NCBI GenBank assembly: GCA_025656505.1
Contig: JAHXHR010000003.1
Span: 1,051-65,050, forward strand
DNA: 64,000 bases
Origin: Candidatus Thiodiazotropha sp. (ex Epidulcina cf. delphinae)
GTDB taxonomy: Bacteria; Pseudomonadota; Gammaproteobacteria; Chromatiales; Chromatiaceae
Reading direction: 5' to 3'
The position numbers and the translations under genes are program-made. This document shows positions 1 through 64,000 of this stretch, piece after piece (position 1 is the first letter of the stretch; the number at the start of each line of letters is the position of its first letter). The notes under the pieces were generated by a model that saw only the letters and a program-made list of their open reading frames with translations, was not told where the DNA came from and did no database searches.

Positions 1-1566
1 GGCGTTCTGAGCGAACTCGCGGCCGGTACGCTCCAGGTCGGCGCGTTTGACACCGGTGACCTTCTCGGCCCAGGCCGGCGTGTAGGGCATACGCTCATCG
101 TCGTAGGAGATCGCCAGATTATCGCCCAGGCCGCGGTCGATACCGTACTGGGCCACCTGCAGATCGAACACCGAGGTAACCAGAACCTCTTTACCGGAGG
201 CCAGTTTCAGCTTACGGACCGGGATATTGCGCACCAGGGTATCGCCGTCATCCGGGTTGAAATGAGGGAAGGTGACCGCTACCACCGCATCTTTACTGTC
301 AATACAGCTAAGCTCCGCTTCAATCTCGAGCTGATCTTGACCGCCTTTCTCGAGAAGATTCCACTTACCCTCTTCTCCCCAACGAAAGCCGACGGATCCG
401 TTGGGCGCCACGAAGGCGTCGCTGTTGCTATCGAACACCACGGTCTTCCACTCGGGATTGTTGGTCTCGCCCATGCCGTCGTCGAAATCGGAGGCGCGCA
501 GGAAGCGGTCGGAGACATAACGGTCACCGTCCTTGCGTAACATCAACTGCATCGGCAGGTCGGTGTATTTCCGCACGTATTCGGTGAAGTAAGGATCCTG
601 CTTGTCGATATGGAACTCTTTGAGCGCCACATGCCCCATGGCCATGAAGGCAGCGGCGTCGGTGCCCTGCTTTACCGGCATCCACAGGTCAGCGAACTTC
701 ACATACTCGGCGTAGTCCGGCGCCATGGAGACCACCTTGGTGCCGTTGTAACGGGACTCTATGGCGAAGTGGGCATCCGGGGTACGGGTCATGGGCAGGT
801 TGGCGCCGCAAACGATCAGGTATTTGGAGTTGTACCAGTCCGCCGCTTCCGGCACATCGGTCTGTTCACCCCACACTTGCGGCGAGGCGGCCGGCAGATC
901 GCAGTACCAGTCGTAAAAAGAGCCGCAGGCAGCGCCGATCAGAGAGAGGTAACGCGAACCGGCGGCATAGCTGATCATCGACATCGCGGGGATGGGAGAG
1001 AAGCCGTAGATCCGGTCCGGTCCCCACTTTTTGATGGTGTAGATGTTGGCGGCGGCAATGATCTCGGTCATCTCCTCCCAATCGGCACGGACGAAGCCGC
1101 CCAGACCACGCACTGCGGTATACTTCTTGCGCTTTTCCGGATCGCTCTGGATCGCCTCCCAGGCCTCCACCGGGTCCTTGCCCGCCGCCTTCTCTTTGCG
1201 GTACAGCTCCACCAGGCGGCCGCGCACCAATGGGTACTTGATGCGGTGCGGGCTGTACAGGTACCAGGAGAAGGAAGCGCCGCGCTGGCAGCCCCGAGGC
1301 TCATGGTTGGGCAGGTCGGGGCGGGTGCGCGGGTAGTCGGTCTGCTGCATCTCGTAGGCGACCAGACCGTTCTTGACATAGATCTTCCAAGAACAACCAC
1401 CGGTACAGTTCACCCCGTGGGTGGAACGCACCACTTTGTCGTGACGCCAGCGATTGCGGTAGCTGTCTTCCCACTGGCGGTCTTCCGTGGTGACGATACC
1501 GTGACCGCCTGCATAGGTACTCTCTACTTTCTTGAAATATTTCAGTCGATCGAGAAAGTGACTCAT
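1..1566 (-). CDS. narG: respiratory nitrate reductase alpha subunit NarG, N-terminal 522 codons (gene continues beyond window start)
   Basis: Minus frame is open from the window edge to ATG 1564-1566, so it is absent from the ORF track. Own translation MSHFLDRLKYFKKVESTYAGGHGIVTTEDRQWEDSYRNRWRHDKVVRSTHGVNCTGGCSWKIYVKNG... is collinear with the E. coli NarG N-terminus, including the H-x3-C-x3-C FS0 motif. It follows two narK genes as in narK1K2GHJI operons. Confidence 0.95.
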   Translation of the reverse strand, partial: MSHFLDRLKYFKKVESTYAGGHGIVTTEDRQWEDSYRNRWRHDKVVRSTHGVNCTGGCSWKIYVKNGLVAYEMQQTDYPRTRPDLPNHEPRGCQRGASFSWYLYSPHRIKYPLVRGRLVELYRKEKAAGKDPVEAWEAIQSDPEKRKKYTAVRGLGGFVRADWEEMTEIIAAANIYTIKKWGPDRIYGFSPIPAMSMISYAAGSRYLSLIGAACGSFYDWYCDLPAASPQVWGEQTDVPEAADWYNSKYLIVCGANLPMTRTPDAHFAIESRYNGTKVVSMAPDYAEYVKFADLWMPVKQGTDAAAFMAMGHVALKEFHIDKQDPYFTEYVRKYTDLPMQLMLRKDGDRYVSDRFLRASDFDDGMGETNNPEWKTVVFDSNSDAFVAPNGSVGFRWGEEGKWNLLEKGGQDQLEIEAELSCIDSKDAVVAVTFPHFNPDDGDTLVRNIPVRKLKLASGKEVLVTSVFDLQVAQYGIDRGLGDNLAISYDDERMPYTPAWAEKVTGVKRADLERTGREFAQNA

Positions 1567-1705
1567 TTTTATGTTCTCCCATGGGGCGTCACAAAAAATG
1601 CCGTCCCGCTATATCGGTTGGGGTGGGCCTGTCAAGGTCGGAGGGGTCCGCACGAAACCTTGGGTTAGATGCAGACCCACCGACATTCCGGAAATAAAAC
1701 CGTTC

Positions 1706-3310
1706 TCAGGGGTTCTTGATATCCGCCTTGGGACCCAGGTAGTACCACCAATTCAGGATCAAACAGATCAGGTAGAAAACGGCAAACCCGTAGAGTGCGA
1801 CTTCAGGGGTTGCCAGATTGATCTGCTCACCGAACACCTTGGGGATGATGAAGGCGCCGTAGGCGGCCACCGCCGAGGTCCAACCCAGGGCCGGACCCGC
1901 CTGCTCCTTGGGAAACACCATGGCGATGGTGCGGAAAGTGGAGCCGTTGCCGATGCCGGTCGCCGCAAACAGCACCAGGAACAACAGCAGGAAAGGCACG
2001 AAGAACGCTTCCGGAGTACCTGACTGGTAGGCCTGCTGCATGTAGTAGGCAACACCGAGCGCGGAACCGATCATCACGATGGAAACTATCTGGGTCACCT
2101 TGGCGCCGCCCACCTTATCAGCGATCCAGCCGCCGATCGGGCGGATCAGTGCACCGATGAAGGGTCCCATCCAGGCATACATCAGGGCGGAAGGACCGTT
2201 GGGATTGGCCAAGTCGTGGGTCATCACACCATCCACCATCACGTGCTGATAGCCGAACACCACCTTGATCGCCAGGGCAAAACCGGCGGAGTAGCCGATG
2301 AAGCTGCCGAAGGTCATGGTGTAGATGATGCTCATAATCCAGGTGTGCTTGTTGCCGAAGATTTTGAACTGGCGCTGCAGATTCGGCTTGATATCGCCTG
2401 GGATCATCTTCATCAGCATCACGGTGCCGAACAGGATGCCGGCGATGACCGGCCATTTGGCCCAACCGGGCGCACCCAGGCCGGTTGGAGCGGGCAGGAT
2501 GATGTAGAGACCGGCGGCGGCGGTGATGAAGCCGATCATCAGCATGCCGATGATCTTGGACATTGCGCCTGCCGGCGAACCGATATGCGGAGAGACCTCC
2601 TCGGTACGCAGGTTGTTCATGCCGAACCAGCCGGCTATTGCCAGCGGTATCAGCAGCAGCAGCCAGACATAACCGGAATTGTGAATATAGGTTTCAGCAC
2701 CCGCTGGAATCTTCCCGATCAGAGTGCCGGAGGTATTCTGCAGGATCATCGGCTCGCCACCGAAGATGCCGAAGGTCATCACCAGGGGCACCAGGATCTG
2801 CATGGTGGTGACACCGGCGTTACCCAGGCCCGCATTCAGACCAAGCGCCAATCCCTGCATCCGCTTCGGAAAGAAGAAGCTGATATTAGACATCGATGAT
2901 GCGAAGTTACCGCCGCCAAAGCCGGAGAGAAAGGCCAGGATCTGGAACATCCACAGCGGTGTATTCTGATCCTGCAGTGCATAACCGGTACCGAGGGCCG
3001 GCAGCATCAGCAACGCCGTGGTGAAGAAGATGGTATTCCTGCCGCCTGCGATGCGGATAAAAAAGCTCGAGGGAATACGCAGCGTGGCGCCTGTCAGGCC
3101 GGCGATGGCAGCCAGGGTAAACAGCTCGGTTTTGGCGAAGGGGAAGCCAAGGTTGAGCATCTGCACCGTGATGATGCCCCAGTAGAGCCAGACCGCAAAT
3201 CCGCACAGCAGACTCGGGATCGATATCCAAAGGTTGCGGTTGGCGACCTTTTTACCGGAAGACTCCCAAAACCGAACGTCTTCCGGGTTCCAGGTTTTTA
3301 TATCAGCCAT
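1706..3310 (-). CDS. narK: MFS nitrate/nitrite porter (NarK2-type)
   Basis: 534-aa polytopic ORF with ATG at 3310. Nitrate-nitrite porter signatures GLNAGLGNAGV and ATGIGNGSTFR. Sits directly upstream of narG. Confidence 0.9.
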   Translation of the reverse strand: MADIKTWNPEDVRFWESSGKKVANRNLWISIPSLLCGFAVWLYWGIITVQMLNLGFPFAKTELFTLAAIAGLTGATLRIPSSFFIRIAGGRNTIFFTTALLMLPALGTGYALQDQNTPLWMFQILAFLSGFGGGNFASSMSNISFFFPKRMQGLALGLNAGLGNAGVTTMQILVPLVMTFGIFGGEPMILQNTSGTLIGKIPAGAETYIHNSGYVWLLLLIPLAIAGWFGMNNLRTEEVSPHIGSPAGAMSKIIGMLMIGFITAAAGLYIILPAPTGLGAPGWAKWPVIAGILFGTVMLMKMIPGDIKPNLQRQFKIFGNKHTWIMSIIYTMTFGSFIGYSAGFALAIKVVFGYQHVMVDGVMTHDLANPNGPSALMYAWMGPFIGALIRPIGGWIADKVGGAKVTQIVSIVMIGSALGVAYYMQQAYQSGTPEAFFVPFLLLFLVLFAATGIGNGSTFRTIAMVFPKEQAGPALGWTSAVAAYGAFIIPKVFGEQINLATPEVALYGFAVFYLICLILNWWYYLGPKADIKNP

Positions 3311-3356
3311 TACTTAACTCCTCTTCTGCAATCAGCGTAGTACTTTCAAAAATAGG

Positions 3357-4796
3357 TTATTCAAGAACATCCGCCGACCTTGCCAGAAGCCGGCCGGAGC
3401 GGATATTCTCCGCCTCTGCCTCCGCCGCTTTTCGTGCTGCGGCGTACTTCTCCATCAATTGTTCCAGCAGTGCGGCCTGCTCGACTGCGGCTCGGGCCGC
3501 TGCATACTCTTGGGGATTCTCATGGGCGCGGACATAGGCATCGTAGGCATGCTTCCGGGCGATCTTCCTACCCTCCTCCTGATGCTCCTTGGCGAAGGTG
3601 TAATGCATCCAAATCAGGGAGACGCAGGTAGCGCCGTAGAGCAGCATGAAGACCACGCTGTTGATGCCGGTCAGATCGATCAGAGCACCGAACATGATGG
3701 GCAACAGAAAACCGCCCATGCCGCCGGCGAGGCCTACGATACCGGAGACCACGCCGATGTCCTCGGGGTATTCGTCAGACAGGAACTTGAACACCGATGC
3801 CTTGCCGAAGCCCCAGGCCAAACCTACGACAAACAGCAGAGCGGTGAAGACCCAGACATTGAGTCCGATGCCGATACTGACCTCGCCGTTGAGGGTCTTC
3901 ACCACCATCTCGGTCTGCGGATAAGACATGATGAACAGGCAAACCCAGGAGATCCACATCACCCACCAGGTCACACGGTAGGCTCCGAATTTATCGGAAA
4001 ACCAACCGCCCAAGGCCCGGATCACCCCGGAGGGCAGCACGAAGATGGCTGCCAGTAATGCCGCAGTGGTGATATCGAAACCGTACTCGGCGATGTAGTA
4101 CTTGGTCATCCACAGCGAAAGACCGACAAACCCGCCAAACACCAGCGAGTAATACTGCATGTATTTCCAGATACGCGGATCCCTTAGCAGGCGCAGTTGG
4201 TCTCGCAAAGTCACGTGAGAACCGACCTTGTGCGCTGGATCCTCATAAGTGAACATCCAGAAAACCACCACCACCACAAACATAGCGATGGCATAGACCG
4301 TGGGCACTGTTTGCCAACCGTACGCCACCACGAGGGAGGGGGCGACGAATTTGGTCACGGCGGCGCCGGCGTTGCCGGCGCCGAAAATCCCCATCGCAAA
4401 ACCCTGCTTCCCCTTGCTGAACCAACGTGCGGTATAGGCGATGCCGACCGAAAAAGAGGCGCCGGCAATGCCGACAAACAGCCCGAGAACCAGGAACTGC
4501 CAATACTGGGTGGCCGAACCGATCAGGTAGAGCGGCAGAATGGTGGCGAGCATCAGGATGAAATAGACGATTCGCCCACCAAACTTGTCGGTCAGTATCC
4601 CCACCGGCAAACGCATCAGCGAACCGGTCAGAATAGGAGTGGCTATCAGTATCCCGAACTGGGTCTCATTCAACATCAGCAGTTCTTTGATCGGGATACC
4701 GATAATGGAAAACATCACCCACACCGCAAAACAGGCAGTGAATGCGAGAGTGTTCATGGTGAGAACCGAAAGTTGTTTCGTCCTCTGCGAAGCCAT
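3357..4796 (-). CDS. narK: MFS nitrate/nitrite porter (NarK1-type) with Ala/Glu-rich C-terminal tail
   Basis: ORF 3357..4874 trimmed to ATG 4796, which is preceded by GAAGGAG. MFS body with GIFGAGNAGAAV and GLAGGMGGF motifs. About 75 C-terminal residues follow the last TM segment. Confidence 0.85.
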   Translation of the reverse strand: MASQRTKQLSVLTMNTLAFTACFAVWVMFSIIGIPIKELLMLNETQFGILIATPILTGSLMRLPVGILTDKFGGRIVYFILMLATILPLYLIGSATQYWQFLVLGLFVGIAGASFSVGIAYTARWFSKGKQGFAMGIFGAGNAGAAVTKFVAPSLVVAYGWQTVPTVYAIAMFVVVVVFWMFTYEDPAHKVGSHVTLRDQLRLLRDPRIWKYMQYYSLVFGGFVGLSLWMTKYYIAEYGFDITTAALLAAIFVLPSGVIRALGGWFSDKFGAYRVTWWVMWISWVCLFIMSYPQTEMVVKTLNGEVSIGIGLNVWVFTALLFVVGLAWGFGKASVFKFLSDEYPEDIGVVSGIVGLAGGMGGFLLPIMFGALIDLTGINSVVFMLLYGATCVSLIWMHYTFAKEHQEEGRKIARKHAYDAYVRAHENPQEYAAARAAVEQAALLEQLMEKYAAARKAAEAEAENIRSGRLLARSADVLE

Positions 4797-4860
4797 CAAT
4801 ATGCTCCTTCGTAACTCGAATTGTGCAGACAGCATAAAACACGGAAATAAAGTATGTCTA

Positions 4861-4874
4861 TTGATGCAAATCAA
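4861..4874. promoter_or_regulatory. FNR/ANR-type box TTGAT-N4-ATCAA
   Basis: Perfect TTGATGCAAATCAA, 65-78 nt upstream of the narK1 ATG in the narK/narX divergent region. Matches the established FNR consensus. Confidence 0.7.
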
Positions 4875-5102
4875 GTCTGATTTACGGCCGGAACTCTTTC
4901 TACCACTTTTGTATTAGTAGGAGTGCCACCCTATAACCCTTTGATTAAATTGTTATTTCTCGTTAGGGTTGACCTGTAGGGCTAAATGATCTGAGAATGG
5001 GCAGGGGAATAAGGATTAATCCCATTAACCCAGTCCACAGTAAGGTCTTGTATCGTCTCGATAATGTTTTTTATATCGGAGACCCCTTCTTGAGGTCGCT
5101 TC

Positions 5103-7013
5103 ATGCTCGGCTATTTACGACACTCTCTGCTACTACGCGCCGGTCTGGCGATGGGAGTGGTTACCGTGTTGGCCATAGCGGGTATGGCGAGTGCGGTCTA
5201 TATCGCCCGGTCCACTCATGGCGAAGCCGCCGCAGTCAACCTGGCGGGCAGCCTTCGCATGCAGTGTTACAAGATAACGGCCATACTTGAGGCGGGGCAC
5301 CGCATTGGCCCTGATCTTGCTCATCAAGTCACTCAACTGACAACGGAATTTCAGCAACGCCTCGAAAAATCGTCCTTAACCAAGGTAATCATCAATTCCC
5401 AACGTAAATCACTGCAGCAAGCCTACGCCCAGATAAAACACCAATGGCAAGGCTCCGTGTTGCCTTTGGTGCAAAGCTATATCGATCAGATCTCCGCGCC
5501 TTATACGAACGACAGCCTGGATCAGACGCGGCGGATGTTCCGCATCCTGATTGCGAATTATGTGGCCGATATCGACCACATGGTCCACCTCCTGGAAGAA
5601 GATGCGGAATCCCGCATCCACATGCTGGGGCTTATTCAGGGGATCAACCTGATGCTAACCCTGACGGTCGCGATCATTACCCTCTATCTCTTGTATACCG
5701 ATGTCATCAACCCACTGCACGACATGCTCAGCTCTGCCGAACGAGCCGGTCAAGGGGATTTCAGTGTGCGGGTCGGACATGTGGGCGACGATGAATTGGG
5801 ACGCTTGAGCCAAGCCTTCAATACCATGACCGCAGACCTGTCAAAGATATACAGTGAGCTGGAGAACCGGGTGGCGGAAAAAACAGAGGAACTGAGTCAA
5901 AGCAACCGTTCACTGGAACTGCTTTACCACACTTCCCAACATCTCACCGAGGCGCCGGTAGCTAAGGTCATCTACCGTAAAATACTCAAGGAGATCCAAC
6001 GAGTGGTGGGAGGCGGCAGGATAACCCTTTGCCTCAAGGATGAAGAGAATAACTGCGCCTATCATACCGCACCGAGCGAGTCCCTCCCCCTGATGTGTGA
6101 AACCGAGGAATGCTCGCTCTGCCTGAGTGATGAAAGGACCCGGCAATTCGATAGCACTAAATCCGGCAAAGGACTTACCGTCCTGTCAGTACCGGTGTGC
6201 GATCAGGAACACGGCTACGGCGTACTACTGATCGAACCGCAGCCGAATCATTCGCTCGAACTCTGGCAGGTGCAAATGCTTGAGACCGTGGGAAAGCACA
6301 TAGGCATATCGGTTGGGATCGCTCGCCGAGTTATTCAACGCCGTCGCCTTGCATTACTCGACGAGCGTAGCGTAATCGCCCGTGAACTGCATGATTCACT
6401 GGCCCAGTCCCTCTCTTACCTGAAGATCCAGGTGGCCCGCCTTACCATACTGCGCGCAAGAGGCGCCGATGACCAACCGATCGATGAAGTGCTTAGCGAA
6501 CTGAAGGAAGGGCTCAGTGCAGCCTACCACCAGTTGCGCGAATTGCTCACCACTTTTCGCCTGCAGATCGATGGGGATGGTCTAGCATCGATGTTGAGTG
6601 AAACGGTCACCGATTTCAATACCCGTGACGAAGTCGAAATCACACTAGACAATCAGATCAGAGGAGGGGTATTCAGCGTCAATGAGGAGATCCATGTATT
6701 GCAGATTGTGCGCGAGGCCCTCTCCAACGTAATACATCACTCAGGCGCCACTCATGCTCAGGTGCGGCTAAGCGAAGAACCATCTGATCAGGACATTCTT
6801 GTCAGTGTAGAGGATGACGGCATCGGTATCCCCACAGAAGCCGAGCGCATCCATCACTATGGTCTTGCCATCATGCATGAGCGCGCCATATCACTAAACG
6901 GTGATTTAAAGATCGAGCGCCTGGCCGACGGGGGAACCCGAGTCTGCCTGAACTTCATCCCCAGCGGGGATCAATCCAACAAACCACAACCTCAGGAATA
7001 TCCAGCATCATGA
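5103..7013 (+). CDS. narX: nitrate/nitrite sensor histidine kinase NarX
   Basis: 636 aa. Two N-terminal TM segments flank a P-box-like LAGSLRMQCYKI. H-box ARELHDSLAQSLSYLKIQ plus a HATPase domain. 4-nt overlap with narL. Confidence 0.9.
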   Translation: MLGYLRHSLLLRAGLAMGVVTVLAIAGMASAVYIARSTHGEAAAVNLAGSLRMQCYKITAILEAGHRIGPDLAHQVTQLTTEFQQRLEKSSLTKVIINSQRKSLQQAYAQIKHQWQGSVLPLVQSYIDQISAPYTNDSLDQTRRMFRILIANYVADIDHMVHLLEEDAESRIHMLGLIQGINLMLTLTVAIITLYLLYTDVINPLHDMLSSAERAGQGDFSVRVGHVGDDELGRLSQAFNTMTADLSKIYSELENRVAEKTEELSQSNRSLELLYHTSQHLTEAPVAKVIYRKILKEIQRVVGGGRITLCLKDEENNCAYHTAPSESLPLMCETEECSLCLSDERTRQFDSTKSGKGLTVLSVPVCDQEHGYGVLLIEPQPNHSLELWQVQMLETVGKHIGISVGIARRVIQRRRLALLDERSVIARELHDSLAQSLSYLKIQVARLTILRARGADDQPIDEVLSELKEGLSAAYHQLRELLTTFRLQIDGDGLASMLSETVTDFNTRDEVEITLDNQIRGGVFSVNEEIHVLQIVREALSNVIHHSGATHAQVRLSEEPSDQDILVSVEDDGIGIPTEAERIHHYGLAIMHERAISLNGDLKIERLADGGTRVCLNFIPSGDQSNKPQPQEYPAS

Positions 7014-7666
7014 GCGCCAGAGAGACCCTACGAGTCGTGGTCATCGACGACCACCCGTTGTTGCGAAAAGGACTGCAGCAACTGGCGGACCTTAGCCCTG
7101 ACATCGAAATTGTCGGTGAAGTGGATGACGGCGCTGCCGGACTGATCATGGTACAAAAACTGAAACCGGACCTTGTCCTGCTTGATCTCAACATGCCGGG
7201 AATGAACGGCCAGGAAACACTGATAGCCCTGAAGCAGATGGACCTGGACACTCGCGTGGTCATCCTCACCGTTTCAAATGCAGAGGAAGATATCGTTGCC
7301 GCCCTGCGTGGCGGGGCGGATGGCTATCTGCTGAAAGATATGGATCCGGAGCTGTTACTTGATAACTTCCGTGAAGTCGCAAATGGCCGCCTAGTCATGT
7401 CTCCCAACATCGCCGAATGTCTTATCAGAGCGCTGCGGACTGATAAAAGAGGCATGGGAGTAACCAACATATCCGAACTTACCAAACGCGAGTGCGAAAT
7501 TCTCGTACATATCAGCGGCGGCGAAAGCAACAAGGTGATCGCACGCAAGCTCGATATTGCAGAGGCGACGGTAAAAGTGCATGTCAAACACCTGCTGAAA
7601 AAGCTTGGATTGAAATCAAGGGTCGAGGCTGCGGTGTGGGCGGTAAACCAGAAGGTTACGCTTTAA
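7010..7666 (+). CDS. narL: nitrate/nitrite response regulator NarL (receiver + LuxR-type HTH)
   Basis: 218 aa. Receiver region VVIDDHPLLRKG...LLDLNMPGMNG. HTH LTKRECEILVHISGGESNKVIARKLDIAEATVKVHVKHLLKKL. Confidence 0.9.
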   Translation: MSARETLRVVVIDDHPLLRKGLQQLADLSPDIEIVGEVDDGAAGLIMVQKLKPDLVLLDLNMPGMNGQETLIALKQMDLDTRVVILTVSNAEEDIVAALRGGADGYLLKDMDPELLLDNFREVANGRLVMSPNIAECLIRALRTDKRGMGVTNISELTKRECEILVHISGGESNKVIARKLDIAEATVKVHVKHLLKKLGLKSRVEAAVWAVNQKVTL

Positions 7667-7791
7667 CCCGGTTCTCTAACGCCTGACGACTCCTATCATC
7701 GCCTCCTTTCGTACCTACCCATCAATCAACACGTTACCACGTTGCAATTCCCGGCCCGTGGCTAGCCCGGACAGGCTTTCATCCTACAAGA

Positions 7792-8073
7792 TTACGCGGT
7801 ATTGCCAGGCCGCAACGAGTGAGTATCCGGAATATTCGTTTCCGCCTTTTTCACGCGAATTTTATTGCCACCGATATCCCGGGCATTAAGCCCCTTGATC
7901 GCTATCTTGGCCTCACCAACACGTGGCATTTCAACGAAACCAAAGCCCTTGGATTTCCCTGTCGCTTTATCCGTCACCACCTTGCAGTACTGCACATCTC
8001 CATACTCTTTGAATAAGGTCAACAGCTCAGCTTCCGTCGTTTCTCGGGACAAATTACGCACTATAATTTTCAT
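7792..8073 (-). CDS. small RRM-type RNA-binding protein
   Basis: ORF trimmed to ATG 8073. MKIIVRNL (RNP-2) and KGFGFVEM (RNP-1) motifs. Confidence 0.8.
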   Translation of the reverse strand: MKIIVRNLSRETTEAELLTLFKEYGDVQYCKVVTDKATGKSKGFGFVEMPRVGEAKIAIKGLNARDIGGNKIRVKKAETNIPDTHSLRPGNTA

Positions 8074-8139
8074 GTTTGCAGTAACCAATGGGGTCTAGTG
8101 AGTGAAGTGATTGTTATCAAATGACGCTATAACCCCCCC

Positions 8140-8397
8140 CTATAAAAGAGGGTGGCCTTTTGGTAGCTGTTTTGCATACCAGATGGCGAGTTTATGTTTC
8201 ATGGTCTGTTGCGATACCTGATCCTCAGGCAAGGCTTGAATGATTTTATCGTGTACCAATAGCCGGTAGATGTACAAGATTTTTTCGCTTGCCGAGTCCG
8301 TCGGCTCAAACACCGCAGCCCCTCGCGTCTCGGCATATTTCACACCCGCAATAATCGCGCCCTTGACCAACTCGGCTTTATTTTTAAGTTTCTTCAT
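8140..8397 (-). CDS. hypothetical 85-aa protein
   Basis: ATG 8397 with AGAGA 7 nt upstream. No motif recognised. Region is more AT-rich than its flanks. Confidence 0.45.
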   Translation of the reverse strand: MKKLKNKAELVKGAIIAGVKYAETRGAAVFEPTDSASEKILYIYRLLVHDKIIQALPEDQVSQQTMKHKLAIWYAKQLPKGHPLL

Positions 8398-8600
8398 AAG
8401 AAGTCTCTGGTATTCATTTGATTTTATGATTAATTATGACTCAAGTTTCGGAGTTCGTCCTGTTCCCATATTCTACGAGCTTCGTAGATACGCTGTTCCA
8501 ATGTAAGTCATTTTAGAGCCTAATGACTGATCTTTCAGTGCTCGGTATCCGCGACAGGAATAACATAGAAACGAGTTGAATTTGAACGCCGAAACTTGAG

Positions 8601-8680
8601 TTAATATGTAATTTATAGAATATTAGCAAAGTGCAAAGTATTACCCGGCAATGCTGAACGCGCCCTCGCACCGATCTCGT
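8601..8680. repeat. MITE-D partial copy (AT-rich end plus GTATTACCCGGCAATGCTGAACGCGCCCTCGCACCGATCTCGTC)
   Basis: Aligns by eye with 43880-43960 and with the reverse complement of 53700-53780. Confidence 0.7.
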
Positions 8681-8766
8681 CTTTGTTGTAGCGTTCGTGA
8701 TGCCGTTTGCACCTTGATACCCTTGGTAACAGAATACAGGCTGGCGGTATTCGCGGGTTTCCTGAA

Positions 8767-8788
8767 CCTAAAAACCGCAGTTGACCGC
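8767..8788. repeat. MITE-A solo terminal repeat
   Basis: CCTAAAAACCGCAGTTGACCGC, identical to the ends of 50038-50305 and 54273-54509. Lies 28 nt upstream of the cbiX-like ATG. Confidence 0.75.
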
Positions 8789-8815
8789 GTCAGACCACCA
8801 TTGGACTCCCGGGCC

Positions 8816-9646
8816 ATGAAGAGACCGACACTCCTGTTGCTCGATAACGGCTCCAGCCGCGCCGAGTCGGCACGCTACCTACGACGCTTGGCCGATGAAC
8901 TGAGCCATGTCAGCGGTCAGACCGTCTATCCCGTTTCCCTACAGCATGCCGATAAAATACCCACTGACATGCTCGACGGCAGAGCGGCGGATACATTCGC
9001 GCCTTTCCTGCGACAAAAATTAACCGGCGGCATACGGGAATTCCTGGCAGTGCCGCTATTCTTCGGTGTCGGCCGAGCCCTCACCTCATTCATCCCCGAC
9101 CAGGTGAAATCGCTTCAAGCGGAGTTCGGGGCGTTCACCCTGCGACTAACCGATGTACTCTACCCCCTCCCCGCCGGTGAACCCCGGCTGGCGGGGATCC
9201 TCTGTGATCAGGTTTCCGCTATCCTCCAGGAGACACCTTTACCGCGCGTGATTCTGGTAGACCACGGTTCTCCGACTCCATCCGTGACAGAGGTACGCAG
9301 ACGTGTAGCCGGGGACATGCGCCGCATTCTGCCGCCCGGAGTCGGTTTGGAAGAGGCTGTGATGGAGCGGCGCAACAGCCGTGAGTACGATTTTAACGGA
9401 GCGCTATTGGAACCGTTACTGGAACGCACCGTTCCAGCCGTCAACGACAAACCCGTCGCCCTCTCGCTGCTGTTTCTCTCCCCCGGCCGTCATGCAGGCC
9501 GCAACGGCGACATCGTAAGGATCTGCGCCGACCTCGAGCAACGCCATCCAGGATTGAAAATCCACATCAGCCGTCTGGTGGGTGACCACCCCGGACTTGT
9601 CGACATCCTCTATGATCGATTGAAGACAGGCCTTAGAATAGCATGA
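8816..9646 (+). CDS. CbiX-like sirohydrochlorin chelatase (two-domain)
   Basis: ORF trimmed to ATG 8816 (MKRPTLLLLDNGS...). The second half carries VILVDHGSP and LLFLSPGRHAG motifs typical of CbiX. Confidence 0.65.
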   Translation: MKRPTLLLLDNGSSRAESARYLRRLADELSHVSGQTVYPVSLQHADKIPTDMLDGRAADTFAPFLRQKLTGGIREFLAVPLFFGVGRALTSFIPDQVKSLQAEFGAFTLRLTDVLYPLPAGEPRLAGILCDQVSAILQETPLPRVILVDHGSPTPSVTEVRRRVAGDMRRILPPGVGLEEAVMERRNSREYDFNGALLEPLLERTVPAVNDKPVALSLLFLSPGRHAGRNGDIVRICADLEQRHPGLKIHISRLVGDHPGLVDILYDRLKTGLRIA

Positions 9647-9695
9647 CGATTCCGCCGTTCATTCACAGGTATCCATAGACTATTAACCCGGCGAC

Positions 9696-9862
9696 CTAGG
9701 GGGCGTTCTCAATCATCGTTCGCGGCGTGATTCCGGCCCTTTTCCGCGCTGGCGGCGTTGCGATTCGTTGCAATAGAATGACTATTACGCCTCATCGCGC
9801 CTTGCCGGCACGAAAAATGACTCAGAATCACGCTCACTCAGCTAATTGAGAACGCCCCCTAA
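9696..9862. mobile_element. MITE-C copy 1 (167 bp, TIR CTAGGGGGCGTTCTCAAT)
   Basis: Near-identical to 14322-14488 (inverted) and 45819-45986. Terminal inverted repeats are visible. Nested inside hairpin arms 9681-9695 / 9866-9880. Confidence 0.9.
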
Positions 9863-9975
9863 TATGTTGCCGGGTTAATAAACTGGTTTGCGGTTCTTCG
9901 TCTTTTCCGGAATGCCGCACACTAAGGATTAGGTTTTCACAATAACCGCTTTTCGAGGATGCCAGCGATATCATC

Positions 9976-10899
9976 ATGCCAAGCACCCACCATCAGAAAT
10001 ACGCCATCATTTTTGCCGATATCGTCAACAGCACCCGGATGTATGAAAGTCTCGGGGACAGTCGCGCGAAGCAACTGATCACCGAACTGGAGAAGGAAAT
10101 ATCCCGTGTCGTAAAGGAGACAGGCGGCCATGTGGTGGAGGTGACCGGCGATGAAGTGATGGGCCGCTATGACAACCCCAACGCAGCGGTGGCAGGCGCA
10201 TGCCGAATCCAGGAACGTGTCGACGCCTACTCGGAAAAGTCCGGTATGCCCGTGTCGGCCAGGTTAGGGCTCCACTATGGGCCGACGATCATTGAAGACG
10301 GCAGGATGTACGGCGATTCAGTCAATGTAGCGGCGCGCATGGCATCCATTGCCCAGGCCCGACAGATTATCACCACCGAGCAGGTCGTGCAAAACCTCTC
10401 CGATGAGCACAGGAAATTGGTGCGGCGCTTCGACAAGGTAAAAATCAAAGGCAAGCAGCTACGGGTGGTTATCTACGACCTGTTGTGGCGCAAGGACATC
10501 ACCTTCATGCATACCTCACCGCTCACCCAAAACCAACTTGCCAAGACCCTGGTCCTTACCTATGCAGGCGAAATTCATTACATGCCTCCCACACAAGGCA
10601 GTATGCGCATCGGGCGTGACCCATGTAATGAGTTGGTGGTCTCCACCACCGCTGCCTCGAGAACACACGCCATCCTTGAATTCAGTCGTGGAAAGCACGT
10701 CCTTTCGGACATCAGCACCAATGGCACCTACGTGACCACCCAAAACCGGCAGTCGCTCTACTTACGCCGCGAAACCATCCCGCTGTTGGGTAGTGGTAAG
10801 ATAGGACTTGGCGAGCCGGTCTCAAATGATAACCGCCACATCATCAGTTATGATTTCCAAGAGAGCGACACGTTAGACGATAACGACCCTAGCGGATAA
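9976..10899 (+). CDS. class III adenylate/guanylate cyclase fused to an FHA domain
   Basis: Cyclase motifs YAIIFADIVNSTRMYE, GDEVMG, GDSVNVAARM. C-terminal FHA-like MRIGRDPCNELVVSTTAASRTHAILEF..HVLSDISTNGTYV. Confidence 0.8.
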   Translation: MPSTHHQKYAIIFADIVNSTRMYESLGDSRAKQLITELEKEISRVVKETGGHVVEVTGDEVMGRYDNPNAAVAGACRIQERVDAYSEKSGMPVSARLGLHYGPTIIEDGRMYGDSVNVAARMASIAQARQIITTEQVVQNLSDEHRKLVRRFDKVKIKGKQLRVVIYDLLWRKDITFMHTSPLTQNQLAKTLVLTYAGEIHYMPPTQGSMRIGRDPCNELVVSTTAASRTHAILEFSRGKHVLSDISTNGTYVTTQNRQSLYLRRETIPLLGSGKIGLGEPVSNDNRHIISYDFQESDTLDDNDPSG

Positions 10900-10975
10900 A
10901 TAAAACCCGTATCACTGAAACATCGTGAACGGCAGCAAAGACCGTTTCGGGCGCACTGCGTTTCCCAGCGCCCGT

Positions 10976-11394
10976 CTACGCCACCAGTCCGGGTGGACCG
11001 CCAGTGTCTCTTAACAGGGTCTCAATGATCGGGATCTGATGCTTGACCCTTTCAACACGCCTGCTTGCCTGCCGCACACCATCGGAAAAGTACATGGCCT
11101 CAGTCTCTTCCACGAATTCCCGTATTGCAGCATCCCGGTCACCTTCGCCTGCTCCAACGCCACCACCGAAATCAATCAGATAACCCACCTTTCTACCCGT
11201 AAAGGTCGTTTGAAACAAAAAATAAGCGTACCGTCGCTGACGGCAAAAGGGATGACACCTGCGCCCATCTCTACTTCTCCCACGAGATATTCTAATACTC
11301 TAATGTTAATGTTTTGCCCGGAATTCATGGGTTCGAGCTTAATCCATATTGCGGCCGTTTCCTCGGTCCGCGCTGAAACCAAATACGTCTTCAT
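10976..11394 (-). pseudogene. NUDIX hydrolase split by a frameshift at an A6 run
   Basis: ORFs 11176..11394 and 10976..11218 join as ...GAGVIPFAVSDGTLIF / FQTTFTGRKVGYLIDFGGGVGAGEGDRDAAIREFVEETEA (Nudix-box-like). The frames switch at 11217-11222. Confidence 0.6.
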
Positions 11395-11463
11395 GGTGCC
11401 AGGTAATTTTAGCGATGATATACTCCAGGCTCTTTTCTCATAACCTATTTACAGGAGAGGCAC

Positions 11464-11838
11464 ATGAACAGAGCCCTCATCAACACCATCGTCGGGCTTT
11501 TCCTCAGCCTTTTCGTCTTTTCACTGCAGGCTGATGAAGCCATCAGCACCAGCGTAGAGAATCTCTACAAAGAGAAGACCGCGCTGAACGGCAAGCTGGT
11601 AAAACTACAAGGGAAAGTCGTTAAAGTTAACAACGAGATCCTGAAGAGAAATTTCCTTCATCTGCAGGACGGAACGGGCAGCGCCGCCGACGGCACCGAT
11701 GACATTACGATCACCAGCCAGGAAACCGCCAATGTGGGCGACCAGGTAACCGTTACCGGCACCCTGGCCCTCGACCACGACTTCGGCGCCGGCTACAAAT
11801 ATCCAATGCTGGTGGAGAAGGCCGCTATCACGCACTGA
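11464..11838 (+). CDS. secreted hypothetical protein (124 aa)
   Basis: Signal-peptide-like MNRALINTIVGLFLSLFVFSLQA. No named family recognised. Confidence 0.6.
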   Translation: MNRALINTIVGLFLSLFVFSLQADEAISTSVENLYKEKTALNGKLVKLQGKVVKVNNEILKRNFLHLQDGTGSAADGTDDITITSQETANVGDQVTVTGTLALDHDFGAGYKYPMLVEKAAITH

Positions 11839-11903
11839 ATAAAGAACCACCGGGCGGCGGGAGCGCCGCATAGGACGGATCCAGGGATGGAATCCGACCC
11901 ATG

Positions 11904-12043
11904 CCTCAAAACCACAGATGGACGGGGTGAAGTGTGCGCTTGCGGGGGCGGGGCGTTGCAACGCAGCCATGCGCCGCCGCAAGCGGGCAATTCGCCCCGT
12001 AGCCTGGTTCACCCAACCGGCGAATAGGCAAAGTATGCAGCAT
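11904..12043. repeat. MITE-A internally deleted, degenerate copy
   Basis: CCTCAAAACCACAGATGGACGGGGTGAAGTGTGCGCTTGCGGGGG...GCCATGCGCCGCCGCAAGCG...ATTCGCCCCGTAGC...GAATAGGCAAA parallels 54273-54509 with the middle missing. Confidence 0.7.
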
Positions 12044-12053
12044 AGCCCCGGGG

Positions 12054-12599
12054 TCACCACATCAGATCGTCAGGCACCTTAAAGTCTGCATAGGGATCGT
12101 CTGTATCGTCAGTTCCTTCGGTTTTATTTTGTACGATAACGCAGGCGGCATCTCTCGAGCCTATCTTCTCGGCAACTCCCGCAGGGACGACCTCATATCG
12201 GTCATCCGGTTTGACGATCGCCAACCGACCGCTGCTTAGTTGCCGATGCAGCTTTTCCGTGACGAAGATCCGTTGGACCTTGCCGGCGTCACTGAAATGG
12301 TATGCGATCTCACCCCCCTCCAGGGATAGTTGATTCATCTCCACCAACTGCCTTATCTGGGCAGTAATCGCTTTGCGATTCGCCGCTTCCTGCTTGTTCC
12401 GGTTCAACTGCCTATCCCGTTCCGCATCCCTGCCCTTGGCCAGTCTGGCCAAGCGTGCGGCTTCATCCTCCGGCTTCTGTTTATGTTTAGCGTGGCGTTG
12501 CGCCTTCTCCTTACGTTGCTTGGCCTTTTTCGCTTTATGGACCTTTTTTTCGTCCACCAAGCCCGCCTTCAGCAGCTGATCGTGTAGTGAGTTAGCCAA
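12054..12599 (-). CDS. DUF2058/YaiL-like protein
   Basis: MANSLHDQLLKAGLVDEKK followed by a Lys/Arg-rich region. Resembles E. coli YaiL from memory. Confidence 0.65.
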   Translation of the reverse strand: MANSLHDQLLKAGLVDEKKVHKAKKAKQRKEKAQRHAKHKQKPEDEAARLARLAKGRDAERDRQLNRNKQEAANRKAITAQIRQLVEMNQLSLEGGEIAYHFSDAGKVQRIFVTEKLHRQLSSGRLAIVKPDDRYEVVPAGVAEKIGSRDAACVIVQNKTEGTDDTDDPYADFKVPDDLMW

Positions 12600-12663
12600 A
12601 TGATGCTCCTATCCGTTTGTGAATGAGTAAGGCTGGTATGCCTCATCATAGATTCTGTAACAT

Positions 12664-13638
12664 TTAGCGCTCAAGCAGTTGCTCCAGGGCAGGGCGCATA
12701 CGTTCGACTTCCCGGCGACCCTCGGCAATCGCCATATCCGCTTCATCGAACTCCATCAGTCCCAGCTTTGACAAGCGCGGCGCAAGGATCACGTCCGGCG
12801 GATCCCCGGCCATGCGGCTACGGGTAATGCGATCCTGCATAATGTTGATGGAACTGGCCAGAACGTCGTAAAGCCCTGGAATATCCCGGTTCAGGCCGAA
12901 CAAGCGTGACATCAGATCCTTTTTTCGTGCATTCAGGGTGCTCTTCATCTGCCCGGCGATGCGGCTCCAGAGATCCCCCTCCCCGGCCTGTCCCGGTTTG
13001 TCGTCCGAGGTATCGTCACGGCGGAGATGTTTGCCGAGTATGTCGCCATTGAGATTAACCGCAATCACCAGATCCGCCCCCATGGCGCGACAGAGGGAGA
13101 CAGGGACGGGGTTGGCGAGACCGCCGTCCACCAGCCAACGCCCTTCGTGATGCAGGGGGGTGAAGAGTCCGGGCAGACTGATTGAAGCCCTCACCGCCTC
13201 CATGACCGGCCCCTGCCGAAACCAGATCTCCCGCCCACTCTCCAAATCAGTAGCCACCACGCCGAGCTGTCGCTTCAGACCTTCGAACGCCAGCTCCTCT
13301 ACATAGCTATTCACGAAACCGGTCAATTTCTCTCCCTGGATCAAGCCGCCTCCCAGCAGACTCGGATCAAGAAACTTAATGATCTCTTTCCAGGTGAGGG
13401 AACGGGTCCAAGCCTCCAGCGAATCCAGCTTATCGGCTGTATAGGCAGCCCCCACGAGAGCGCCGATGGAACTCCCGCTGACAATGTCCGGTTCTATACC
13501 CATCTCGGACAGGCCTTGAATAATACCGATGTGTGACCAACCCCGCGCCGCGCCGCTGCCGAGAGCGAGCCCGATCTTCACCTGAGACTGTTTACTATCC
13601 TGCATGCCGATTTTATCCGTTTCACTTACTGCAGACAC
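12664..13638 (-). CDS. patatin-like phospholipase (RssA-type)
   Basis: GLALGSGAARG oxyanion motif, GSSIGALVGA (G-x-S-x-G), and VDGGLANPVP catalytic Asp context. Confidence 0.85.
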   Translation of the reverse strand: MSAVSETDKIGMQDSKQSQVKIGLALGSGAARGWSHIGIIQGLSEMGIEPDIVSGSSIGALVGAAYTADKLDSLEAWTRSLTWKEIIKFLDPSLLGGGLIQGEKLTGFVNSYVEELAFEGLKRQLGVVATDLESGREIWFRQGPVMEAVRASISLPGLFTPLHHEGRWLVDGGLANPVPVSLCRAMGADLVIAVNLNGDILGKHLRRDDTSDDKPGQAGEGDLWSRIAGQMKSTLNARKKDLMSRLFGLNRDIPGLYDVLASSINIMQDRITRSRMAGDPPDVILAPRLSKLGLMEFDEADMAIAEGRREVERMRPALEQLLER

Positions 13639-13657
13639 ATCGATCCATCACCATAAT

Positions 13658-13740
13658 CCTAAAAACCGCAGTTGACCGCTCCATTCTGATACTAACCTAC
13701 TGATAGACAAACCAGTAACTTCGATTAGGACCCGGATGAA
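13658..13740. repeat. MITE-A right-end fragment
   Basis: CCTAAAAACCGCAGTTGACCGCTCCATTCTGATACTAACCTACTGATAGACAAACC... matches the reverse complement of the right ends of the full copies. Confidence 0.75.
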
Positions 13741-14321
13741 TCGGGAAACGGGCCACGCATCAATAGAGTATACACAATCACTAGCGGCAATCATGTGACT
13801 AAAAAAATGGGACCGAATAGGCATTTCGAGAATAAAGTGGCGACAGCAGCCCATTATTGGGAAAATATTCCCTATTATAAAGGTCTGACAGGGTAAATAT
13901 CATCAGGTTTCTGCCGATTAAGTTATTGAGTCATAAAGGTTGTTGCCCGAGTTTCGACAGCCGTCTTAGTCTCAAGCGTACGAAGCGAGCCTGATGCTGC
14001 AAACGGACTTTCGCTCTAGGTTTGTTAACTTATACGGTAAGCCAGTTAACTGCCTTCAATATTTGCTTGTAATAGACTAATAAAACACTGGTTTTTATAT
14101 ACACGATCCATTGAGTTTACTACCATGACCGGTTCAGACACCTCCCCCATCTGCAGCGAATGCCCCCATCAGATCGTCAGCGGCATCGCCTGTGACTGGC
14201 AACCCCATGAATGCCCGATCCAAGTAGAAAAAAAGCGGCGCCTGAAAGCTGCCAAGGCTAAGGCATTCTTTTTGACCAATCGGCTCATCGCGGATGACTC
14301 CGACGCTGTACGTAGCAGTAA

Positions 14322-14488
14322 CTAGGGGGCGTTCTCAATTACCTGAGTGAGCGTGATTCTGAGTCATTTTTCGTGCCGGCAAGGCGCGATGAGGCGCAAT
14401 AGTCATTCTATTGCAACGAATCGCAACGCCGCCGGCGCGGAAAAGGGCCGGAATCACGCCGCGAACGATGATTGAGAACACCCCCTAG
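14322..14488. mobile_element. MITE-C copy 2 (inverted relative to copy 1)
   Basis: 167 bp with the same TIRs. The left CTAG contains the stop of small ORF 14125..14325. The right CTAG is shared with palindrome 14485-14506. Confidence 0.9.
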
Positions 14489-14506
14489 TGTAGCGTCCTA
14501 CACTAG
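14485..14506. repeat. 22-bp palindrome CTAGTGTAG-N4-CTACACTAG (PAL-F copy 1)
   Basis: Perfect 9-bp arms. Contains the tamB TAG stop (14503-14505). A second copy lies at 30988-31009. Confidence 0.85.
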
Positions 14507-17500
14507 CGCTCGAAGGTATAGAAGAAATCCCCCGCTTGGGTGCGTCCGGTTTCCGCTTCAAGTTGCCAGCGATCCGTCAGATCGTAGCGCATGCGTATCT
14601 TGGTCTCACTGGTGGACAGTTCGTTGACGTACTGCACATAGAGCCTGGGCGACAGGTAGGTGCCGGCCACCAAAGACGCCTCCTCCAGAGAGCTGCCGGT
14701 ATCTACCCGCAACTCCTCCAAGCCCAATTGCCGCCCAAGCGCTGAAGCCACGTTACTCGCCCCACTCGCCTGCAAGGCGGCGAGCATACCCACCGTCTTT
14801 CCTGAGGATTCACCCGCCGGACGGCCGGTGATCAGGTAGGAGAGGACATCGGTCTCCGACATGGAGGGCGATGAAAAGAGTTTGAGTTTCGGCTTTTTCA
14901 TCGTCCCGGTTACGCGTATCCCTGCGGTCACCGCTTCGATCTCCCGCACGGCGCGCACATCGAGGCCCGGATTATCGACCGGGGAATCGGCAAACAGGGC
15001 GAATCCCCGCTCGATTTTTAAATCTTGCCCATAGGCCTGGTAGACACCCTCGTCGATACCCAAACGCCCTCTGCCGATAACCGGTCGACCCGGTTCATCG
15101 ATGACTAGCAGACTACCGGTAAATTTACCCCGCAAACCAAAACCGTCGAAACTGACCCGCTTACCGAGACTGAGACGGATTTTCGCATGCAGTGGGGGGT
15201 CCTGCGGTGCTTCCTTTGCATCCTCAGCTCCCACCACAACCAGGTCGGAACTGCCGGACACCGCCGATTCCGGTAGTTCTCGTGGACGTATCCGCGCATA
15301 GGGCAGGTGAATTTCACCCTTCAATTCACTGCGCTGGGCATTGTGCGCAAAGATGAGGTTGGGTGAGAGATGCACTTCAGCTTCCGGCACATTCACCGCG
15401 ACCCACTCCCTGCCCTCGATCTTGAATTGCGAGGGAAAACCTTTCGAGGCATCCAAGCGAGTGGTTCCCTGCAGCGAAAGCTTGCCCTTGCCGGAGCGCA
15501 CACTACCCACCAGGGACAGGGTATCCAGGTCCAGCACTTGCATACGCAACTCGAGTTCACGCAGCTCAATGCCAAGCACCGGGATGTCGACTGCGCCTTG
15601 CTCTATCTTCGCATCACCGCTCACACGCGGCGCTGCCAGGCTCCCCCCCAGGTTGAAATCGGCCAGCAATTCTCCTCGACTGTTTCGCAACTGCGGCGAG
15701 ATCGCCGAAAGCAGGGCCAGATCGTCAATTCCCCCTTTAATCCAGCCTTTCAATCGCTGTTTTTCGATATCCGGATTGGCTGGATTCAACCTTGGCAGGT
15801 CCAACTCCGCATCAAAGCCACCCAACCCCCGGAGTGGCAGGTTCAGGCTTGCCTGGGCGCCATCCCGGGCAATGACCGCTTTTGCCACACCCCCCGAAAA
15901 GTCCACCTGCTCCTGCCCGCCGCCCAACGCGAAGCTAAGCCCGCCTTGTGGGATCTGCAGTTCAGCCTTACCCTCCATCCGCCCGTTTGCATCCGCAGAA
16001 AGATCAGCCAGTATGACTGCCTTGCCTGTGATCAAGGTCTCTGCCGGTAACCACTGCTGCAGTAGCGCGAGAGAGAAGTCGCTGACCCGCAGGTTCGATT
16101 TCCATCCGCCTTCGGATCTACCGGTGAAGCTGCCGCAAACCCTTGCTTCCCCAGAAGTCAGACAGAAGGGCTCCAGTGACTGATCACTGGGTCCGAAGCG
16201 ATAGTTTACGACTGATTCAAGTTGCCAATCACCCACTTCAGCGGTCAGCAACCGCAGTCGTTGCAGCCGACCATGCCACACCCCATTCTCGCTGAGACCC
16301 GACTCGCCAACCAGGGAGAGTTGTGGCGCCTGCTCCCCTACCAGGTCGAGGGCCAGTTGATGTTGCGGGAGACTCCCTTTGATAGCGACATTGAGGGACT
16401 GCCACTGCTTTCCGGCCCCACTCAAGCCGTCGGAGTTGAGGGACAACCGTAGCGGCTGCTCACCGGCCGAATCGAACTCAATCTCTCCATCAAGTTGTTC
16501 AATTCGGTAGTCCTGGTATGCCAGCTCGCCGGCCTTGATCTTTGCCTCGATATTGGGTTGTTCAGTCGTACCACCCAACTTCCCATCCGCTTGCAGCAGG
16601 CCCGACAGTCCAGGCCGGAGAGAAGCCAGCTCAGGCGCATCCACCGACCAATCCAGGGCGAGGCGGTCTCCCAAGCTGCCGTTTATCTGAATATGGTTCT
16701 TCCCTGTGACCACCTCCAACTGATGCACATTCAGCTCGCCACTACGGAGATTCAACAGCCCTTTAGCCTCTAGCGGGTAGTCTCTCAACGAGCCGGATAA
16801 CTTCTCCAGTCGTACTTCGGCAGTAGGCACTCCCTGCACAACCTCGCCATGGGTAGAGAGGCTGAATGCCAGAGCGCCCGGAAAGTCCCGCTGCAGTAAT
16901 GCAGGATTAACCCCGTCGCCCGACAGCGCCATTCGCCAAGCGGGACTCGGCAACCAGGCAACCTCCCCACTGCCCTCTATCCTGCCCTCCTGCAAAGCGA
17001 TCAGCAGTGTTTCAAAGTTGACCCCCTCAAGATTCCCTGCACCGGAGGCATCGACCTGAATCGACCCCACCTCGGGTCTGGAAGCCTGCATGGCCAACCG
17101 ATAGCGATACCCCTCGAGACTCCCCTGCAGGTCAAGCGCCCCTTGATCGCTGGTGACGTCCACCGTCTCCCCAATCAGCGGCCAACGCACCCCCTCCCAC
17201 TGCATGTCGACGGACAACTCACCGCCTTGCAGATGGTAGTCTCCCCTACCCTGAAGGTTGAGCCCATCCGTATTGCTTAGCCGCAGTTCCCTGACCTTGA
17301 CGGCACCCTGTTCGTAACTTGCCTGCAACACTGTCCGCAGCTCACCGAGACTCGGCTCTTCCAGCAGCAGTGTGCTATCCAGATTTACCGATTCGAAATC
17401 GCCTTCAGCGCTCAACCGACCACCAAGCAACGCGGGGAAATCTTTGGCAAACTCAGCCACGACGCCCTTTTCCAACACCAGCGTTGCCTCCCAGTCCGGT

Positions 17501-18267
17501 GATCCCAGCACCTCGGAAAGACGGGCCTGCAGTACACCCGATAGGGGTAGCGCTAACTGCTGATGCAGTGTCATCTGCTGCAGATCTCCACTCAGTTCAC
17601 CCTCTCCTGACAAGCTAGGGCCATCCTTAAGCTGGTAACGCCAGGAGAGATTTAGCGCCATCGAAAGCGTCTTATCGAGGCCCACAGAGCCATTCAGCAC
17701 CAGGTTGGCCGAAAACGCCTCGGCAACCAACGCTGAGATCGTCAGGCGATCTCCCTGGGTGGCGGCAGTCAACAGCAGACGGTCAATCTTCAACGGTTCT
17801 GCATCCGCTGCCTGAACAATCTCGAAATCTTCAGAGGAAAAGCGATCCACTGTCAGGGCCAGAGGTAGTGTCACTCCCTGGAATGGCTCAGCCGGAACCT
17901 CGTTAGGCGCTTGCCCGGACTCCGGCAGATGAAGGCGGGTTGTCTGCAGCGCCAGTTCCAGAACCGTCAATCTCAAGCTCAACAATTGAAGCGGCCGCCA
18001 GTCCAGATAGAGACGTTCAATCTCTAATGTCAGACCATCCGCCTGACGGTAGCTGAGCCCGGTTAACTCCAACGGCCCAACCAAACGTCCCTGCAATATG
18101 TCGACCTGTAGTTCTCCGGGCGCCACTTTCCGGGCCAAGTGGAAAAGACGGCGGGTACCGTCATGGGTCGATGAGAAATAGAACAGTGTCGAGCCCGCTA
18201 TCAACAGGAACAGCATCAATACCATCACAATGTAAGTTGCGACTCGTTTGATACCCCCCCTATTCAC
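14503..18267 (-). CDS. tamB: translocation and assembly module inner-membrane subunit TamB
   Basis: 1254 aa. N-terminal TM anchor, long repetitive beta-rich body, and a DUF490-like C-terminus ...RLYVQYVNELSTSETKIRMRYDLTDRWQLEAE. GTGA overlap with tamA. Confidence 0.9.
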   Translation of the reverse strand: MNRGGIKRVATYIVMVLMLFLLIAGSTLFYFSSTHDGTRRLFHLARKVAPGELQVDILQGRLVGPLELTGLSYRQADGLTLEIERLYLDWRPLQLLSLRLTVLELALQTTRLHLPESGQAPNEVPAEPFQGVTLPLALTVDRFSSEDFEIVQAADAEPLKIDRLLLTAATQGDRLTISALVAEAFSANLVLNGSVGLDKTLSMALNLSWRYQLKDGPSLSGEGELSGDLQQMTLHQQLALPLSGVLQARLSEVLGSPDWEATLVLEKGVVAEFAKDFPALLGGRLSAEGDFESVNLDSTLLLEEPSLGELRTVLQASYEQGAVKVRELRLSNTDGLNLQGRGDYHLQGGELSVDMQWEGVRWPLIGETVDVTSDQGALDLQGSLEGYRYRLAMQASRPEVGSIQVDASGAGNLEGVNFETLLIALQEGRIEGSGEVAWLPSPAWRMALSGDGVNPALLQRDFPGALAFSLSTHGEVVQGVPTAEVRLEKLSGSLRDYPLEAKGLLNLRSGELNVHQLEVVTGKNHIQINGSLGDRLALDWSVDAPELASLRPGLSGLLQADGKLGGTTEQPNIEAKIKAGELAYQDYRIEQLDGEIEFDSAGEQPLRLSLNSDGLSGAGKQWQSLNVAIKGSLPQHQLALDLVGEQAPQLSLVGESGLSENGVWHGRLQRLRLLTAEVGDWQLESVVNYRFGPSDQSLEPFCLTSGEARVCGSFTGRSEGGWKSNLRVSDFSLALLQQWLPAETLITGKAVILADLSADANGRMEGKAELQIPQGGLSFALGGGQEQVDFSGGVAKAVIARDGAQASLNLPLRGLGGFDAELDLPRLNPANPDIEKQRLKGWIKGGIDDLALLSAISPQLRNSRGELLADFNLGGSLAAPRVSGDAKIEQGAVDIPVLGIELRELELRMQVLDLDTLSLVGSVRSGKGKLSLQGTTRLDASKGFPSQFKIEGREWVAVNVPEAEVHLSPNLIFAHNAQRSELKGEIHLPYARIRPRELPESAVSGSSDLVVVGAEDAKEAPQDPPLHAKIRLSLGKRVSFDGFGLRGKFTGSLLVIDEPGRPVIGRGRLGIDEGVYQAYGQDLKIERGFALFADSPVDNPGLDVRAVREIEAVTAGIRVTGTMKKPKLKLFSSPSMSETDVLSYLITGRPAGESSGKTVGMLAALQASGASNVASALGRQLGLEELRVDTGSSLEEASLVAGTYLSPRLYVQYVNELSTSETKIRMRYDLTDRWQLEAETGRTQAGDFFYTFER

Positions 18268-19988
18268 AGCTCCGGTCCCACCACGATATGCAGACGCAAC
18301 CGGCGTTCATCGCCATCCGAACCAGAGGCGATATCAAATCGTACCGGGCCGACCGGCGACCGCCAGCGCACGCCGAAACCGACACCATAAGCCGTCTCGG
18401 CATCATAATCCGGGTCAAAGGCGTTACCCGCATCGACGAACAAGGCTCCGCTCCACTTGCCGCTGATATGGCGATCCAGCTCCAGACTGCCGACCGCGAG
18501 ATAACGCCCCCCAATCACCTCATCGTTCTCATCTTTCGGCCCCAGGCCCTGATAGCCGAAACCACGCACCGTATTGTCGCCACCGGCAAAGAAACGTTTG
18601 CTGGGTGGCAGTCCCTTCAGATCATCGGCCCGGATTGTACCCAGTTCCAGGCGACTCAGCAGACGCCAGTCACCTTCCCCAAAACCGTGAATGAACTTGC
18701 CGTTGGCATAGAGTTGAAGATAACGGGTGCTCGAAAGCAGGGACTCTGCCGCCCCTTCGATGCGAAACTCCAGCCGTTTGCCACGCCGGATGATCTCTTT
18801 ACCGTCGCTTTTTATACGCAACCAACCCACGCTCGGGACCAGTAAATGTGAACTATCCTCCTGATCGCTCACTTTGAAATCTTCATAGCTGTATTCGAGC
18901 CCCAGACTGCGCCGCCAACCCCGTTCCAGACTCACCGAATGGGTGGCGCTGAGCAGGGCACGGTTGCCTTGATTGGTATCTGAATTGAAATGCTCCAAAG
19001 AGGCCCCGAAACTGACATAGTCCACGGTCGAGCGCTCCAATGGAATGACATATTCACTGCTTAAACTGCTGAGGGGTTGTGAAATCTGCAACTCGCTGCG
19101 CATACGATGCCCGTTGCGACCTCTGCGGCGGTTTTTCCAATCCAGGGTAAGCCGTGGCCCCGTATCAGTCGAATAGCCCAAGCCGATACGATAGCGATTG
19201 CGTTTATTCGGTTTCAGATTCACATCGACCGGCACTCGATTCCCCTCTCTCTCATCTCGCCGGGTAACCACTTCCACCTGTTTAAAGTACTCACTGTCGA
19301 TCAGGTCACCCTGCAAGGTCAGCAGCCCCTCCTGACTGAACGGGTCACCCGCATTGAAACTGACATAGCGCGCAAGAAATTCCGCGTTCATCACATCCTG
19401 ATTGATCCTGACTTCACCGAATCGCAATCGCATACCGGTATCCAGATGCAGGGAAATAGTCGCGGTATCGCGTCGCAAATCCACTTCGAGTTGATGCCGG
19501 GTGTAGCGGGCATCCAAGTAACCACGTTCAATAGTATTGGCCAGCCGTGTCTGCTTTGCCTGTTCATAGAGCGTCTGATCCAGTACCTCGCCAGGCGCCA
19601 TGGGAAAGACGCTTTCGACCTGCGGATCATCGGCCCCTTCGCCTAGTATTTGAAAATCGACCTCTACCAACTTAATCGGGGGGCCGGGTTGAACATTGTA
19701 GGCCAGCTTGAAACCTTGCTCGGTCTTTTGCATTGAAGCGGTTATGGTCGGTTTGAAATAGCCGAAAGGCCTGAGTGCAGCCTGGATCTCTGCCTCTGCC
19801 CTGTCGTGCAGCAGCCGCAATCGCGCTTCATTCAAGGCGTCACGCTTTTTCTCCCGTTCCACAGAGAGATAAGCCAGTACATTATCCTTCAGCCGGGCCT
19901 CCAGCCCATCTACGTTGACTATTACATCCAACCCATGGACAGAAAACGGGATCAGCACCCAGAATGGAATATAAATAAGATGCCGCAT
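18264..19988 (-). CDS. tamA: translocation and assembly module outer-membrane subunit TamA (Omp85 family)
   Basis: POTRA-like repeats plus a beta-barrel. Start chosen at ATG 19988: signal peptide MRHLIYIPFWVLIPFSVHG then LDVIVNVDGL, compare E. coli TamA. The ORF stays open upstream to 20084. Confidence 0.85.
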   Translation of the reverse strand: MRHLIYIPFWVLIPFSVHGLDVIVNVDGLEARLKDNVLAYLSVEREKKRDALNEARLRLLHDRAEAEIQAALRPFGYFKPTITASMQKTEQGFKLAYNVQPGPPIKLVEVDFQILGEGADDPQVESVFPMAPGEVLDQTLYEQAKQTRLANTIERGYLDARYTRHQLEVDLRRDTATISLHLDTGMRLRFGEVRINQDVMNAEFLARYVSFNAGDPFSQEGLLTLQGDLIDSEYFKQVEVVTRRDEREGNRVPVDVNLKPNKRNRYRIGLGYSTDTGPRLTLDWKNRRRGRNGHRMRSELQISQPLSSLSSEYVIPLERSTVDYVSFGASLEHFNSDTNQGNRALLSATHSVSLERGWRRSLGLEYSYEDFKVSDQEDSSHLLVPSVGWLRIKSDGKEIIRRGKRLEFRIEGAAESLLSSTRYLQLYANGKFIHGFGEGDWRLLSRLELGTIRADDLKGLPPSKRFFAGGDNTVRGFGYQGLGPKDENDEVIGGRYLAVGSLELDRHISGKWSGALFVDAGNAFDPDYDAETAYGVGFGVRWRSPVGPVRFDIASGSDGDERRLRLHIVVGPEL

Positions 19989-20080
19989 AAAACCGCTGAT
20001 AGCGTGCCTCTTATCAACCGACAGGCGTTCCATCCCCAACACCCCGGATAGTAACAGGGCATACGAAATAACACGGTACA

Positions 20081-21385
20081 TCAAAAACCTTTTAACCGGA
20101 GCGTACTCTGGACCTGATTCCGCATCCTTGCCGGCACGCCTGCTTGTTCGGCAAATAGCTTCCAGCGAGAGACCGTTTCCAGCACCTCACCGACAATGGC
20201 CTTGGCCCGGCTGCGTTTCATCGAGGCCGCTTTGGCGCAAGCCTTGAAATCATCCATCGTAAATTCATCCCGTTTACCGTTCAGGGTCATCTGATGCGTT
20301 GCCGTCCAACTCCCTTCAGGATTGAAGCTATAGGTCATATCGAAAGCGGGTGACAGCGACCATTTCCCGGATTTATCCATCAGAAAGGCGATGTTCTTGA
20401 CATGGTCGTCCTGGTTGCGCGCAATGACATTAAATGCGATACGGCGAAATTGTTCCTCGATCGCCTGCATCGGCAAACCCAGTCGACGCATCACCAACAG
20501 TGCCTGTTCATAGCTATAGGCGCCCGCCATATTGAAGTCATAGTGCGCCAATGCGCACAGTGACTGCATATGCAGCTTTTCACCACCGCCGAGACGATCG
20601 AAGCGCCGGGTCATGAAATGGCGCCGGCCACCCTCCTCGAACAGCCGGCACGCATTGATAGCGATGCCACAATGCTTTGCCATCCGGTAGTAGGCGTATT
20701 CAATGACGCCGTAATCCTGCGGGTCGTCCAACTCCTTGTCCCGGTTCCCCCTTACTCCGTCAAATTTCAACAGCCAGTACTCAAAGCCCTCCCCTGCCGA
20801 CACCTGACCGGAGCGGACCTCATTGGTGAGCGGATTCCAGGCAATGGCCGCCTTTGCCCGGGCGCCGCCCGCCGATGTGCCGACCCGCAGGATATCGGTG
20901 AGCGCCTGCTCCTTATCGGTGTCGGCAAAGGATGCCTGCAATCGATTCCGGTGGCTAAGCACCCGTGACGCCAACTCAACCAGCTTGTCGATCGCTATTT
21001 GACTCGACTGCCCGGCCCTGGGACCGGTCACAGGCGCAAACTCCAGCGCCCCCATGCCCCTTCTGCCCGTATAACAGAGACGCTCCACGGCATTGAAACT
21101 GTGGCTCGACCTGCCTTGTGTGGCCAGCCAAGCATCGATCAAGGCATTCCCGAACCTGTCGGGCAACGCATCCGCCAATAGTCCCGGCAACCCGTGGAAG
21201 GTCTCACGGGATAGTTCGGGAAAGCTGTAGACACGATTCGACAACGGCATGGTAAGCGGGGCGATCTCGATACCGCTTTGGGCAAACGCCTGATCGTATT
21301 CAAACAGTGCCACATCATCACCATCACCCAACGACACCGCACCGATGGTCCGCCCCCATAGCCGGACCTCGGCAACCCTGCTCAT
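20081..21385 (-). CDS. hipA: type II toxin HipA-family Ser/Thr kinase
   Basis: 434 aa. HipA N-terminal coupling region RVAEVRLWGRTIGAVS. Catalytic loop IARNQDDHVKNIAFL. 4-nt overlap with hipB. Confidence 0.85.
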   Translation of the reverse strand: MSRVAEVRLWGRTIGAVSLGDGDDVALFEYDQAFAQSGIEIAPLTMPLSNRVYSFPELSRETFHGLPGLLADALPDRFGNALIDAWLATQGRSSHSFNAVERLCYTGRRGMGALEFAPVTGPRAGQSSQIAIDKLVELASRVLSHRNRLQASFADTDKEQALTDILRVGTSAGGARAKAAIAWNPLTNEVRSGQVSAGEGFEYWLLKFDGVRGNRDKELDDPQDYGVIEYAYYRMAKHCGIAINACRLFEEGGRRHFMTRRFDRLGGGEKLHMQSLCALAHYDFNMAGAYSYEQALLVMRRLGLPMQAIEEQFRRIAFNVIARNQDDHVKNIAFLMDKSGKWSLSPAFDMTYSFNPEGSWTATHQMTLNGKRDEFTMDDFKACAKAASMKRSRAKAIVGEVLETVSRWKLFAEQAGVPARMRNQVQSTLRLKGF

Positions 21386-21732
21386 CTCTCCTCACCCCAG
21401 CGCCATGGTTCATCGGCGTGCTTCTTTTGACGACGGGAGGATGCACGCCGGCGGACTTTACCCTTCCGCTTCAGCAGATCCATCGGTCTCTGCGATTGTT
21501 GCGGAATCATGCTATCCAGCCCCGGCAACAGCTCCAATACCCGCAGCACCCGGATCATGCTCGACATCTGCGCCGAAGCCCCTGCCTCGATCCGCTCCAC
21601 CGTCCGCTTGGCAATCCCCGCCTGCTCAGCCAACTCCGCCTGGGTCAACTGCAGATCGAGCCGGCGATGCAGGATACGCCGACCGATCTCCGCAAGCACC
21701 GCCTCATCCGTCGATAAATCAGCTATTTTCAT
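21382..21732 (-). CDS. hipB: HipB-like XRE-family antitoxin
   Basis: ATG at 21732. HTH LQLTQAELAEQAGIAKRTVERIEAG. Basic C-terminal tail. Confidence 0.8.
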   Translation of the reverse strand: MKIADLSTDEAVLAEIGRRILHRRLDLQLTQAELAEQAGIAKRTVERIEAGASAQMSSMIRVLRVLELLPGLDSMIPQQSQRPMDLLKRKGKVRRRASSRRQKKHADEPWRWGEER

Positions 21733-21878
21733 ATTCGCCAAATATAACGATTTAAGTATCAATAAACTATTTATATCGTCAATTATAGCGATTTTTGAAT
21801 ACCTATCTTTCTATATATCGCCAAAAACGGCGAATAAAGTAATATAAATATTATTTCTCGCCATTAATGTCGATTTGA

Positions 21879-22128
21879 CTAGCCCGCATTTCTCAGCAGG
21901 ATTTGGATTTTTGGCGCAACCAGGCCGAAGCAGGTTGGATGATCGGGCGCAGAAGCATAGCCGGGCCTATGGTTCAAGCCCGATCGTTCAAGAGGCTCGG
22001 CCTGGTTGTTCCAAAAACCAAATAGGACAGACTGTCCGATGAATGCCATACGGTGAGAGATGCTAACCTGTTCAACTTTCATAAGTTTTCCTGTTAGTAG
22101 GGTCCGTCTGGCGAGAAATGCGGGCTAG
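21879..22128. mobile_element. MITE-B copy 1 (250 bp, TIR CTAGCCCGCATTTCTC)
   Basis: About 96 percent identical by eye (roughly 10 mismatches) to 43037-43286 in inverted orientation. Both ends are CTAG. Confidence 0.9.
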
Positions 22129-22164
22129 TTACATTTACCATTTTGATTGAGCCGGAGAATAAGA

Positions 22165-22911
22165 TCAGCCACCACCTTTTTTCCTAAAGTGACGAAAAAG
22201 TCCATACCGCCAAGGGCGCATCGCCAAAACCACGCTCTTGCCATCTCGCTCCCGCAAAGGCAAAGCCGCATCGTCACTGGAGAGTTCATCGAATTCCCGG
22301 GCTAGATGCTCCATTTTGCGCTGAAATACGGCAACCGAACTCGCAGCCAACATGCCATTGAGGACGATAAGCCGCTCACTGGCCTGATCGAACTTGGAAC
22401 TAAAAAAGTCCGATTGCAGTTTCTGTAAAAAGAAGCGCTGGATGGGGCCGTTTTCCCGCCATTTAAAGCCGGGGGCCACCAATAGCTTGACCCGGTTTTT
22501 CGGCAATAACTCGATCATCTTCAGCCGATCCAGCCTGGCCAGGTGTTTTATACAACGCACTTCAGCGATAGCAAAGTAGTCGATGATCTCAGCCAGGGTC
22601 CAGCGATTTAGCGCACAGACAGCCACCAGCAGCAGTTCCAGGTCGGCGACGATCTCCTTTTCCTGCTCCAATGACAACCCTGAGATCGGCGCACAAGCAT
22701 CCTCATTCATCATCTGCACCAAGTCGGAGATTTCGATATCGATCATCTGACATATCTTATCCAGCCGCTGGAGGGAGAAACTCTTCTGCGAGAAGAGGCG
22801 CTTAACACTGGCTTCCGAGAGATTCAGCATGCGCGCCGTATCGGCATAGGTGAGGCCATGGGCCTTGAGCGCCTTCTTCAACGCCTCGATCAGTTGGGTG
22901 GTCTGAGTCAT
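22165..22911 (-). CDS. XRE-family HTH transcriptional regulator with uncharacterised C-terminal domain
   Basis: 248 aa. HTH LTYADTARMLNLSEASVKRLFSQ. Divergent from the lplT-aas fusion gene. Confidence 0.7.
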   Translation of the reverse strand: MTQTTQLIEALKKALKAHGLTYADTARMLNLSEASVKRLFSQKSFSLQRLDKICQMIDIEISDLVQMMNEDACAPISGLSLEQEKEIVADLELLLVAVCALNRWTLAEIIDYFAIAEVRCIKHLARLDRLKMIELLPKNRVKLLVAPGFKWRENGPIQRFFLQKLQSDFFSSKFDQASERLIVLNGMLAASSVAVFQRKMEHLAREFDELSSDDAALPLRERDGKSVVLAMRPWRYGLFRHFRKKGGG

Positions 22912-23106
22912 GATGTGGCCTCAACGAATTCTGATAGTGCTATTTATTAACCCGGCAGACTTGCCGGCAAAACAACGAAAACCTTAATAGGTATTATATT
23001 ATAATACGAAAAGATGTATATAATGAGACTCTTCCTATTATCGTAGTACGCATGGATACACGGGTCTAACCTAGCGTCCATATCAATTAGCACAGGCCAA
23101 TCAGTC

Positions 23107-26100
23107 ATGGATAAGCTGTTACGACTCACCGGGTTCATCCCGTTTATTCTGATTATCTTTCTCAATGCCTTCATCGATCTGGGCCACAAAATCCTGATCC
23201 AGAACACGGTATTCAAGATCTACGACGGCCAGACCCAGATCATGCTGACCGCAGTGGTGAACGGCCTTATCCTGCTACCCTTTGCGCTCCTCTTCACCCC
23301 GGCGGGCTTCCTCTCAGACAAATACCGCAAACCACGGGTGATGCAGGCCAGCGCCGGGGTGGCGCTTGGCCTGACCCTGCTGATCACCCTCTCTTACTAT
23401 CTTGGCTGGTTTCAGTTCTCCTTTGCCCTGACCTTTTTGCTGGCCGTGCAGAGCGCCTTCTATTCACCGGCAAAATATGGCTATATCAAAGAGCTTGTGG
23501 GCAGCAAGCGTCTGGCCACCGCCAACGCCACGGTACAGGCCGTCACCATCGTCGCCATCCTCTCCGGCATCTTTGTCTATTCCATGCTCTTCGAACAACG
23601 ATTGGCGATGGTCGACTTCAGCAGTGAACAGGAGATACTGCGGACGATTGCCCCTGTCGGCTGGGTATTGGTGGCCTGCGCCCTGGTCGAGTTACTGCTC
23701 ACCCTGCGGCTTCAACCGACATCGGCAGAGGCGCCCGAGATCCATTTTGACTGGCGGGCATACGGCGCCGGCCGCACCCTGAGAAACAACCTCGGCAAGT
23801 TGCAGAACAACCGGGTGATCTGGCTCTCGATTGTCGGACTCTCCGTATTTTGGGGAATATCCCAGGTGGTGCTGGCCACCTTCCCCGCCTTCGCCAAGGA
23901 GACAATGGGGCAGACCAACACCGTGATCATCCAGGGGATGATGGCCTGCTCCGGTATCGGCATCATCATCGGCTCCCTGATCGCCGGCAGGGCCTCCAGA
24001 CACTACATTGAAACCGGTCTGGTTCCCCTCGGCGCCCTGGGGATCGTCAGCGCATTGCTGTTCCTGCCTCAACTGAAATCCACCGAACTGTTGGTGATCG
24101 ATTTTCTGATCTTGGGCGTCTCCGGGGGGATGTTCATTGTGCCATTGAACTCACTGATTCAATTTCACGCCCGGGACAGGGAGTTAGGCACCATCCTGGC
24201 GGGTAACAACTGGGTTCAGAACCTGGTCATGCTCGGCTTCCTCGGCTTGACGGTGCTGTTTGCCATCCAGGGCATCGACAGCATCGGTCTGTTCCATCTA
24301 TTGACCCTGACCGCCCTGGTGGGTGCGCTCTATACCCTCTACCAACTACCCCAGTCACTGGTCCGCTATGTGATTGGCCGGTTGTTTGCCGGCACTCACC
24401 GGATTGAAGTCCTGGGATTTGAAAACCTGCCGGGACAGGGTGGTGTGCTGATGCTGGGCAACCATATCAGTTGGCTTGACTGGGCGATGATCCAGATCGC
24501 CTGCCCCCGTCCGGTTCGCTTCGTCATGCACCGAGAGATCTACCAACGCTGGTATCTGAGAGGGTTTCTGGATCTGTTCGGAGTGATTCCGATTGCCGGC
24601 GGGCAAAGCAAACAGGCCCTGGAGCAGATCAACCAACGGCTGCGGGATGGCGAGGTGGTCTGTCTGTTTCCAGAGGGCTCGATCAGCCGCAATGGGCAGC
24701 TTGGCGAGTTCAAGCATGGCTATGAGAAGGCCGTGAAGGACGTAGAGGGGGTGATCCTGCCCTTCTATCTGCGCGGACTTTGGGGCAGCCGCTTCTCCCG
24801 CTCCAGCGAGAAGCTGCGGCAGGAGCGTAACACCGGTCTGCGGGGCAACGTGATCGTCGCCTTCGGCAGACCACTACCCATGGAGACGCCCGTCCATGAG
24901 CTGAAAAGCCATGTCTTCGAACTCTCCACCGATGCCTGGGAGCAACACACCCGCACGCTGGATCCCATTCCTCTAGCCTGGTTACGTACCGCTAAACGAC
25001 GCGGCGGTGAACCCTGTCTGGCCGATGCCCAGGGTGACACGACCCTTTCGGGCTATAAAACGATGACCGGGGTGATCGCCTTCTCACGATTGATCGGGCA
25101 ACGCAGCCCGGAATCCAATATCGGTTTGCTGCTACCGACCAGCAGCGCCGGCGTGATCGCCAATATGGCCGCCCTGCTGCGGGGTAAGACGGTGGTCAAT
25201 CTGAACTACACCGCCACCCTGACTGCGCTCCAATCGGCTGTCAGGAAAGCGGATATCAAAACCATCTACACTTCTCGGCGCTTCCTCAAAAAGCTGCAAC
25301 AAAAAGGAATCGATCTCAGCGAACTGCTGACGCAAGTGACGGTGTTCCACCTCGAGGATTTGAAGGAGGATATCAGCGGCTTCAGCAAATTACTGATCAT
25401 GGCGTCCTCGATCCTCTTGCCGACCCGGTTGCTCTATACCCTGTTCGGCCGTTCGATCAATATCGAGCAACCGGCGGCGATCCTATTCTCCAGCGGCAGC
25501 GAAGGAGAACCCAAGGGCGTGGTGCTCAGCCACCGCAATATCATGGCCAATATCCGCCAGGTCTCCGATGTCCTCGACACCCGCCACGAGGATGTGGTGA
25601 TGGCGACACTGCCTCTGTTTCACGCCTTCGGTCTCACCGTGACCGGACTGATGCCGATGGTCGAAGGGATACCGGCTATCTGTCACCCCGATCCCACCGA
25701 CGCCCTGACCATCGCCAAGGCCATCGCCCGCCATCAGGCGACCGTCTTCTGCGGCACCTCCACCTTCCTGCGACTGTTCAACCGCAACCGGCGCATCCAC
25801 CCGTTGATGCTGCAATCCCTGCGGGTGGTGGTGGCCGGTGCTGAAAAGCTGAATCCCGAAGTCAGGGATAACTTCAAACTGAAATTCAATAAAGAGATCT
25901 ATGAGGGCTACGGCACCACCGAGACGACCCCTGTCGCCAGCGTCAATATCCCGGACAGAATCGACCCGAGAAACTGGCGGGTGCAGCAAGGCGGCAAACC
26001 GGGTACGGTAGGCATGCCTCTACCGGGAGGCAGTTTCCGCATCGTCGACCCGGAGACCCTGCAGACCCTACCGATCGGCGAGGACGGCCTGATCCTGTTC

Positions 26101-26553
26101 GGCGGCGCCCAGGTGATGTTGGGGTATTTGAACGACCCGAAAAAGACCGCCGCAGCCATCGTTGAACTGGCGGGCAAGCGCTGGTACAAGACCGGCGACA
26201 AGGGCCGTCTCGACGAGGACGGCTTCCTCACCATCGTCGACCGCTACTCACGCTTTGCCAAGATCGGCGGTGAAATGATCAGCCTCGGCGCCATCGAAGG
26301 GGCGATCAATAAACTTCTCCCGGAGGAGAGTGAGATCCTGACCACTGCCCTACCGGACGGTAAAAAAGGGGAAAAGGTAGTACTGCTTTTCGCCGGCAAC
26401 ATCGAGCGGGATCAACTGAAGCAACGCATCGAGCAATCCGCACTCAACCCGCTGATGAGACCCGCAGCACTGATCGAAGTCGACGCCATTCCCAAACTGG
26501 GCAGCGGCAAGAGTGACTTCAGCCGGGCCAAACAGATCGCATTAGAGGCATAG
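23107..26553 (+). CDS. aas: LplT-Aas fusion: MFS lysophospholipid transporter + PlsC-type acyltransferase + acyl-ACP synthetase
   Basis: 1148 aa. About 400 aa of polytopic MFS, then NHISWLDW (H-x4-D) and FPEGSISR. AMP-binding motifs ILFSSGSEGEPKGVVLSHRN, YEGYGTTET, YKTGDKGRLDEDG. Confidence 0.85.
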   Translation: MDKLLRLTGFIPFILIIFLNAFIDLGHKILIQNTVFKIYDGQTQIMLTAVVNGLILLPFALLFTPAGFLSDKYRKPRVMQASAGVALGLTLLITLSYYLGWFQFSFALTFLLAVQSAFYSPAKYGYIKELVGSKRLATANATVQAVTIVAILSGIFVYSMLFEQRLAMVDFSSEQEILRTIAPVGWVLVACALVELLLTLRLQPTSAEAPEIHFDWRAYGAGRTLRNNLGKLQNNRVIWLSIVGLSVFWGISQVVLATFPAFAKETMGQTNTVIIQGMMACSGIGIIIGSLIAGRASRHYIETGLVPLGALGIVSALLFLPQLKSTELLVIDFLILGVSGGMFIVPLNSLIQFHARDRELGTILAGNNWVQNLVMLGFLGLTVLFAIQGIDSIGLFHLLTLTALVGALYTLYQLPQSLVRYVIGRLFAGTHRIEVLGFENLPGQGGVLMLGNHISWLDWAMIQIACPRPVRFVMHREIYQRWYLRGFLDLFGVIPIAGGQSKQALEQINQRLRDGEVVCLFPEGSISRNGQLGEFKHGYEKAVKDVEGVILPFYLRGLWGSRFSRSSEKLRQERNTGLRGNVIVAFGRPLPMETPVHELKSHVFELSTDAWEQHTRTLDPIPLAWLRTAKRRGGEPCLADAQGDTTLSGYKTMTGVIAFSRLIGQRSPESNIGLLLPTSSAGVIANMAALLRGKTVVNLNYTATLTALQSAVRKADIKTIYTSRRFLKKLQQKGIDLSELLTQVTVFHLEDLKEDISGFSKLLIMASSILLPTRLLYTLFGRSINIEQPAAILFSSGSEGEPKGVVLSHRNIMANIRQVSDVLDTRHEDVVMATLPLFHAFGLTVTGLMPMVEGIPAICHPDPTDALTIAKAIARHQATVFCGTSTFLRLFNRNRRIHPLMLQSLRVVVAGAEKLNPEVRDNFKLKFNKEIYEGYGTTETTPVASVNIPDRIDPRNWRVQQGGKPGTVGMPLPGGSFRIVDPETLQTLPIGEDGLILFGGAQVMLGYLNDPKKTAAAIVELAGKRWYKTGDKGRLDEDGFLTIVDRYSRFAKIGGEMISLGAIEGAINKLLPEESEILTTALPDGKKGEKVVLLFAGNIERDQLKQRIEQSALNPLMRPAALIEVDAIPKLGSGKSDFSRAKQIALEA

Positions 26554-26573
26554 TGCGCAAGCTCTTGACCTGT

Positions 26574-26704
26574 TGTAGGGTGCGGCCCTGCCGCACCATA
26601 AGCGTATCGGATGAAACAAAAACAGAGTGAAGTCATTATGCGCTGTCTCAACGAAGTGTGGATCTGTGGGCAGAGAATTCGGTGCGGCAGGGTCGCACCC
26701 TACA
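26574..26704. repeat. REP-E pair: two inverted 24-nt units TGTAGGGTGCGRCCCTGCCGCACC flanking about 83 bp
   Basis: Arms 26574-26597 and 26681-26704 are reverse complements with one mismatch. Each arm is itself a hairpin (GGTGCGGC/GCCGCACC). Confidence 0.8.
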
Positions 26705-26799
26705 TGACTTTTTAAAAGTCTGTGTTGTTACAGCGTTTTACGGCGCATCCATGCACCACTTCTCCGGCATACGCCGGGATGACGAGGTATATCAGCAGT

Positions 26800-27798
26800 A
26801 TGAAGACGATCGATATCCATACCCATCTTCTCAGCCCCGAAGTCGCCTTCGACCGGCTGTTCGACAAGGTTGCGGTGCGCTTTTTCGCTAACAGCCTTGG
26901 CGCCGACCCGGCGCAATTAATGGCCAGGCCGTACCAGGCCTACATCGAAGCCATGGCCCAGGCCATCGCCGGATCCCGGTATGTCGAGAAGGCCTGTCTG
27001 TTCGGCGTGGATGCGCGCTTTGACGAGCAGGGAAAAGAGATCGACCGGGACAAGACGGTCTGCGCCATGAGCGATGACGTGCTGGCGGTGGCCAACAGCT
27101 ATCCCGACCGGTTCATCCCCTTCTTCTCCATCAATCCCCGGCGCCCCAATGCCCTGGAGTTGATCGACGAACAGGTTGAAAAAGGCAGCAGAGGGGCCAA
27201 GTTTCTGCAGAACTACTGGGGAGTCGATCTGAATGATGAGCGATTGATTCCGTATTATGAAAAGCTCAAACAACACAAGCTGCCGCTGATCGTGCATATC
27301 GGCAGCGAGTACAGCATCCACTCCTACCCCCGTTTCGAACGCATCGACATGCTCGACCTTCCCCTGGCGACCGGCATCACCGTCATCGCCGCGCACATGG
27401 GACTGGGACGGATCAATCACAAACTGCGTTTTTGGCGAAACCTGTCCAAAGATCCCCGCTATTTCGACGAAGACTATTTCCGGCTCCTGGCGATGCTGAA
27501 AGAGCACGACAATCTCTATGCCGACATATCGGCCATCACGGCCCCCCTGCGGGCCAGGGCGTTGCGCCATCTCTCCGAACAGAGGGATGTGCATGACAAG
27601 CTCCTTTTCGGCACCGATTATCCGGTTCCCTTTCCGATCCGATTCAACAGCTACGATCTACCCACCACCACCAGAAGACAGATCGGTCTGGTGGACAACC
27701 CCTTCGACCGCTATGTTGCCGTGATGCTGGAGTATTTTCCGCAAGACAATCCCATCTATAGGAATCACCAGAAAGTATTGCTGGGCGGAGAGTACTGA
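26800..27798 (+). CDS. metal-dependent amidohydrolase-family protein
   Basis: ORF trimmed to ATG 26800. MKTIDIHTHLL (H-x-H) start and TIM-barrel hydrolase-like pattern. Confidence 0.7.
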   Translation: MKTIDIHTHLLSPEVAFDRLFDKVAVRFFANSLGADPAQLMARPYQAYIEAMAQAIAGSRYVEKACLFGVDARFDEQGKEIDRDKTVCAMSDDVLAVANSYPDRFIPFFSINPRRPNALELIDEQVEKGSRGAKFLQNYWGVDLNDERLIPYYEKLKQHKLPLIVHIGSEYSIHSYPRFERIDMLDLPLATGITVIAAHMGLGRINHKLRFWRNLSKDPRYFDEDYFRLLAMLKEHDNLYADISAITAPLRARALRHLSEQRDVHDKLLFGTDYPVPFPIRFNSYDLPTTTRRQIGLVDNPFDRYVAVMLEYFPQDNPIYRNHQKVLLGGEY

Positions 27799-27858
27799 TC
27801 AATGCATGCTGGAGCGGTCGATAATGCCAATCAGAAACACAGCCTGACACAGGCGACA

Positions 27859-28305
27859 TCAAGCCGGCTGCATAACCAGCTTCGCCTCATTGGCTATTTC
27901 CACTGCAAGCATCTTTTGCTTGTCCTTCTCTGATGGCCAATTCACAATATTCGCGTGTAAAGGGTGTGGTGCAGTTTCCAGAACAATCTCCAGACCCGAT
28001 GCTGTGATCACTGCCGCTGCGGTATCTCCTCTCGCACGGAGAGTTCGTTTACTTGGCCCCGCCACATACTCCTGTCCTATATCCCAGATCTCTTTCTCAG
28101 AGAGGTTTGATATCCGATATACCGAAGCCTCACCATTTGGCGCAGGTAGATAAGCACCGTATTTCACAGTGTGGTTGGAGACGCTGAAATATCTTTTTGA
28201 AAGGATGTAGCGAGCGATCTGCTCACTGGACGCCACCTTATCCTGCTGCGGATTTTGGGCAGATCCTCGAAATATGGTCAATAAGCGCCTGAGGAATTGA
28301 ACCAT
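27859..28305 (-). CDS. cassette gene 4, hypothetical (125-148 aa)
   Basis: ATG 28305 has AGAGG 6 nt upstream but overlaps gene 3 by 68 nt. The alternative GTG 28236 sits 1 nt after the gene 3 stop with AGGA upstream. Motifs SVYRISNLSEKEIW, RARGD, HPLHANIVNWPSEKDKQKMLAVEIA. No family recognised. Confidence 0.6.
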   Translation of the reverse strand: MVQFLRRLLTIFRGSAQNPQQDKVASSEQIARYILSKRYFSVSNHTVKYGAYLPAPNGEASVYRISNLSEKEIWDIGQEYVAGPSKRTLRARGDTAAAVITASGLEIVLETAPHPLHANIVNWPSEKDKQKMLAVEIANEAKLVMQPA

Positions 28306-28747
28306 CGAACACCTCTGTTCCATGTGCCTTGTTACCCGTCCCCAGAAGACCGGCATAGGTTATACGATTTGTACCGTTTACACTCGCAGCAAGCACCCGG
28401 TTCTTTCCATAATTCCACTCAAACCCAATGTCGCCACTTGGTTCAGGCACAATTCCGGGTACTGGTAACCATGATGGTAATGCATTAAGAAATCGCACTG
28501 CCTCATCATATGTTGCCTGCGAAACCGGAAGCGCACCGTATCCATCCCAGTTATCTTCATAACATTCTTGATAGGTCTCTCTGAGTTCATCAAGCGTATC
28601 GCCGAGATAGCCCCATGTAACCGACTTACGCAGACGTATCAGCGAGTCTTCATATAATTTTTGAAGTTTCAGAGAGGCTTCACTCGATCCCGTACTATAG
28701 GCATGGACAGGGAAGGTGAATCGATCATGAATTGCAACTGCCGTCAT
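28238..28747 (-). CDS. cassette gene 3, hypothetical (169 aa)
   Basis: ATGA overlap with gene 2. Motif EDNWDGYGALPV...VPEPSGDIGFEW. No family recognised. Confidence 0.65.
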   Translation of the reverse strand: MTAVAIHDRFTFPVHAYSTGSSEASLKLQKLYEDSLIRLRKSVTWGYLGDTLDELRETYQECYEDNWDGYGALPVSQATYDEAVRFLNALPSWLPVPGIVPEPSGDIGFEWNYGKNRVLAASVNGTNRITYAGLLGTGNKAHGTEVFDGSIPQALIDHISRICPKSAAG

Positions 28748-29481
28748 TGGAAAAGCTCTGCTGCTTTCTCGGTTATACTCTCAAAAAACACCGTATTCTT
28801 GAAATTTCTCAATTGATCGAGACAACACCAAAACTCCTCATCCTGCGGATCAAATTGTTTTGTGATGAAGACCTCAATATCCAGCACAATCGGTGCATAA
28901 TTCCCATGCACACCTTCCAGAGCCTGCGTCAGGATACCACGGGATTCGATCGTTGGATCACTAATCTCTATCCGGGTCAGAAAACTGCTTAGCTCTTGGT
29001 TCAGCCCTTCCGGGATGGTTGGCGGTGCCGTCAGATACTCTTCGAGTTCCGTATTTAAAGGAAGTTTCAATACATTTATATACCGTGCGCCTACACGCGT
29101 AATCGGATCAGGCGAAACTGAAGCAGCATAGACCTCCCATAAGCGAACTGCCTCCTCTTTCATCTCATCCCAACTCCCGTAGGGCTCTAACTGGCTGAAC
29201 GTGAACCCATCCACCCGGAACTGGGCGACACGGCGCCGGTCTTCAGAAGTATATCGATAACCGACCATACTTTGACCTATGGTGACCTTGGTCGGTTGAC
29301 CCTCATCACTGTGTAATCCGAATTCCCCACGTTGCAGAGTTTCATGCTTCGGATACTGACCGGCAATCTGCGCATACTTCGAATTCAACGTTTCCGTTGT
29401 AACCTTCTCAGGCAAGGCAACCTGAATATCGATCAGCGCTTCCTTAATGGGTGCATGTGATAGATGCCTCTTTTCAATCAT
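28744..29481 (-). CDS. cassette gene 2, hypothetical (245 aa, TIGR04255-like?)
   Basis: ATGA overlap with gene 1. The N-terminus ...HAPIKEALIDIQV and the length recall the sporadically distributed TIGR04255 family. This is memory-based and unverified. Confidence 0.65.
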   Translation of the reverse strand: MIEKRHLSHAPIKEALIDIQVALPEKVTTETLNSKYAQIAGQYPKHETLQRGEFGLHSDEGQPTKVTIGQSMVGYRYTSEDRRRVAQFRVDGFTFSQLEPYGSWDEMKEEAVRLWEVYAASVSPDPITRVGARYINVLKLPLNTELEEYLTAPPTIPEGLNQELSSFLTRIEISDPTIESRGILTQALEGVHGNYAPIVLDIEVFITKQFDPQDEEFWCCLDQLRNFKNTVFFESITEKAAELFQ

Positions 29482-29696
29482 TGATTTTTCCCATCGATTG
29501 CTTTTCGCAAGCTAATGCCATTATTGCGTAATTGCTCCTGGTTTTCCCAGATCCAGGTACGAATCACCCAGGAACACACCTCCGCCTTCGTGGCGCCGTG
29601 AATTCCGACGCCAACCATGTCAGCCAGGAGCCGGTCTGTGGTTTCGTCCACCGTCAGTTGAAGCTTAACTGTATTTACACTATTGCGACGAGCCAC
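29478..29696 (-). CDS. cassette gene 1, ribbon-helix-helix-like small regulator/antitoxin candidate (72 aa)
   Basis: GTG start at 29696. Beta-alpha-alpha pattern VKLQLTVDE / TTDRLLADMV / ATKAEVCSWVIRTWIWE. Palindromic sites lie directly upstream. Confidence 0.55.
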   Translation of the reverse strand: MARRNSVNTVKLQLTVDETTDRLLADMVGVGIHGATKAEVCSWVIRTWIWENQEQLRNNGISLRKAIDGKNQ

Positions 29697-29718
29697 AACA
29701 ACCCCACTATCCGCCCAT

Positions 29719-29764
29719 AATAGAATCTTAAAACAATCTAATAAGATTCTATTAAGATATCTTA
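29719..29764. promoter_or_regulatory. operator-like palindromes built from TAAGAT/ATCTTA half-sites
   Basis: Perfect 12-bp inverted repeat AATAGAATCTTA (29719-29730) / TAAGATTCTATT (29742-29753). Adjacent perfect palindrome TAAGATATCTTA (29753-29764). All lie 23-68 nt upstream of the RHH gene start. Confidence 0.6.
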
Positions 29765-29795
29765 GTTATATCAAACAAGACGTTCAGAGATCGGC

Positions 29796-30986
29796 TCAAG
29801 GCCGCAGATAGTAGGCGAACAACCCTGGGTTGCACTGCTGCAAGCGCTTTCTCAACGTCATCACATCGGCATCGACTCGCTTCGTGGCTGCTGCCTGCAC
29901 CAGTTCAGCGACTACCTGGAACTCCTCTGGCAGATCGATATCATCGAAACAACGTTCGGTCGCCAACCTCCTCGCCAAACCGGGATGATCGATGAGGAGC
30001 CAGGCGGGAAAATCACTATCCGGTAGTTCCGGGTCCAACTCGAGAAAACGCCGCCAACTGCGCTGCCACTCGGGCTCGGCCTCGCTGCCGATGGGCGTCG
30101 CCTGTTCGGGAAAGCGCCAACACAGCAGGAACCAGCCGGTCAATGCCTGCATATCCAGATGCAGGCGGCCGCAGGCGCAGGCATACCGGCGCAACAGCAG
30201 CGGCTGTTCCCGCCAGCGTGACGCCGCCTCGACACTCGCTTTTACCTGCCGCCAATCCTCTGCCTGCAACAAGGTGTAGCTGCCGTGCAGTTCCGGTTTG
30301 CGTGGATCGAATGCGACCTGAGCCAGCGCCTGCGACAGGCGCTGCCACTGCGGCGCCAGAAAATGACGGGCGGAAGCGCCCAATATCTCCTCCGCCAGGG
30401 GACGCAGCTCCTGTTGCAGGTAGTGCAGTTCCCCCGCAATGTCATCGACTGGCGCCCCCCGGTTGACAGACGCCACCAGATGCTCAAACCCGCCCAGTTG
30501 ATGATGACCGGGGTCGACCTCGATCAGCCGTTCAAGCAGTCGCCCGGCTTCTGCCTCATCCCGCTGGAGCAGCGCCTGGGTAATGCCGTTCGCCAGGATC
30601 ACGCCAGGAGACTCCATCAACAGATCCATTTGCGGCGCGTCGTCACCTTTACGGTAGCCGGTTTGAAAGCAGTTGTGCGGACCGCTCATCGGGCTAAAAC
30701 GCAGTCCTTTTCCCTGCCCTGCCCCCCAACTGAGGTAACGCTGGGGTTCCGGCGTCAGACCCAGCGCCCTGGCATAGGCCTCGGCCTGCTGCATCATTTC
30801 ATGGCTCTGCTCGGGATCACCGAACAGCAAATCCTCAAGATAGTCACACTGCCCTTCGCGCCAAGCCTCGTAATCGGCGTACAACAGCCTGCCCTCGACC
30901 AGCAGCAGCTCAAGGGGAAGGTAGACGCCCTGCTCGAACAGCAGCCGGTCCACGACCTCACGGATCCGTCTCTCGCTCTGATTCAT
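29796..30986 (-). CDS. hypothetical protein (396 aa) downstream of the SNF2 helicase
   Basis: ATG 30986 lies 14 nt after the helicase stop. Leu/Glu/Arg-rich, no motif recognised. Confidence 0.6.
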   Translation of the reverse strand: MNQSERRIREVVDRLLFEQGVYLPLELLLVEGRLLYADYEAWREGQCDYLEDLLFGDPEQSHEMMQQAEAYARALGLTPEPQRYLSWGAGQGKGLRFSPMSGPHNCFQTGYRKGDDAPQMDLLMESPGVILANGITQALLQRDEAEAGRLLERLIEVDPGHHQLGGFEHLVASVNRGAPVDDIAGELHYLQQELRPLAEEILGASARHFLAPQWQRLSQALAQVAFDPRKPELHGSYTLLQAEDWRQVKASVEAASRWREQPLLLRRYACACGRLHLDMQALTGWFLLCWRFPEQATPIGSEAEPEWQRSWRRFLELDPELPDSDFPAWLLIDHPGLARRLATERCFDDIDLPEEFQVVAELVQAAATKRVDADVMTLRKRLQQCNPGLFAYYLRP

Positions 30987-30987
30987 G

Positions 30988-31009
30988 CTAGTGTAGGACA
31001 CTACACTAG
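30988..31009. repeat. 22-bp palindrome CTAGTGTAG-N4-CTACACTAG (PAL-F copy 2)
   Basis: Perfect arms. Contains the helicase TAG stop (31001-31003) and ends 2 nt from the next ATG. Confidence 0.85.
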
Positions 31010-34000
31010 CGGCTCGAACAGTGTTTCCAGATCCCCATCGGTCCAAGCCCCCTGCATCCCGCCATTAGGATCAAAGAGGCTGTCGGCAAGGGCCTGCTTT
31101 CGCTGCTGCATGGCCTGCATCTTCTCCTCGACCGTACCCGCCGTGATCAGCTTGTAGACGAACACCGGGTTGTCCTGGCCGATCCGATGGGCCCGATCAG
31201 TCGCCTGCCGTTCCACCGCCGGATTCCACCAGGGATCATAGTGGATGACGGTATCGGCCGCAGTAAGATTGAGGCCCACCCCGCCGGCTTTGAGACTGAT
31301 CAGAAACAGCGGCGCCCGGCCTGCCTGAAAGCGCTCGACCGGGGTGGCGCGATCGCGGGTGCGGCCGGTCAGTTTGACATAGCCGATGCCTGCTTCGCCC
31401 ACCGCCTCCTCGATCAGTTTCAGCATTCCGGTAAATTGCGAGAACAGCAGGATGCGTCGTCCCTCCTCGACCATCTCCGGCAACAGATCCATCAACAACG
31501 CCAATTTGGCCGACTGTTTGACCTTGCCGGCACTCTCCAATTTAACCAGACGCGGGTCGCAACAGACCTGGCGCAGCTTCAGCAAGGCATCGAGGACAAT
31601 GATATGGCTGCGCTCCATCCCCTGGTCCGCCACCGCCTTACGCACCTTGGCATGCATCGCAAGCCGGATACTCTCGTACAGGTCGCGCTGCGCACCGGCC
31701 AATTCAACGCCTTGCACTATCTCCGTCTTCGGCGGTAAATCCCTGGCGACTTGCTGCTTGGTGCGTCTCAGCATGAAGGGACGCACCCGCTGTGCAAGCC
31801 GCAGAGCGACCGCTTCGTCGGCGTGTTTCTCTATCGGATGCTGCAGCACCCGAGCGAACTGTTTGGCGCTCCCCAACAGGCCCGGCAACAGGAAATCGAA
31901 CAGCGACCACAATTCACCCAGGTGATTCTCCAGGGGTGTCCCGGTCAGGCAAAGACGATGGCGCGCCTCCAGTTGGCGCACTAGGCGGCCGGCGCGGGTC
32001 TTCGGGTTCTTGATGACCTGGGCCTCATCCAGGATCAACAGGTGGTAAGGGTGCTGCAACAGCACCGCCTGATCACGCACCAGCAGGGGATAGGTGGTCA
32101 ATACCAGATCGTAATCCGCAAGGCTATTGAAATGCCTGCTTCGCTTAGGGCCGTGCAGGGTCAATACCCGCAACCCAGGTGCAAACCGGGCGGCTTCTCG
32201 CCGCCAATTGACCATCAGACTGGTCGGCGCCACCACCAGGCTGGGCCTGTCCATACGGCCCTGCGCCTTCTCGATCAGAAAATGCGCCAGGGTCTGCACC
32301 GTTTTACCGAGACCCATGTCATCCGCCAACACACCGGCCAGTTCGTTCTCACGCAGAAACTGCAACCAGGACAGCCCCTGCCGTTGGTAGTCACGCAACC
32401 GGGTATTCAACGCCTCGGGGGGATCTACCTGTGGAATCCGCTCAACACCACGAAGCCGCTCCGCAAGCGCCCGTTGCTCCTCGGCGCCTGTCCATTGCAC
32501 CCGCAAAGCGGCGCCTTCATCATCCAACTCGGCCAGCCGGGCAAGCTGTATCCGACTAAGGCGCACTTGGCCATATTCGTCGAGCGCACTCTCACGATAG
32601 ATTTCAAACAGGGTGCTCAGAATGTTGCGCGCACGATCCATCGGCACCGGTAGCATCCGCCCATCCTCCAACGGCACAATCAACTGCTGCCTCGGATCAA
32701 GCTCCCACAGCCGATCTTGGCGGAATACCTTGGGGAAATCCTCAATCAACGCCAACAGTGACGGCAGCAGGTTGATGCGCTCACCCTCTACGACTACACC
32801 TAAGCTGGTGTCGAACCAGGCGTTGCCATCCTGGGGCCGGATCTCGCCGTACCATCCTTCTATCCGGGCCAGGCGGTAAGCGAAATCGTCGTCGAACTCG
32901 ATACGCCAATCCTGTTCCCGCAAGCGGGGCAGGGTATCGGCCTGAAAGTCGAACCAGACTTCTGGATCGCCGTCGACAACAAAGCGCTCGCCAGGCTCCT
33001 CATCGTCCCACCACTCGTCCCATACCAGCCCCGCCTCCACCAGCCGATCGGCGCACCGCGTTTCGAAATCCTGGTCCCGCCGAACCTTGATCACCCGCTC
33101 GCCGACCAGCACCTGGGATACCTGATCACCCCCGAGGCGAATGCCGGCATAGTCGAACGTCAAGCGCAGCAAATCATTATGCACGGTCTCGAGCCATGGA
33201 TCCTCGATATCCTCGGCGCAGAATCGCAGGCAGGGAACCGGCCGCACCGACGAACATGCTTCGATTTTAAATCGGCGCAACGGCGGCAACGCCACACCTG
33301 GATAGCGCTTTGCCAACGCGGCCTCGACCCGCTCCTCACCGCCTGGTTCGACACGGATCCTTTTAAACAGCTCAGCGAGCAATCCGCCCGGCAGATCCGT
33401 CTCCAGTTTTCCGCACTCTCCAGTGGTGGGGTCGATATACCAGGGACACCCCAGCAGAAACACTACAGGCGCTTCAGACCCGGTACGAAATGTTGAATAT
33501 TGATTGCCTGCTTCGTCGACCTCCCAAACCAGGCTGACGTCACGATCCGGACCCCGCCGCAGAATCAAATCGCTGTCACCCAGGAGACAGCGTCCTGTAT
33601 CCAACAGGCCTTCGAGCAGATCGTCACTACCGGCGTCATGCAGACAATGCATGCCTGTCTGCAGATCCGTCGTCACGGCATCCAATTCGGCCAACAACCC
33701 GCGATCGACGGGCTGCAGAAAACTTGGCGGTCTACCCCGCGCAGCCGAGCCAGGTCGGTATGTCCTCCGGCTACCGAATCCCCCGGATTTCAATAGCCGG
33801 GCGCAGGCCGTCTCAAGCATAATGCGACTATCCTGTTGCCGGTCGGGGTACAGTAGATAGAGCAGTCGCTGTTGCGCACGACTCGAATCGACATCTCTCT
33901 TGGCGATCCCATTGATACGCCGGGATCTGGATTGACCCTGGCCGCCAACCGCCCCATTCGACTCATTTTCCAATCCCGACAGCAGCACCGCCGCTACATG

Positions 34001-34246
34001 CTCGCAATTTCCGGGTTGAGAGCAACTGCATTCGCCATGGATCGATATCGACTCCTCGGCAGACCGCTCCACACGAACATAGACCCGGTAGTCACGCTGC
34101 CCGTTGCGCTTGACCAGTGAAGTGATGATCTCACCATTGCGGGTTACCGAAGGGGGCGCCACCTTCCCTCGGTCAAGGATACGACCAGCCTTATCCAAAA
34201 CACCGGGGCTGAATAGTTGCAGGAGATCACCGAGTGAATAGAGCAT
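31001..34246 (-). CDS. SNF2-family helicase with N-terminal SWIM zinc finger
   Basis: ATG at 34246. SWIM motif CSCSQPGNCEHVAAVL. SNF2 motifs LADDMGLGKTVQT, DEAQVIKN, LTGTPLEN, QATDRAHRIGQ. Confidence 0.9.
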   Translation of the reverse strand: MLYSLGDLLQLFSPGVLDKAGRILDRGKVAPPSVTRNGEIITSLVKRNGQRDYRVYVRVERSAEESISIHGECSCSQPGNCEHVAAVLLSGLENESNGAVGGQGQSRSRRINGIAKRDVDSSRAQQRLLYLLYPDRQQDSRIMLETACARLLKSGGFGSRRTYRPGSAARGRPPSFLQPVDRGLLAELDAVTTDLQTGMHCLHDAGSDDLLEGLLDTGRCLLGDSDLILRRGPDRDVSLVWEVDEAGNQYSTFRTGSEAPVVFLLGCPWYIDPTTGECGKLETDLPGGLLAELFKRIRVEPGGEERVEAALAKRYPGVALPPLRRFKIEACSSVRPVPCLRFCAEDIEDPWLETVHNDLLRLTFDYAGIRLGGDQVSQVLVGERVIKVRRDQDFETRCADRLVEAGLVWDEWWDDEEPGERFVVDGDPEVWFDFQADTLPRLREQDWRIEFDDDFAYRLARIEGWYGEIRPQDGNAWFDTSLGVVVEGERINLLPSLLALIEDFPKVFRQDRLWELDPRQQLIVPLEDGRMLPVPMDRARNILSTLFEIYRESALDEYGQVRLSRIQLARLAELDDEGAALRVQWTGAEEQRALAERLRGVERIPQVDPPEALNTRLRDYQRQGLSWLQFLRENELAGVLADDMGLGKTVQTLAHFLIEKAQGRMDRPSLVVAPTSLMVNWRREAARFAPGLRVLTLHGPKRSRHFNSLADYDLVLTTYPLLVRDQAVLLQHPYHLLILDEAQVIKNPKTRAGRLVRQLEARHRLCLTGTPLENHLGELWSLFDFLLPGLLGSAKQFARVLQHPIEKHADEAVALRLAQRVRPFMLRRTKQQVARDLPPKTEIVQGVELAGAQRDLYESIRLAMHAKVRKAVADQGMERSHIIVLDALLKLRQVCCDPRLVKLESAGKVKQSAKLALLMDLLPEMVEEGRRILLFSQFTGMLKLIEEAVGEAGIGYVKLTGRTRDRATPVERFQAGRAPLFLISLKAGGVGLNLTAADTVIHYDPWWNPAVERQATDRAHRIGQDNPVFVYKLITAGTVEEKMQAMQQRKQALADSLFDPNGGMQGAWTDGDLETLFEPLV

Positions 34247-34400
34247 GGCGAAAATATACCATGCCCATGGAACACAGACACCGTTCACGGACTCGTAGGC
34301 TCACAGTAAAGTAGAATCAAAACGCCCATATTCCCCCGCTAAAAAATTTAGCGTCACTGAATTGACAAAATAGGACATTTGTATTACTTTCGCTTAACAT

Positions 34401-34418
34401 TTAGGACAAACATCCTAA
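34401..34418. promoter_or_regulatory. inverted repeat TTAGGA-N6-TCCTAA (candidate TetR operator)
   Basis: Perfect 6-bp arms 54 nt upstream of the nemA ATG. TAGGACA recurs at 34371-34377. TTGACA at 34362-34367. Confidence 0.35.
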
Positions 34419-34471
34419 TTCAGGTTGTGCAAGCGTGTATTTCAAACGGACGAGTAACCAGGAGAGCGTCG

Positions 34472-35563
34472 ATGACCGCTGATTTGTTTTCCCCCATCAC
34501 CATGGGTGACATAAAACTTGCCAACCGCATGGTTATGGCGCCTATGACACGCAACCGCGCCGACGAACACAACGCCCCGCACGATTTAAATACCACTTAT
34601 TATCAGCAGCGGGCTACAGCGGGCTTAATTATCACTGAAGCTTCACAGGTTTCGGCGGAAGGCGTCGGTTATCCAGGTACACCGGGAATATACCGTGATG
34701 AGCAAGTCGCTGGTTGGCGGAAGATTACGGATGCAGTACATGCTGGGGGCGGGCATATTTTCATACAACTTTGGTATTGCGGGCGGATTTCACATCCCGA
34801 CCTATTACCTGATAACCGAACACCTGTTGCACCATCAGCGATTCGACCCGAAGGAGAAGCAACGACCCTTGAGGGTATGAAAGCATTCGTCACACCCCGC
34901 GCATTGGAAATGGATGAAATAGCCGGCATCATCTCCCAATACAAACATGCTGCCGCGATGGCAAAGCAAGCAGGGTTTGACGGCGTCGAAGTGCATGCTG
35001 CGAATGGATATTTAATCGATCAGTTCTTACGTGACGGCTCAAATCAACGTACTGATCAATACGGAGGCAGCGTGGAAAACCGCATGCGTATGCTGAATGA
35101 AGTGTTGGATGCAGTGATAGCGGTATGGCCGAGTAACCGTGTTGGAATACGCCTCACACCTGAGAACAGCTTTAACTCGATGTCGGATTCAAATCCGCTT
35201 GAACACTTTCGGTATTTCATTTCACACCTTAATGCACGAAACCTTGCCTACATACACATCTTAGAGGGCGACATGGTATCTAAATCGATTAATATCGATT
35301 ATCGCGTTTTACGTGACGGCTATAATGGGTTATATATGGCAAACAACGGCTATGATAAAGCACGCGCAGAAGCATCGCTCAGCAATGGAGATAGTGATTT
35401 TGTCGCATTCGGCATTCCATTCTTAGCCAATCCTGATCTGGTATACCGCTACCAGCATGACTTACCCTTAAATGACGCAAATTTTGACACCCTCTACGGT
35501 GGCGCTGAACAGGGGTATACCGACTATCCAATTCTTGAACAGACTATTACAGAACCGGGTTAA
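34472..35563 (+). CDS. nemA: Old Yellow Enzyme family NADH:flavin oxidoreductase (N-ethylmaleimide reductase-like)
   Basis: ATG 34472 after AGGAGA. MTADLFSPITMGDIKLANRMVMAPMTR..., HAANGYLIDQF, RTDQYGGSVENR, collinear with E. coli NemA. Confidence 0.85.
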   Translation: MTADLFSPITMGDIKLANRMVMAPMTRNRADEHNAPHDLNTTYYQQRATAGLIITEASQVSAEGVGYPGTPGIYRDEQVAGWRKITDAVHAGGGHIFIQLWYCGRISHPDLLPDNRTPVAPSAIRPEGEATTLEGMKAFVTPRALEMDEIAGIISQYKHAAAMAKQAGFDGVEVHAANGYLIDQFLRDGSNQRTDQYGGSVENRMRMLNEVLDAVIAVWPSNRVGIRLTPENSFNSMSDSNPLEHFRYFISHLNARNLAYIHILEGDMVSKSINIDYRVLRDGYNGLYMANNGYDKARAEASLSNGDSDFVAFGIPFLANPDLVYRYQHDLPLNDANFDTLYGGAEQGYTDYPILEQTITEPG

Positions 35564-35585
35564 GCGAAAAACCAGGGTTAATAAT

Positions 35586-36170
35586 ATGCGAAATAAAGGT
35601 GGAACACTAAGACTACGGATTATCGCCGCTGCAGATGAACTCTTTTATCAGCAAGGATATGAGAATACTTCATTTAGCGATATTGCGGATGTAGTTGGTA
35701 TATCACGTGGTAATTTTTATTATCACTTTAAAAGTAAAGATGAAATATTGGATGCCGTTATTGACGCCCGCATCACTCGTTTTAAAGAAATGCTGAACGA
35801 GTGGGATAAAAAAACAACCGACCCTAAACAGCGCCTCCATTATTACATTGACATGCAGTCACGAAACCAGGAAAAAATCATTTCACATGGCTGCCCCGTC
35901 GGCAGCCTATGTACAGAGCTTGCTAAAATCAGACATTTCATGCTGGTTGACGCGAATAAAATGTTTACCGTATTTCGTGATTGGCTGACCACCCAACTTG
36001 AACTGGTCGGCGTCAAAAAAAACGCCAAACAACTTTCCATGCATTTACTGGCTCGCGGGCAAGGCATTGCCACGGTATCAAACGCCTTTGAGGATAAAGC
36101 GTTTTTACATCAAGAAGTGACGCAATTAAAGCAATGGCTCGATGTTGAAATTCTTAAGGCAAGTCACTAA
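35586..36170 (+). CDS. TetR/AcrR-family transcriptional regulator
   Basis: ATG at 35586. HTH region AAADELFYQQGYENTSFSDIADVVGISRGNFYYHFKSKDEIL. Confidence 0.85.
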   Translation: MRNKGGTLRLRIIAAADELFYQQGYENTSFSDIADVVGISRGNFYYHFKSKDEILDAVIDARITRFKEMLNEWDKKTTDPKQRLHYYIDMQSRNQEKIISHGCPVGSLCTELAKIRHFMLVDANKMFTVFRDWLTTQLELVGVKKNAKQLSMHLLARGQGIATVSNAFEDKAFLHQEVTQLKQWLDVEILKASH

Positions 36171-36212
36171 TTTCCATTAACTGCATTTGACCACCTTCGA
36201 GGGAAAAAGCGA

Positions 36213-36860
36213 ATGAGCCTTTCAAAACAGACAAAGAAGTTAACGGAAGACTTTATCAGCAGCCAATCTGCTGAAAACCAGGGTATTATTCAGGGTGCAT
36301 TTACAACCATAAATGCGACTGATTTCGGCGCCAATGCCTTGCGTGAGGGCGATCAGGCAAAAAGCTTTCAGTTACCCAACAACAAGGGCGGCGAGACGGC
36401 ATTGGCGGACCTGTTGGCGCAAGGGCCTGTTGTCATCAGCTTTTACCGTGGCGGTTGGTGCCCCTATTGTAATTTAGAGTTCAAGGCGCTGAATGATATT
36501 TTACCCACGATAAATGAACTGGGCGCAAATCTTGTCGGCATATCGCCTGAACTACCTGATAACCCCATCAGCACTACTGAAAAACACCAACTGAAATTTG
36601 AAGTCCTAAGCGATGTCGGCAATCTGATCGCCCGCGAATATGGCGTGGTAATGGACGTGCCGGTTTCCATGCGGCCATTGTACCTGCAATGGGGTCTGGA
36701 TGTGCCCACTGCCAATGGCGATAACACCTGGGAGCTCCCTATACCTGCAACCTATGTTATCGATGGCGATGGGCAAGTTGTTTTTGCCTACATCAATAAA
36801 AACTATACCGAGAGATCAGAACCAAGCGAGATAGTACGAGCGCTGAAATCGATTGATTAA
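36213..36860 (+). CDS. AhpC/TSA (peroxiredoxin-like) thioredoxin-fold protein
   Basis: GPVVISFYRGGWCPYCNLEFKAL. Confidence 0.75.
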   Translation: MSLSKQTKKLTEDFISSQSAENQGIIQGAFTTINATDFGANALREGDQAKSFQLPNNKGGETALADLLAQGPVVISFYRGGWCPYCNLEFKALNDILPTINELGANLVGISPELPDNPISTTEKHQLKFEVLSDVGNLIAREYGVVMDVPVSMRPLYLQWGLDVPTANGDNTWELPIPATYVIDGDGQVVFAYINKNYTERSEPSEIVRALKSID

Positions 36861-36886
36861 CCCGACAACCAAATATGTCGGGTTAA
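36857..36886. terminator. 10-bp-stem hairpin between convergent genes
   Basis: TTAACCCGAC (36857-36866) pairs with GTCGGGTTAA (36877-36886). It contains the TAA stops of both flanking ORFs. The TTAACCCG(G/A)CAAC motif recurs at 9683, 46265 and in the MITE-D elements. Confidence 0.5.
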
Positions 36887-37165
36887 TAGCTAAACAGCTC
36901 ATCGATGGGGAACGGCCTGCGAATCCCGTAACCTTGAGCATAGTCGACTCCCAACGCCTGTAATCGATGCAGAATTTCACTATTTTCGACAAATTCGGCA
37001 ATCGTCTCCAAGCCCATGATATGGCCGATGCGGTTGATGGCGTCCACCATGGATTCATCGATGGTGCTTTCCACCATCTCCTTGATGAAGACGCCGTCTA
37101 TTTTCAAATACTCTACCGGTAGGTGCTTGAGATAGCCGAACGAGGAGAGACCGCTGCCGATATCG
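36883..37165 (-). pseudogene. 3' remnant of an EAL-domain (c-di-GMP phosphodiesterase) gene
   Basis: Translation ...DIGSGLSSFGYLKHLPVEYLKIDGVFIKE...VDYAQGYGIRRPFPIDE covers only the last third of an EAL domain. An in-frame stop lies at 37195-37197 and no upstream domain is present. Confidence 0.7.
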
Positions 37166-37276
37166 GGCAGACATCCGTCATGGAATCCGTCAGGTCATCT
37201 CAATCAATCCTATACCCGGCCGACGGCCGGATACAGGGCTGACGTGCTATATGGTCGGCCGACCCATGCTGGAACT

Positions 37277-37344
37277 GTAACCCGGCAACGCTGAACGCGC
37301 CCTCGCACCGATCATCACCTTCCCGGGTGAAACATCCAGGTTAG
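37277..37344. repeat. MITE-D mini-derivative (both ends joined, interior deleted)
   Basis: GTAACCCGGCAACGCTGAACGCGCCCTCGCACCGATCATCACCTTCCCGGGTGAAACATCCAGGTTAG equals the inner-left segment plus the right end of 43825-44076. Confidence 0.75.
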
Positions 37345-37367
37345 TACACTCAGGAAAATAGCAGGTT

Positions 37368-39395
<2,028 letters not shown>

Positions 39396-39429
39396 TCAAT
39401 CGCTACAGTATAACCTGAATCCGCGAGAT

Positions 39430-39596
39430 CCGGGACGGATTTCCAATTGAGTCAATAGCCTGAATTATTGATGATTGAGGAAATACTGCGTCTGAACGCC
39501 AAGCCTGGCAGGAGCATGCGCACAACGCTCCCGGGTAACGCTTCGTGCTTTACAAATTCTTAAATAAAAACAATTTCTTAGTTAATTTTTTCAGTA
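39430..39596. repeat. MITE-D diverged copy
   Basis: GGGACGGATTTCCAATTGAGTCAATAGCCTGAATTATTGATGATTGAGGAAATA...CCCGGGTAACGCTTCGTGCTTTAC...TTAATT parallels 53630-53795. Confidence 0.6.
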
Positions 39597-39694
39597 GCGA
39601 GGCAAATAACGGCCATGAGAGAATCTTGCCCGCGGGAGCTAAAAACCGTAGGCTAACCGTCTGCCGCATTAAACCATAAACCAGGATATTTCGC

Positions 39695-40363
39695 ATGATG
39701 GCAAACAGCTTCGATAAAGCCCGCTTCAATATGGTGGAACAGCAGATACGCCCTTGGGATGTGATCGATCCCCAGGTATTGCTACTGATGGAGTCCCTGC
39801 CGAGAGAGGCCTTCGCGCCCGAGAGCTATCAGGATTTGGCCTATGCCGATATCGAAATCCCTATCGGACAGGGGCAACACATGCTGTTTCCCCGTATCGA
39901 AGCTAGACTGATGCAGGCGTTGGATCTGCAACCTACCGACAAGGTTCTGGAGGTGGGCACCGGCAGCGGCTATCTGACCGCTTGCTTGGCGCACCTCTCC
40001 CAGCAGGTCGTCAGTATCGACCTGCACGGTGAATTTACCGATGCCGCCAAACAGAGGCTCAAGCAACAGGGTATAGCCAACACAACACTGATGACCGGCG
40101 ATGCGCTTGCCTCCCCCCTCGCGGAAGGCCCCTTTGACGCGATTGCCGTTACCGGCTCGGTTCCCTCCAGCGAGCAGGCGGAACTGTTTCGCCGGCAGCT
40201 CAAGGTCGGCGGCAGACTGTTCATCGTGATCGGTACTCCTCCCGCGATGGCGTGCCGGTTAATCACACGCCATTCCCAAAGCTCCTTCAGGGAAGAGTGC
40301 ATCTTCGAAACGGAGTTGGCGCCCCTGATCAACGCACCGGTTCCAGCAATGTTCGAGTTTTAA
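39695..40363 (+). CDS. protein-L-isoaspartate O-methyltransferase-family protein
   Basis: SAM motif VLEVGTGSGYLTACLA. PCMT-like length and order. Confidence 0.7.
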   Translation: MMANSFDKARFNMVEQQIRPWDVIDPQVLLLMESLPREAFAPESYQDLAYADIEIPIGQGQHMLFPRIEARLMQALDLQPTDKVLEVGTGSGYLTACLAHLSQQVVSIDLHGEFTDAAKQRLKQQGIANTTLMTGDALASPLAEGPFDAIAVTGSVPSSEQAELFRRQLKVGGRLFIVIGTPPAMACRLITRHSQSSFREECIFETELAPLINAPVPAMFEF

Positions 40364-40429
40364 TCACGCTACCGCTCCCTGGTCGATCTTCGCGGCAGAG
40401 CGGGCCACCATAAATAGAGAGAGGGAGAT

Positions 40430-41008
40430 ATGAGCATAAGCAAAAGCGCTCTGCCGCTGACCCATGCCAAGAGGAGTCAGCTATTGATCATCAACACCCA
40501 GGAGAAGCTTGCCCGGGCCATGCCCAAGCCCGATCTGGAGCTGATGATCGCCAACATCACCCGGCTCAGTCAGGCCGCCAGTCTGCTGGACGTGCCGATC
40601 ATCCTGTCCGAGCACTACGGTAAAGGCCTGGGAAAAACCCTCCCCGAAATAGCCCAACATCTACCTCCCCATACCAAGGCAAAGGACAAGGTCACCTTTT
40701 CCTGCTGCACCGCACCGGGATTCGAAGAGGAACTCGGCCTGCACGATGACCGTAAGCAGACCATTATTGTCGGTCTGGAGAGCCATATCTGTGTCCTGCA
40801 GACCGCTTCAGGTCTACAACAGTGGGGATACCAGGTCTTCGTGGTCGAGGATGCCATCTCCTCCAGAAATCCGCTGCATCGCAACAACGCCCTCAGCCGC
40901 ATGCGCCAGGGTGGGGTACAGGTCACCAACTGCGAATCAGTGATCTTCGAATGGATGGGCGATGCATCCCATCCGAACTTCAAAGAAGTATCGCAACTTA
41001 TACGATAA
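40430..41008 (+). CDS. isochorismatase-family cysteine hydrolase
   Basis: 192 aa. IIVGLESHICVLQTA catalytic Cys context. Confidence 0.7.
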   Translation: MSISKSALPLTHAKRSQLLIINTQEKLARAMPKPDLELMIANITRLSQAASLLDVPIILSEHYGKGLGKTLPEIAQHLPPHTKAKDKVTFSCCTAPGFEEELGLHDDRKQTIIVGLESHICVLQTASGLQQWGYQVFVVEDAISSRNPLHRNNALSRMRQGGVQVTNCESVIFEWMGDASHPNFKEVSQLIR

Positions 41009-41366
41009 GCCTCGTACGGGACGGTTATCAATCAATCCGCTGAATGCCGGACATACACCCCAAGCCACGCAGAGACGGCTTGGCGTCTCGCCCGGAAGGG
41101 GGCTCATCCATGCCTCAATCCGGTCTGTTTTTGACCCAGATCAAGTTCTCCCCCGGTTGAAAGGAAAAAATCGCCGGATTATTTGTCTCATAGACCGGAA
41201 ATGGCTATGGTTAAGGGGCAGTCGAGGCGCACTCCACAGGTGAATTCCGACCTCACAGGCTTGATACTGCCCCGAATCCGGGCCAGACGATGTTCGGAGC
41301 CGCATGTGATCTGCGCAGTGGATTTGGATCGGCTGAATACCCCTTTTTATGACCATGGAGTGATAC

Positions 41367-42143
41367 ATGGAGAGTCTTGCTGAGAACTTTTCACGCTATT
41401 TTCGTCCCCGCTATGCTGTCACCCGACACCAACAGCGATATAGCTACACCATCCGCTATCAGGTATATGCCGAAGAGTTGGGTTGGGAGCCCCTGAACGA
41501 CCATCGACTCGAAACGGATGATTGTGATGACTATGCTCACCACTGCCTGTTGGAACACAAACGAACCGGCGATATTGCCGGAAGCGTGCGCCTGGTGGTT
41601 CCGCCGGCAGGCAGGCGCGATGCCTGTTTGCCCCATCAACTGCACGGCATCTCCTCCATCAACTCCGACAAGCTGGACCGACTCTCACCTGACAAAGTCG
41701 GCGAGATATCGAGACTGGCGGTGCTGAACAACTTCCGGCGCCGGCCCAATGAGACGGGCAAGCCGTTTATTCTCGGCAAGCACAACACCAACACGATCTT
41801 TACCGAAAAGGAGAAACGCAACTTTCCCAATATCTCCATCGGCCTATACCTTTCCGCCATAGCCATGGTGGATCTGTGTGATCTCGATCTGGCGTTGGTG
41901 GTGATGGAGCCCAGGCTGCAACGCCATTTAAAACGCTTCGGACTGTTTTTTCATCAAATCAGCAGCCCTTTCGAATTCAGAGGCCAGCGGGCGCTGTTCG
42001 AACTGCCGGGCAACAAGCTGACCAGTCACATGAACCCGCAAATCAAGGCCTTCTACGACATGATCCACGAGGATCTCGAGAAACAACCCTGGCACATTCC
42101 ACAGGAGAGACCCCCCTTACAACAATTCAATGATCCGGTTTGA
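41367..42143 (+). CDS. GNAT-fold N-acyl amino acid synthase-like acyltransferase (LuxI/FeeM-like; resembles PEP-CTERM-associated TIGR03694)
   Basis: 258 aa. IRYQVYAEELGWEP...DDYAHHCLLEHKRTGDIAGSVRLV...EISRLAV pattern. The family assignment is from memory. Confidence 0.6.
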   Translation: MESLAENFSRYFRPRYAVTRHQQRYSYTIRYQVYAEELGWEPLNDHRLETDDCDDYAHHCLLEHKRTGDIAGSVRLVVPPAGRRDACLPHQLHGISSINSDKLDRLSPDKVGEISRLAVLNNFRRRPNETGKPFILGKHNTNTIFTEKEKRNFPNISIGLYLSAIAMVDLCDLDLALVVMEPRLQRHLKRFGLFFHQISSPFEFRGQRALFELPGNKLTSHMNPQIKAFYDMIHEDLEKQPWHIPQERPPLQQFNDPV

Positions 42144-43002
42144 CTACCAAACCGCCTTCTCGCGCAATATCGGTTGGGTCAGCGAAGCGGAACAACACCG
42201 CCTGCGTAGCGCCCGTGTTGCGATTGCCGGCATGGGAGGGGTCGGCGGCAGTCATCTGCTGACCCTGACCCGCCTCGGCATCGGCGGTTTTAGCCTGGCC
42301 GACTTTGACAGCTTTGCGGTGGAGAACTTCAACCGTCAGGCGGGGGCCAATCTCAACACGGTGGATCAGCCCAAGCTCGATTGCCTGACGGAGATGGCGC
42401 TGTCGATCAACCCGGAATTGGATATCAAACGCTTTCCCGAGGGTGTACAGCCACGCCAAGCCGAACGATTTCTCAACGATTGCGACCTCTATCTCGATGG
42501 ACTCGACTTCTTCGCAATGCCGGCGAGACTCGCTGTATTCGCCGCCTGTGAACGGCTCGGCATGCCTGCGGTAACCGCCGCCCCACTAGGGATGGGGTCG
42601 GCTTTGCTGTGTTTTTTGCCGGGGGGTATGTCCTTTGAAGAGTATTTTCAGTTGCAGGGACAGGGAGAGTATCAACAATACCTGCGATTTCTTGTGGGCC
42701 TGGCGCCGGCCAGGCTGCATATGGATTATCTCGTATTGCCTGATCGCATCGATCTGGCGGGAAAGAAAGGGCCCTCCACCGCCATAGGCTGCGAATTGTG
42801 CGCGGGTTTCGCAGCCTCCCAGGTCCTGAAACTCCTGCTTGGCAGGGGAAAAGTCCCAGCCGCCCCCTGGGGTTTGCAGTTCGACGCCTACCAAAACCGG
42901 TTGCGCCGCACTTGGCGGCCCGGAGGAAACCGGCATCCGCTCCATCGTCTTGCCATCCGGCTGGGTGAGCGACAATTGCTACAGCGGTCCGAAAAGGATT
43001 GA
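42130..43002 (+). CDS. ThiF/MoeB-family E1-like adenylyltransferase
   Basis: VAIAGMGGVGGSHLLTLTRLGIGGFSLADFDSFAVENFNRQ. No CxxC pairs or rhodanese domain. 14-nt overlap with the preceding gene. Confidence 0.75.
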   Translation: MIRFDYQTAFSRNIGWVSEAEQHRLRSARVAIAGMGGVGGSHLLTLTRLGIGGFSLADFDSFAVENFNRQAGANLNTVDQPKLDCLTEMALSINPELDIKRFPEGVQPRQAERFLNDCDLYLDGLDFFAMPARLAVFAACERLGMPAVTAAPLGMGSALLCFLPGGMSFEEYFQLQGQGEYQQYLRFLVGLAPARLHMDYLVLPDRIDLAGKKGPSTAIGCELCAGFAASQVLKLLLGRGKVPAAPWGLQFDAYQNRLRRTWRPGGNRHPLHRLAIRLGERQLLQRSEKD

Positions 43003-43023
43003 GATGGACGCGAGAGCAGACGG

Positions 43024-43040
43024 TCAACTGAGGATTCTAG
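43024..43040. repeat. MITE-A2 solo terminal repeat
   Basis: TCAACTGAGGATTCTAG equals the right end of 60757-61045. Its CTAG is shared with the start of MITE-B copy 2. Confidence 0.7.
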
Positions 43041-43286
43041 CCCGCATTTCTCACCAGACGGACCGTACTAACAGGAAAACTTATGAAAGTTGAACAGGTT
43101 AGCATCTCTCACCGTATGGCATTCATCGGACAGTCTGTCCTATTTGGTTTTTGGAACAACCAGGCCGAGCCTCTTGAACGACCGGGCTTGAACCATAGGC
43201 CCGGCTATGCTTTTGCGCCCGGTCGTCCAACCTGCTTCGGCCTGGTTGCACCAGAAATCCAAATCCTGGTGAGAAATGCGGGCTAG
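43037..43286. mobile_element. MITE-B copy 2
   Basis: 250 bp with a 21-bp perfect TIR CTAGCCCGCATTTCTCACCAG. Fills the gap between the convergent ThiF-like and PAS genes. Confidence 0.9.
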
Positions 43287-43288
43287 GT

Positions 43289-43813
43289 TCAATGTCCCAG
43301 GGTGTGAATAAACTCCTCATAAGTGGCGCCCTTATCATGTAATAAATCCACCAGCCATTTTACGGAGGCATCAGGCGCATCACGAACCCCGGCCAGATGC
43401 TCGATACGCATCATCTCTTGATAGACCGGCGTGATCGCCTCTATACTCGCCTGGCTGGGTTTACGCCGCACCGAAAAATAACCGGTCGGCCGACCGTCGA
43501 TATCGTGATCGACCGTGACATTGGCAAATACCCAATAGTAGTCCCCCGTCTTTGCCAAATTCTTGACATAGGCAAAACACTCCTGGCCTGCCTCGATGGT
43601 ATTCCAGAGCAGACGGAACACGCCGCGCGGCATGTCGGGATGGCGAATGATGTTGTGCTGCACGTCCAGCAATTCAGACTCAGTATATTTTGCGATCTTC
43701 ATGAACACCCGGTTTGCGTAGGTGATCCGTCCTTTCAGATCAGTCTTGGAGACGATGAAATCGTTATCGTTCATGACGATTTCATGATCGGTGGGAGATA
43801 TTGTACTCTTCAT
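43289..43813 (-). CDS. stand-alone Aer-type PAS domain protein
   Basis: FIVSKTDLKGRITYANRVFMKIAKYTESELLDVQHNIIRHPDMPRGVF (Aer FAD-PAS-like HN..RHPDMP). Confidence 0.8.
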   Translation of the reverse strand: MKSTISPTDHEIVMNDNDFIVSKTDLKGRITYANRVFMKIAKYTESELLDVQHNIIRHPDMPRGVFRLLWNTIEAGQECFAYVKNLAKTGDYYWVFANVTVDHDIDGRPTGYFSVRRKPSQASIEAITPVYQEMMRIEHLAGVRDAPDASVKWLVDLLHDKGATYEEFIHTLGH

Positions 43814-43824
43814 TTACGCACCCT

Positions 43825-44076
43825 CTAGCCCGGATATTTCACCCGGCCGCTGATAATATGAATTAACTTATTGATTTAAAATCTAATATTTAGCATGTTA
43901 GTAAAGTGCAAAGTGTTACCCGACAACGCTGAACGCGCCCTCGTACCGATCTCGTCGTTCAGGGACGATATTTCCCCAATCATCAATAGGTTAGGCTATT
44001 GACTCAATCGCAAATCCGCCCCTGAACGACGAGACCGGCACGATCATCACGTTCCCGGGTGAAACATCCGGGCTAG
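43825..44076. mobile_element. MITE-D full copy (252 bp, TIR CTAGCCCGGATRTTTCACCCGG)
   Basis: Left arm 43825-43846 and right arm 44055-44076 are reverse complements with one mismatch. The terminal CTAG contains the MCP stop (44073-44075). The left end is 12 nt from the PAS ATG. Confidence 0.85.
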
Positions 44077-45509
44077 CCGTGTTTTTCGGTAATCATGGCA
44101 TCGATGCGGTCCATCACTTGATCACTGGAATGCTCCATCTCCTTGTAAGTCTCGAATATCCTGGCCTGCAGCTCTTGATCCTTCTGCCATTCCTGCGTGA
44201 GGTATGCGAGTGCCGCATGGCCCGCCTTATGGACCTCCGCATGCGGCGACTCAAGTTCCCTGAAGGCCGATAGGCGCCCAAACGTTTCCTTGCCGGTCCC
44301 TTCGTAGTACCACTTGCCGAGACGGCAGTTGTGATGATCCACCATGACGGCTTGGGCGTCTGTATTGTCCGTGCCTGCGTAAAACGATTTGTAAACCTTT
44401 TGTTTGTAGATCATGTGATCTACCTTGATCAATGAGGCATAGCAGATATCGTGGGCGAAATCGACGGAGGCGTAAGTCGTTTGCGCCTGCTCGGCGAAGA
44501 CGTTGAAATCGACGTTCATCTCCTCTACGGCGGTTTGCACGCCGTTCGCCATCTCCAGCATTTCGCTTGAGTTGGTCTGCATGATCGCGGTTTCGCTCTG
44601 AAAGGTGGTGACCACCGCACGAATCTCGTCCGTCGCCTTTTTGGTGCTCTCCGCCAGTTTCTTGACCTCATCCGCCACGACGGCAAAACCACGGCCGTGC
44701 TCACCCGCCCTAGCCGCTTCTATGGATGCGTTCAAGGCCAGAAGGTTGGTTTTGTCGGCAATCTCGCTGATCATGCCGAGGATACCGGTGATCTCGTCAC
44801 TCATGGCATTGAGCTGGTCTATGGTCTGGTGGCTTTGCTCGATCATGCCGAGGGTTCTGGTCTGGGAATCGAGCACCTGGGAGACGGCCCCCTGACTCTC
44901 CTGGGCCTTCTGCATATTGTCGGTAGCGATCTGGGAGACTTTCTGCATCTCATTGGTGATGTGCGCCAAGTCATTCTGGCTCAACAGCAGGTTACTCATG
45001 GTCTGACCGGTATTCAGTTCCTGCAGCTTGGCGGCTATCTCGTTACGTTTGATAAAGGTTGCATTGTCAGCCATGGTGTCCAGGGAGCTGTTAATGCGCG
45101 TAAGGCTCTTGCTCAACTCACCATACATGCCTGCGGGCAGCGTGCGTCGATAGTAACGACCTTGGGAGACCAGTTCGAAGCAGGTCTTTACCTCGCGGAA
45201 AAAGGTCTCTAGCTGATCCAGGGATTCATTCAGATTCCAGGCGATGCGTCCCACCTCACCCATCCTGGGAGCATGCGTGATGCGTGAGCCGAACTGGCCC
45301 TCGAGCATCTCCCGCAGAACCTCGTCTACCCGCTTCATGACGATAAAAGGCGTCTTCATGCGGTGGCTGATGACCAATCCGACTATCAGGGTAAGTGCGG
45401 GAAAGAGCCAGAACCAGTGACGGTATCCATCCATCATGAGAACCGACAGGATACTGAGGAGATTCAGCAGTACGAAAACCGCCGCATAGCGTTGTAACCG
45501 AGCCTTCAT
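44073..45509 (-). CDS. methyl-accepting chemotaxis protein with HAMP and C-terminal CZB zinc-binding domain
   Basis: Two close TM segments and a HAMP domain. MA core [43 protein letters not shown] motif [11 protein letters not shown]...HAEVH. Confidence 0.85.
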
Positions 45510-45818
45510 AGTTCACACACCTTTGTTCAGTGACGGCATGACTCCAATGCGCTACGGATGCCTTGACGGCATCCCCGGAGCCCGCCCGTTTTCCGCACTT
45601 CACAGCAGCGTAAAGCGTTGCGGAAATAGAGGTGGCGGCATCCTGACTTGGTTTCCGCCTGACAAACATGTATGAACACCCGGTTTGTGGAGGTTATCCT
45701 CTCCCTAGTGTACCTTGTCATCATGGCGCCCGATCTTACCTCCGGACCTGTTATTGCTACCTGGTTTTTCATACCCCATCCCTCAGATATTTATGCGGGT
45801 AAATACCCGGTCGGTCGT

Positions 45819-45986
45819 CTTAGGGGGTGTTCTCAATCATCGTTCGCGGCGTGATTCCGGCCCTTTTCCGCGCCGGCGGCGTTGCGATTCGTTGCAATAG
45901 AATGACTATTGCGCCTCATCGCGCCTTGCCGGCACGAAAAATGACTCAGAATCACGCTCACTCAGCTAATTGAGAACGCCCCCTAG
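45819..45986. mobile_element. MITE-C copy 3
   Basis: Same orientation as copy 1, with a few substitutions. Ends CTTAGGGGGTG... / ...CGCCCCCTAG. Confidence 0.9.
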
Positions 45987-46295
45987 GATCTGTTAACACT
46001 ATATCGCCGATTTCATTGGTATCTTTAGAATTCGCTGACCTCATGCTGTCGTTCCGCTACCTCGGGATTCGTCCAGGCAAGTCATCTTGGAGAAGCGGCG
46101 CATGAATACATCGTTCACGGAGCGGAGGCTGGAATCCGGTCAGTCGTTGAGGCACATACAGTGAAAGGAGGCTCTCGCCAAGAAGACAGTCTCTGAGGAT
46201 CATTCGCGGGCTTGGGGCGAGCATTTCTTTTCCTCTTATGATCGCTGCAAGAGTCCTGTTACTATTAACCCGGCAACCTGGATGAACCTACATAA

Positions 46296-46305
46296 GGGGG
46301 GGGGG
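46296..46305. repeat. G10 homopolymer tract
   Basis: Ten consecutive G, ending 3 nt before ATG 46309. It lies inside the alternative N-terminal extension from ATG 46282 (codons K-G-G-G). Confidence 0.95.
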
Positions 46306-46308
46306 AAG

Positions 46309-47019
46309 ATGTCTGGAAATACGATCCGTCGCCGCATGGGCTTTGCCCTTGTCTGCCTGTTGTCGGCCTCGCAGCCCCTGGTGTCGGAAGAACGGGATCC
46401 TCGCTACGACCTGGTCAACTTGAGCGCACAGGCTTCCTCAGAGGTGGAAAACGACACCCTGATCGCCGTACTGTATGCGCAAAAGGAGGGCGATGATCTC
46501 GCCCCGTTGACCGGGAGCGTCAATCGCCTGGTCGCCCAGGGCATCGACGAGGCGAAGCGCAGCAAGGGCGTCAAGGTCCAGACCCTCGACTACCTGACCT
46601 CCCCCATTTATCAGCAACAGCGCCTCTCCGGCTGGCGTGTGCGCCAATCGATCCGCCTGGAGAGCCTGCAGAGCGACAAGTTGAGCGAACTGCTGAGCAA
46701 ACTGCAATCGAGCCTGGCCCTGGAGTCGGTCAGCTATGCCATCTCTCCCGCACGTCGCAGGCAGGTGGAGGATTCCCTGACACAGCAAGCCATAGACGCC
46801 TTTCGCCGGCGGGCAGAGCTGATAACCCATCAGTTGGGCCGCAGCCAATACCGGTTGGTGGAGATGACCGTTCAGACATCCGGCCAACCGGTTCAGCCAT
46901 TGCGCATGCGTGCAAGCATGATGGCTATGGAGCGCGCCTCCGCCGCTCCAACCCTGGAGGCCGGCAGCCGCACTGTGCAGGTCGGGATCACCGGGAGCAT
47001 CGAGTTGCAGGTACACTAG
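46309..47019 (+). CDS. SIMPL/DUF541-family periplasmic protein
   Basis: Signal peptide MSGNTIRRRMGFALVCLLSA. SIMPL-like pattern ...LVNLSAQASSEVENDTLIAVLY...VQVGITGSIELQ. An alternative ATG lies at 46282. Confidence 0.7.
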   Translation: MSGNTIRRRMGFALVCLLSASQPLVSEERDPRYDLVNLSAQASSEVENDTLIAVLYAQKEGDDLAPLTGSVNRLVAQGIDEAKRSKGVKVQTLDYLTSPIYQQQRLSGWRVRQSIRLESLQSDKLSELLSKLQSSLALESVSYAISPARRRQVEDSLTQQAIDAFRRRAELITHQLGRSQYRLVEMTVQTSGQPVQPLRMRASMMAMERASAAPTLEAGSRTVQVGITGSIELQVH

Positions 47020-47030
47020 TGCCGCTTAAA

Positions 47031-47137
47031 CCTAAAAACCGCAGTTGACCACTCCATCCTGATACTGAACTACTGATAGGCAAACCATTGGCTTCGATGT
47101 GCCGATTCACCTGCCGGGTGATCCACGCTACGGGCTT
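47031..47137. repeat. MITE-A right-half fragment overlapping the 3' end of the histidine kinase gene
   Basis: CCTAAAAACCGCAGTTGACCACTCCATCCTGATACTGAACTACTGATAGGCAAACC...ATTCACCTGCCGGGTGATCCACGCTACGGG matches the reverse complement of the 54390-54509 region. The kinase stop (47128-47130) lies inside it. Confidence 0.75.
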
Positions 47138-50037
47138 CTCCAGGTAGTGGTCGACACCTTGGTTCCACGCGGGAGTTGATGCGCCTTGCCGTCCGAATCC
47201 CGGCGGGTGATCACCTGGGATTCATCGCCGCCGAAATAGGGTAGGAAAAAGAGCCTGAAGCGAGTCCCGGCATCCGCGCTTGACTCGACCTTCACATGGC
47301 CTTGATAGCGCTGCAATGACACCTGCACCGCAGCCAATCCCATACCGTCCCGTTTCTCCCCCGACAACTTAGTGGTGAAAAAAGGATCGAAAAGCCTGCT
47401 GAGCTTGTCCTTTGCAATCCCCGGACCGTTATCAACAACACACAACTCCACGCGATCGCCGAGCACCACGCCTCCGCAAACGGTACACACCAAGTCGAGA
47501 CCGCGCCTGAAACTCAGGTCGACACTGATCTCGCCTTTATCCCCCAACCCGTCTCTGGCATTGATGCAGAGATTCATCAACATCCGGTTGAGGTGGATGG
47601 GATCGATCAACGCCTTCGGCAGGTTTTCCTCGCAACGGTTTTGGATTCGGATACCCGCCGGCAGTGCGACCCGCAGCAGCTTTAGCGTCTCTGCGACCAA
47701 CTGTGACATATCCAGGGCGACCACATCCCGGTTCGAACCGCCCCGGCTGACGGTGATGAGCCGGGCAATCAAATCATGCCCTCGCATCGCCGCTTCGCTG
47801 ATGCCTTGCAGATAGGCCTGTAACTTCTCCTGAGAAAGGGTCTCGGCGCGCCTGGCCAGATCGGCAAACCCCAGAATGGGTACAAGAATATTATTCAGGT
47901 CATGGACCACGCCACCGGCCAATTCACCGATAGCCTCGGGTTTTCGGATCTGGCGCATGGCATCCAGGACGCGCTCCCGCTCTTGCTCGGCATGCTTTTG
48001 CCGGGTAATGTCCTGAATGGTGCCGATCACCTTGAACGGTTGACCGCTCTGCCCATGAATACGCCCACGACCGACGACATAGCGCATCTCGCCATCCGGG
48101 GTGATGATTCGATGCTGATGGATGAACTCCGACAGTTGACCGCTTTTAACAGCCTCTCTGTTGTGCAGCATCTGCGGCCTGTCATCCGGGTGACAGCGTT
48201 CCAACAGGAGTCCGAAATCAGGTTCGGTCACCGTCTCATCAACACCGAGGATACGGTAGAAGACATCTGACCAATGCATGCGATCCGTTTCCGGATCATA
48301 GGCCCAGGTACCCAGATTCGAGATCCGCTCCGCATTCTCGAGAATCAGCAAGGTCTCTTGCAGCTCCTTGCGGGCGCGGTATTCCATCGTGATGTCGCGC
48401 CCCACACCGATCAGTCCCATCACCTTGTCGTCAGGCCCGCGGTAGGGGGTCTTGACGATATCCAACAGCACCCTGCGACCGTCGGGATATTCCATCCACT
48501 CTTCACATCGCATGGGCATACCGCTGTGTAGAATCCGGCCGTCCTGCTCATGAAACATCCTCGCCTGGGCCTCCGGCAGGATATCCCGGTCGCTACTGCC
48601 CACCATTTTGCTCTCCGGGGTGGCGACCAGGCTTTCGAACGCCTTGTTGCAACCAAGATAGATCTGCGCCTTATCCTTGAAGAAGATCAGATCCGGGATG
48701 GTATCGATCAGGGTGCGCAGCAGGGCGCGATCGCTGGCCAGACTCTGTTCGAACCGGTGACGCATGATATCCCGGTCCAGGCCATCGAGCGCAAAACTGA
48801 GATCGGACGCCATCTCTCGCAGGAGTTGCAGGCCGTCCTCCACCAGCCCTGCGTCATCCGACATCACCACCAGACCGCCGACATGGGCGCCGCTGCGCCG
48901 AACCGGAAAGGCCGCGCCTGCGGTAAAACCGTTCAGTTGCGCCTCCGAAAACCAATGGCTGTCACGATGGCAATCATCGGCAAAGTTGACGATAGCCTCC
49001 TCTCCGGATTTGACGGCCTGGACCAGGGGGTCGTTTTCCAACCCCACGTGCTTGCGCACCGTCTCCAACCAACCGGCTTCGTCCCCTGCAATGTGAGCGA
49101 TCTTCAAGGCATTGGTGCGCTTATCCACGAAACCGATCCACACCAGCTTGATGCCGGCGTTGACCGCAACTTCACAGACATCGCTCAATAGCATCGCCTC
49201 ATCACCCGTCCGCACGATCGACTGATTGGTATCGCTGAGGGCTTGATAGAGTATGCGTTGGCGCATCAGGGCTGCATGACGCCGTGAGAGCTCCTGCCCC
49301 ATGAAGTTGAAACTGCATGCCAACTCCGACAGCTCGGCCAACTCAAAGCCGCCTCGCTCATTCAACCGATGCTCGGTATCGCCGGCGGCCACCGCCCTGG
49401 CGGCTGCCGAGAGGCGCGTCAGGGGCCGGGTGACGGACCGGGCGGTCCAGAACCAGAGCATGAGGGAGAAGATCAGCACCACAATCACCGCCGCCAAGGT
49501 CTGAGCCATGGCGGCTTGGGAATGTTTGGCAAGCTCCTCCCGCAAATCCAGTTCGAGAAACAGCCAACCCCGGCCGGCCGGCGCATCCGGTCGTGCATCG
49601 ACGGTGACGGCTATCGGCTGATAAACAACGACCCGCATCCCTGCTCCTTCGAGACGCACCAGACGCTCACCATCGGGTGGCCATTGACCGACCAGTCCCG
49701 GATCGATGTCCGGCAGCGCGTTGCCGATCCAGGCTTCTCGGGAGGCGAGGAACATCCTTTGCTGCCCATCGAGACCGAAGGCGCGGGAAAAACAGGGAAA
49801 AACCGCCATGCTGGCCATCGCCTGACGGGCGATCTCCACCTGCCCTTGAGCCAAACCGTACTCGATGAATCGATAAAGGCTGTCGATAATCATCTCGGCG
49901 CGCTTCATATATCTTGCCTGCAATGCCCCTCTTTCCACCCGATAGTGCCAAAACGATAGACCCAGAATCGGCGGCACAATAAAGGCTACCAGGGCCAACG
50001 GCATCAACCAGCGCAGCGATAGCTTGCCGATCATCAT
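47128..50037 (-). CDS. sensor histidine kinase (periplasmic sensor, HAMP, GAF, two PAS, HisKA, HATPase)
   Basis: Start at ATG 50037 (MMIGKLSLRWLMPLALVAF...). The upstream 47 codons of the ORF lie in MITE-A. H-box GGVVHDLNNIL. HATPase ...VVDNGPGI...GMGLAAV. Confidence 0.8.
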   Translation of the reverse strand: MMIGKLSLRWLMPLALVAFIVPPILGLSFWHYRVERGALQARYMKRAEMIIDSLYRFIEYGLAQGQVEIARQAMASMAVFPCFSRAFGLDGQQRMFLASREAWIGNALPDIDPGLVGQWPPDGERLVRLEGAGMRVVVYQPIAVTVDARPDAPAGRGWLFLELDLREELAKHSQAAMAQTLAAVIVVLIFSLMLWFWTARSVTRPLTRLSAAARAVAAGDTEHRLNERGGFELAELSELACSFNFMGQELSRRHAALMRQRILYQALSDTNQSIVRTGDEAMLLSDVCEVAVNAGIKLVWIGFVDKRTNALKIAHIAGDEAGWLETVRKHVGLENDPLVQAVKSGEEAIVNFADDCHRDSHWFSEAQLNGFTAGAAFPVRRSGAHVGGLVVMSDDAGLVEDGLQLLREMASDLSFALDGLDRDIMRHRFEQSLASDRALLRTLIDTIPDLIFFKDKAQIYLGCNKAFESLVATPESKMVGSSDRDILPEAQARMFHEQDGRILHSGMPMRCEEWMEYPDGRRVLLDIVKTPYRGPDDKVMGLIGVGRDITMEYRARKELQETLLILENAERISNLGTWAYDPETDRMHWSDVFYRILGVDETVTEPDFGLLLERCHPDDRPQMLHNREAVKSGQLSEFIHQHRIITPDGEMRYVVGRGRIHGQSGQPFKVIGTIQDITRQKHAEQERERVLDAMRQIRKPEAIGELAGGVVHDLNNILVPILGFADLARRAETLSQEKLQAYLQGISEAAMRGHDLIARLITVSRGGSNRDVVALDMSQLVAETLKLLRVALPAGIRIQNRCEENLPKALIDPIHLNRMLMNLCINARDGLGDKGEISVDLSFRRGLDLVCTVCGGVVLGDRVELCVVDNGPGIAKDKLSRLFDPFFTTKLSGEKRDGMGLAAVQVSLQRYQGHVKVESSADAGTRFRLFFLPYFGGDESQVITRRDSDGKAHQLPRGTKVSTTTWRSP

Positions 50038-50305
50038 CCTAAAAACCGCAGTTGGACGGGGTGAAGTATGCGCTTGCGGGGGTGCGGGGCAAGGGTCGCT
50101 CCTGCACATCCCTGTGCTTGCGACACTGGTGCATCCCTGCACGGCGCACAACAACGCGGAATCGTCATGCTGTCCCAAGGCGTCGCAAGCGTGCCATTCG
50201 CCCCGTAGCGCGGTTCAGCCGACCGGTGAATAGGCAAAACGAAGTTACGAGTTTGCATATCAGTAGTTCAGTATCGGAATGGAGCGGTCAACTGCGGTTT
50301 TTAGG
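50038..50305. mobile_element. MITE-A full copy (268 bp, TIR CCTAAAAACCGCAGTTG)
   Basis: 17-bp terminal inverted repeats. Occupies the whole gap between the GGDEF-EAL stop (50307) and the kinase ATG (50037). Confidence 0.9.
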
Positions 50306-50306
50306 A

Positions 50307-53153
50307 TCATGCCTCGTGTCTCTGCAGACTGATCTTTTCTGCGGTAAAGTCCAGACAGAATCTTACAAAGTCGTCAACCTTCAACGGACGGCTGTAATAG
50401 TATCCCTGGATATGGTTGCATCCCCGGTCCGTCAACCACTCCAGTTCTTTGGTCCGTTCGACGCCTTCGGCGGTAACCTCCAGTTGTTGGATTCTCGACA
50501 TCGCCAGAATGGTTTCAACAATGGCCGCATTGTGCGGATCGACGTCCACGCCGACAATGAACGAACGGTCGATTTTCAATCGTCCCACCGGCAGCCTTTT
50601 CAAATAGGCAAGGGAGGAAAAACCGGTGCCGAAATCATCGATGGCGAAGCGGATACCCATTTTCTTGGCGGCGTTCATCTTGCCCACCGTCTCTTCGAGA
50701 TCCTCGAGGAGCAGGTTTTCGGTGATCTCCAGCTCGACGCGATGGACCGGAATCCGGAATTCACCCATCAGCGCCTTCAGTCGGGAGAGAAAATCGGCGC
50801 TGCGGAAATGGCGCGGGCTGATATTGATGGCCAGGCACTCCAACCCCTGGCAGGGTGGATCCTTGAGTATCTGTTGCAAAATCGCAAACCCTTCGCGCAA
50901 GGTCCACTCACCGATTTCACTAATCAATCCCAACTCCTCGGCATAGGGGATGAATGCCGAAGGCGCGAGCAGACCGCGTGTAGGATGGCGCCAACGAATC
51001 AATGCCTCCGCGCCGACGATACACTCGTACCGGGCGTCGATCTGGGGTTGCAGGTAGAGTTCCAGTTGGCCTTGCCCGACGGCCATGCGCAACTCCTTGC
51101 CGATCCTCAGCCGATCATTGACCTCCGCCTGCATGCTGGGATGAAAAAAACGTATCGTATTGCGGCCTGCCGCTTTGGCCCGATACATAGCGGTATCCGC
51201 CTGTTTCAACAACTCATCGGCATCCATACCTTCAGCGGGAAAAAGCACAATACCAATACTCGCTGTAGTAACGTATTCGTGCCCATCCAGCAATACCGGC
51301 TGATTGAGGGCCTGACGTATCTTCTCCGCCACGTCGCGCGCAGTCGCGGAAGCCTGATTGGCGTCTCCGGCAAACATCGGCAGCACCACCACGAATTCGT
51401 CGCCGCCGAGACGCGAGACGATATCTTCTTTGCGCAGGGTGCGATTCAGACGCTCCGCGACCCGGCACAGCAGGATGTCTCCGGCCATATGCCCCATGGA
51501 GTCGTTGATATTCTTGAAATTGTCCAGATCCATGAAAAGCAAGGCGCTGTGCTTATTCCGACGCTGCGAAAGCGAGATCATCGTCTCCAACTCGGTGCGT
51601 AACAGCACCCGGTTGGGCAGGTTGGTCAAGTCGTCATACAGGACCCGTCGATGGAACTGTTCCTCGGCAACCCTGCGATCCGTGATATCCCGGGCAATGA
51701 CGATGAACAGGCGTTGCGAATCGATATGGGCCTTGGTCATGTTCAATTCCAGGGGAAAGGACTCCTTGTTGAAACGCTGCGCGGTATATTCTCGGCGGAT
51801 ACTGAGAGGCACGCCGTCAACCCGTGAAAAGCTCTTTTTCATCAAAATCTTGAGCTCATCATGCCCATCCGGCAGCAGGGTCTCCAGCCTGCTCTGGCTG
51901 AACGCCTCCTCGCTACAGACGAACATACGCAAGGTGGCTGAGTTGAAGGACTCGACCCCGCCGCTCGTATCGAATGTCAGAATTGCATCCGGCGCAGTGT
52001 CCATCACGGCCTGCAATCTGGCGCCCAGGTTGTTGGCCGATTCCAGGTTTTCCCGTCTGATCAGCGACAGCCGGGCATAGAGTAGCGAGAAAACCGCCAA
52101 TAACAGGCTGATGCCTGCCCCAACCGTGTATACGATGGCATGGGGGACCGAACCGGCCCGGATTATCTCCTCTTTCAAGATCTGGATCAGCAGTATCCAC
52201 TCCCTGGCCGAAGGGGCTTTTACTCCGTCGTTATCGCCCGCTGGAAAGACCAGTCTTTGAAAAGCGAATAGGTCTCCCTGCCTCTCAAACGCGCCGACAT
52301 CCGATTTCAGCATCTGTCGCCAAACAGCGGGAAACCGATCCTGAAATCTCACCGCTCTCGCTGTCCCCGGATACATGAATCCCCACTCATGGGAAGTCTC
52401 CGACCCCTGCAAATAGTAGCCCTCGGCATTCAGCACCAAGACACTGCCGCCACTTTGGCCGATATGGGCGGAGTGGTACCGCAACAGATCCTGCGCAAGG
52501 AAGTTGAGGATCAGCAAACCGCGTCTCTCCCCCTCGAAAAACACCGGTGAAGCGAGCCGCAGCATGGGTTTGATGGGCTCCTCGATGCGGTTGTTTTCTA
52601 CATTCAGATCCAACGGGGAGACATAGATCTCTCCCCGGTCGAGCTGTATGCCTTCTTTGACGTAGTAACGGTGGGCCTTTGACTGCAGCGTCTCTGCTGA
52701 TTCGACCCGGGCGCCGCTCACGTCATAGTTGATACGCACCCGCTCCATGCCCTGGGTATCGATGAAACGCACCTGATCATAGATACGCTTGCTGGCGGTG
52801 AAGTAAGACCAGGCCGTCTGTAGCATGCCGAGGGAGTCCTCATCTCCGCGGCGGAGCCATGTCATCAGATCCTCATGATCCGCCAGAATCCGCAGATCCT
52901 CGATAATGCCGTTGAGTTCGTACCGCCAGGCATTCTCAATGGCTTGCAGCTCCACCACACTGGCATCCTGAAGCCGATGCACGACCGCTTCGTCCTGCAC
53001 CCGGATCACAAATAAGAGCACGCCCCAGATCAACGACAGCACAGGCAGCAAAATCACCAAGGCGTTTCCGACGATACTCCTGAGGGCAGTGTTTTTTGCA
53101 CCCGTCGCGGCCGACGACTTTATTATTCGCTTGACGAGGGCCTTGAATCTCAT
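50307..53153 (-). CDS. membrane sensor-PAS-GGDEF-EAL protein (c-di-GMP turnover)
   Basis: 948 aa. Periplasmic Cache-like region YDQVRFIDTQGMERVRINY. RLGGDEFVVVL (GGDEF), EALIRW, DDFGTGFSSLAYLKRLPVGRLKIDRSF (EAL). Confidence 0.9.
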   Translation of the reverse strand: MRFKALVKRIIKSSAATGAKNTALRSIVGNALVILLPVLSLIWGVLLFVIRVQDEAVVHRLQDASVVELQAIENAWRYELNGIIEDLRILADHEDLMTWLRRGDEDSLGMLQTAWSYFTASKRIYDQVRFIDTQGMERVRINYDVSGARVESAETLQSKAHRYYVKEGIQLDRGEIYVSPLDLNVENNRIEEPIKPMLRLASPVFFEGERRGLLILNFLAQDLLRYHSAHIGQSGGSVLVLNAEGYYLQGSETSHEWGFMYPGTARAVRFQDRFPAVWRQMLKSDVGAFERQGDLFAFQRLVFPAGDNDGVKAPSAREWILLIQILKEEIIRAGSVPHAIVYTVGAGISLLLAVFSLLYARLSLIRRENLESANNLGARLQAVMDTAPDAILTFDTSGGVESFNSATLRMFVCSEEAFSQSRLETLLPDGHDELKILMKKSFSRVDGVPLSIRREYTAQRFNKESFPLELNMTKAHIDSQRLFIVIARDITDRRVAEEQFHRRVLYDDLTNLPNRVLLRTELETMISLSQRRNKHSALLFMDLDNFKNINDSMGHMAGDILLCRVAERLNRTLRKEDIVSRLGGDEFVVVLPMFAGDANQASATARDVAEKIRQALNQPVLLDGHEYVTTASIGIVLFPAEGMDADELLKQADTAMYRAKAAGRNTIRFFHPSMQAEVNDRLRIGKELRMAVGQGQLELYLQPQIDARYECIVGAEALIRWRHPTRGLLAPSAFIPYAEELGLISEIGEWTLREGFAILQQILKDPPCQGLECLAINISPRHFRSADFLSRLKALMGEFRIPVHRVELEITENLLLEDLEETVGKMNAAKKMGIRFAIDDFGTGFSSLAYLKRLPVGRLKIDRSFIVGVDVDPHNAAIVETILAMSRIQQLEVTAEGVERTKELEWLTDRGCNHIQGYYYSRPLKVDDFVRFCLDFTAEKISLQRHEA

Positions 53154-53588
53154 CGCAACCCACCCGCCCGATACGTCGTCCAGCTCAGCATCGAGACCGG
53201 ATGATGACGCGATTTTCCCCTCATCAGGCCGACGCCTCTAGGCCTCAGGGTTACCGGCGACAGCGGAAAAATCCATCCTCGGCGACATCAGGTCCGGCAA
53301 CAGGATCTGTTGTCGAAACTCCTGTAACAAACGCCCAGCCTCGAAACCGTCGTGTGCGATACGTAGTTCATACGCGGATCGGCTATCGGTGATGGAAGAG
53401 ACGCCCAGTGACAAAGCGGCATCGTCGGGTGCGAATAGTTTGGGTTGCGCCATGGCGGAAGTCCAAATTGCGGCTCCCTGCCTGAAATGAGCTGGAATCA
53501 ATTTAGTTAGATTTAATTCTAGACCAAGTTGTCGCTGTTTTCCTTATTGTTTATATGGTAAATAAATTCCTGAACGGCATCCGACCAC

Positions 53589-53800
53589 CTAGACCGGATG
53601 CTTCACCCGGGAGCGTGATGATCGTGCCGTTCAGGGGCGGATTTACGATTGGGTTAATAGCCTAACCTATTGATGATTAATGAAATACCGCCCCTGAACG
53701 ACGAGATCGGTACGAGGGCGCGTTCAGCGTTGCCGGGTAACACTTTGCACTTTGCTAATATTCTAAATATTACATGTTAAATCAAAAGGTTAATTCACAT
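53589..53800. mobile_element. MITE-D copy lacking one terminal repeat (inverted relative to 43825-44076)
   Basis: Starts with CTAGACCGGATGCTTCACCCGG. The interior is collinear with the reverse complement of 43861-44054. The AT-rich end is truncated by a MITE-A fragment. Confidence 0.8.
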
Positions 53801-53858
53801 TTTTCCTATTCATCGGTCGGCTGAACCACCCTACGGGGCGAATTACACGCTTGCGGTG
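53800..53858. repeat. MITE-A internal fragment overlapping the sufE 3' end
   Basis: TTTTCCTATTCATCGGTCGGCTGAACCACCCTACGGGGCGAATTACACGCTTGCGG versus the reverse complement of 50170-50235. The sufE stop (53843-53845) lies inside it. Confidence 0.7.
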
Positions 53859-54265
53859 GCCCGCTCGATCATTTTTTCCAAGATGGCGTAGATCCCGACA
53901 TGCCGGCTCGGACTCAGGTGCTCTTCGAGATGCAGGCGTTTGAACAGACCATCGACATCCATATTTTGAATCTCGCGTAGCGGACGATTGGAAAGGAGAT
54001 CGATCAACAACGCCAACACGCCCTTGATAATCGCCGTATCGCAATCTCCCACGAACCTGATCAGCACAGGATCATCCGCGACGCGCTGCGCCGCCACATA
54101 CACTCGGCTCATACAGGGCCTGACCCAGTTCTCCTCTGTTTTCAGCTCATCCGGCATCGGCGGCAGATTCTCGCCCAGCTCCCTCAGGTATTGATAGCGC
54201 GCATCCCAATCATCGAGAAATTCGAAAATATCAACAATCTCATTGACGTTACTCATCCTATTCAC
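53843..54265 (-). CDS. sufE: cysteine desulfuration protein SufE
   Basis: 140 aa. ...FLDDWDARYQYLRELG...WVRPCMSRVYV (active Cys context). GTG at 54265 or ATG at 54256. Confidence 0.85.
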   Translation of the reverse strand: MNRMSNVNEIVDIFEFLDDWDARYQYLRELGENLPPMPDELKTEENWVRPCMSRVYVAAQRVADDPVLIRFVGDCDTAIIKGVLALLIDLLSNRPLREIQNMDVDGLFKRLHLEEHLSPSRHVGIYAILEKMIERATASV

Positions 54266-54272
54266 CGATTAC

Positions 54273-54509
54273 CCTAAAAACCGCAGTTGGACGGGGTGAA
54301 GTGTGCGCTTGCGGGGGCGCAGGGCAAGACGCAACGACGCGGAATAGTCATTCTATTCCAAGGAGTTGCAACGCAGCCATGCGCCGCCGCAAGCGTACAA
54401 TTCACCTCGTAGCGTGGTTCACCCGGCAGGTGAATAGGCAACTCGAAGTCAATAGTTTGCATATCAGTAGGTTGGTATCAGGATGGAGCGGTCAACTGCG
54501 GTTTTTAGG
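54273..54509. mobile_element. MITE-A full copy (237 bp)
   Basis: Same 17-bp TIRs. Lies between sufD and sufE. Confidence 0.9.
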
Positions 54510-54535
54510 GTTACAGTAACCCCAACTGCAACATG

Positions 54536-54578
54536 CTAAAAACCGCAGTTGACCGCTCCATTCCGATACTGAACTACT
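54536..54578. repeat. MITE-A right-end fragment overlapping the sufD stop
   Basis: CTAAAAACCGCAGTTGACCGCTCCATTCCGATACTGAACTACT. The sufD TAG (54574-54576) lies inside it. Confidence 0.75.
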
Positions 54579-55878
54579 CTTCCAACCTTTGTCCGATCAC
54601 CTCGCTCAACTGCTCCCTCAGGGGCGCGGATTGAAACCGCTCGACGATTTCGTTGGCAAAACCCAGGCACAACAGTCGCCTCGCCTGACCTTTGTCGAAA
54701 CCCCGGGAGCGTAGATAGAACATGGCTTGCTCATCCAACCTGCCTACACTCGCGCCATGACTGCACTGCACGTCATCGGCATAGATCTGCAACTGCGGCT
54801 TGGTGTCGACCTCGGCCCTGCGGGAGAGCATCAGGTTGGCGTTACTCAAGTGGGCATTGCTTTTCTGCGCCTGTTCGCGCACCTGAATCAGACCGTCGAA
54901 GACCGCTTTCCCCCCGCCATGCAGGATGCCTTTGAAGTTCTCACGGCTGTCGCAGTGCGGCGCCGCATGATCCACGTCGAGGTGAAAATCGGTCAATTGG
55001 CCCTCCCCAGCCAGATAGAGGCCGTCCAGTTCACAGCCGGCGCCGGGGTCGGTGAAGCGGCAGTGAATCCTGGTGCGCGACCAGACGCCGCCGACTGCGG
55101 CATTGATCCCCTGATAATGCGCTTTACCCTGCAGGCCCAGGTGGATGTCACACAGATGGTAGGCCTGAGCGCTCTCCTGTTGTATCCGCTGGTGGACCAG
55201 GCTCGCCCGCTCCGCCAGCGTGATTTCGCACACCAGATTATTGAAATAGGCCGTTTCACCGTCCAACGCCAGATAACGCTCCACCAGATTGGCGGAGGCG
55301 TCCGCTTCCAGCATCACCAAATGGCGGGGGCGCATGGCGCGCCCTGCCGCGCCTTTGCCGGCCAGATGCAACAGTTCGATAGGCTGTTGCACCGTGACGC
55401 CGGCGGAAACGCGAATCACCGCACCATCCTGCAGGGTCGCTAGATTCAGCGCCGCGAAACCATGATCGCCCAAGCCGGAGAGTGAACCCACCGCTTCGAG
55501 CACCTGCCTGTCGCCGACGGCCACGGCCTCGCGCAAACTGCCCACCCTGACCCCCGCCAAGCCGGTATCGGAAAGATCGGCTTGATAGCGACCGTCGACG
55601 AAGACCAGGCGCGCCGCCGTCGGTTCCCTGAGAAACCGGCGCATCACCGCATGCCGGGGAAACGCTTCATCCCTTTCCGTCAACTCAAAACCCCGCTGCA
55701 TCAGACCCTCGATGCCGGTGTAACGCCATGCCTCGGTGCGGGTATGAGGAAAACCGAGTTCCGCAAAACGCCTCGCCGCCGCCTGTCTCCGGCCGGTGAG
55801 CCGATCACCGCCTGCCTCATGCAGGCTGTCGATATAGCGCATCGCTGTCTGCTGATAGTCACGAATCATCTGATTCAT
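54574..55878 (-). CDS. sufD: Fe-S cluster assembly protein SufD
   Basis: 434 aa, between sufC and sufE, with SufBD-family beta-helix pattern. 4-nt overlap with sufC. Confidence 0.85.
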   Translation of the reverse strand: MNQMIRDYQQTAMRYIDSLHEAGGDRLTGRRQAAARRFAELGFPHTRTEAWRYTGIEGLMQRGFELTERDEAFPRHAVMRRFLREPTAARLVFVDGRYQADLSDTGLAGVRVGSLREAVAVGDRQVLEAVGSLSGLGDHGFAALNLATLQDGAVIRVSAGVTVQQPIELLHLAGKGAAGRAMRPRHLVMLEADASANLVERYLALDGETAYFNNLVCEITLAERASLVHQRIQQESAQAYHLCDIHLGLQGKAHYQGINAAVGGVWSRTRIHCRFTDPGAGCELDGLYLAGEGQLTDFHLDVDHAAPHCDSRENFKGILHGGGKAVFDGLIQVREQAQKSNAHLSNANLMLSRRAEVDTKPQLQIYADDVQCSHGASVGRLDEQAMFYLRSRGFDKGQARRLLCLGFANEIVERFQSAPLREQLSEVIGQRLEE

Positions 55879-56627
55879 GCCGCGACCTCTTCCAATAACC
55901 AGCCATAACCCTTCGCCTCCAGCTCCAACGCAAGCTCCTTGCCGCCGGAACGGACGATGCGCCCCCCGGCCAATACATGGACGTGATCAGGCTCGAGATA
56001 GTCGAGCAGGCGTTGATAATGGGTCACCACAATCATCGCCCGATGCGGCGAGCGCAGCCTGTTGACGCCGTCGGCCACGTTGCGCAAGGCATCGATATCC
56101 AGCCCGGAGTCGGTCTCGTCGAGGATCGCCAGGAAAGGTTCAAGGACAGCCATTTGCAGGATCTCGTTGCGCTTCTTTTCACCACCGGAGAACCCCGTAT
56201 TGACCGAGCGTTTCAGCAGCTTCTCATCGAGTTTCACCTGCCTCGCCTTTTCCCGCACCAGCTTCATGAACGAGACCGCATCCATCTCCTCCTCGCCACG
56301 CGACTTGCGAATGGCGTTCATCGACTCTCTGAGGAAGGTCATATTGTTGACCCCTGGGAGTTCCACCGGGTACTGCATGGCGAGAAACACACCCTGTCGA
56401 GCCCGTTCCTCGATCTCCATGCCCAGCAGATCCCGGCCCATATAACGGACTTCGCCGTCAGTCACCGTATAACCGTCGCGTCCCGCCAGAATATGCGCCA
56501 AGGTGCTTTTTCCGGATCCGTTGGGGCCCATCACGGCATGTACTTCCCCCGCCCTGACCTCCAGATCGATGCCTTTCAGAATCGCCTTGCCGTCGACGCC
56601 GGCGCTCAAATGCTTGATCGATAACAT
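55875..56627 (-). CDS. sufC: Fe-S cluster assembly ATPase SufC
   Basis: ATG 56627 (MLSIKHL, as in E. coli SufC) after AGAGG. Walker A GPNGSGKST, signature FSGGEKKRNEILQ, Walker B LAILDETDSGLD. Confidence 0.92.
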   Translation of the reverse strand: MLSIKHLSAGVDGKAILKGIDLEVRAGEVHAVMGPNGSGKSTLAHILAGRDGYTVTDGEVRYMGRDLLGMEIEERARQGVFLAMQYPVELPGVNNMTFLRESMNAIRKSRGEEEMDAVSFMKLVREKARQVKLDEKLLKRSVNTGFSGGEKKRNEILQMAVLEPFLAILDETDSGLDIDALRNVADGVNRLRSPHRAMIVVTHYQRLLDYLEPDHVHVLAGGRIVRSGGKELALELEAKGYGWLLEEVAA

Positions 56628-56709
56628 CGCCACAACCTCTTTAATTTAATCTTGGATTTCGGCGCTCGCTTCGCGCGCATAGCGCACGCATCCAATTCAA
56701 AACCCATAA

Positions 56710-58155
56710 TCATCCAACCGCGCCTTCCAGACTCACGGCGAGCAGCTTCTGCGCCTCGACCGCAAACTCCATGGGCAGTTCGTTGAATACCTGCTTGCAG
56801 AATCCGTTGATGATCATCGACACCGCATCCTCTTGCGAAAGTCCGCGCTGCCGGCAATAGAAAAGCTGGTCCTCGCTCACCTTCGAGGTGGTCGCCTCAT
56901 GCTCCACCCGGGCAGTGGGATTCTTTACCTCGATATAAGGGAAGGTGTGGGCGGCACAGCGATCGCCGATCAGCAGGGAATCGCATTGCGAGTGGTTGCG
57001 GGCGTTCTCGGCCTTGGCCGCCACTCGCACCAAACCGCGATAGGCATTGCTGCCGAACATGGCCGAAATCCCCTTGGAGACAACGGTGCTGCGGCTGTTT
57101 TCACCCAGATGGATCATTTTGGTGCCGGTATCCGCCTGCTGGCGCCCTTTGGTCACCGCCACGGAGTAGAATTCGCCTACCGTATCCCTGCCGCGCAGGA
57201 TACAACCGGGGTATTTCCAGGTTACCGCGGAACCGGTCTCCACCTGGGTCCAGGAGATATGAGAGCGATCACCGCGACACTCTCCCCGCTTGGTGACGAA
57301 GTTATAGATCCCGCCGCGCCCCTCGCTATCGCCCGGATACCAGTTTTGCACGGTGGCGTATTTGATCTGCGCATCCTCCAGCGCCACCAACTCCACCACC
57401 GCTGCATGTAGCTGGTTCTCGTCGCGCATCGGCGCCGTGCAACCTTCCAGATAACTGACCCGGCTGCGCTCCTCGGCGACGATCAGCGTGCGCTCGAACT
57501 GGCCGGTCTTCGCCTCGTTGATGCGGAAGTAGGTAGAAAGCTCCATCGGGCAGTTCACCCCCTTGGGGATATAGACGAAGGTCCCGTCGCTGAAGACCGC
57601 GCTGTTGAGCGCCGCGAAGAAATTATCCTTGTGGGGCACCACCGAACCCATGTACCGCCGCACCAGTTCGGGATATTCACGAATCGCCTCAGACATGGAG
57701 CAGAAAATCACCCCCGCCTCGGCCAGCGTCACGCGGAAGGTAGTGGCTACCGAAACACTGTCAAACACCGCATCCACCGCCACACCGGCCAGGGCCTTCT
57801 GCTCTTCGATGGGGATACCAAGCTTTTCGTAGGTCGCCAGCAACTCGGGGGCGACCTCGTCCAGACTACCCAATTGGGGCCTTTTTTTCGGCGAGGAGAA
57901 GTAGGAGATGGCCTGAAAGTCGATCGGCGGATGCCTGACGGCCGCCCAATTGGGCTCCCGTAGGGTCAGCCAGTGATGATAGGCAGCCAAACGCTTCTCC
58001 AACATCCACGCCGGTTCCTCCTTGCGCGATGAAATGGTGCGAATCACCGCCTCATCCAGGCCCGGCGGCAAGGTATCCGACTCGATTTGAGTCACGAAAC
58101 CCTGCGCGTACCCCTTGCCCATAAGCGCTTCCACTGCGGTATTGGATGAACCCAT
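56710..58155 (-). CDS. sufB: Fe-S cluster assembly scaffold SufB
   Basis: 481 aa with typical SufB pattern (...[31 protein letters not shown]...). Confidence 0.92.
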
Positions 58156-58176
58156 GATATGACTCCGATTAAATGC

Positions 58177-58257
58177 CTAACCCGTATGGTTCACCTAGGA
58201 ACGTGATGATCGTGCCGAACTCGGTACGGGGGCGCGTTCAGCGTTGCCTGATAACAC
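58177..58257. repeat. MITE-D mini-derivative (degenerate)
   Basis: CTAACCCGTATGGTTCACCTAGGAACGTGATGATCGTGCCG...GGTACGGGGGCGCGTTCAGCGTTGCCTGATAACAC. Starts 22 nt upstream of the sufB ATG. Confidence 0.7.
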
Positions 58258-58538
58258 TATCCGGACGGCCGTAGCATCCGTGGTGAAAGAACCGATCATT
58301 TGCCTGACTTCGGCCATACGACCGATTACCGAAAACCAATAACATACTAATACAGTCAGGTATTAAGATTTGCAAGCGCTTTTCCCAACAGGTTTGCAGG
58401 GATATCATTCCATGCACACATTCAGAAAGTGGCTAATTCCTCTGGATAATCAATGAGTAGGGGAGTAACTCGCTGAATTTGACGTTCCTCTCTACCCCAT
58501 TCGTCCAAGGGTTTTTACGGCGGATCAGAAGCCGAAAG

Positions 58539-59234
58539 TCACTGCTCCAGAATCGATTTCACCCCATCCGAAATCAATCGTTCGTAGTGGAATTTATTCT
58601 TGCCGTCGATAGAGACGCCTAATCCGCTCATCATGGTGAACAGATCATCGATAATAATCTCGGAAATATGCTGCCCGCCGTGAAGGGAGCTCTCCAGATC
58701 GTTGTTCATCGCCAACATGCAGGAAAGGGCGCCGATGACGTTCAGCATATCCTCCTCACCATCCGGGGAAGGCTTCGATATCGCCGTCCCTTCCCCTCCC
58801 GGAGCGGATTGAATGCCATAGCGTTCGCAGACGCGGTTCAGGTCCGACCGGTGGAAACAGAGACTCTTCGGATAATTGTACTCGTTCTCCTCCTTTCCCA
58901 TATCCTTCCCGACAAGCAGTTCATCGTCAAACACCAGAAATTTCTGCAACAGATCCTCCCTCACTTCACCGTTGATAGATAGATGATGATCGATAAGAGC
59001 GCTGCCGCACGTCACCGGCTCACCCTGTTTAAGCTCGTTCACGTCGGCTTGGTAGAGCCTGAGATAGCCATTCACATAGACCCTTTCAAAAGCCCTCTCC
59101 TCCACCTCCACGGAGGCGAATCCCAAGAAGTGGAAGTAAACCTCTTCTATCTCATTCAGGACTTTACCGTCGCCCACATGCTTACAGGCATCATCCCAAG
59201 TAAAGAAAACCTCTTTTTCATTCACGATTGACAT
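58539..59234 (-). CDS. hypothetical protein (231 aa), AT-richer orphan
   Basis: ATG 59234 with AAGGA 6 nt upstream. Acidic, no motif recognised. Confidence 0.6.
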   Translation of the reverse strand: MSIVNEKEVFFTWDDACKHVGDGKVLNEIEEVYFHFLGFASVEVEERAFERVYVNGYLRLYQADVNELKQGEPVTCGSALIDHHLSINGEVREDLLQKFLVFDDELLVGKDMGKEENEYNYPKSLCFHRSDLNRVCERYGIQSAPGGEGTAISKPSPDGEEDMLNVIGALSCMLAMNNDLESSLHGGQHISEIIIDDLFTMMSGLGVSIDGKNKFHYERLISDGVKSILEQ

Positions 59235-59363
59235 GTTGTGTCCTTACCCTATCTCGTACGAATACATGCGGTATTTCCCGGATCCGCTAGTGAAATATTC
59301 TATTCTAAACGCCCGGTGAATTTTGGAACAAGAGAAAATGCGTCGGAATCGGCAAGACCTGAA

Positions 59364-60740
<1,377 letters not shown>

Positions 60741-60756
60741 CAGAGACACCTTTTAC

Positions 60757-61045
60757 CCTAGAATCCTCAGTTGAACGCCGTGAAGAGTGCGTTTGTGGTG
60801 GTGCAGGGCAAGGGTCGCTCCTGCACATCCCTGTGCTTGCGACACTTGTGCATCCCTACACGGCGCACAACGACGCGGAATAGTTGTTCTGTTCCAAGGC
60901 GTTGTAACGCAGTCATGCGCCGCCACAAGCGCGCTATTCACAGCGTAACGCTGCTCATCCGCCAGGTGAGTATTCCCAATACGGAGAAAACCCATGTTTT
61001 CAAAATGATGAGTCGTGTGCATAGTGATCAACTGAGGATTCTAGG
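60757..61045. mobile_element. MITE-A2 (289 bp; MITE-A-like interior, different TIR CCTAGAATCCTCAGTTGA)
   Basis: 18-bp TIRs. The interior GGCAAGGGTCGCTCCTGCACATCCCTGTGCTTGCGACAC... is shared with 50038-50305. Lies 17 nt upstream of the sdaA ATG. Confidence 0.85.
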
Positions 61046-61149
61046 TTTACCCGGTTCGGGACGCCGGGGACTCAATATAACAGAACTTACCCGACCGAAT
61101 GCGGACTACCGGAAACACTGAAAAAATCATCCAACGGACGCAAAGCATT

Positions 61150-61170
61150 TAGACCGGATGTTTCACCCGG
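61150..61170. repeat. MITE-D solo terminal repeat
   Basis: TAGACCGGATGTTTCACCCGG, ending 1 nt before the hemerythrin stop codon. Confidence 0.65.
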
Positions 61171-61171
61171 G

Positions 61172-61615
61172 TTAGAATCTGAGTGCATCGGGCGAGGTTC
61201 TATAACGCTGTTCCACATAGCGGGCAATGGCCTGGTCGCTGTCAATGACGTGATCGATCAACCAATGCTTGAGCGATTTCAGGGTTTCGAGATCGAGTTC
61301 TCTTATCCCCTCCTCGATCTCTCTGATCAGCGCCTGAAGCTCCGCCTGCAACAAGGCATGCTCACGGTGATGACTCACCCGGGCAGGATAGTCATGTTCG
61401 AGCATAAATGCCTCCTCATCCCTGAAATGCCGTCGGGTCTGATCCTGGAGTTTCAACATAAGATCCATCGAATCACTCCCGTTAGCGGATGGCTGTCGGG
61501 GATCTTGCAGCGATGTTGCGACCCGGTTCACCAGATCAACCAGCCCCAGGTGTTGCTGATCGATCCGCCCTATCCCGAGAAACCAGTCATCCCGCCACTC
61601 AAGAAACGCTTTCAT
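61172..61615 (-). CDS. bacteriohemerythrin-like protein
   Basis: 147 aa. Motifs IDQQH, HFRDEE, HHREH, WLIDHVIDSD. Confidence 0.85.
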   Translation of the reverse strand: MKAFLEWRDDWFLGIGRIDQQHLGLVDLVNRVATSLQDPRQPSANGSDSMDLMLKLQDQTRRHFRDEEAFMLEHDYPARVSHHREHALLQAELQALIREIEEGIRELDLETLKSLKHWLIDHVIDSDQAIARYVEQRYRTSPDALRF

Positions 61616-61733
61616 CGATAGGTCCCCGAATCGTCACATCCTAAGTGCTCCTGCTCTCCTCAATATTGCACTTAACCGGCACAAATCAAGCCCAATTACA
61701 GCCGCAAGACGGAAAAACCGGAGAACAGGCCGA

Positions 61734-62648
61734 TTAGAACCCGCTAACCCGCACTTCTCGTGGGAAGGGAAACCGTTTCCCCAGTCGAATGAATTGCTGA
61801 AGATAGCGTATGTCGGCGTCTTCATCTCGAAAAGCCGCATAGAGCTTGCGCTGCACCCCATGCCTGCCGAGACGCACCGATTTCAGTGGCAGATCACGGC
61901 ACACCCTGTCCGCCAACCAGCCGGGCAAGGCGCATACGCCACGATCGAAGCTCACCAACTGCAACATGACTTCAACGGATTCGATCTGTTTGTGTTTGGC
62001 CGGCCTGACTGCGGCCGGCCAAAGAAACCGGGTCAGAATATCCAGGCGTTCCGGCGCTACCGGAAAAGTGATCAGGGTCTCCCGGGCCAAACGCTCCGGC
62101 TCCACCCAGGAGAGTGCGCCCAGGGGGTGCGAATCCGCTGTCAGCAAGACCAGCTCGTAGTCGAACAGGGGCTCATAGTCCAATCCGGGATGACCGGCCC
62201 TGTCCGGCGTGATCAGCATATCGATATGCCGATTCGACAACCCTTCGATACCGGTGAATTTGAATTGATGGAAAATATCCACCTCCACATCCGCAGCCGT
62301 TTTCAGATACTCACCCATAACCCCCGTCAACCACTCGTAACAGGGATAACACTCCACCCCGATGCGCAATATCCCCTGTTTGCCCTCTGCGTAGGCCTTG
62401 AGTGTCCGCTCACTCTGCTCAAGCAGGGGCAGGATCTTATGCGCAGCCGCCAGCAGATGATCCCCCGCCCGGGTCAGCCTCAACCTTCGCCCCTCCTTCT
62501 CCCAGATATCGATACCCAGCTTTTTCTCCAGATGGCGTATTTGGTGTGACAGCGCAGACTGGCTCAGACAGAGCGTGTCGGCAGCCTCTGTCAAGGTCCC
62601 GTGGCGCTTAAGCGCGGCCACGATCCTGAGGTGAACGGGCTCAATCAT
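61734..62648 (-). CDS. metR: LysR-family regulator MetR
   Basis: MIEPVHLRIVAALKRHGTLTEAADTLCLSQSALSHQIRHLE is collinear with E. coli MetR. Divergent from metE. Confidence 0.85.
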   Translation of the reverse strand: MIEPVHLRIVAALKRHGTLTEAADTLCLSQSALSHQIRHLEKKLGIDIWEKEGRRLRLTRAGDHLLAAAHKILPLLEQSERTLKAYAEGKQGILRIGVECYPCYEWLTGVMGEYLKTAADVEVDIFHQFKFTGIEGLSNRHIDMLITPDRAGHPGLDYEPLFDYELVLLTADSHPLGALSWVEPERLARETLITFPVAPERLDILTRFLWPAAVRPAKHKQIESVEVMLQLVSFDRGVCALPGWLADRVCRDLPLKSVRLGRHGVQRKLYAAFRDEDADIRYLQQFIRLGKRFPFPREVRVSGF

Positions 62649-62650
62649 CT

Positions 62651-62665
62651 ATGAGTAAATCTCAT
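62651..62665. promoter_or_regulatory. LysR-type T-N11-A palindrome (candidate MetR site)
   Basis: ATGAG-TAAAT-CTCAT, a perfect inverted repeat in the 102-nt metR/metE intergenic region. Confidence 0.45.
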
Positions 62666-62750
62666 GAATATTATAGAAAACATCATTATATTTTCATGAT
62701 TCAACAAAATACAATCCCGCCTACCATTCAAATCAGACAAGGCAAGGACC

Positions 62751-64000
62751 ATGGCTACCACGCATAACCTGGGATTCCCCCGCATCGGCGCCAAGCGGCA
62801 GTTGAAATTCGCTCTCGAGGCCTATTGGCGGGGCGATATCGATCCGTCAGACCTGCTGGAGGCCGCTGAACAAAGACGCCGGGAGAATTTGCAATTTCAA
62901 CGCCACCTTGATTGGCAGACCGTCGGTGATTTTTCGCTCTACGATCATGTCTTGGACAGCAGTTTCCTGCTGGGCAATCTGCCGCCCCGTTTTAGGCGAA
63001 ACGACGGCATCCCTCCCCTGGACAACTACTTTCGCGTGGCCCGTGGACGTTCCACCGATGAGACGCCCCCCGCTGTGGCCGGTGAAATGACCAAGTGGTT
63101 CGATACCAACTATCACTACATCGTCCCCGAGTTTCTCCGCGACACGCAGTTCCGGCTGCACCCCGATGCCCTGCTGTCCCGGATTGCAGAGGCAAGTGAG
63201 CACGGCCATCAGGTCAAACCGGTCATCCTCGGTCCGGTCACCTATCTCTGGTTGGGTAAGAGCAAGGATGACGGTGACAGACTCGATCTGCTGGACAGGT
63301 TACTGCCGGTCTACCGGGCGTTACTGACCAGACTCGCCGAGGCCGGGGTCACGTGGCTGCAGATCGACGAGCCGATTCTGGTGACGGAACTCCCACCGGC
63401 ATGGCAGCACGCCCTGCGCATGACCTATTACCAACTGCAAGCCGGCCCGGTGAAACTGTTGCTGACCACCTATTTCGGCCGGCTACGGGAAAATCTGCAG
63501 TTGGCTTGCGAACTGCCGGTGGCCGGCCTGCATATCGACGCCTGCCGTCACAGGGACGAGGTCAACCAAGTCATCGATTGGCTGCCGACACATAAAATCC
63601 TCTCCCTGGGCGTCATCGACGGGCGCAATATCTGGAAGAGCGATCTGAACGGCTTACTGGATTGGCTTGAACCCATCCACCGCCGCCTCGACGAACGTCT
63701 TTGGCTGGCCCCTTCATGCTCGTTGCTGCATCTGCCTGTCGATCTGGAGAGCGAAAACGAACTCAAAGCCGAAATCGGCGCCTGGCTGAGCTTTGCCCGA
63801 CAGAAGCTGATCGAGTTGCAGGTGCTTGCAACCGCCTTGAATCAAGGCCGCGAAGCGGTGGCGCAGGCCCTGACGGACAATGCCGAATCGATATCGGCGC
63901 GGCAACAGTCGCAGCGGGTGCATAGATCGGCGATTCACGAGCGCCTGGCCGGGATCACCCGGTCCATGGCCCAACGCCAAAGCCCCTATGCGAGCCGCCG
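62751..64000 (+). CDS. metE: cobalamin-independent methionine synthase MetE, N-terminal 416 codons (runs past window end)
   Basis: Own translation from ATG 62751: [28 protein letters not shown]...[17 protein letters not shown], collinear with E. coli MetE. The frame is open to the window end. Confidence 0.93.

What the first reader, a model, noticed from the sequence alone, without database searches (positions are those of the whole stretch)
27859..29770. AT-rich, tightly coupled four-gene operon (RHH-like regulator, TIGR04255-like protein, two unknowns): candidate undescribed TA/defence-type module
Four co-directional minus-strand genes are joined by ATGA stop/start overlaps at 29478-29481 and 28744-28747, and by an overlap or 1-nt junction at 28236-28305. 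Composition differs from the flanks: hand counts of single 60-nt lines give about 38% GC (28801) and 50% GC (29101) inside the cassette, versus about 70% in the neighbouring gene (30301). The first product is a 72-aa ribbon-helix-helix-like protein preceded by perfect palindromes. The other three (245, 169 and 125-148 aa) carry no catalytic motif I can name. Gene 2 recalls the sporadically distributed TIGR04255 family, gene 3 has NWDGYGA...GDIGFEW, and gene 4 has RARGD...HPLHANIVNWPSEKDKQKMLAVEIA. A small autoregulator with translationally coupled unknowns and foreign composition, next to an SNF2 helicase, is the architecture typical of TA, abortive-infection or defence cassettes. I cannot match it to any named system.
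Basis: partly seen in the sequence, partly recalled or inferred. Interest (0 to 1): 0.78.

Follow-up and report, generated by a model that had tools for sequence, protein, structure and literature searches.

The report
Uncharacterised mobile three-gene toxin-antitoxin-like module
The four-gene operon is real and its last three genes form a widespread, horizontally mobile module of proteins with no known function, most plausibly a three-part toxin-antitoxin or anti-phage cassette that nobody has described.

Summary
Four co-directional minus-strand genes (g1 29478-29696, g2 28744-29481, g3 28238-28747, g4 27859-28236) are joined by two ATGA overlaps and a 1-nt gap. They have their own promoter/operator and terminator. 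GC is 47.8% against 55.6% for the window.

The conserved unit is g2-g3-g4. It recurs colinearly in 65 of 80 reference-genome loci from many phyla, in 4 of 4 viral contigs and in a P2-like Ralstonia phage record. g1 is a regulator add-on of one gammaproteobacterial sub-clade with a conserved palindromic operator.

- g2 is a TIGR04255 protein with a duplicated sheet-plus-helix saddle model.
- g3 has no family; its core resembles the C-terminus of the untested PADLOC candidate PDC-M32A.
- g4 (at least 2,728 clusters) has a confident model with no match in PDB or BFVD.

Gene 1 is swappable: two unrelated families replace TIGR04255, and g3's N-terminal segment changes with it. An intact g4 almost never occurs without g3 and a gene 1, whereas g3 often survives alone.

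Best reading (about 0.4): a tripartite toxin-antitoxin/abortive-infection module that works like TAC systems. No named system matches. SNF2 adjacency is coincidental. Function is inferred, not shown.

The parts
29746..29774 (-). sigma-70-like promoter: -35 TTGATA (29774-29769), 17-nt spacer, -10 TAGAAT (29751-29746)
   Evidence: 10 of 12 consensus matches. This is a consensus match only; the number of such sites in the region is no higher than in shuffles. It lies about 50 nt upstream of the g1 start.
29718..29764 (.). operator-like palindrome cluster: TAAGATATCTTA (29753-29764), perfect 13-nt inverted repeat TAATAGAATCTTA / TAAGATTCTATTA (29718-29730 / 29742-29754), and near-palindrome AATCTTATTAGATT (29735-29748). 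It overlaps the -10 hexamer and the spacer.
   Evidence: The motif AATCT-N4-AGATT (most often AATCTAATTAGATT) lies within about 160 nt upstream of g1 homologues in 11 loci, and most other loci carry one-mismatch variants.
29478..29696 (-). g1: 72-aa putative ribbon-helix-helix-like autoregulator; a lineage-specific add-on
   Evidence: No Pfam, NCBIfam or PDB-sequence match. It is 61% identical to the L008 homologue. Homologues precede g2 in 17 other loci and co-occur with the palindromic operator. Among the 80 reference-genome loci it is found only in L008.
28744..29481 (-). g2 (gene 1 of the core module): 245-aa TIGR04255-family protein with a duplicated sheet-plus-helix saddle model
   Evidence: NCBIfam TIGR04255, 129.7 bits. 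AlphaFold model pLDDT 88.6. Foldseek: TBP at probability about 1 but TM 0.29-0.43, then McsB and phosphagen kinases. Invariant residues include E14, R129, R133, N136 and D201; D203, K228 and N229 are nearly invariant. No Pfam hit in any of 46 members.
28238..28747 (-). g3: 169-aa protein. The N-terminal segment (about residues 1-50, with TGSSE at 20-24) is specific to TIGR04255-type modules. The conserved core (about 62-160) carries NWDGYGA and GDIGFEW.
   Evidence: 92 homologues, none with a functional annotation. Invariant W67, D68, G69, Y70, A72, P97, G105, W111, G143. 24 of 29 members match the C-terminal part of PADLOC PDC-M32A. The N-terminus co-varies with gene 1.
27859..28236 (-). g4: 125-aa protein (GTG start 1 nt after the g3 stop); candidate effector/toxin with no recognisable fold relative
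   Evidence: Model pLDDT 95.7. No Foldseek hit at E <= 0.001 in PDB or BFVD. Invariant H94; nearly invariant E5, R9, P31, S38, V39, R41, G54, L82, W100, P101, A111. 2,728 representative clusters at E <= 0.001. A g3 core lies directly upstream in all 74 g4-anchored loci with upstream sequence.
27840..27866 (-). terminator-like hairpin (11-pair stem, T-rich tail) overlapping the g4 stop
   Evidence: This is a consensus scan only.

Best explanation
The core is an autonomous, horizontally mobile three-gene module, [gene 1]-g3-g4, that works like a tripartite toxin-antitoxin / abortive-infection system.

- g4, a small protein with an invariant His and conserved Glu, Arg, Ser and Arg, is the growth-arresting effector.
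- g3 is its cognate neutraliser. The conserved WDGYGA...FEW core goes with g4. The variable N-terminal peptide, which carries a G-x-S-[D/E] motif in TIGR04255-type modules, is the handle recognised by gene 1.
- Gene 1 (here the TIGR04255 protein g2) binds, stabilises or modifies that handle. It thereby sets whether g3 keeps g4 silent, and it is the likely point where a trigger such as phage infection is sensed.
- This parallels SecB-like chaperones and the ChAD element in TAC systems such as CmdTAC.
- In the window's sub-clade a small RHH-like protein (g1) represses the operon by binding AATCT-N4-AGATT palindromes that overlap the -10 hexamer.

Shown: gene structure, synteny, mobility, modular swapping, the N-terminal co-variation, the decay asymmetry, operator conservation, and the absence of any known family or fold for g4.

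Inferred: toxicity of g4, neutralisation by g3, the g2-peptide contact, and any anti-phage role.
For: Synteny and coupling:
- g2-g3-g4 are colinear in 65 of 80 reference-genome loci from many phyla, and g3-g4 in 11 more.
- The 4-nt g2/g3 overlap is the commonest junction (32 loci).
- The triad is complete in 4 of 4 IMG/VR loci, and a divergent triad sits in a P2-like Ralstonia phage record.

Mobility:
- GC and GC3 are depressed.
- Two Thiodiazotropha genomes share only the cassette.
- No neighbour recurs widely.

Dependence of g4:
- g4-anchored scan: a g3 core lies directly upstream in 74 of 74 loci with upstream sequence.
- Decay asymmetry: intact g3 lacks an intact g4 in 11 of 79 loci, while intact g4 lacks an intact g3 core in 1 of 70 (Fisher p = 0.0055). 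With g4 intact, gene 1 is intact in 63 of 66 g3-anchored loci. With g4 lost, gene 1 is intact in 2 of 11.
- One contig encodes a g3-g4 fusion.

Modularity:
- TIGR04255 is replaced by the unrelated families X2 and X1 (hhalign E = 0.13-0.52).
- Yet the g3 core and g4 stay as similar across module types (up to 55-61% identity) as within the TIGR04255 type.
- The g3 profile match starts at median position 12 in TIGR04255-type modules and 34 in X2-type modules.
- G-x-S-[D/E] occurs at a fixed position in 39 of 87 TIGR04255-type g3 proteins and 0 of 16 X-type ones (2.2 expected by shuffling; p = 4e-4).
- Distant TIGR04255 genes lead other cargo pairs, including a hypothetical gene plus a zeta toxin on a Vibrio plasmid.

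Context hints:
- Type I RM genes recur next to some loci.
- The g3 core is homologous to part of PDC-M32A, a candidate predicted from genes embedded in defence systems (Payne et al., bioRxiv 10.1101/2024.01.29.577857).
- The TAC precedent for chaperone-gated antitoxins in defence is PMC11618068 and PMC5105189.

g1 and its operator are co-conserved.
Against: - There is no experimental or homology evidence that g4 is toxic. It matches no known toxin family or fold.
- g3 has no DNA-binding or known antitoxin domain.
- g2 carries many invariant charged residues (E14, R129, R133, D201, D203). That pattern looks more like an enzyme or ligand site than a passive chaperone. Its fold did not retrieve SecB.
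- Neighbourhoods are mostly housekeeping genes, with RM or helicase genes in a minority of loci.
- Only 4 of 2.9 million viral contigs and 3 of 72,556 plasmids carry a g2 relative.
- The decay-asymmetry and motif statistics do not correct for relatedness among loci. Both anchored sets are the best-scoring 80 hits.
- The Ralstonia 'phage' record is marked UNVERIFIED_ORG. ORFs just after the triad look like PAAR/T6SS genes by eye (not scanned), so host DNA may be included.
Confidence: 0.4

Rival explanations
1. The roles are reversed. Gene 1 (the TIGR04255 protein) is the enzymatic effector: a nucleotide-, phosphate- or nucleic-acid-acting enzyme whose active site lies on the conserved polar face of its beta-sheet. 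g3 and g4 form the sensor/regulator pair that gates it. It is still a conflict or abortive-infection system.
For: - g2 has invariant or near-invariant E14, D18, Q87, R89, R129, R133, N136, D201, D203 and K228, located on predicted strands and a helix.
- Foldseek retrieves McsB and phosphagen-kinase catalytic domains at probability 0.97-0.99 as well as TBP.
- Effectors are often the swappable part of defence systems, and gene 1 is swapped.
- Gene 1 and g4 are lost together, so the asymmetry data cannot tell which of the two is harmful.
Against: - TM-scores to all enzymes are low (0.3-0.36).
- TIGR04255 also leads cassettes that already contain a bona fide toxin family (zeta). That fits an accessory role better.
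- The alternative gene-1 families X1 and X2 show no catalytic-looking motif that I can name.
- g4 also has an enzyme-like invariant residue set.
Confidence: 0.2
2. It is not a conflict system. The triad is a mobile accessory three-protein complex with a physiological role, for example a stress-response, small-molecule-binding or modification pathway. It is common in large-genome environmental bacteria and is simply unannotated.
For: - Flanking genes across 80 loci are mostly housekeeping (PEPCK, ALAD, HSP70, ATP synthase, Lon). Recognisable defence genes occur in a minority of loci.
- The window's flanks are mostly housekeeping.
- The module is very rare in viral contigs and plasmids.
- It matches no toxin, antitoxin or defence family.
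Against: - Distribution is patchy across more than a dozen phyla, composition is foreign, and insertion sites differ even within one genus.
- Non-orthologous displacement of gene 1 together with its matching peptide is typical of conflict systems.
- One-sided decay is typical of conflict systems.
- So are association with zeta toxin, VapC, type I RM, CRISPR and prophage contexts and homology of the g3 core to a defence-embedded candidate.
- No metabolic genes co-occur consistently.
Confidence: 0.15
3. It is a purely selfish addiction module. It is a true toxin-antitoxin-type cassette that stabilises itself or the DNA it sits in, with no anti-phage function.
For: - The architecture and asymmetry evidence is the same as for the best explanation.
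- The cassette stands alone among housekeeping genes in the window rather than in a defence island.
- It occurs on a mobilizable plasmid in a related form.
Against: - It cannot be separated from the best explanation with sequence data.
- Presence in a P2-like phage record, in viral contigs and next to type I RM leans towards defence.
- Many TA systems, including TAC systems, do defend against phage (PMC11618068).
Confidence: 0.15

Closest known systems
Tripartite toxin-antitoxin-chaperone (TAC) systems, e.g. M. tuberculosis HigBA-SecB(TA) and the antiphage CmdTAC (PMC5105189, PMC6377645, PMC11618068)
   Same: - Three translationally linked genes.
- A third protein is inferred to act on a short extension of the middle (antitoxin-like) protein.
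- That accessory protein combines with different downstream cargo pairs.
- The putative toxin is essentially never found without both partners.
   Different: - There is no SecB-like chaperone; gene 1 is TIGR04255 or the unrelated X1/X2 families.
- The co-varying extension is N-terminal, not the C-terminal ChAD element.
- Gene order is accessory, then antitoxin-like, then toxin-like.
- The toxin and antitoxin candidates belong to no known family.
- g2's invariant charged residues suggest catalysis or ligand binding rather than chaperoning.
PADLOC phage defence candidate PDC-M32 (Payne et al., bioRxiv 10.1101/2024.01.29.577857; untested two-gene candidate found by 'guilt by embedding')
   Same: - The g3 core (residues about 64-127) is homologous to positions about 269-332 of the 375-position PDC-M32A profile in 24 of 29 family members.
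- Orphan g3-like genes are embedded in type I RM loci (L035, L080).
   Different: - Only a sub-domain is shared. PDC-M32A is about twice as long as g3.
- None of the window's genes matched a PDC-M32B model; only g3 matched PDC-M32A.
- PDC-M32 has two genes and is itself uncharacterised.
TIGR04255 family (NCBIfam 'sporadically distributed' uncharacterised family)
   Same: g2 is a full-length member (129.7 bits, cut-off 30).
   Different: The family has no assigned function and no paper in the searched library mentions it. This work adds a fold model, conserved residues and an operon context. It does not add a function.
omega-epsilon-zeta and classical type II TA operons with an RHH autoregulator
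   Same: - A small RHH-like repressor with a palindromic operator over the promoter precedes the cargo genes in the window's sub-clade.
- A distant TIGR04255 gene on a Vibrio plasmid precedes a hypothetical gene and a zeta-toxin family gene.
   Different: - No zeta or epsilon homologue is in the window.
- The regulator is a separate, dispensable fourth gene that is absent from most modules.
- g3 lacks a DNA-binding domain.
TATA-box-binding-protein-like fold (TBP-domain superfamily) and the phosphagen-kinase / McsB catalytic domain
   Same: The g2 model is two repeats of a 4-5-stranded antiparallel sheet plus a long helix. Foldseek probability is 0.97-1.0 to both groups.
   Different: TM-scores are only 0.29-0.43 and rmsd is 8-10 A. 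There is no sequence similarity. The resemblance is topological and not evidence of DNA binding or kinase activity.

Membership tests
TIGR04255 family (g2) | Full-length match to the NCBIfam TIGR04255 HMM above its curated cut-off | tested here: met
   129.7 bits against a cut-off of 30, E = 1.6e-37, residues 7-244 on profile positions 2-251 of 252. NCBI names the identical protein 'TIGR04255 family protein'.
Ribbon-helix-helix (CopG/Arc/MetJ) regulators (g1) | Match to an RHH family HMM or to a solved RHH protein | tested here: not met
   No Pfam or NCBIfam family at E <= 1 apart from a spurious 0.091 hit. No PDB sequence hit at E <= 10.
Ribbon-helix-helix (CopG/Arc/MetJ) regulators (g1) | Strand, helix, G-x-[S/T/N] turn, helix pattern, plus a palindromic operator over its own promoter | tested here: inconclusive
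   The sequence pattern KLQLTVDE-TTDRLLADMV-GIHGAT-KAEVCSWVIRTW fits by eye. The palindrome AATCT-N4-AGATT is conserved upstream of g1 homologues and overlaps the -10 hexamer. No structure was predicted.
Type II toxin-antitoxin system | The toxin belongs to a known toxin family or fold | tested here: not met
   g4 has no Pfam, NCBIfam, PHROG or PADLOC hit, no PDB profile hit and no Foldseek hit in PDB or BFVD.
Type II toxin-antitoxin system | Adjacent, co-directional, tightly coupled small genes, where the toxin does not occur without the antitoxin | tested here: met
   The gap between g3 and g4 is 1 nt. g3 is upstream of g4 in 74 of 74 loci with upstream sequence. The decay asymmetry is 11 of 79 against 1 of 70.
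Type II toxin-antitoxin system | The toxin arrests growth and the antitoxin neutralises it by direct binding | not testable with these tools
   This needs expression and interaction experiments. The only hint is a single g3-g4 fusion.
TAC (toxin-antitoxin-chaperone) systems | A SecB-like chaperone is encoded in the operon | tested here: not met
   g2 has no Pfam hit in 46 members. Foldseek top hits are TBP and phosphagen kinases, and SecB is not among the 50 listed.
TAC (toxin-antitoxin-chaperone) systems | The antitoxin carries a chaperone-addiction extension specific to its chaperone | tested here: inconclusive
   An analogous feature exists: g3's N-terminal segment and its G-x-S-[D/E] motif co-vary with the gene-1 family. 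It is N-terminal rather than C-terminal, and binding is untested.
PADLOC PDC-M32 candidate system | Full-length matches to both PDC-M32A and PDC-M32B | tested here: not met
   Only g3 residues 64-127 match profile positions 269-332 of 375 of PDC-M32A (E = 2.2e-5; 24 of 29 members). No window gene matched a PDC-M32B model.
Any defence system modelled in PADLOC-DB v2.0.0 (includes BREX, Zorya, Dpd, retron and PD-T4 models seen in the outputs) | HMM matches of the component genes | tested here: not met
   g1, g2 and g4 have no hit at E <= 1, and g3 has only the partial PDC-M32A hit. Newer DefenseFinder or PADLOC releases could not be tested.
TBP-like fold (g2) | Structural superposition with TBP-domain proteins at a fold-level TM-score (about 0.5 or more) | tested here: inconclusive
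   Foldseek E = 7e-4 and probability 0.99-1.0, but TM is 0.29-0.43 and rmsd 8-10 A. The secondary-structure order fits a duplicated sheet-plus-helix.

The most novel reading that the evidence does not exclude
The triad is a categorically new, widespread prokaryotic immune or addiction system.

- g4 would be a toxin with a previously unseen fold and an E-R-S-R-H active site.
- The WDGYGA-domain protein g3 would be a general-purpose neutraliser that also appears in other candidate defence genes.
- TIGR04255 proteins would be a new class of peptide-recognising, possibly peptide-modifying, sensors built on a TBP-like or phosphagen-kinase-like saddle. They would read a short G-x-S-[D/E] N-terminal tag on interchangeable cargo modules (g3-g4, zeta toxin pairs and others).

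That would give the long-orphaned TIGR04255 family a function. It would also reveal a second, SecB-independent solution to 'accessory-protein-gated' toxin-antitoxin control.
Probability: 0.15. Interest if true: 0.85.

Novelty: new variant of a known kind. Interest (0 to 1): 0.62.

Why it matters
If the reading is right, it gives three large orphan protein families a testable role: TIGR04255, the WDGYGA-domain family, and a family of at least 2,728 clusters with no recognisable fold. It would add a tripartite toxin-antitoxin/defence architecture that is common in environmental phyla poorly covered by E. coli-centred defence screens, such as Planctomycetota, Nitrospirota, Desulfobacterota and symbiont Gammaproteobacteria.

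The swappable gene 1 with its co-varying N-terminal peptide makes a concrete prediction about how the parts contact each other, and that prediction can be tested directly. A toxin with a new fold and an unknown target would interest both mechanistic researchers and tool builders.

If the reading is wrong, the module is still one of the better-conserved operons of wholly unknown function.

Tried and rejected
- **Family scans.** Pfam, NCBIfam, PHROGs and PADLOC on all four proteins gave only TIGR04255 for g2 and a partial PDC-M32A / phrog_30544 hit for g3. Pfam scans of every member of the g4 and g2 alignments found no recurrent family.
- **PDB sequence searches.** Profile searches for g2, g3 and g4, and phmmer searches for g1 and g2, gave nothing significant. 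The weak S4-domain-like hit of the g4 N-terminus (E = 1.2) was rejected as noise.
- **Foldseek for g4.** No hit at E <= 0.001 in PDB or BFVD. The best TM was AvrPphF ORF2 at 0.40, with rmsd 12 A and probability 0.11. I treated an ADP-ribosyltransferase-like reading of g4 only as an unsupported lead.
- **CYTH/triphosphate-tunnel reading of g2.** I considered it because of the charged residues on strands. The only hit was Cet1 at E = 0.09 with TM 0.12, so I did not pursue it.
- **Remote homology of X1 and X2 to TIGR04255.** hhalign gave E = 0.13-0.52, so it is not supported.
- **HNH gene upstream of g3-g4 in L060.** It is separated by 115 nt, so I treated it as an unrelated neighbour and not as a module variant.
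- **Boundaries and RNAs.** No tRNA, no flanking direct repeats and no Rfam family at the cassette boundaries.
- **Defence-island hypothesis for the window.** Rejected, because the flanks are TamAB, acyl-ACP synthetase/acyltransferase, amidohydrolase, OYE reductase and ThiC.
- **SNF2 as part of the system.** Rejected, because the adjacency is not conserved.
- **Literature.** 'TIGR04255' appears in no paper. 'PDC-M32' appears only in a prophage survey and in the supplement of Payne et al., without functional detail.
- **Other searches.** tblastn of g3 against phage genomes found no match. The viral scan with the diverse g4 alignment failed for lack of a conserved stretch.


Full report
**1. What is in the window**

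- g1, 29478-29696 (GTG start, 72 aa)
- g2, 28744-29481 (245 aa)
- g3, 28238-28747 (169 aa)
- g4, 27859-28236 (125 aa)

g1/g2 and g2/g3 share ATGA stop/start overlaps. g4 starts at a GTG one base after g3's TAA. The 125-aa reading has three supports: the identical NCBI protein, an independent gene call, and the position at which conservation begins in homologues.

A sigma-70-like promoter lies about 50 nt upstream of g1: TTGATA, 17 nt, TAGAAT, 10 of 12 matches. A hairpin with a T-rich tail overlaps the g4 stop. The -10 hexamer lies inside a perfect 13-nt inverted repeat, and a 12-bp palindrome sits in the spacer.

The cassette is 47.8% GC against 55.6% for the window, in the lowest 3% of equal-sized windows. 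GC3 is 0.39-0.55 against 0.60-0.77 in the flanking genes. The window derives from a Candidatus Thiodiazotropha MAG, a lucinid-clam symbiont.

**2. The conserved unit is three genes, and it is mobile**

A scan of one genome per GTDB species with the g3 alignment found 144 relatives, of which 80 loci were fetched. By their record titles they include Gammaproteobacteria, Planctomycetota, Nitrospirota, Desulfobacterota, Verrucomicrobiota, Acidobacteriota, Binatia, Gemmatimonadota and Chloroflexota, plus one contig each binned as Thaumarchaeota and Akkermansia. Those two may be mis-binned.

Iterative profile searches on six-frame ORFs gave these counts:
- g2-g3-g4 colinear on one strand in 65 of 80 loci
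- g3-g4 in 11 more
- g3 alone in 3

The 4-nt g2/g3 overlap is the commonest junction, seen in 32 loci. No neighbouring gene recurs in more than 6 loci.

g1 occurs in only one of these 80 loci, another Thiodiazotropha MAG. That genome shares only the cassette with the window and has unrelated flanks.

All four IMG/VR contigs that encode a g2 relative carry the full triad. A P2-like Ralstonia phage record carries a divergent triad that keeps the WDG[YF]G, G-x-V-x-FEW, SV-x-R and P-x-HA-x-I motifs. That record is flagged UNVERIFIED_ORG, and ORFs just after the triad look like PAAR/T6SS genes by eye (not scanned), so it may include host DNA.

**3. The proteins**

*g2* is a bona fide TIGR04255 member, a family with no function and no mention in the searched literature.
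- Its AlphaFold model (pLDDT 88.6) is two repeats of a 4-5-stranded antiparallel sheet followed by a long helix.
- Foldseek gives TBP at probability about 1 but TM only 0.29-0.43, followed by McsB and phosphagen-kinase catalytic domains. I take this as topological resemblance only.
- Invariant or near-invariant E14, D18, Q87, R89, R129, R133, N136, D201, D203, K228 and N229 fall on predicted strands and a helix.
- From the alternation of residues along strands, I infer that many of them share one exposed sheet face, as in a ligand, metal or phosphate site. This is inference, because I could not inspect coordinates.

*g3* has 92 homologues, none with a functional annotation.
- It has an invariant core: NWDGY-A ... 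P ... G ... W.
- No Pfam family was found for the window protein. In 24 of 29 members the core matches the C-terminal third of PADLOC PDC-M32A.
- PDC-M32 is one of 145 untested candidates derived from genes embedded in BREX, DISARM or type I RM systems (Payne et al., bioRxiv 10.1101/2024.01.29.577857).

*g4* gave a very confident model (pLDDT 95.7).
- It has no Foldseek hit at E <= 0.001 in the PDB or BFVD, no PDB profile hit and no Pfam family in any of 54 members.
- H94 is invariant. E5, R9, S38, R41, W100 and P101 are nearly invariant.
- An exhaustive HMMER search of 1.84 billion representatives found 2,728 clusters at E <= 0.001. The top 150 are all standalone proteins of 96-191 aa.

**4. 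Modularity**

A g4-anchored scan of metagenome contigs found 431 relatives, of which 80 loci were fetched.
- A g3 core lies directly upstream of g4 in all 74 loci with any upstream sequence.
- In 17 loci TIGR04255 is missing. Each of these has another tightly coupled gene of 217-242 aa in its place: family X2 (18 members with the genome loci), family X1 (3 members) and one singleton.
- Neither X1 nor X2 is detectably related to TIGR04255 (hhalign E = 0.13-0.52).
- The g3 cores and g4 proteins of X-type modules are as close to those of TIGR04255-type modules (mean 37-40% identity, maximum 55-61%) as TIGR04255-type modules are to each other (39-43%). Gene 1 was therefore displaced, not slowly diverged.
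- g3's N-terminal segment changes with gene 1. The g3 profile match starts at median position 12 in TIGR04255-type modules (n = 96) and at 34 in X2-type modules (n = 19).
- The motif G-x-S-[D/E] sits 47 residues before WDG in 39 of 87 TIGR04255-type proteins (2.2 expected by shuffling) and in 0 of 16 X-type proteins (Fisher p = 4e-4). Relatedness among loci is not corrected for.

In the other direction, distant TIGR04255 genes lead other cargo pairs:
- a hypothetical gene plus a zeta-toxin family gene on a Vibrio plasmid
- two unrelated hypothetical genes on a mobilizable Crinalium plasmid
- a Thermus gene that lies among CopG-VapC, a DNA methylase and Cas6

By eye, the second genes in these loci also begin MT... 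and carry a G-x-S-like motif.

**5. Dependence pattern**

- In g3-anchored loci, an intact g3 lacks an intact g4 in 11 of 79 loci. In 9 of those 11, gene 1 is also gone.
- In g4-anchored loci, an intact g4 lacks an intact g3 core in 1 of 70 (Fisher p = 0.0055).
- With g4 intact, gene 1 is intact in 63 of 66 g3-anchored loci.
- One metagenome contig encodes an in-frame g3-g4 fusion. It is a single occurrence and could be an assembly artefact.

So g3 can persist alone, while g4 is essentially never kept without g3 and a gene 1. A toxin and its neutraliser would leave this pattern. It does not tell us whether g4 or gene 1 is the harmful partner.

**6. g1**

g1 has no HMM or PDB match, so 'RHH' rests on its strand-helix-turn-helix pattern. 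Homologues precede g2 in 17 other loci of the closest gammaproteobacterial sub-clade. Eleven loci carry AATCT-N4-AGATT, most often AATCTAATTAGATT and often twice, within about 160 nt upstream. Most of the rest carry one-mismatch variants. In the window the equivalent site, AATCTTATTAGATT (29735-29748), overlaps the -10 hexamer. This is good comparative evidence for an autoregulatory repressor that was added to the module in one lineage.

**7. Context**

The window's flanks are TamA/TamB, an acyl-ACP synthetase/acyltransferase, an amidohydrolase, a 416-aa unknown protein overlapping an SNF2 helicase, an OYE reductase, TetR, AhpC and ThiC. This is not a defence island. The SNF2 gene has native composition, and its adjacency to the cassette is not conserved.

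Across the 80 genome loci, the two nearest upstream ORFs are a mix of housekeeping genes and a minority of defence-type genes. Out of 142 ORFs, ResIII occurs in 5, HsdR-type SWI2_SNF2 in 3, and N6_Mtase, Methylase_S, PLDc_2 and NTP_transf_2 in 2 each. Type I RM subunits were the most recurrent neighbours. Some orphan g3-like genes are embedded inside type I RM loci. Overall, the context evidence for defence is modest.

**8. Interpretation**

I commit, at about 0.4, to a tripartite toxin-antitoxin/abortive-infection module that works like TAC systems (PMC5105189, PMC6377645, PMC11618068):
- g4 is the effector.
- The g3 core is its neutraliser.
- g3's N-terminal peptide is the handle for gene 1.
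- Gene 1 stabilises, senses or modifies that handle.
- g1 is a lineage-specific repressor.

It is not a member of the TAC family. There is no SecB-like protein, the extension is N-terminal and the toxin family is unknown.

The rivals are: gene 1 as the enzymatic effector with g3-g4 as regulators (0.2); a non-conflict accessory complex (0.15); and a purely selfish addiction module (0.15).

No current evidence names a biochemical activity for any of the three proteins.

**9. Novelty and score**

No named system matches in the libraries available (PADLOC-DB 2.0.0 of 2023; Pfam of 2025; NCBIfam of 2026). Newer DefenseFinder or PADLOC releases could not be checked.

I classify it as a new variant of a known kind: a tripartite TA/defence-type cassette built from uncharacterised families. 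There is about a 0.15 chance that it proves categorically new, with a new toxin fold and a new peptide-gated control logic based on TIGR04255.

Interest is 0.62. It is strongly conserved, large, wholly dark and now mechanistically testable. But its function is inferred, and many untested candidate systems of this general type already exist.

Noticed in passing
window 20081-21385 (-) and 22165-22911 (-): A HipA-like kinase toxin gene (Pfam HipA_C E = 1.8e-52, plus Couple_hipA) has an HTH_26/HTH_3 protein gene upstream on the same strand. This is a separate HipBA-like toxin-antitoxin locus about 6.5 kb from the cassette. The roughly 780-nt gap between the two genes was not examined.
   Followed up: partly
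window 34300-36900: A second low-GC block holds an OYE-type FMN oxidoreductase, a TetR regulator and an AhpC/redoxin protein. GC is 0.42-0.48 and GC3 0.42-0.52, against 0.60-0.77 in surrounding genes. It is probably another horizontally acquired block and unrelated to the cassette.
   Followed up: partly
window 29796-34288 (-): The SNF2 helicase gene (31001-34288) overlaps by 46 nt a 416-aa protein gene (29796-31046) with no family hit. The helicase scores 774 bits on the PADLOC DpdE model PDLC02842. None of the other window ORFs scanned looks like a dpd gene, and its composition is native, so this is probably generic SNF2 similarity.
   Followed up: partly
L035 7827-8566; L045 1992-2572; L080 7926-8393: These are orphan g3-like genes without g2 or g4. 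In L035 the gene lies between type I RM HsdS and an HsdR-like gene. In L080 it follows HsdM. In L035 and L045 an overlapping 73-79-aa ORF follows it, which may be a different two-gene module that uses the same WDGYGA domain.
   Followed up: partly
L037 (Binatia MAG) 2737-9727: Four g3-like ORFs lie within 11 kb. Only one belongs to a complete triad, which suggests local expansion or several modules built on this domain.
   Followed up: no
L170 1875-2753 (protein P0030): An in-frame g3-g4 fusion protein of 292 aa occurs on a single JGI metagenome contig, preceded by g1 and g2 homologues. It is either a Rosetta-stone fusion or a one-base assembly error.
   Followed up: partly
L084 (Vibrio parahaemolyticus plasmid CP063527) 158-2105: A distant TIGR04255 gene is followed by a hypothetical gene and a zeta-toxin family gene. 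An alternative start at 883 would abut the TIGR04255 stop codon. The TIGR04255 family may therefore partner with different toxin-antitoxin-like pairs.
   Followed up: partly
L017 2693-3349, L028 1582-2223, L067 1690-2313 and 15 metagenome loci (alignment A10): A new family of about 215-aa proteins ('X2'; motifs FNPAIxTPDFLN, PYTPLxAVGVNIN, NYNYEA) replaces TIGR04255 as the first gene of the module. It has no NCBIfam hit and no detectable homology to TIGR04255.
   Followed up: partly
L018 ('Thaumarchaeota archaeon' MAG) and L081 ('Akkermansia muciniphila' MAG): Triads, partly degraded in L018, sit on contigs binned to an archaeon and to a gut Akkermansia. They are either real long-range transfers or binning errors.
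   Followed up: no
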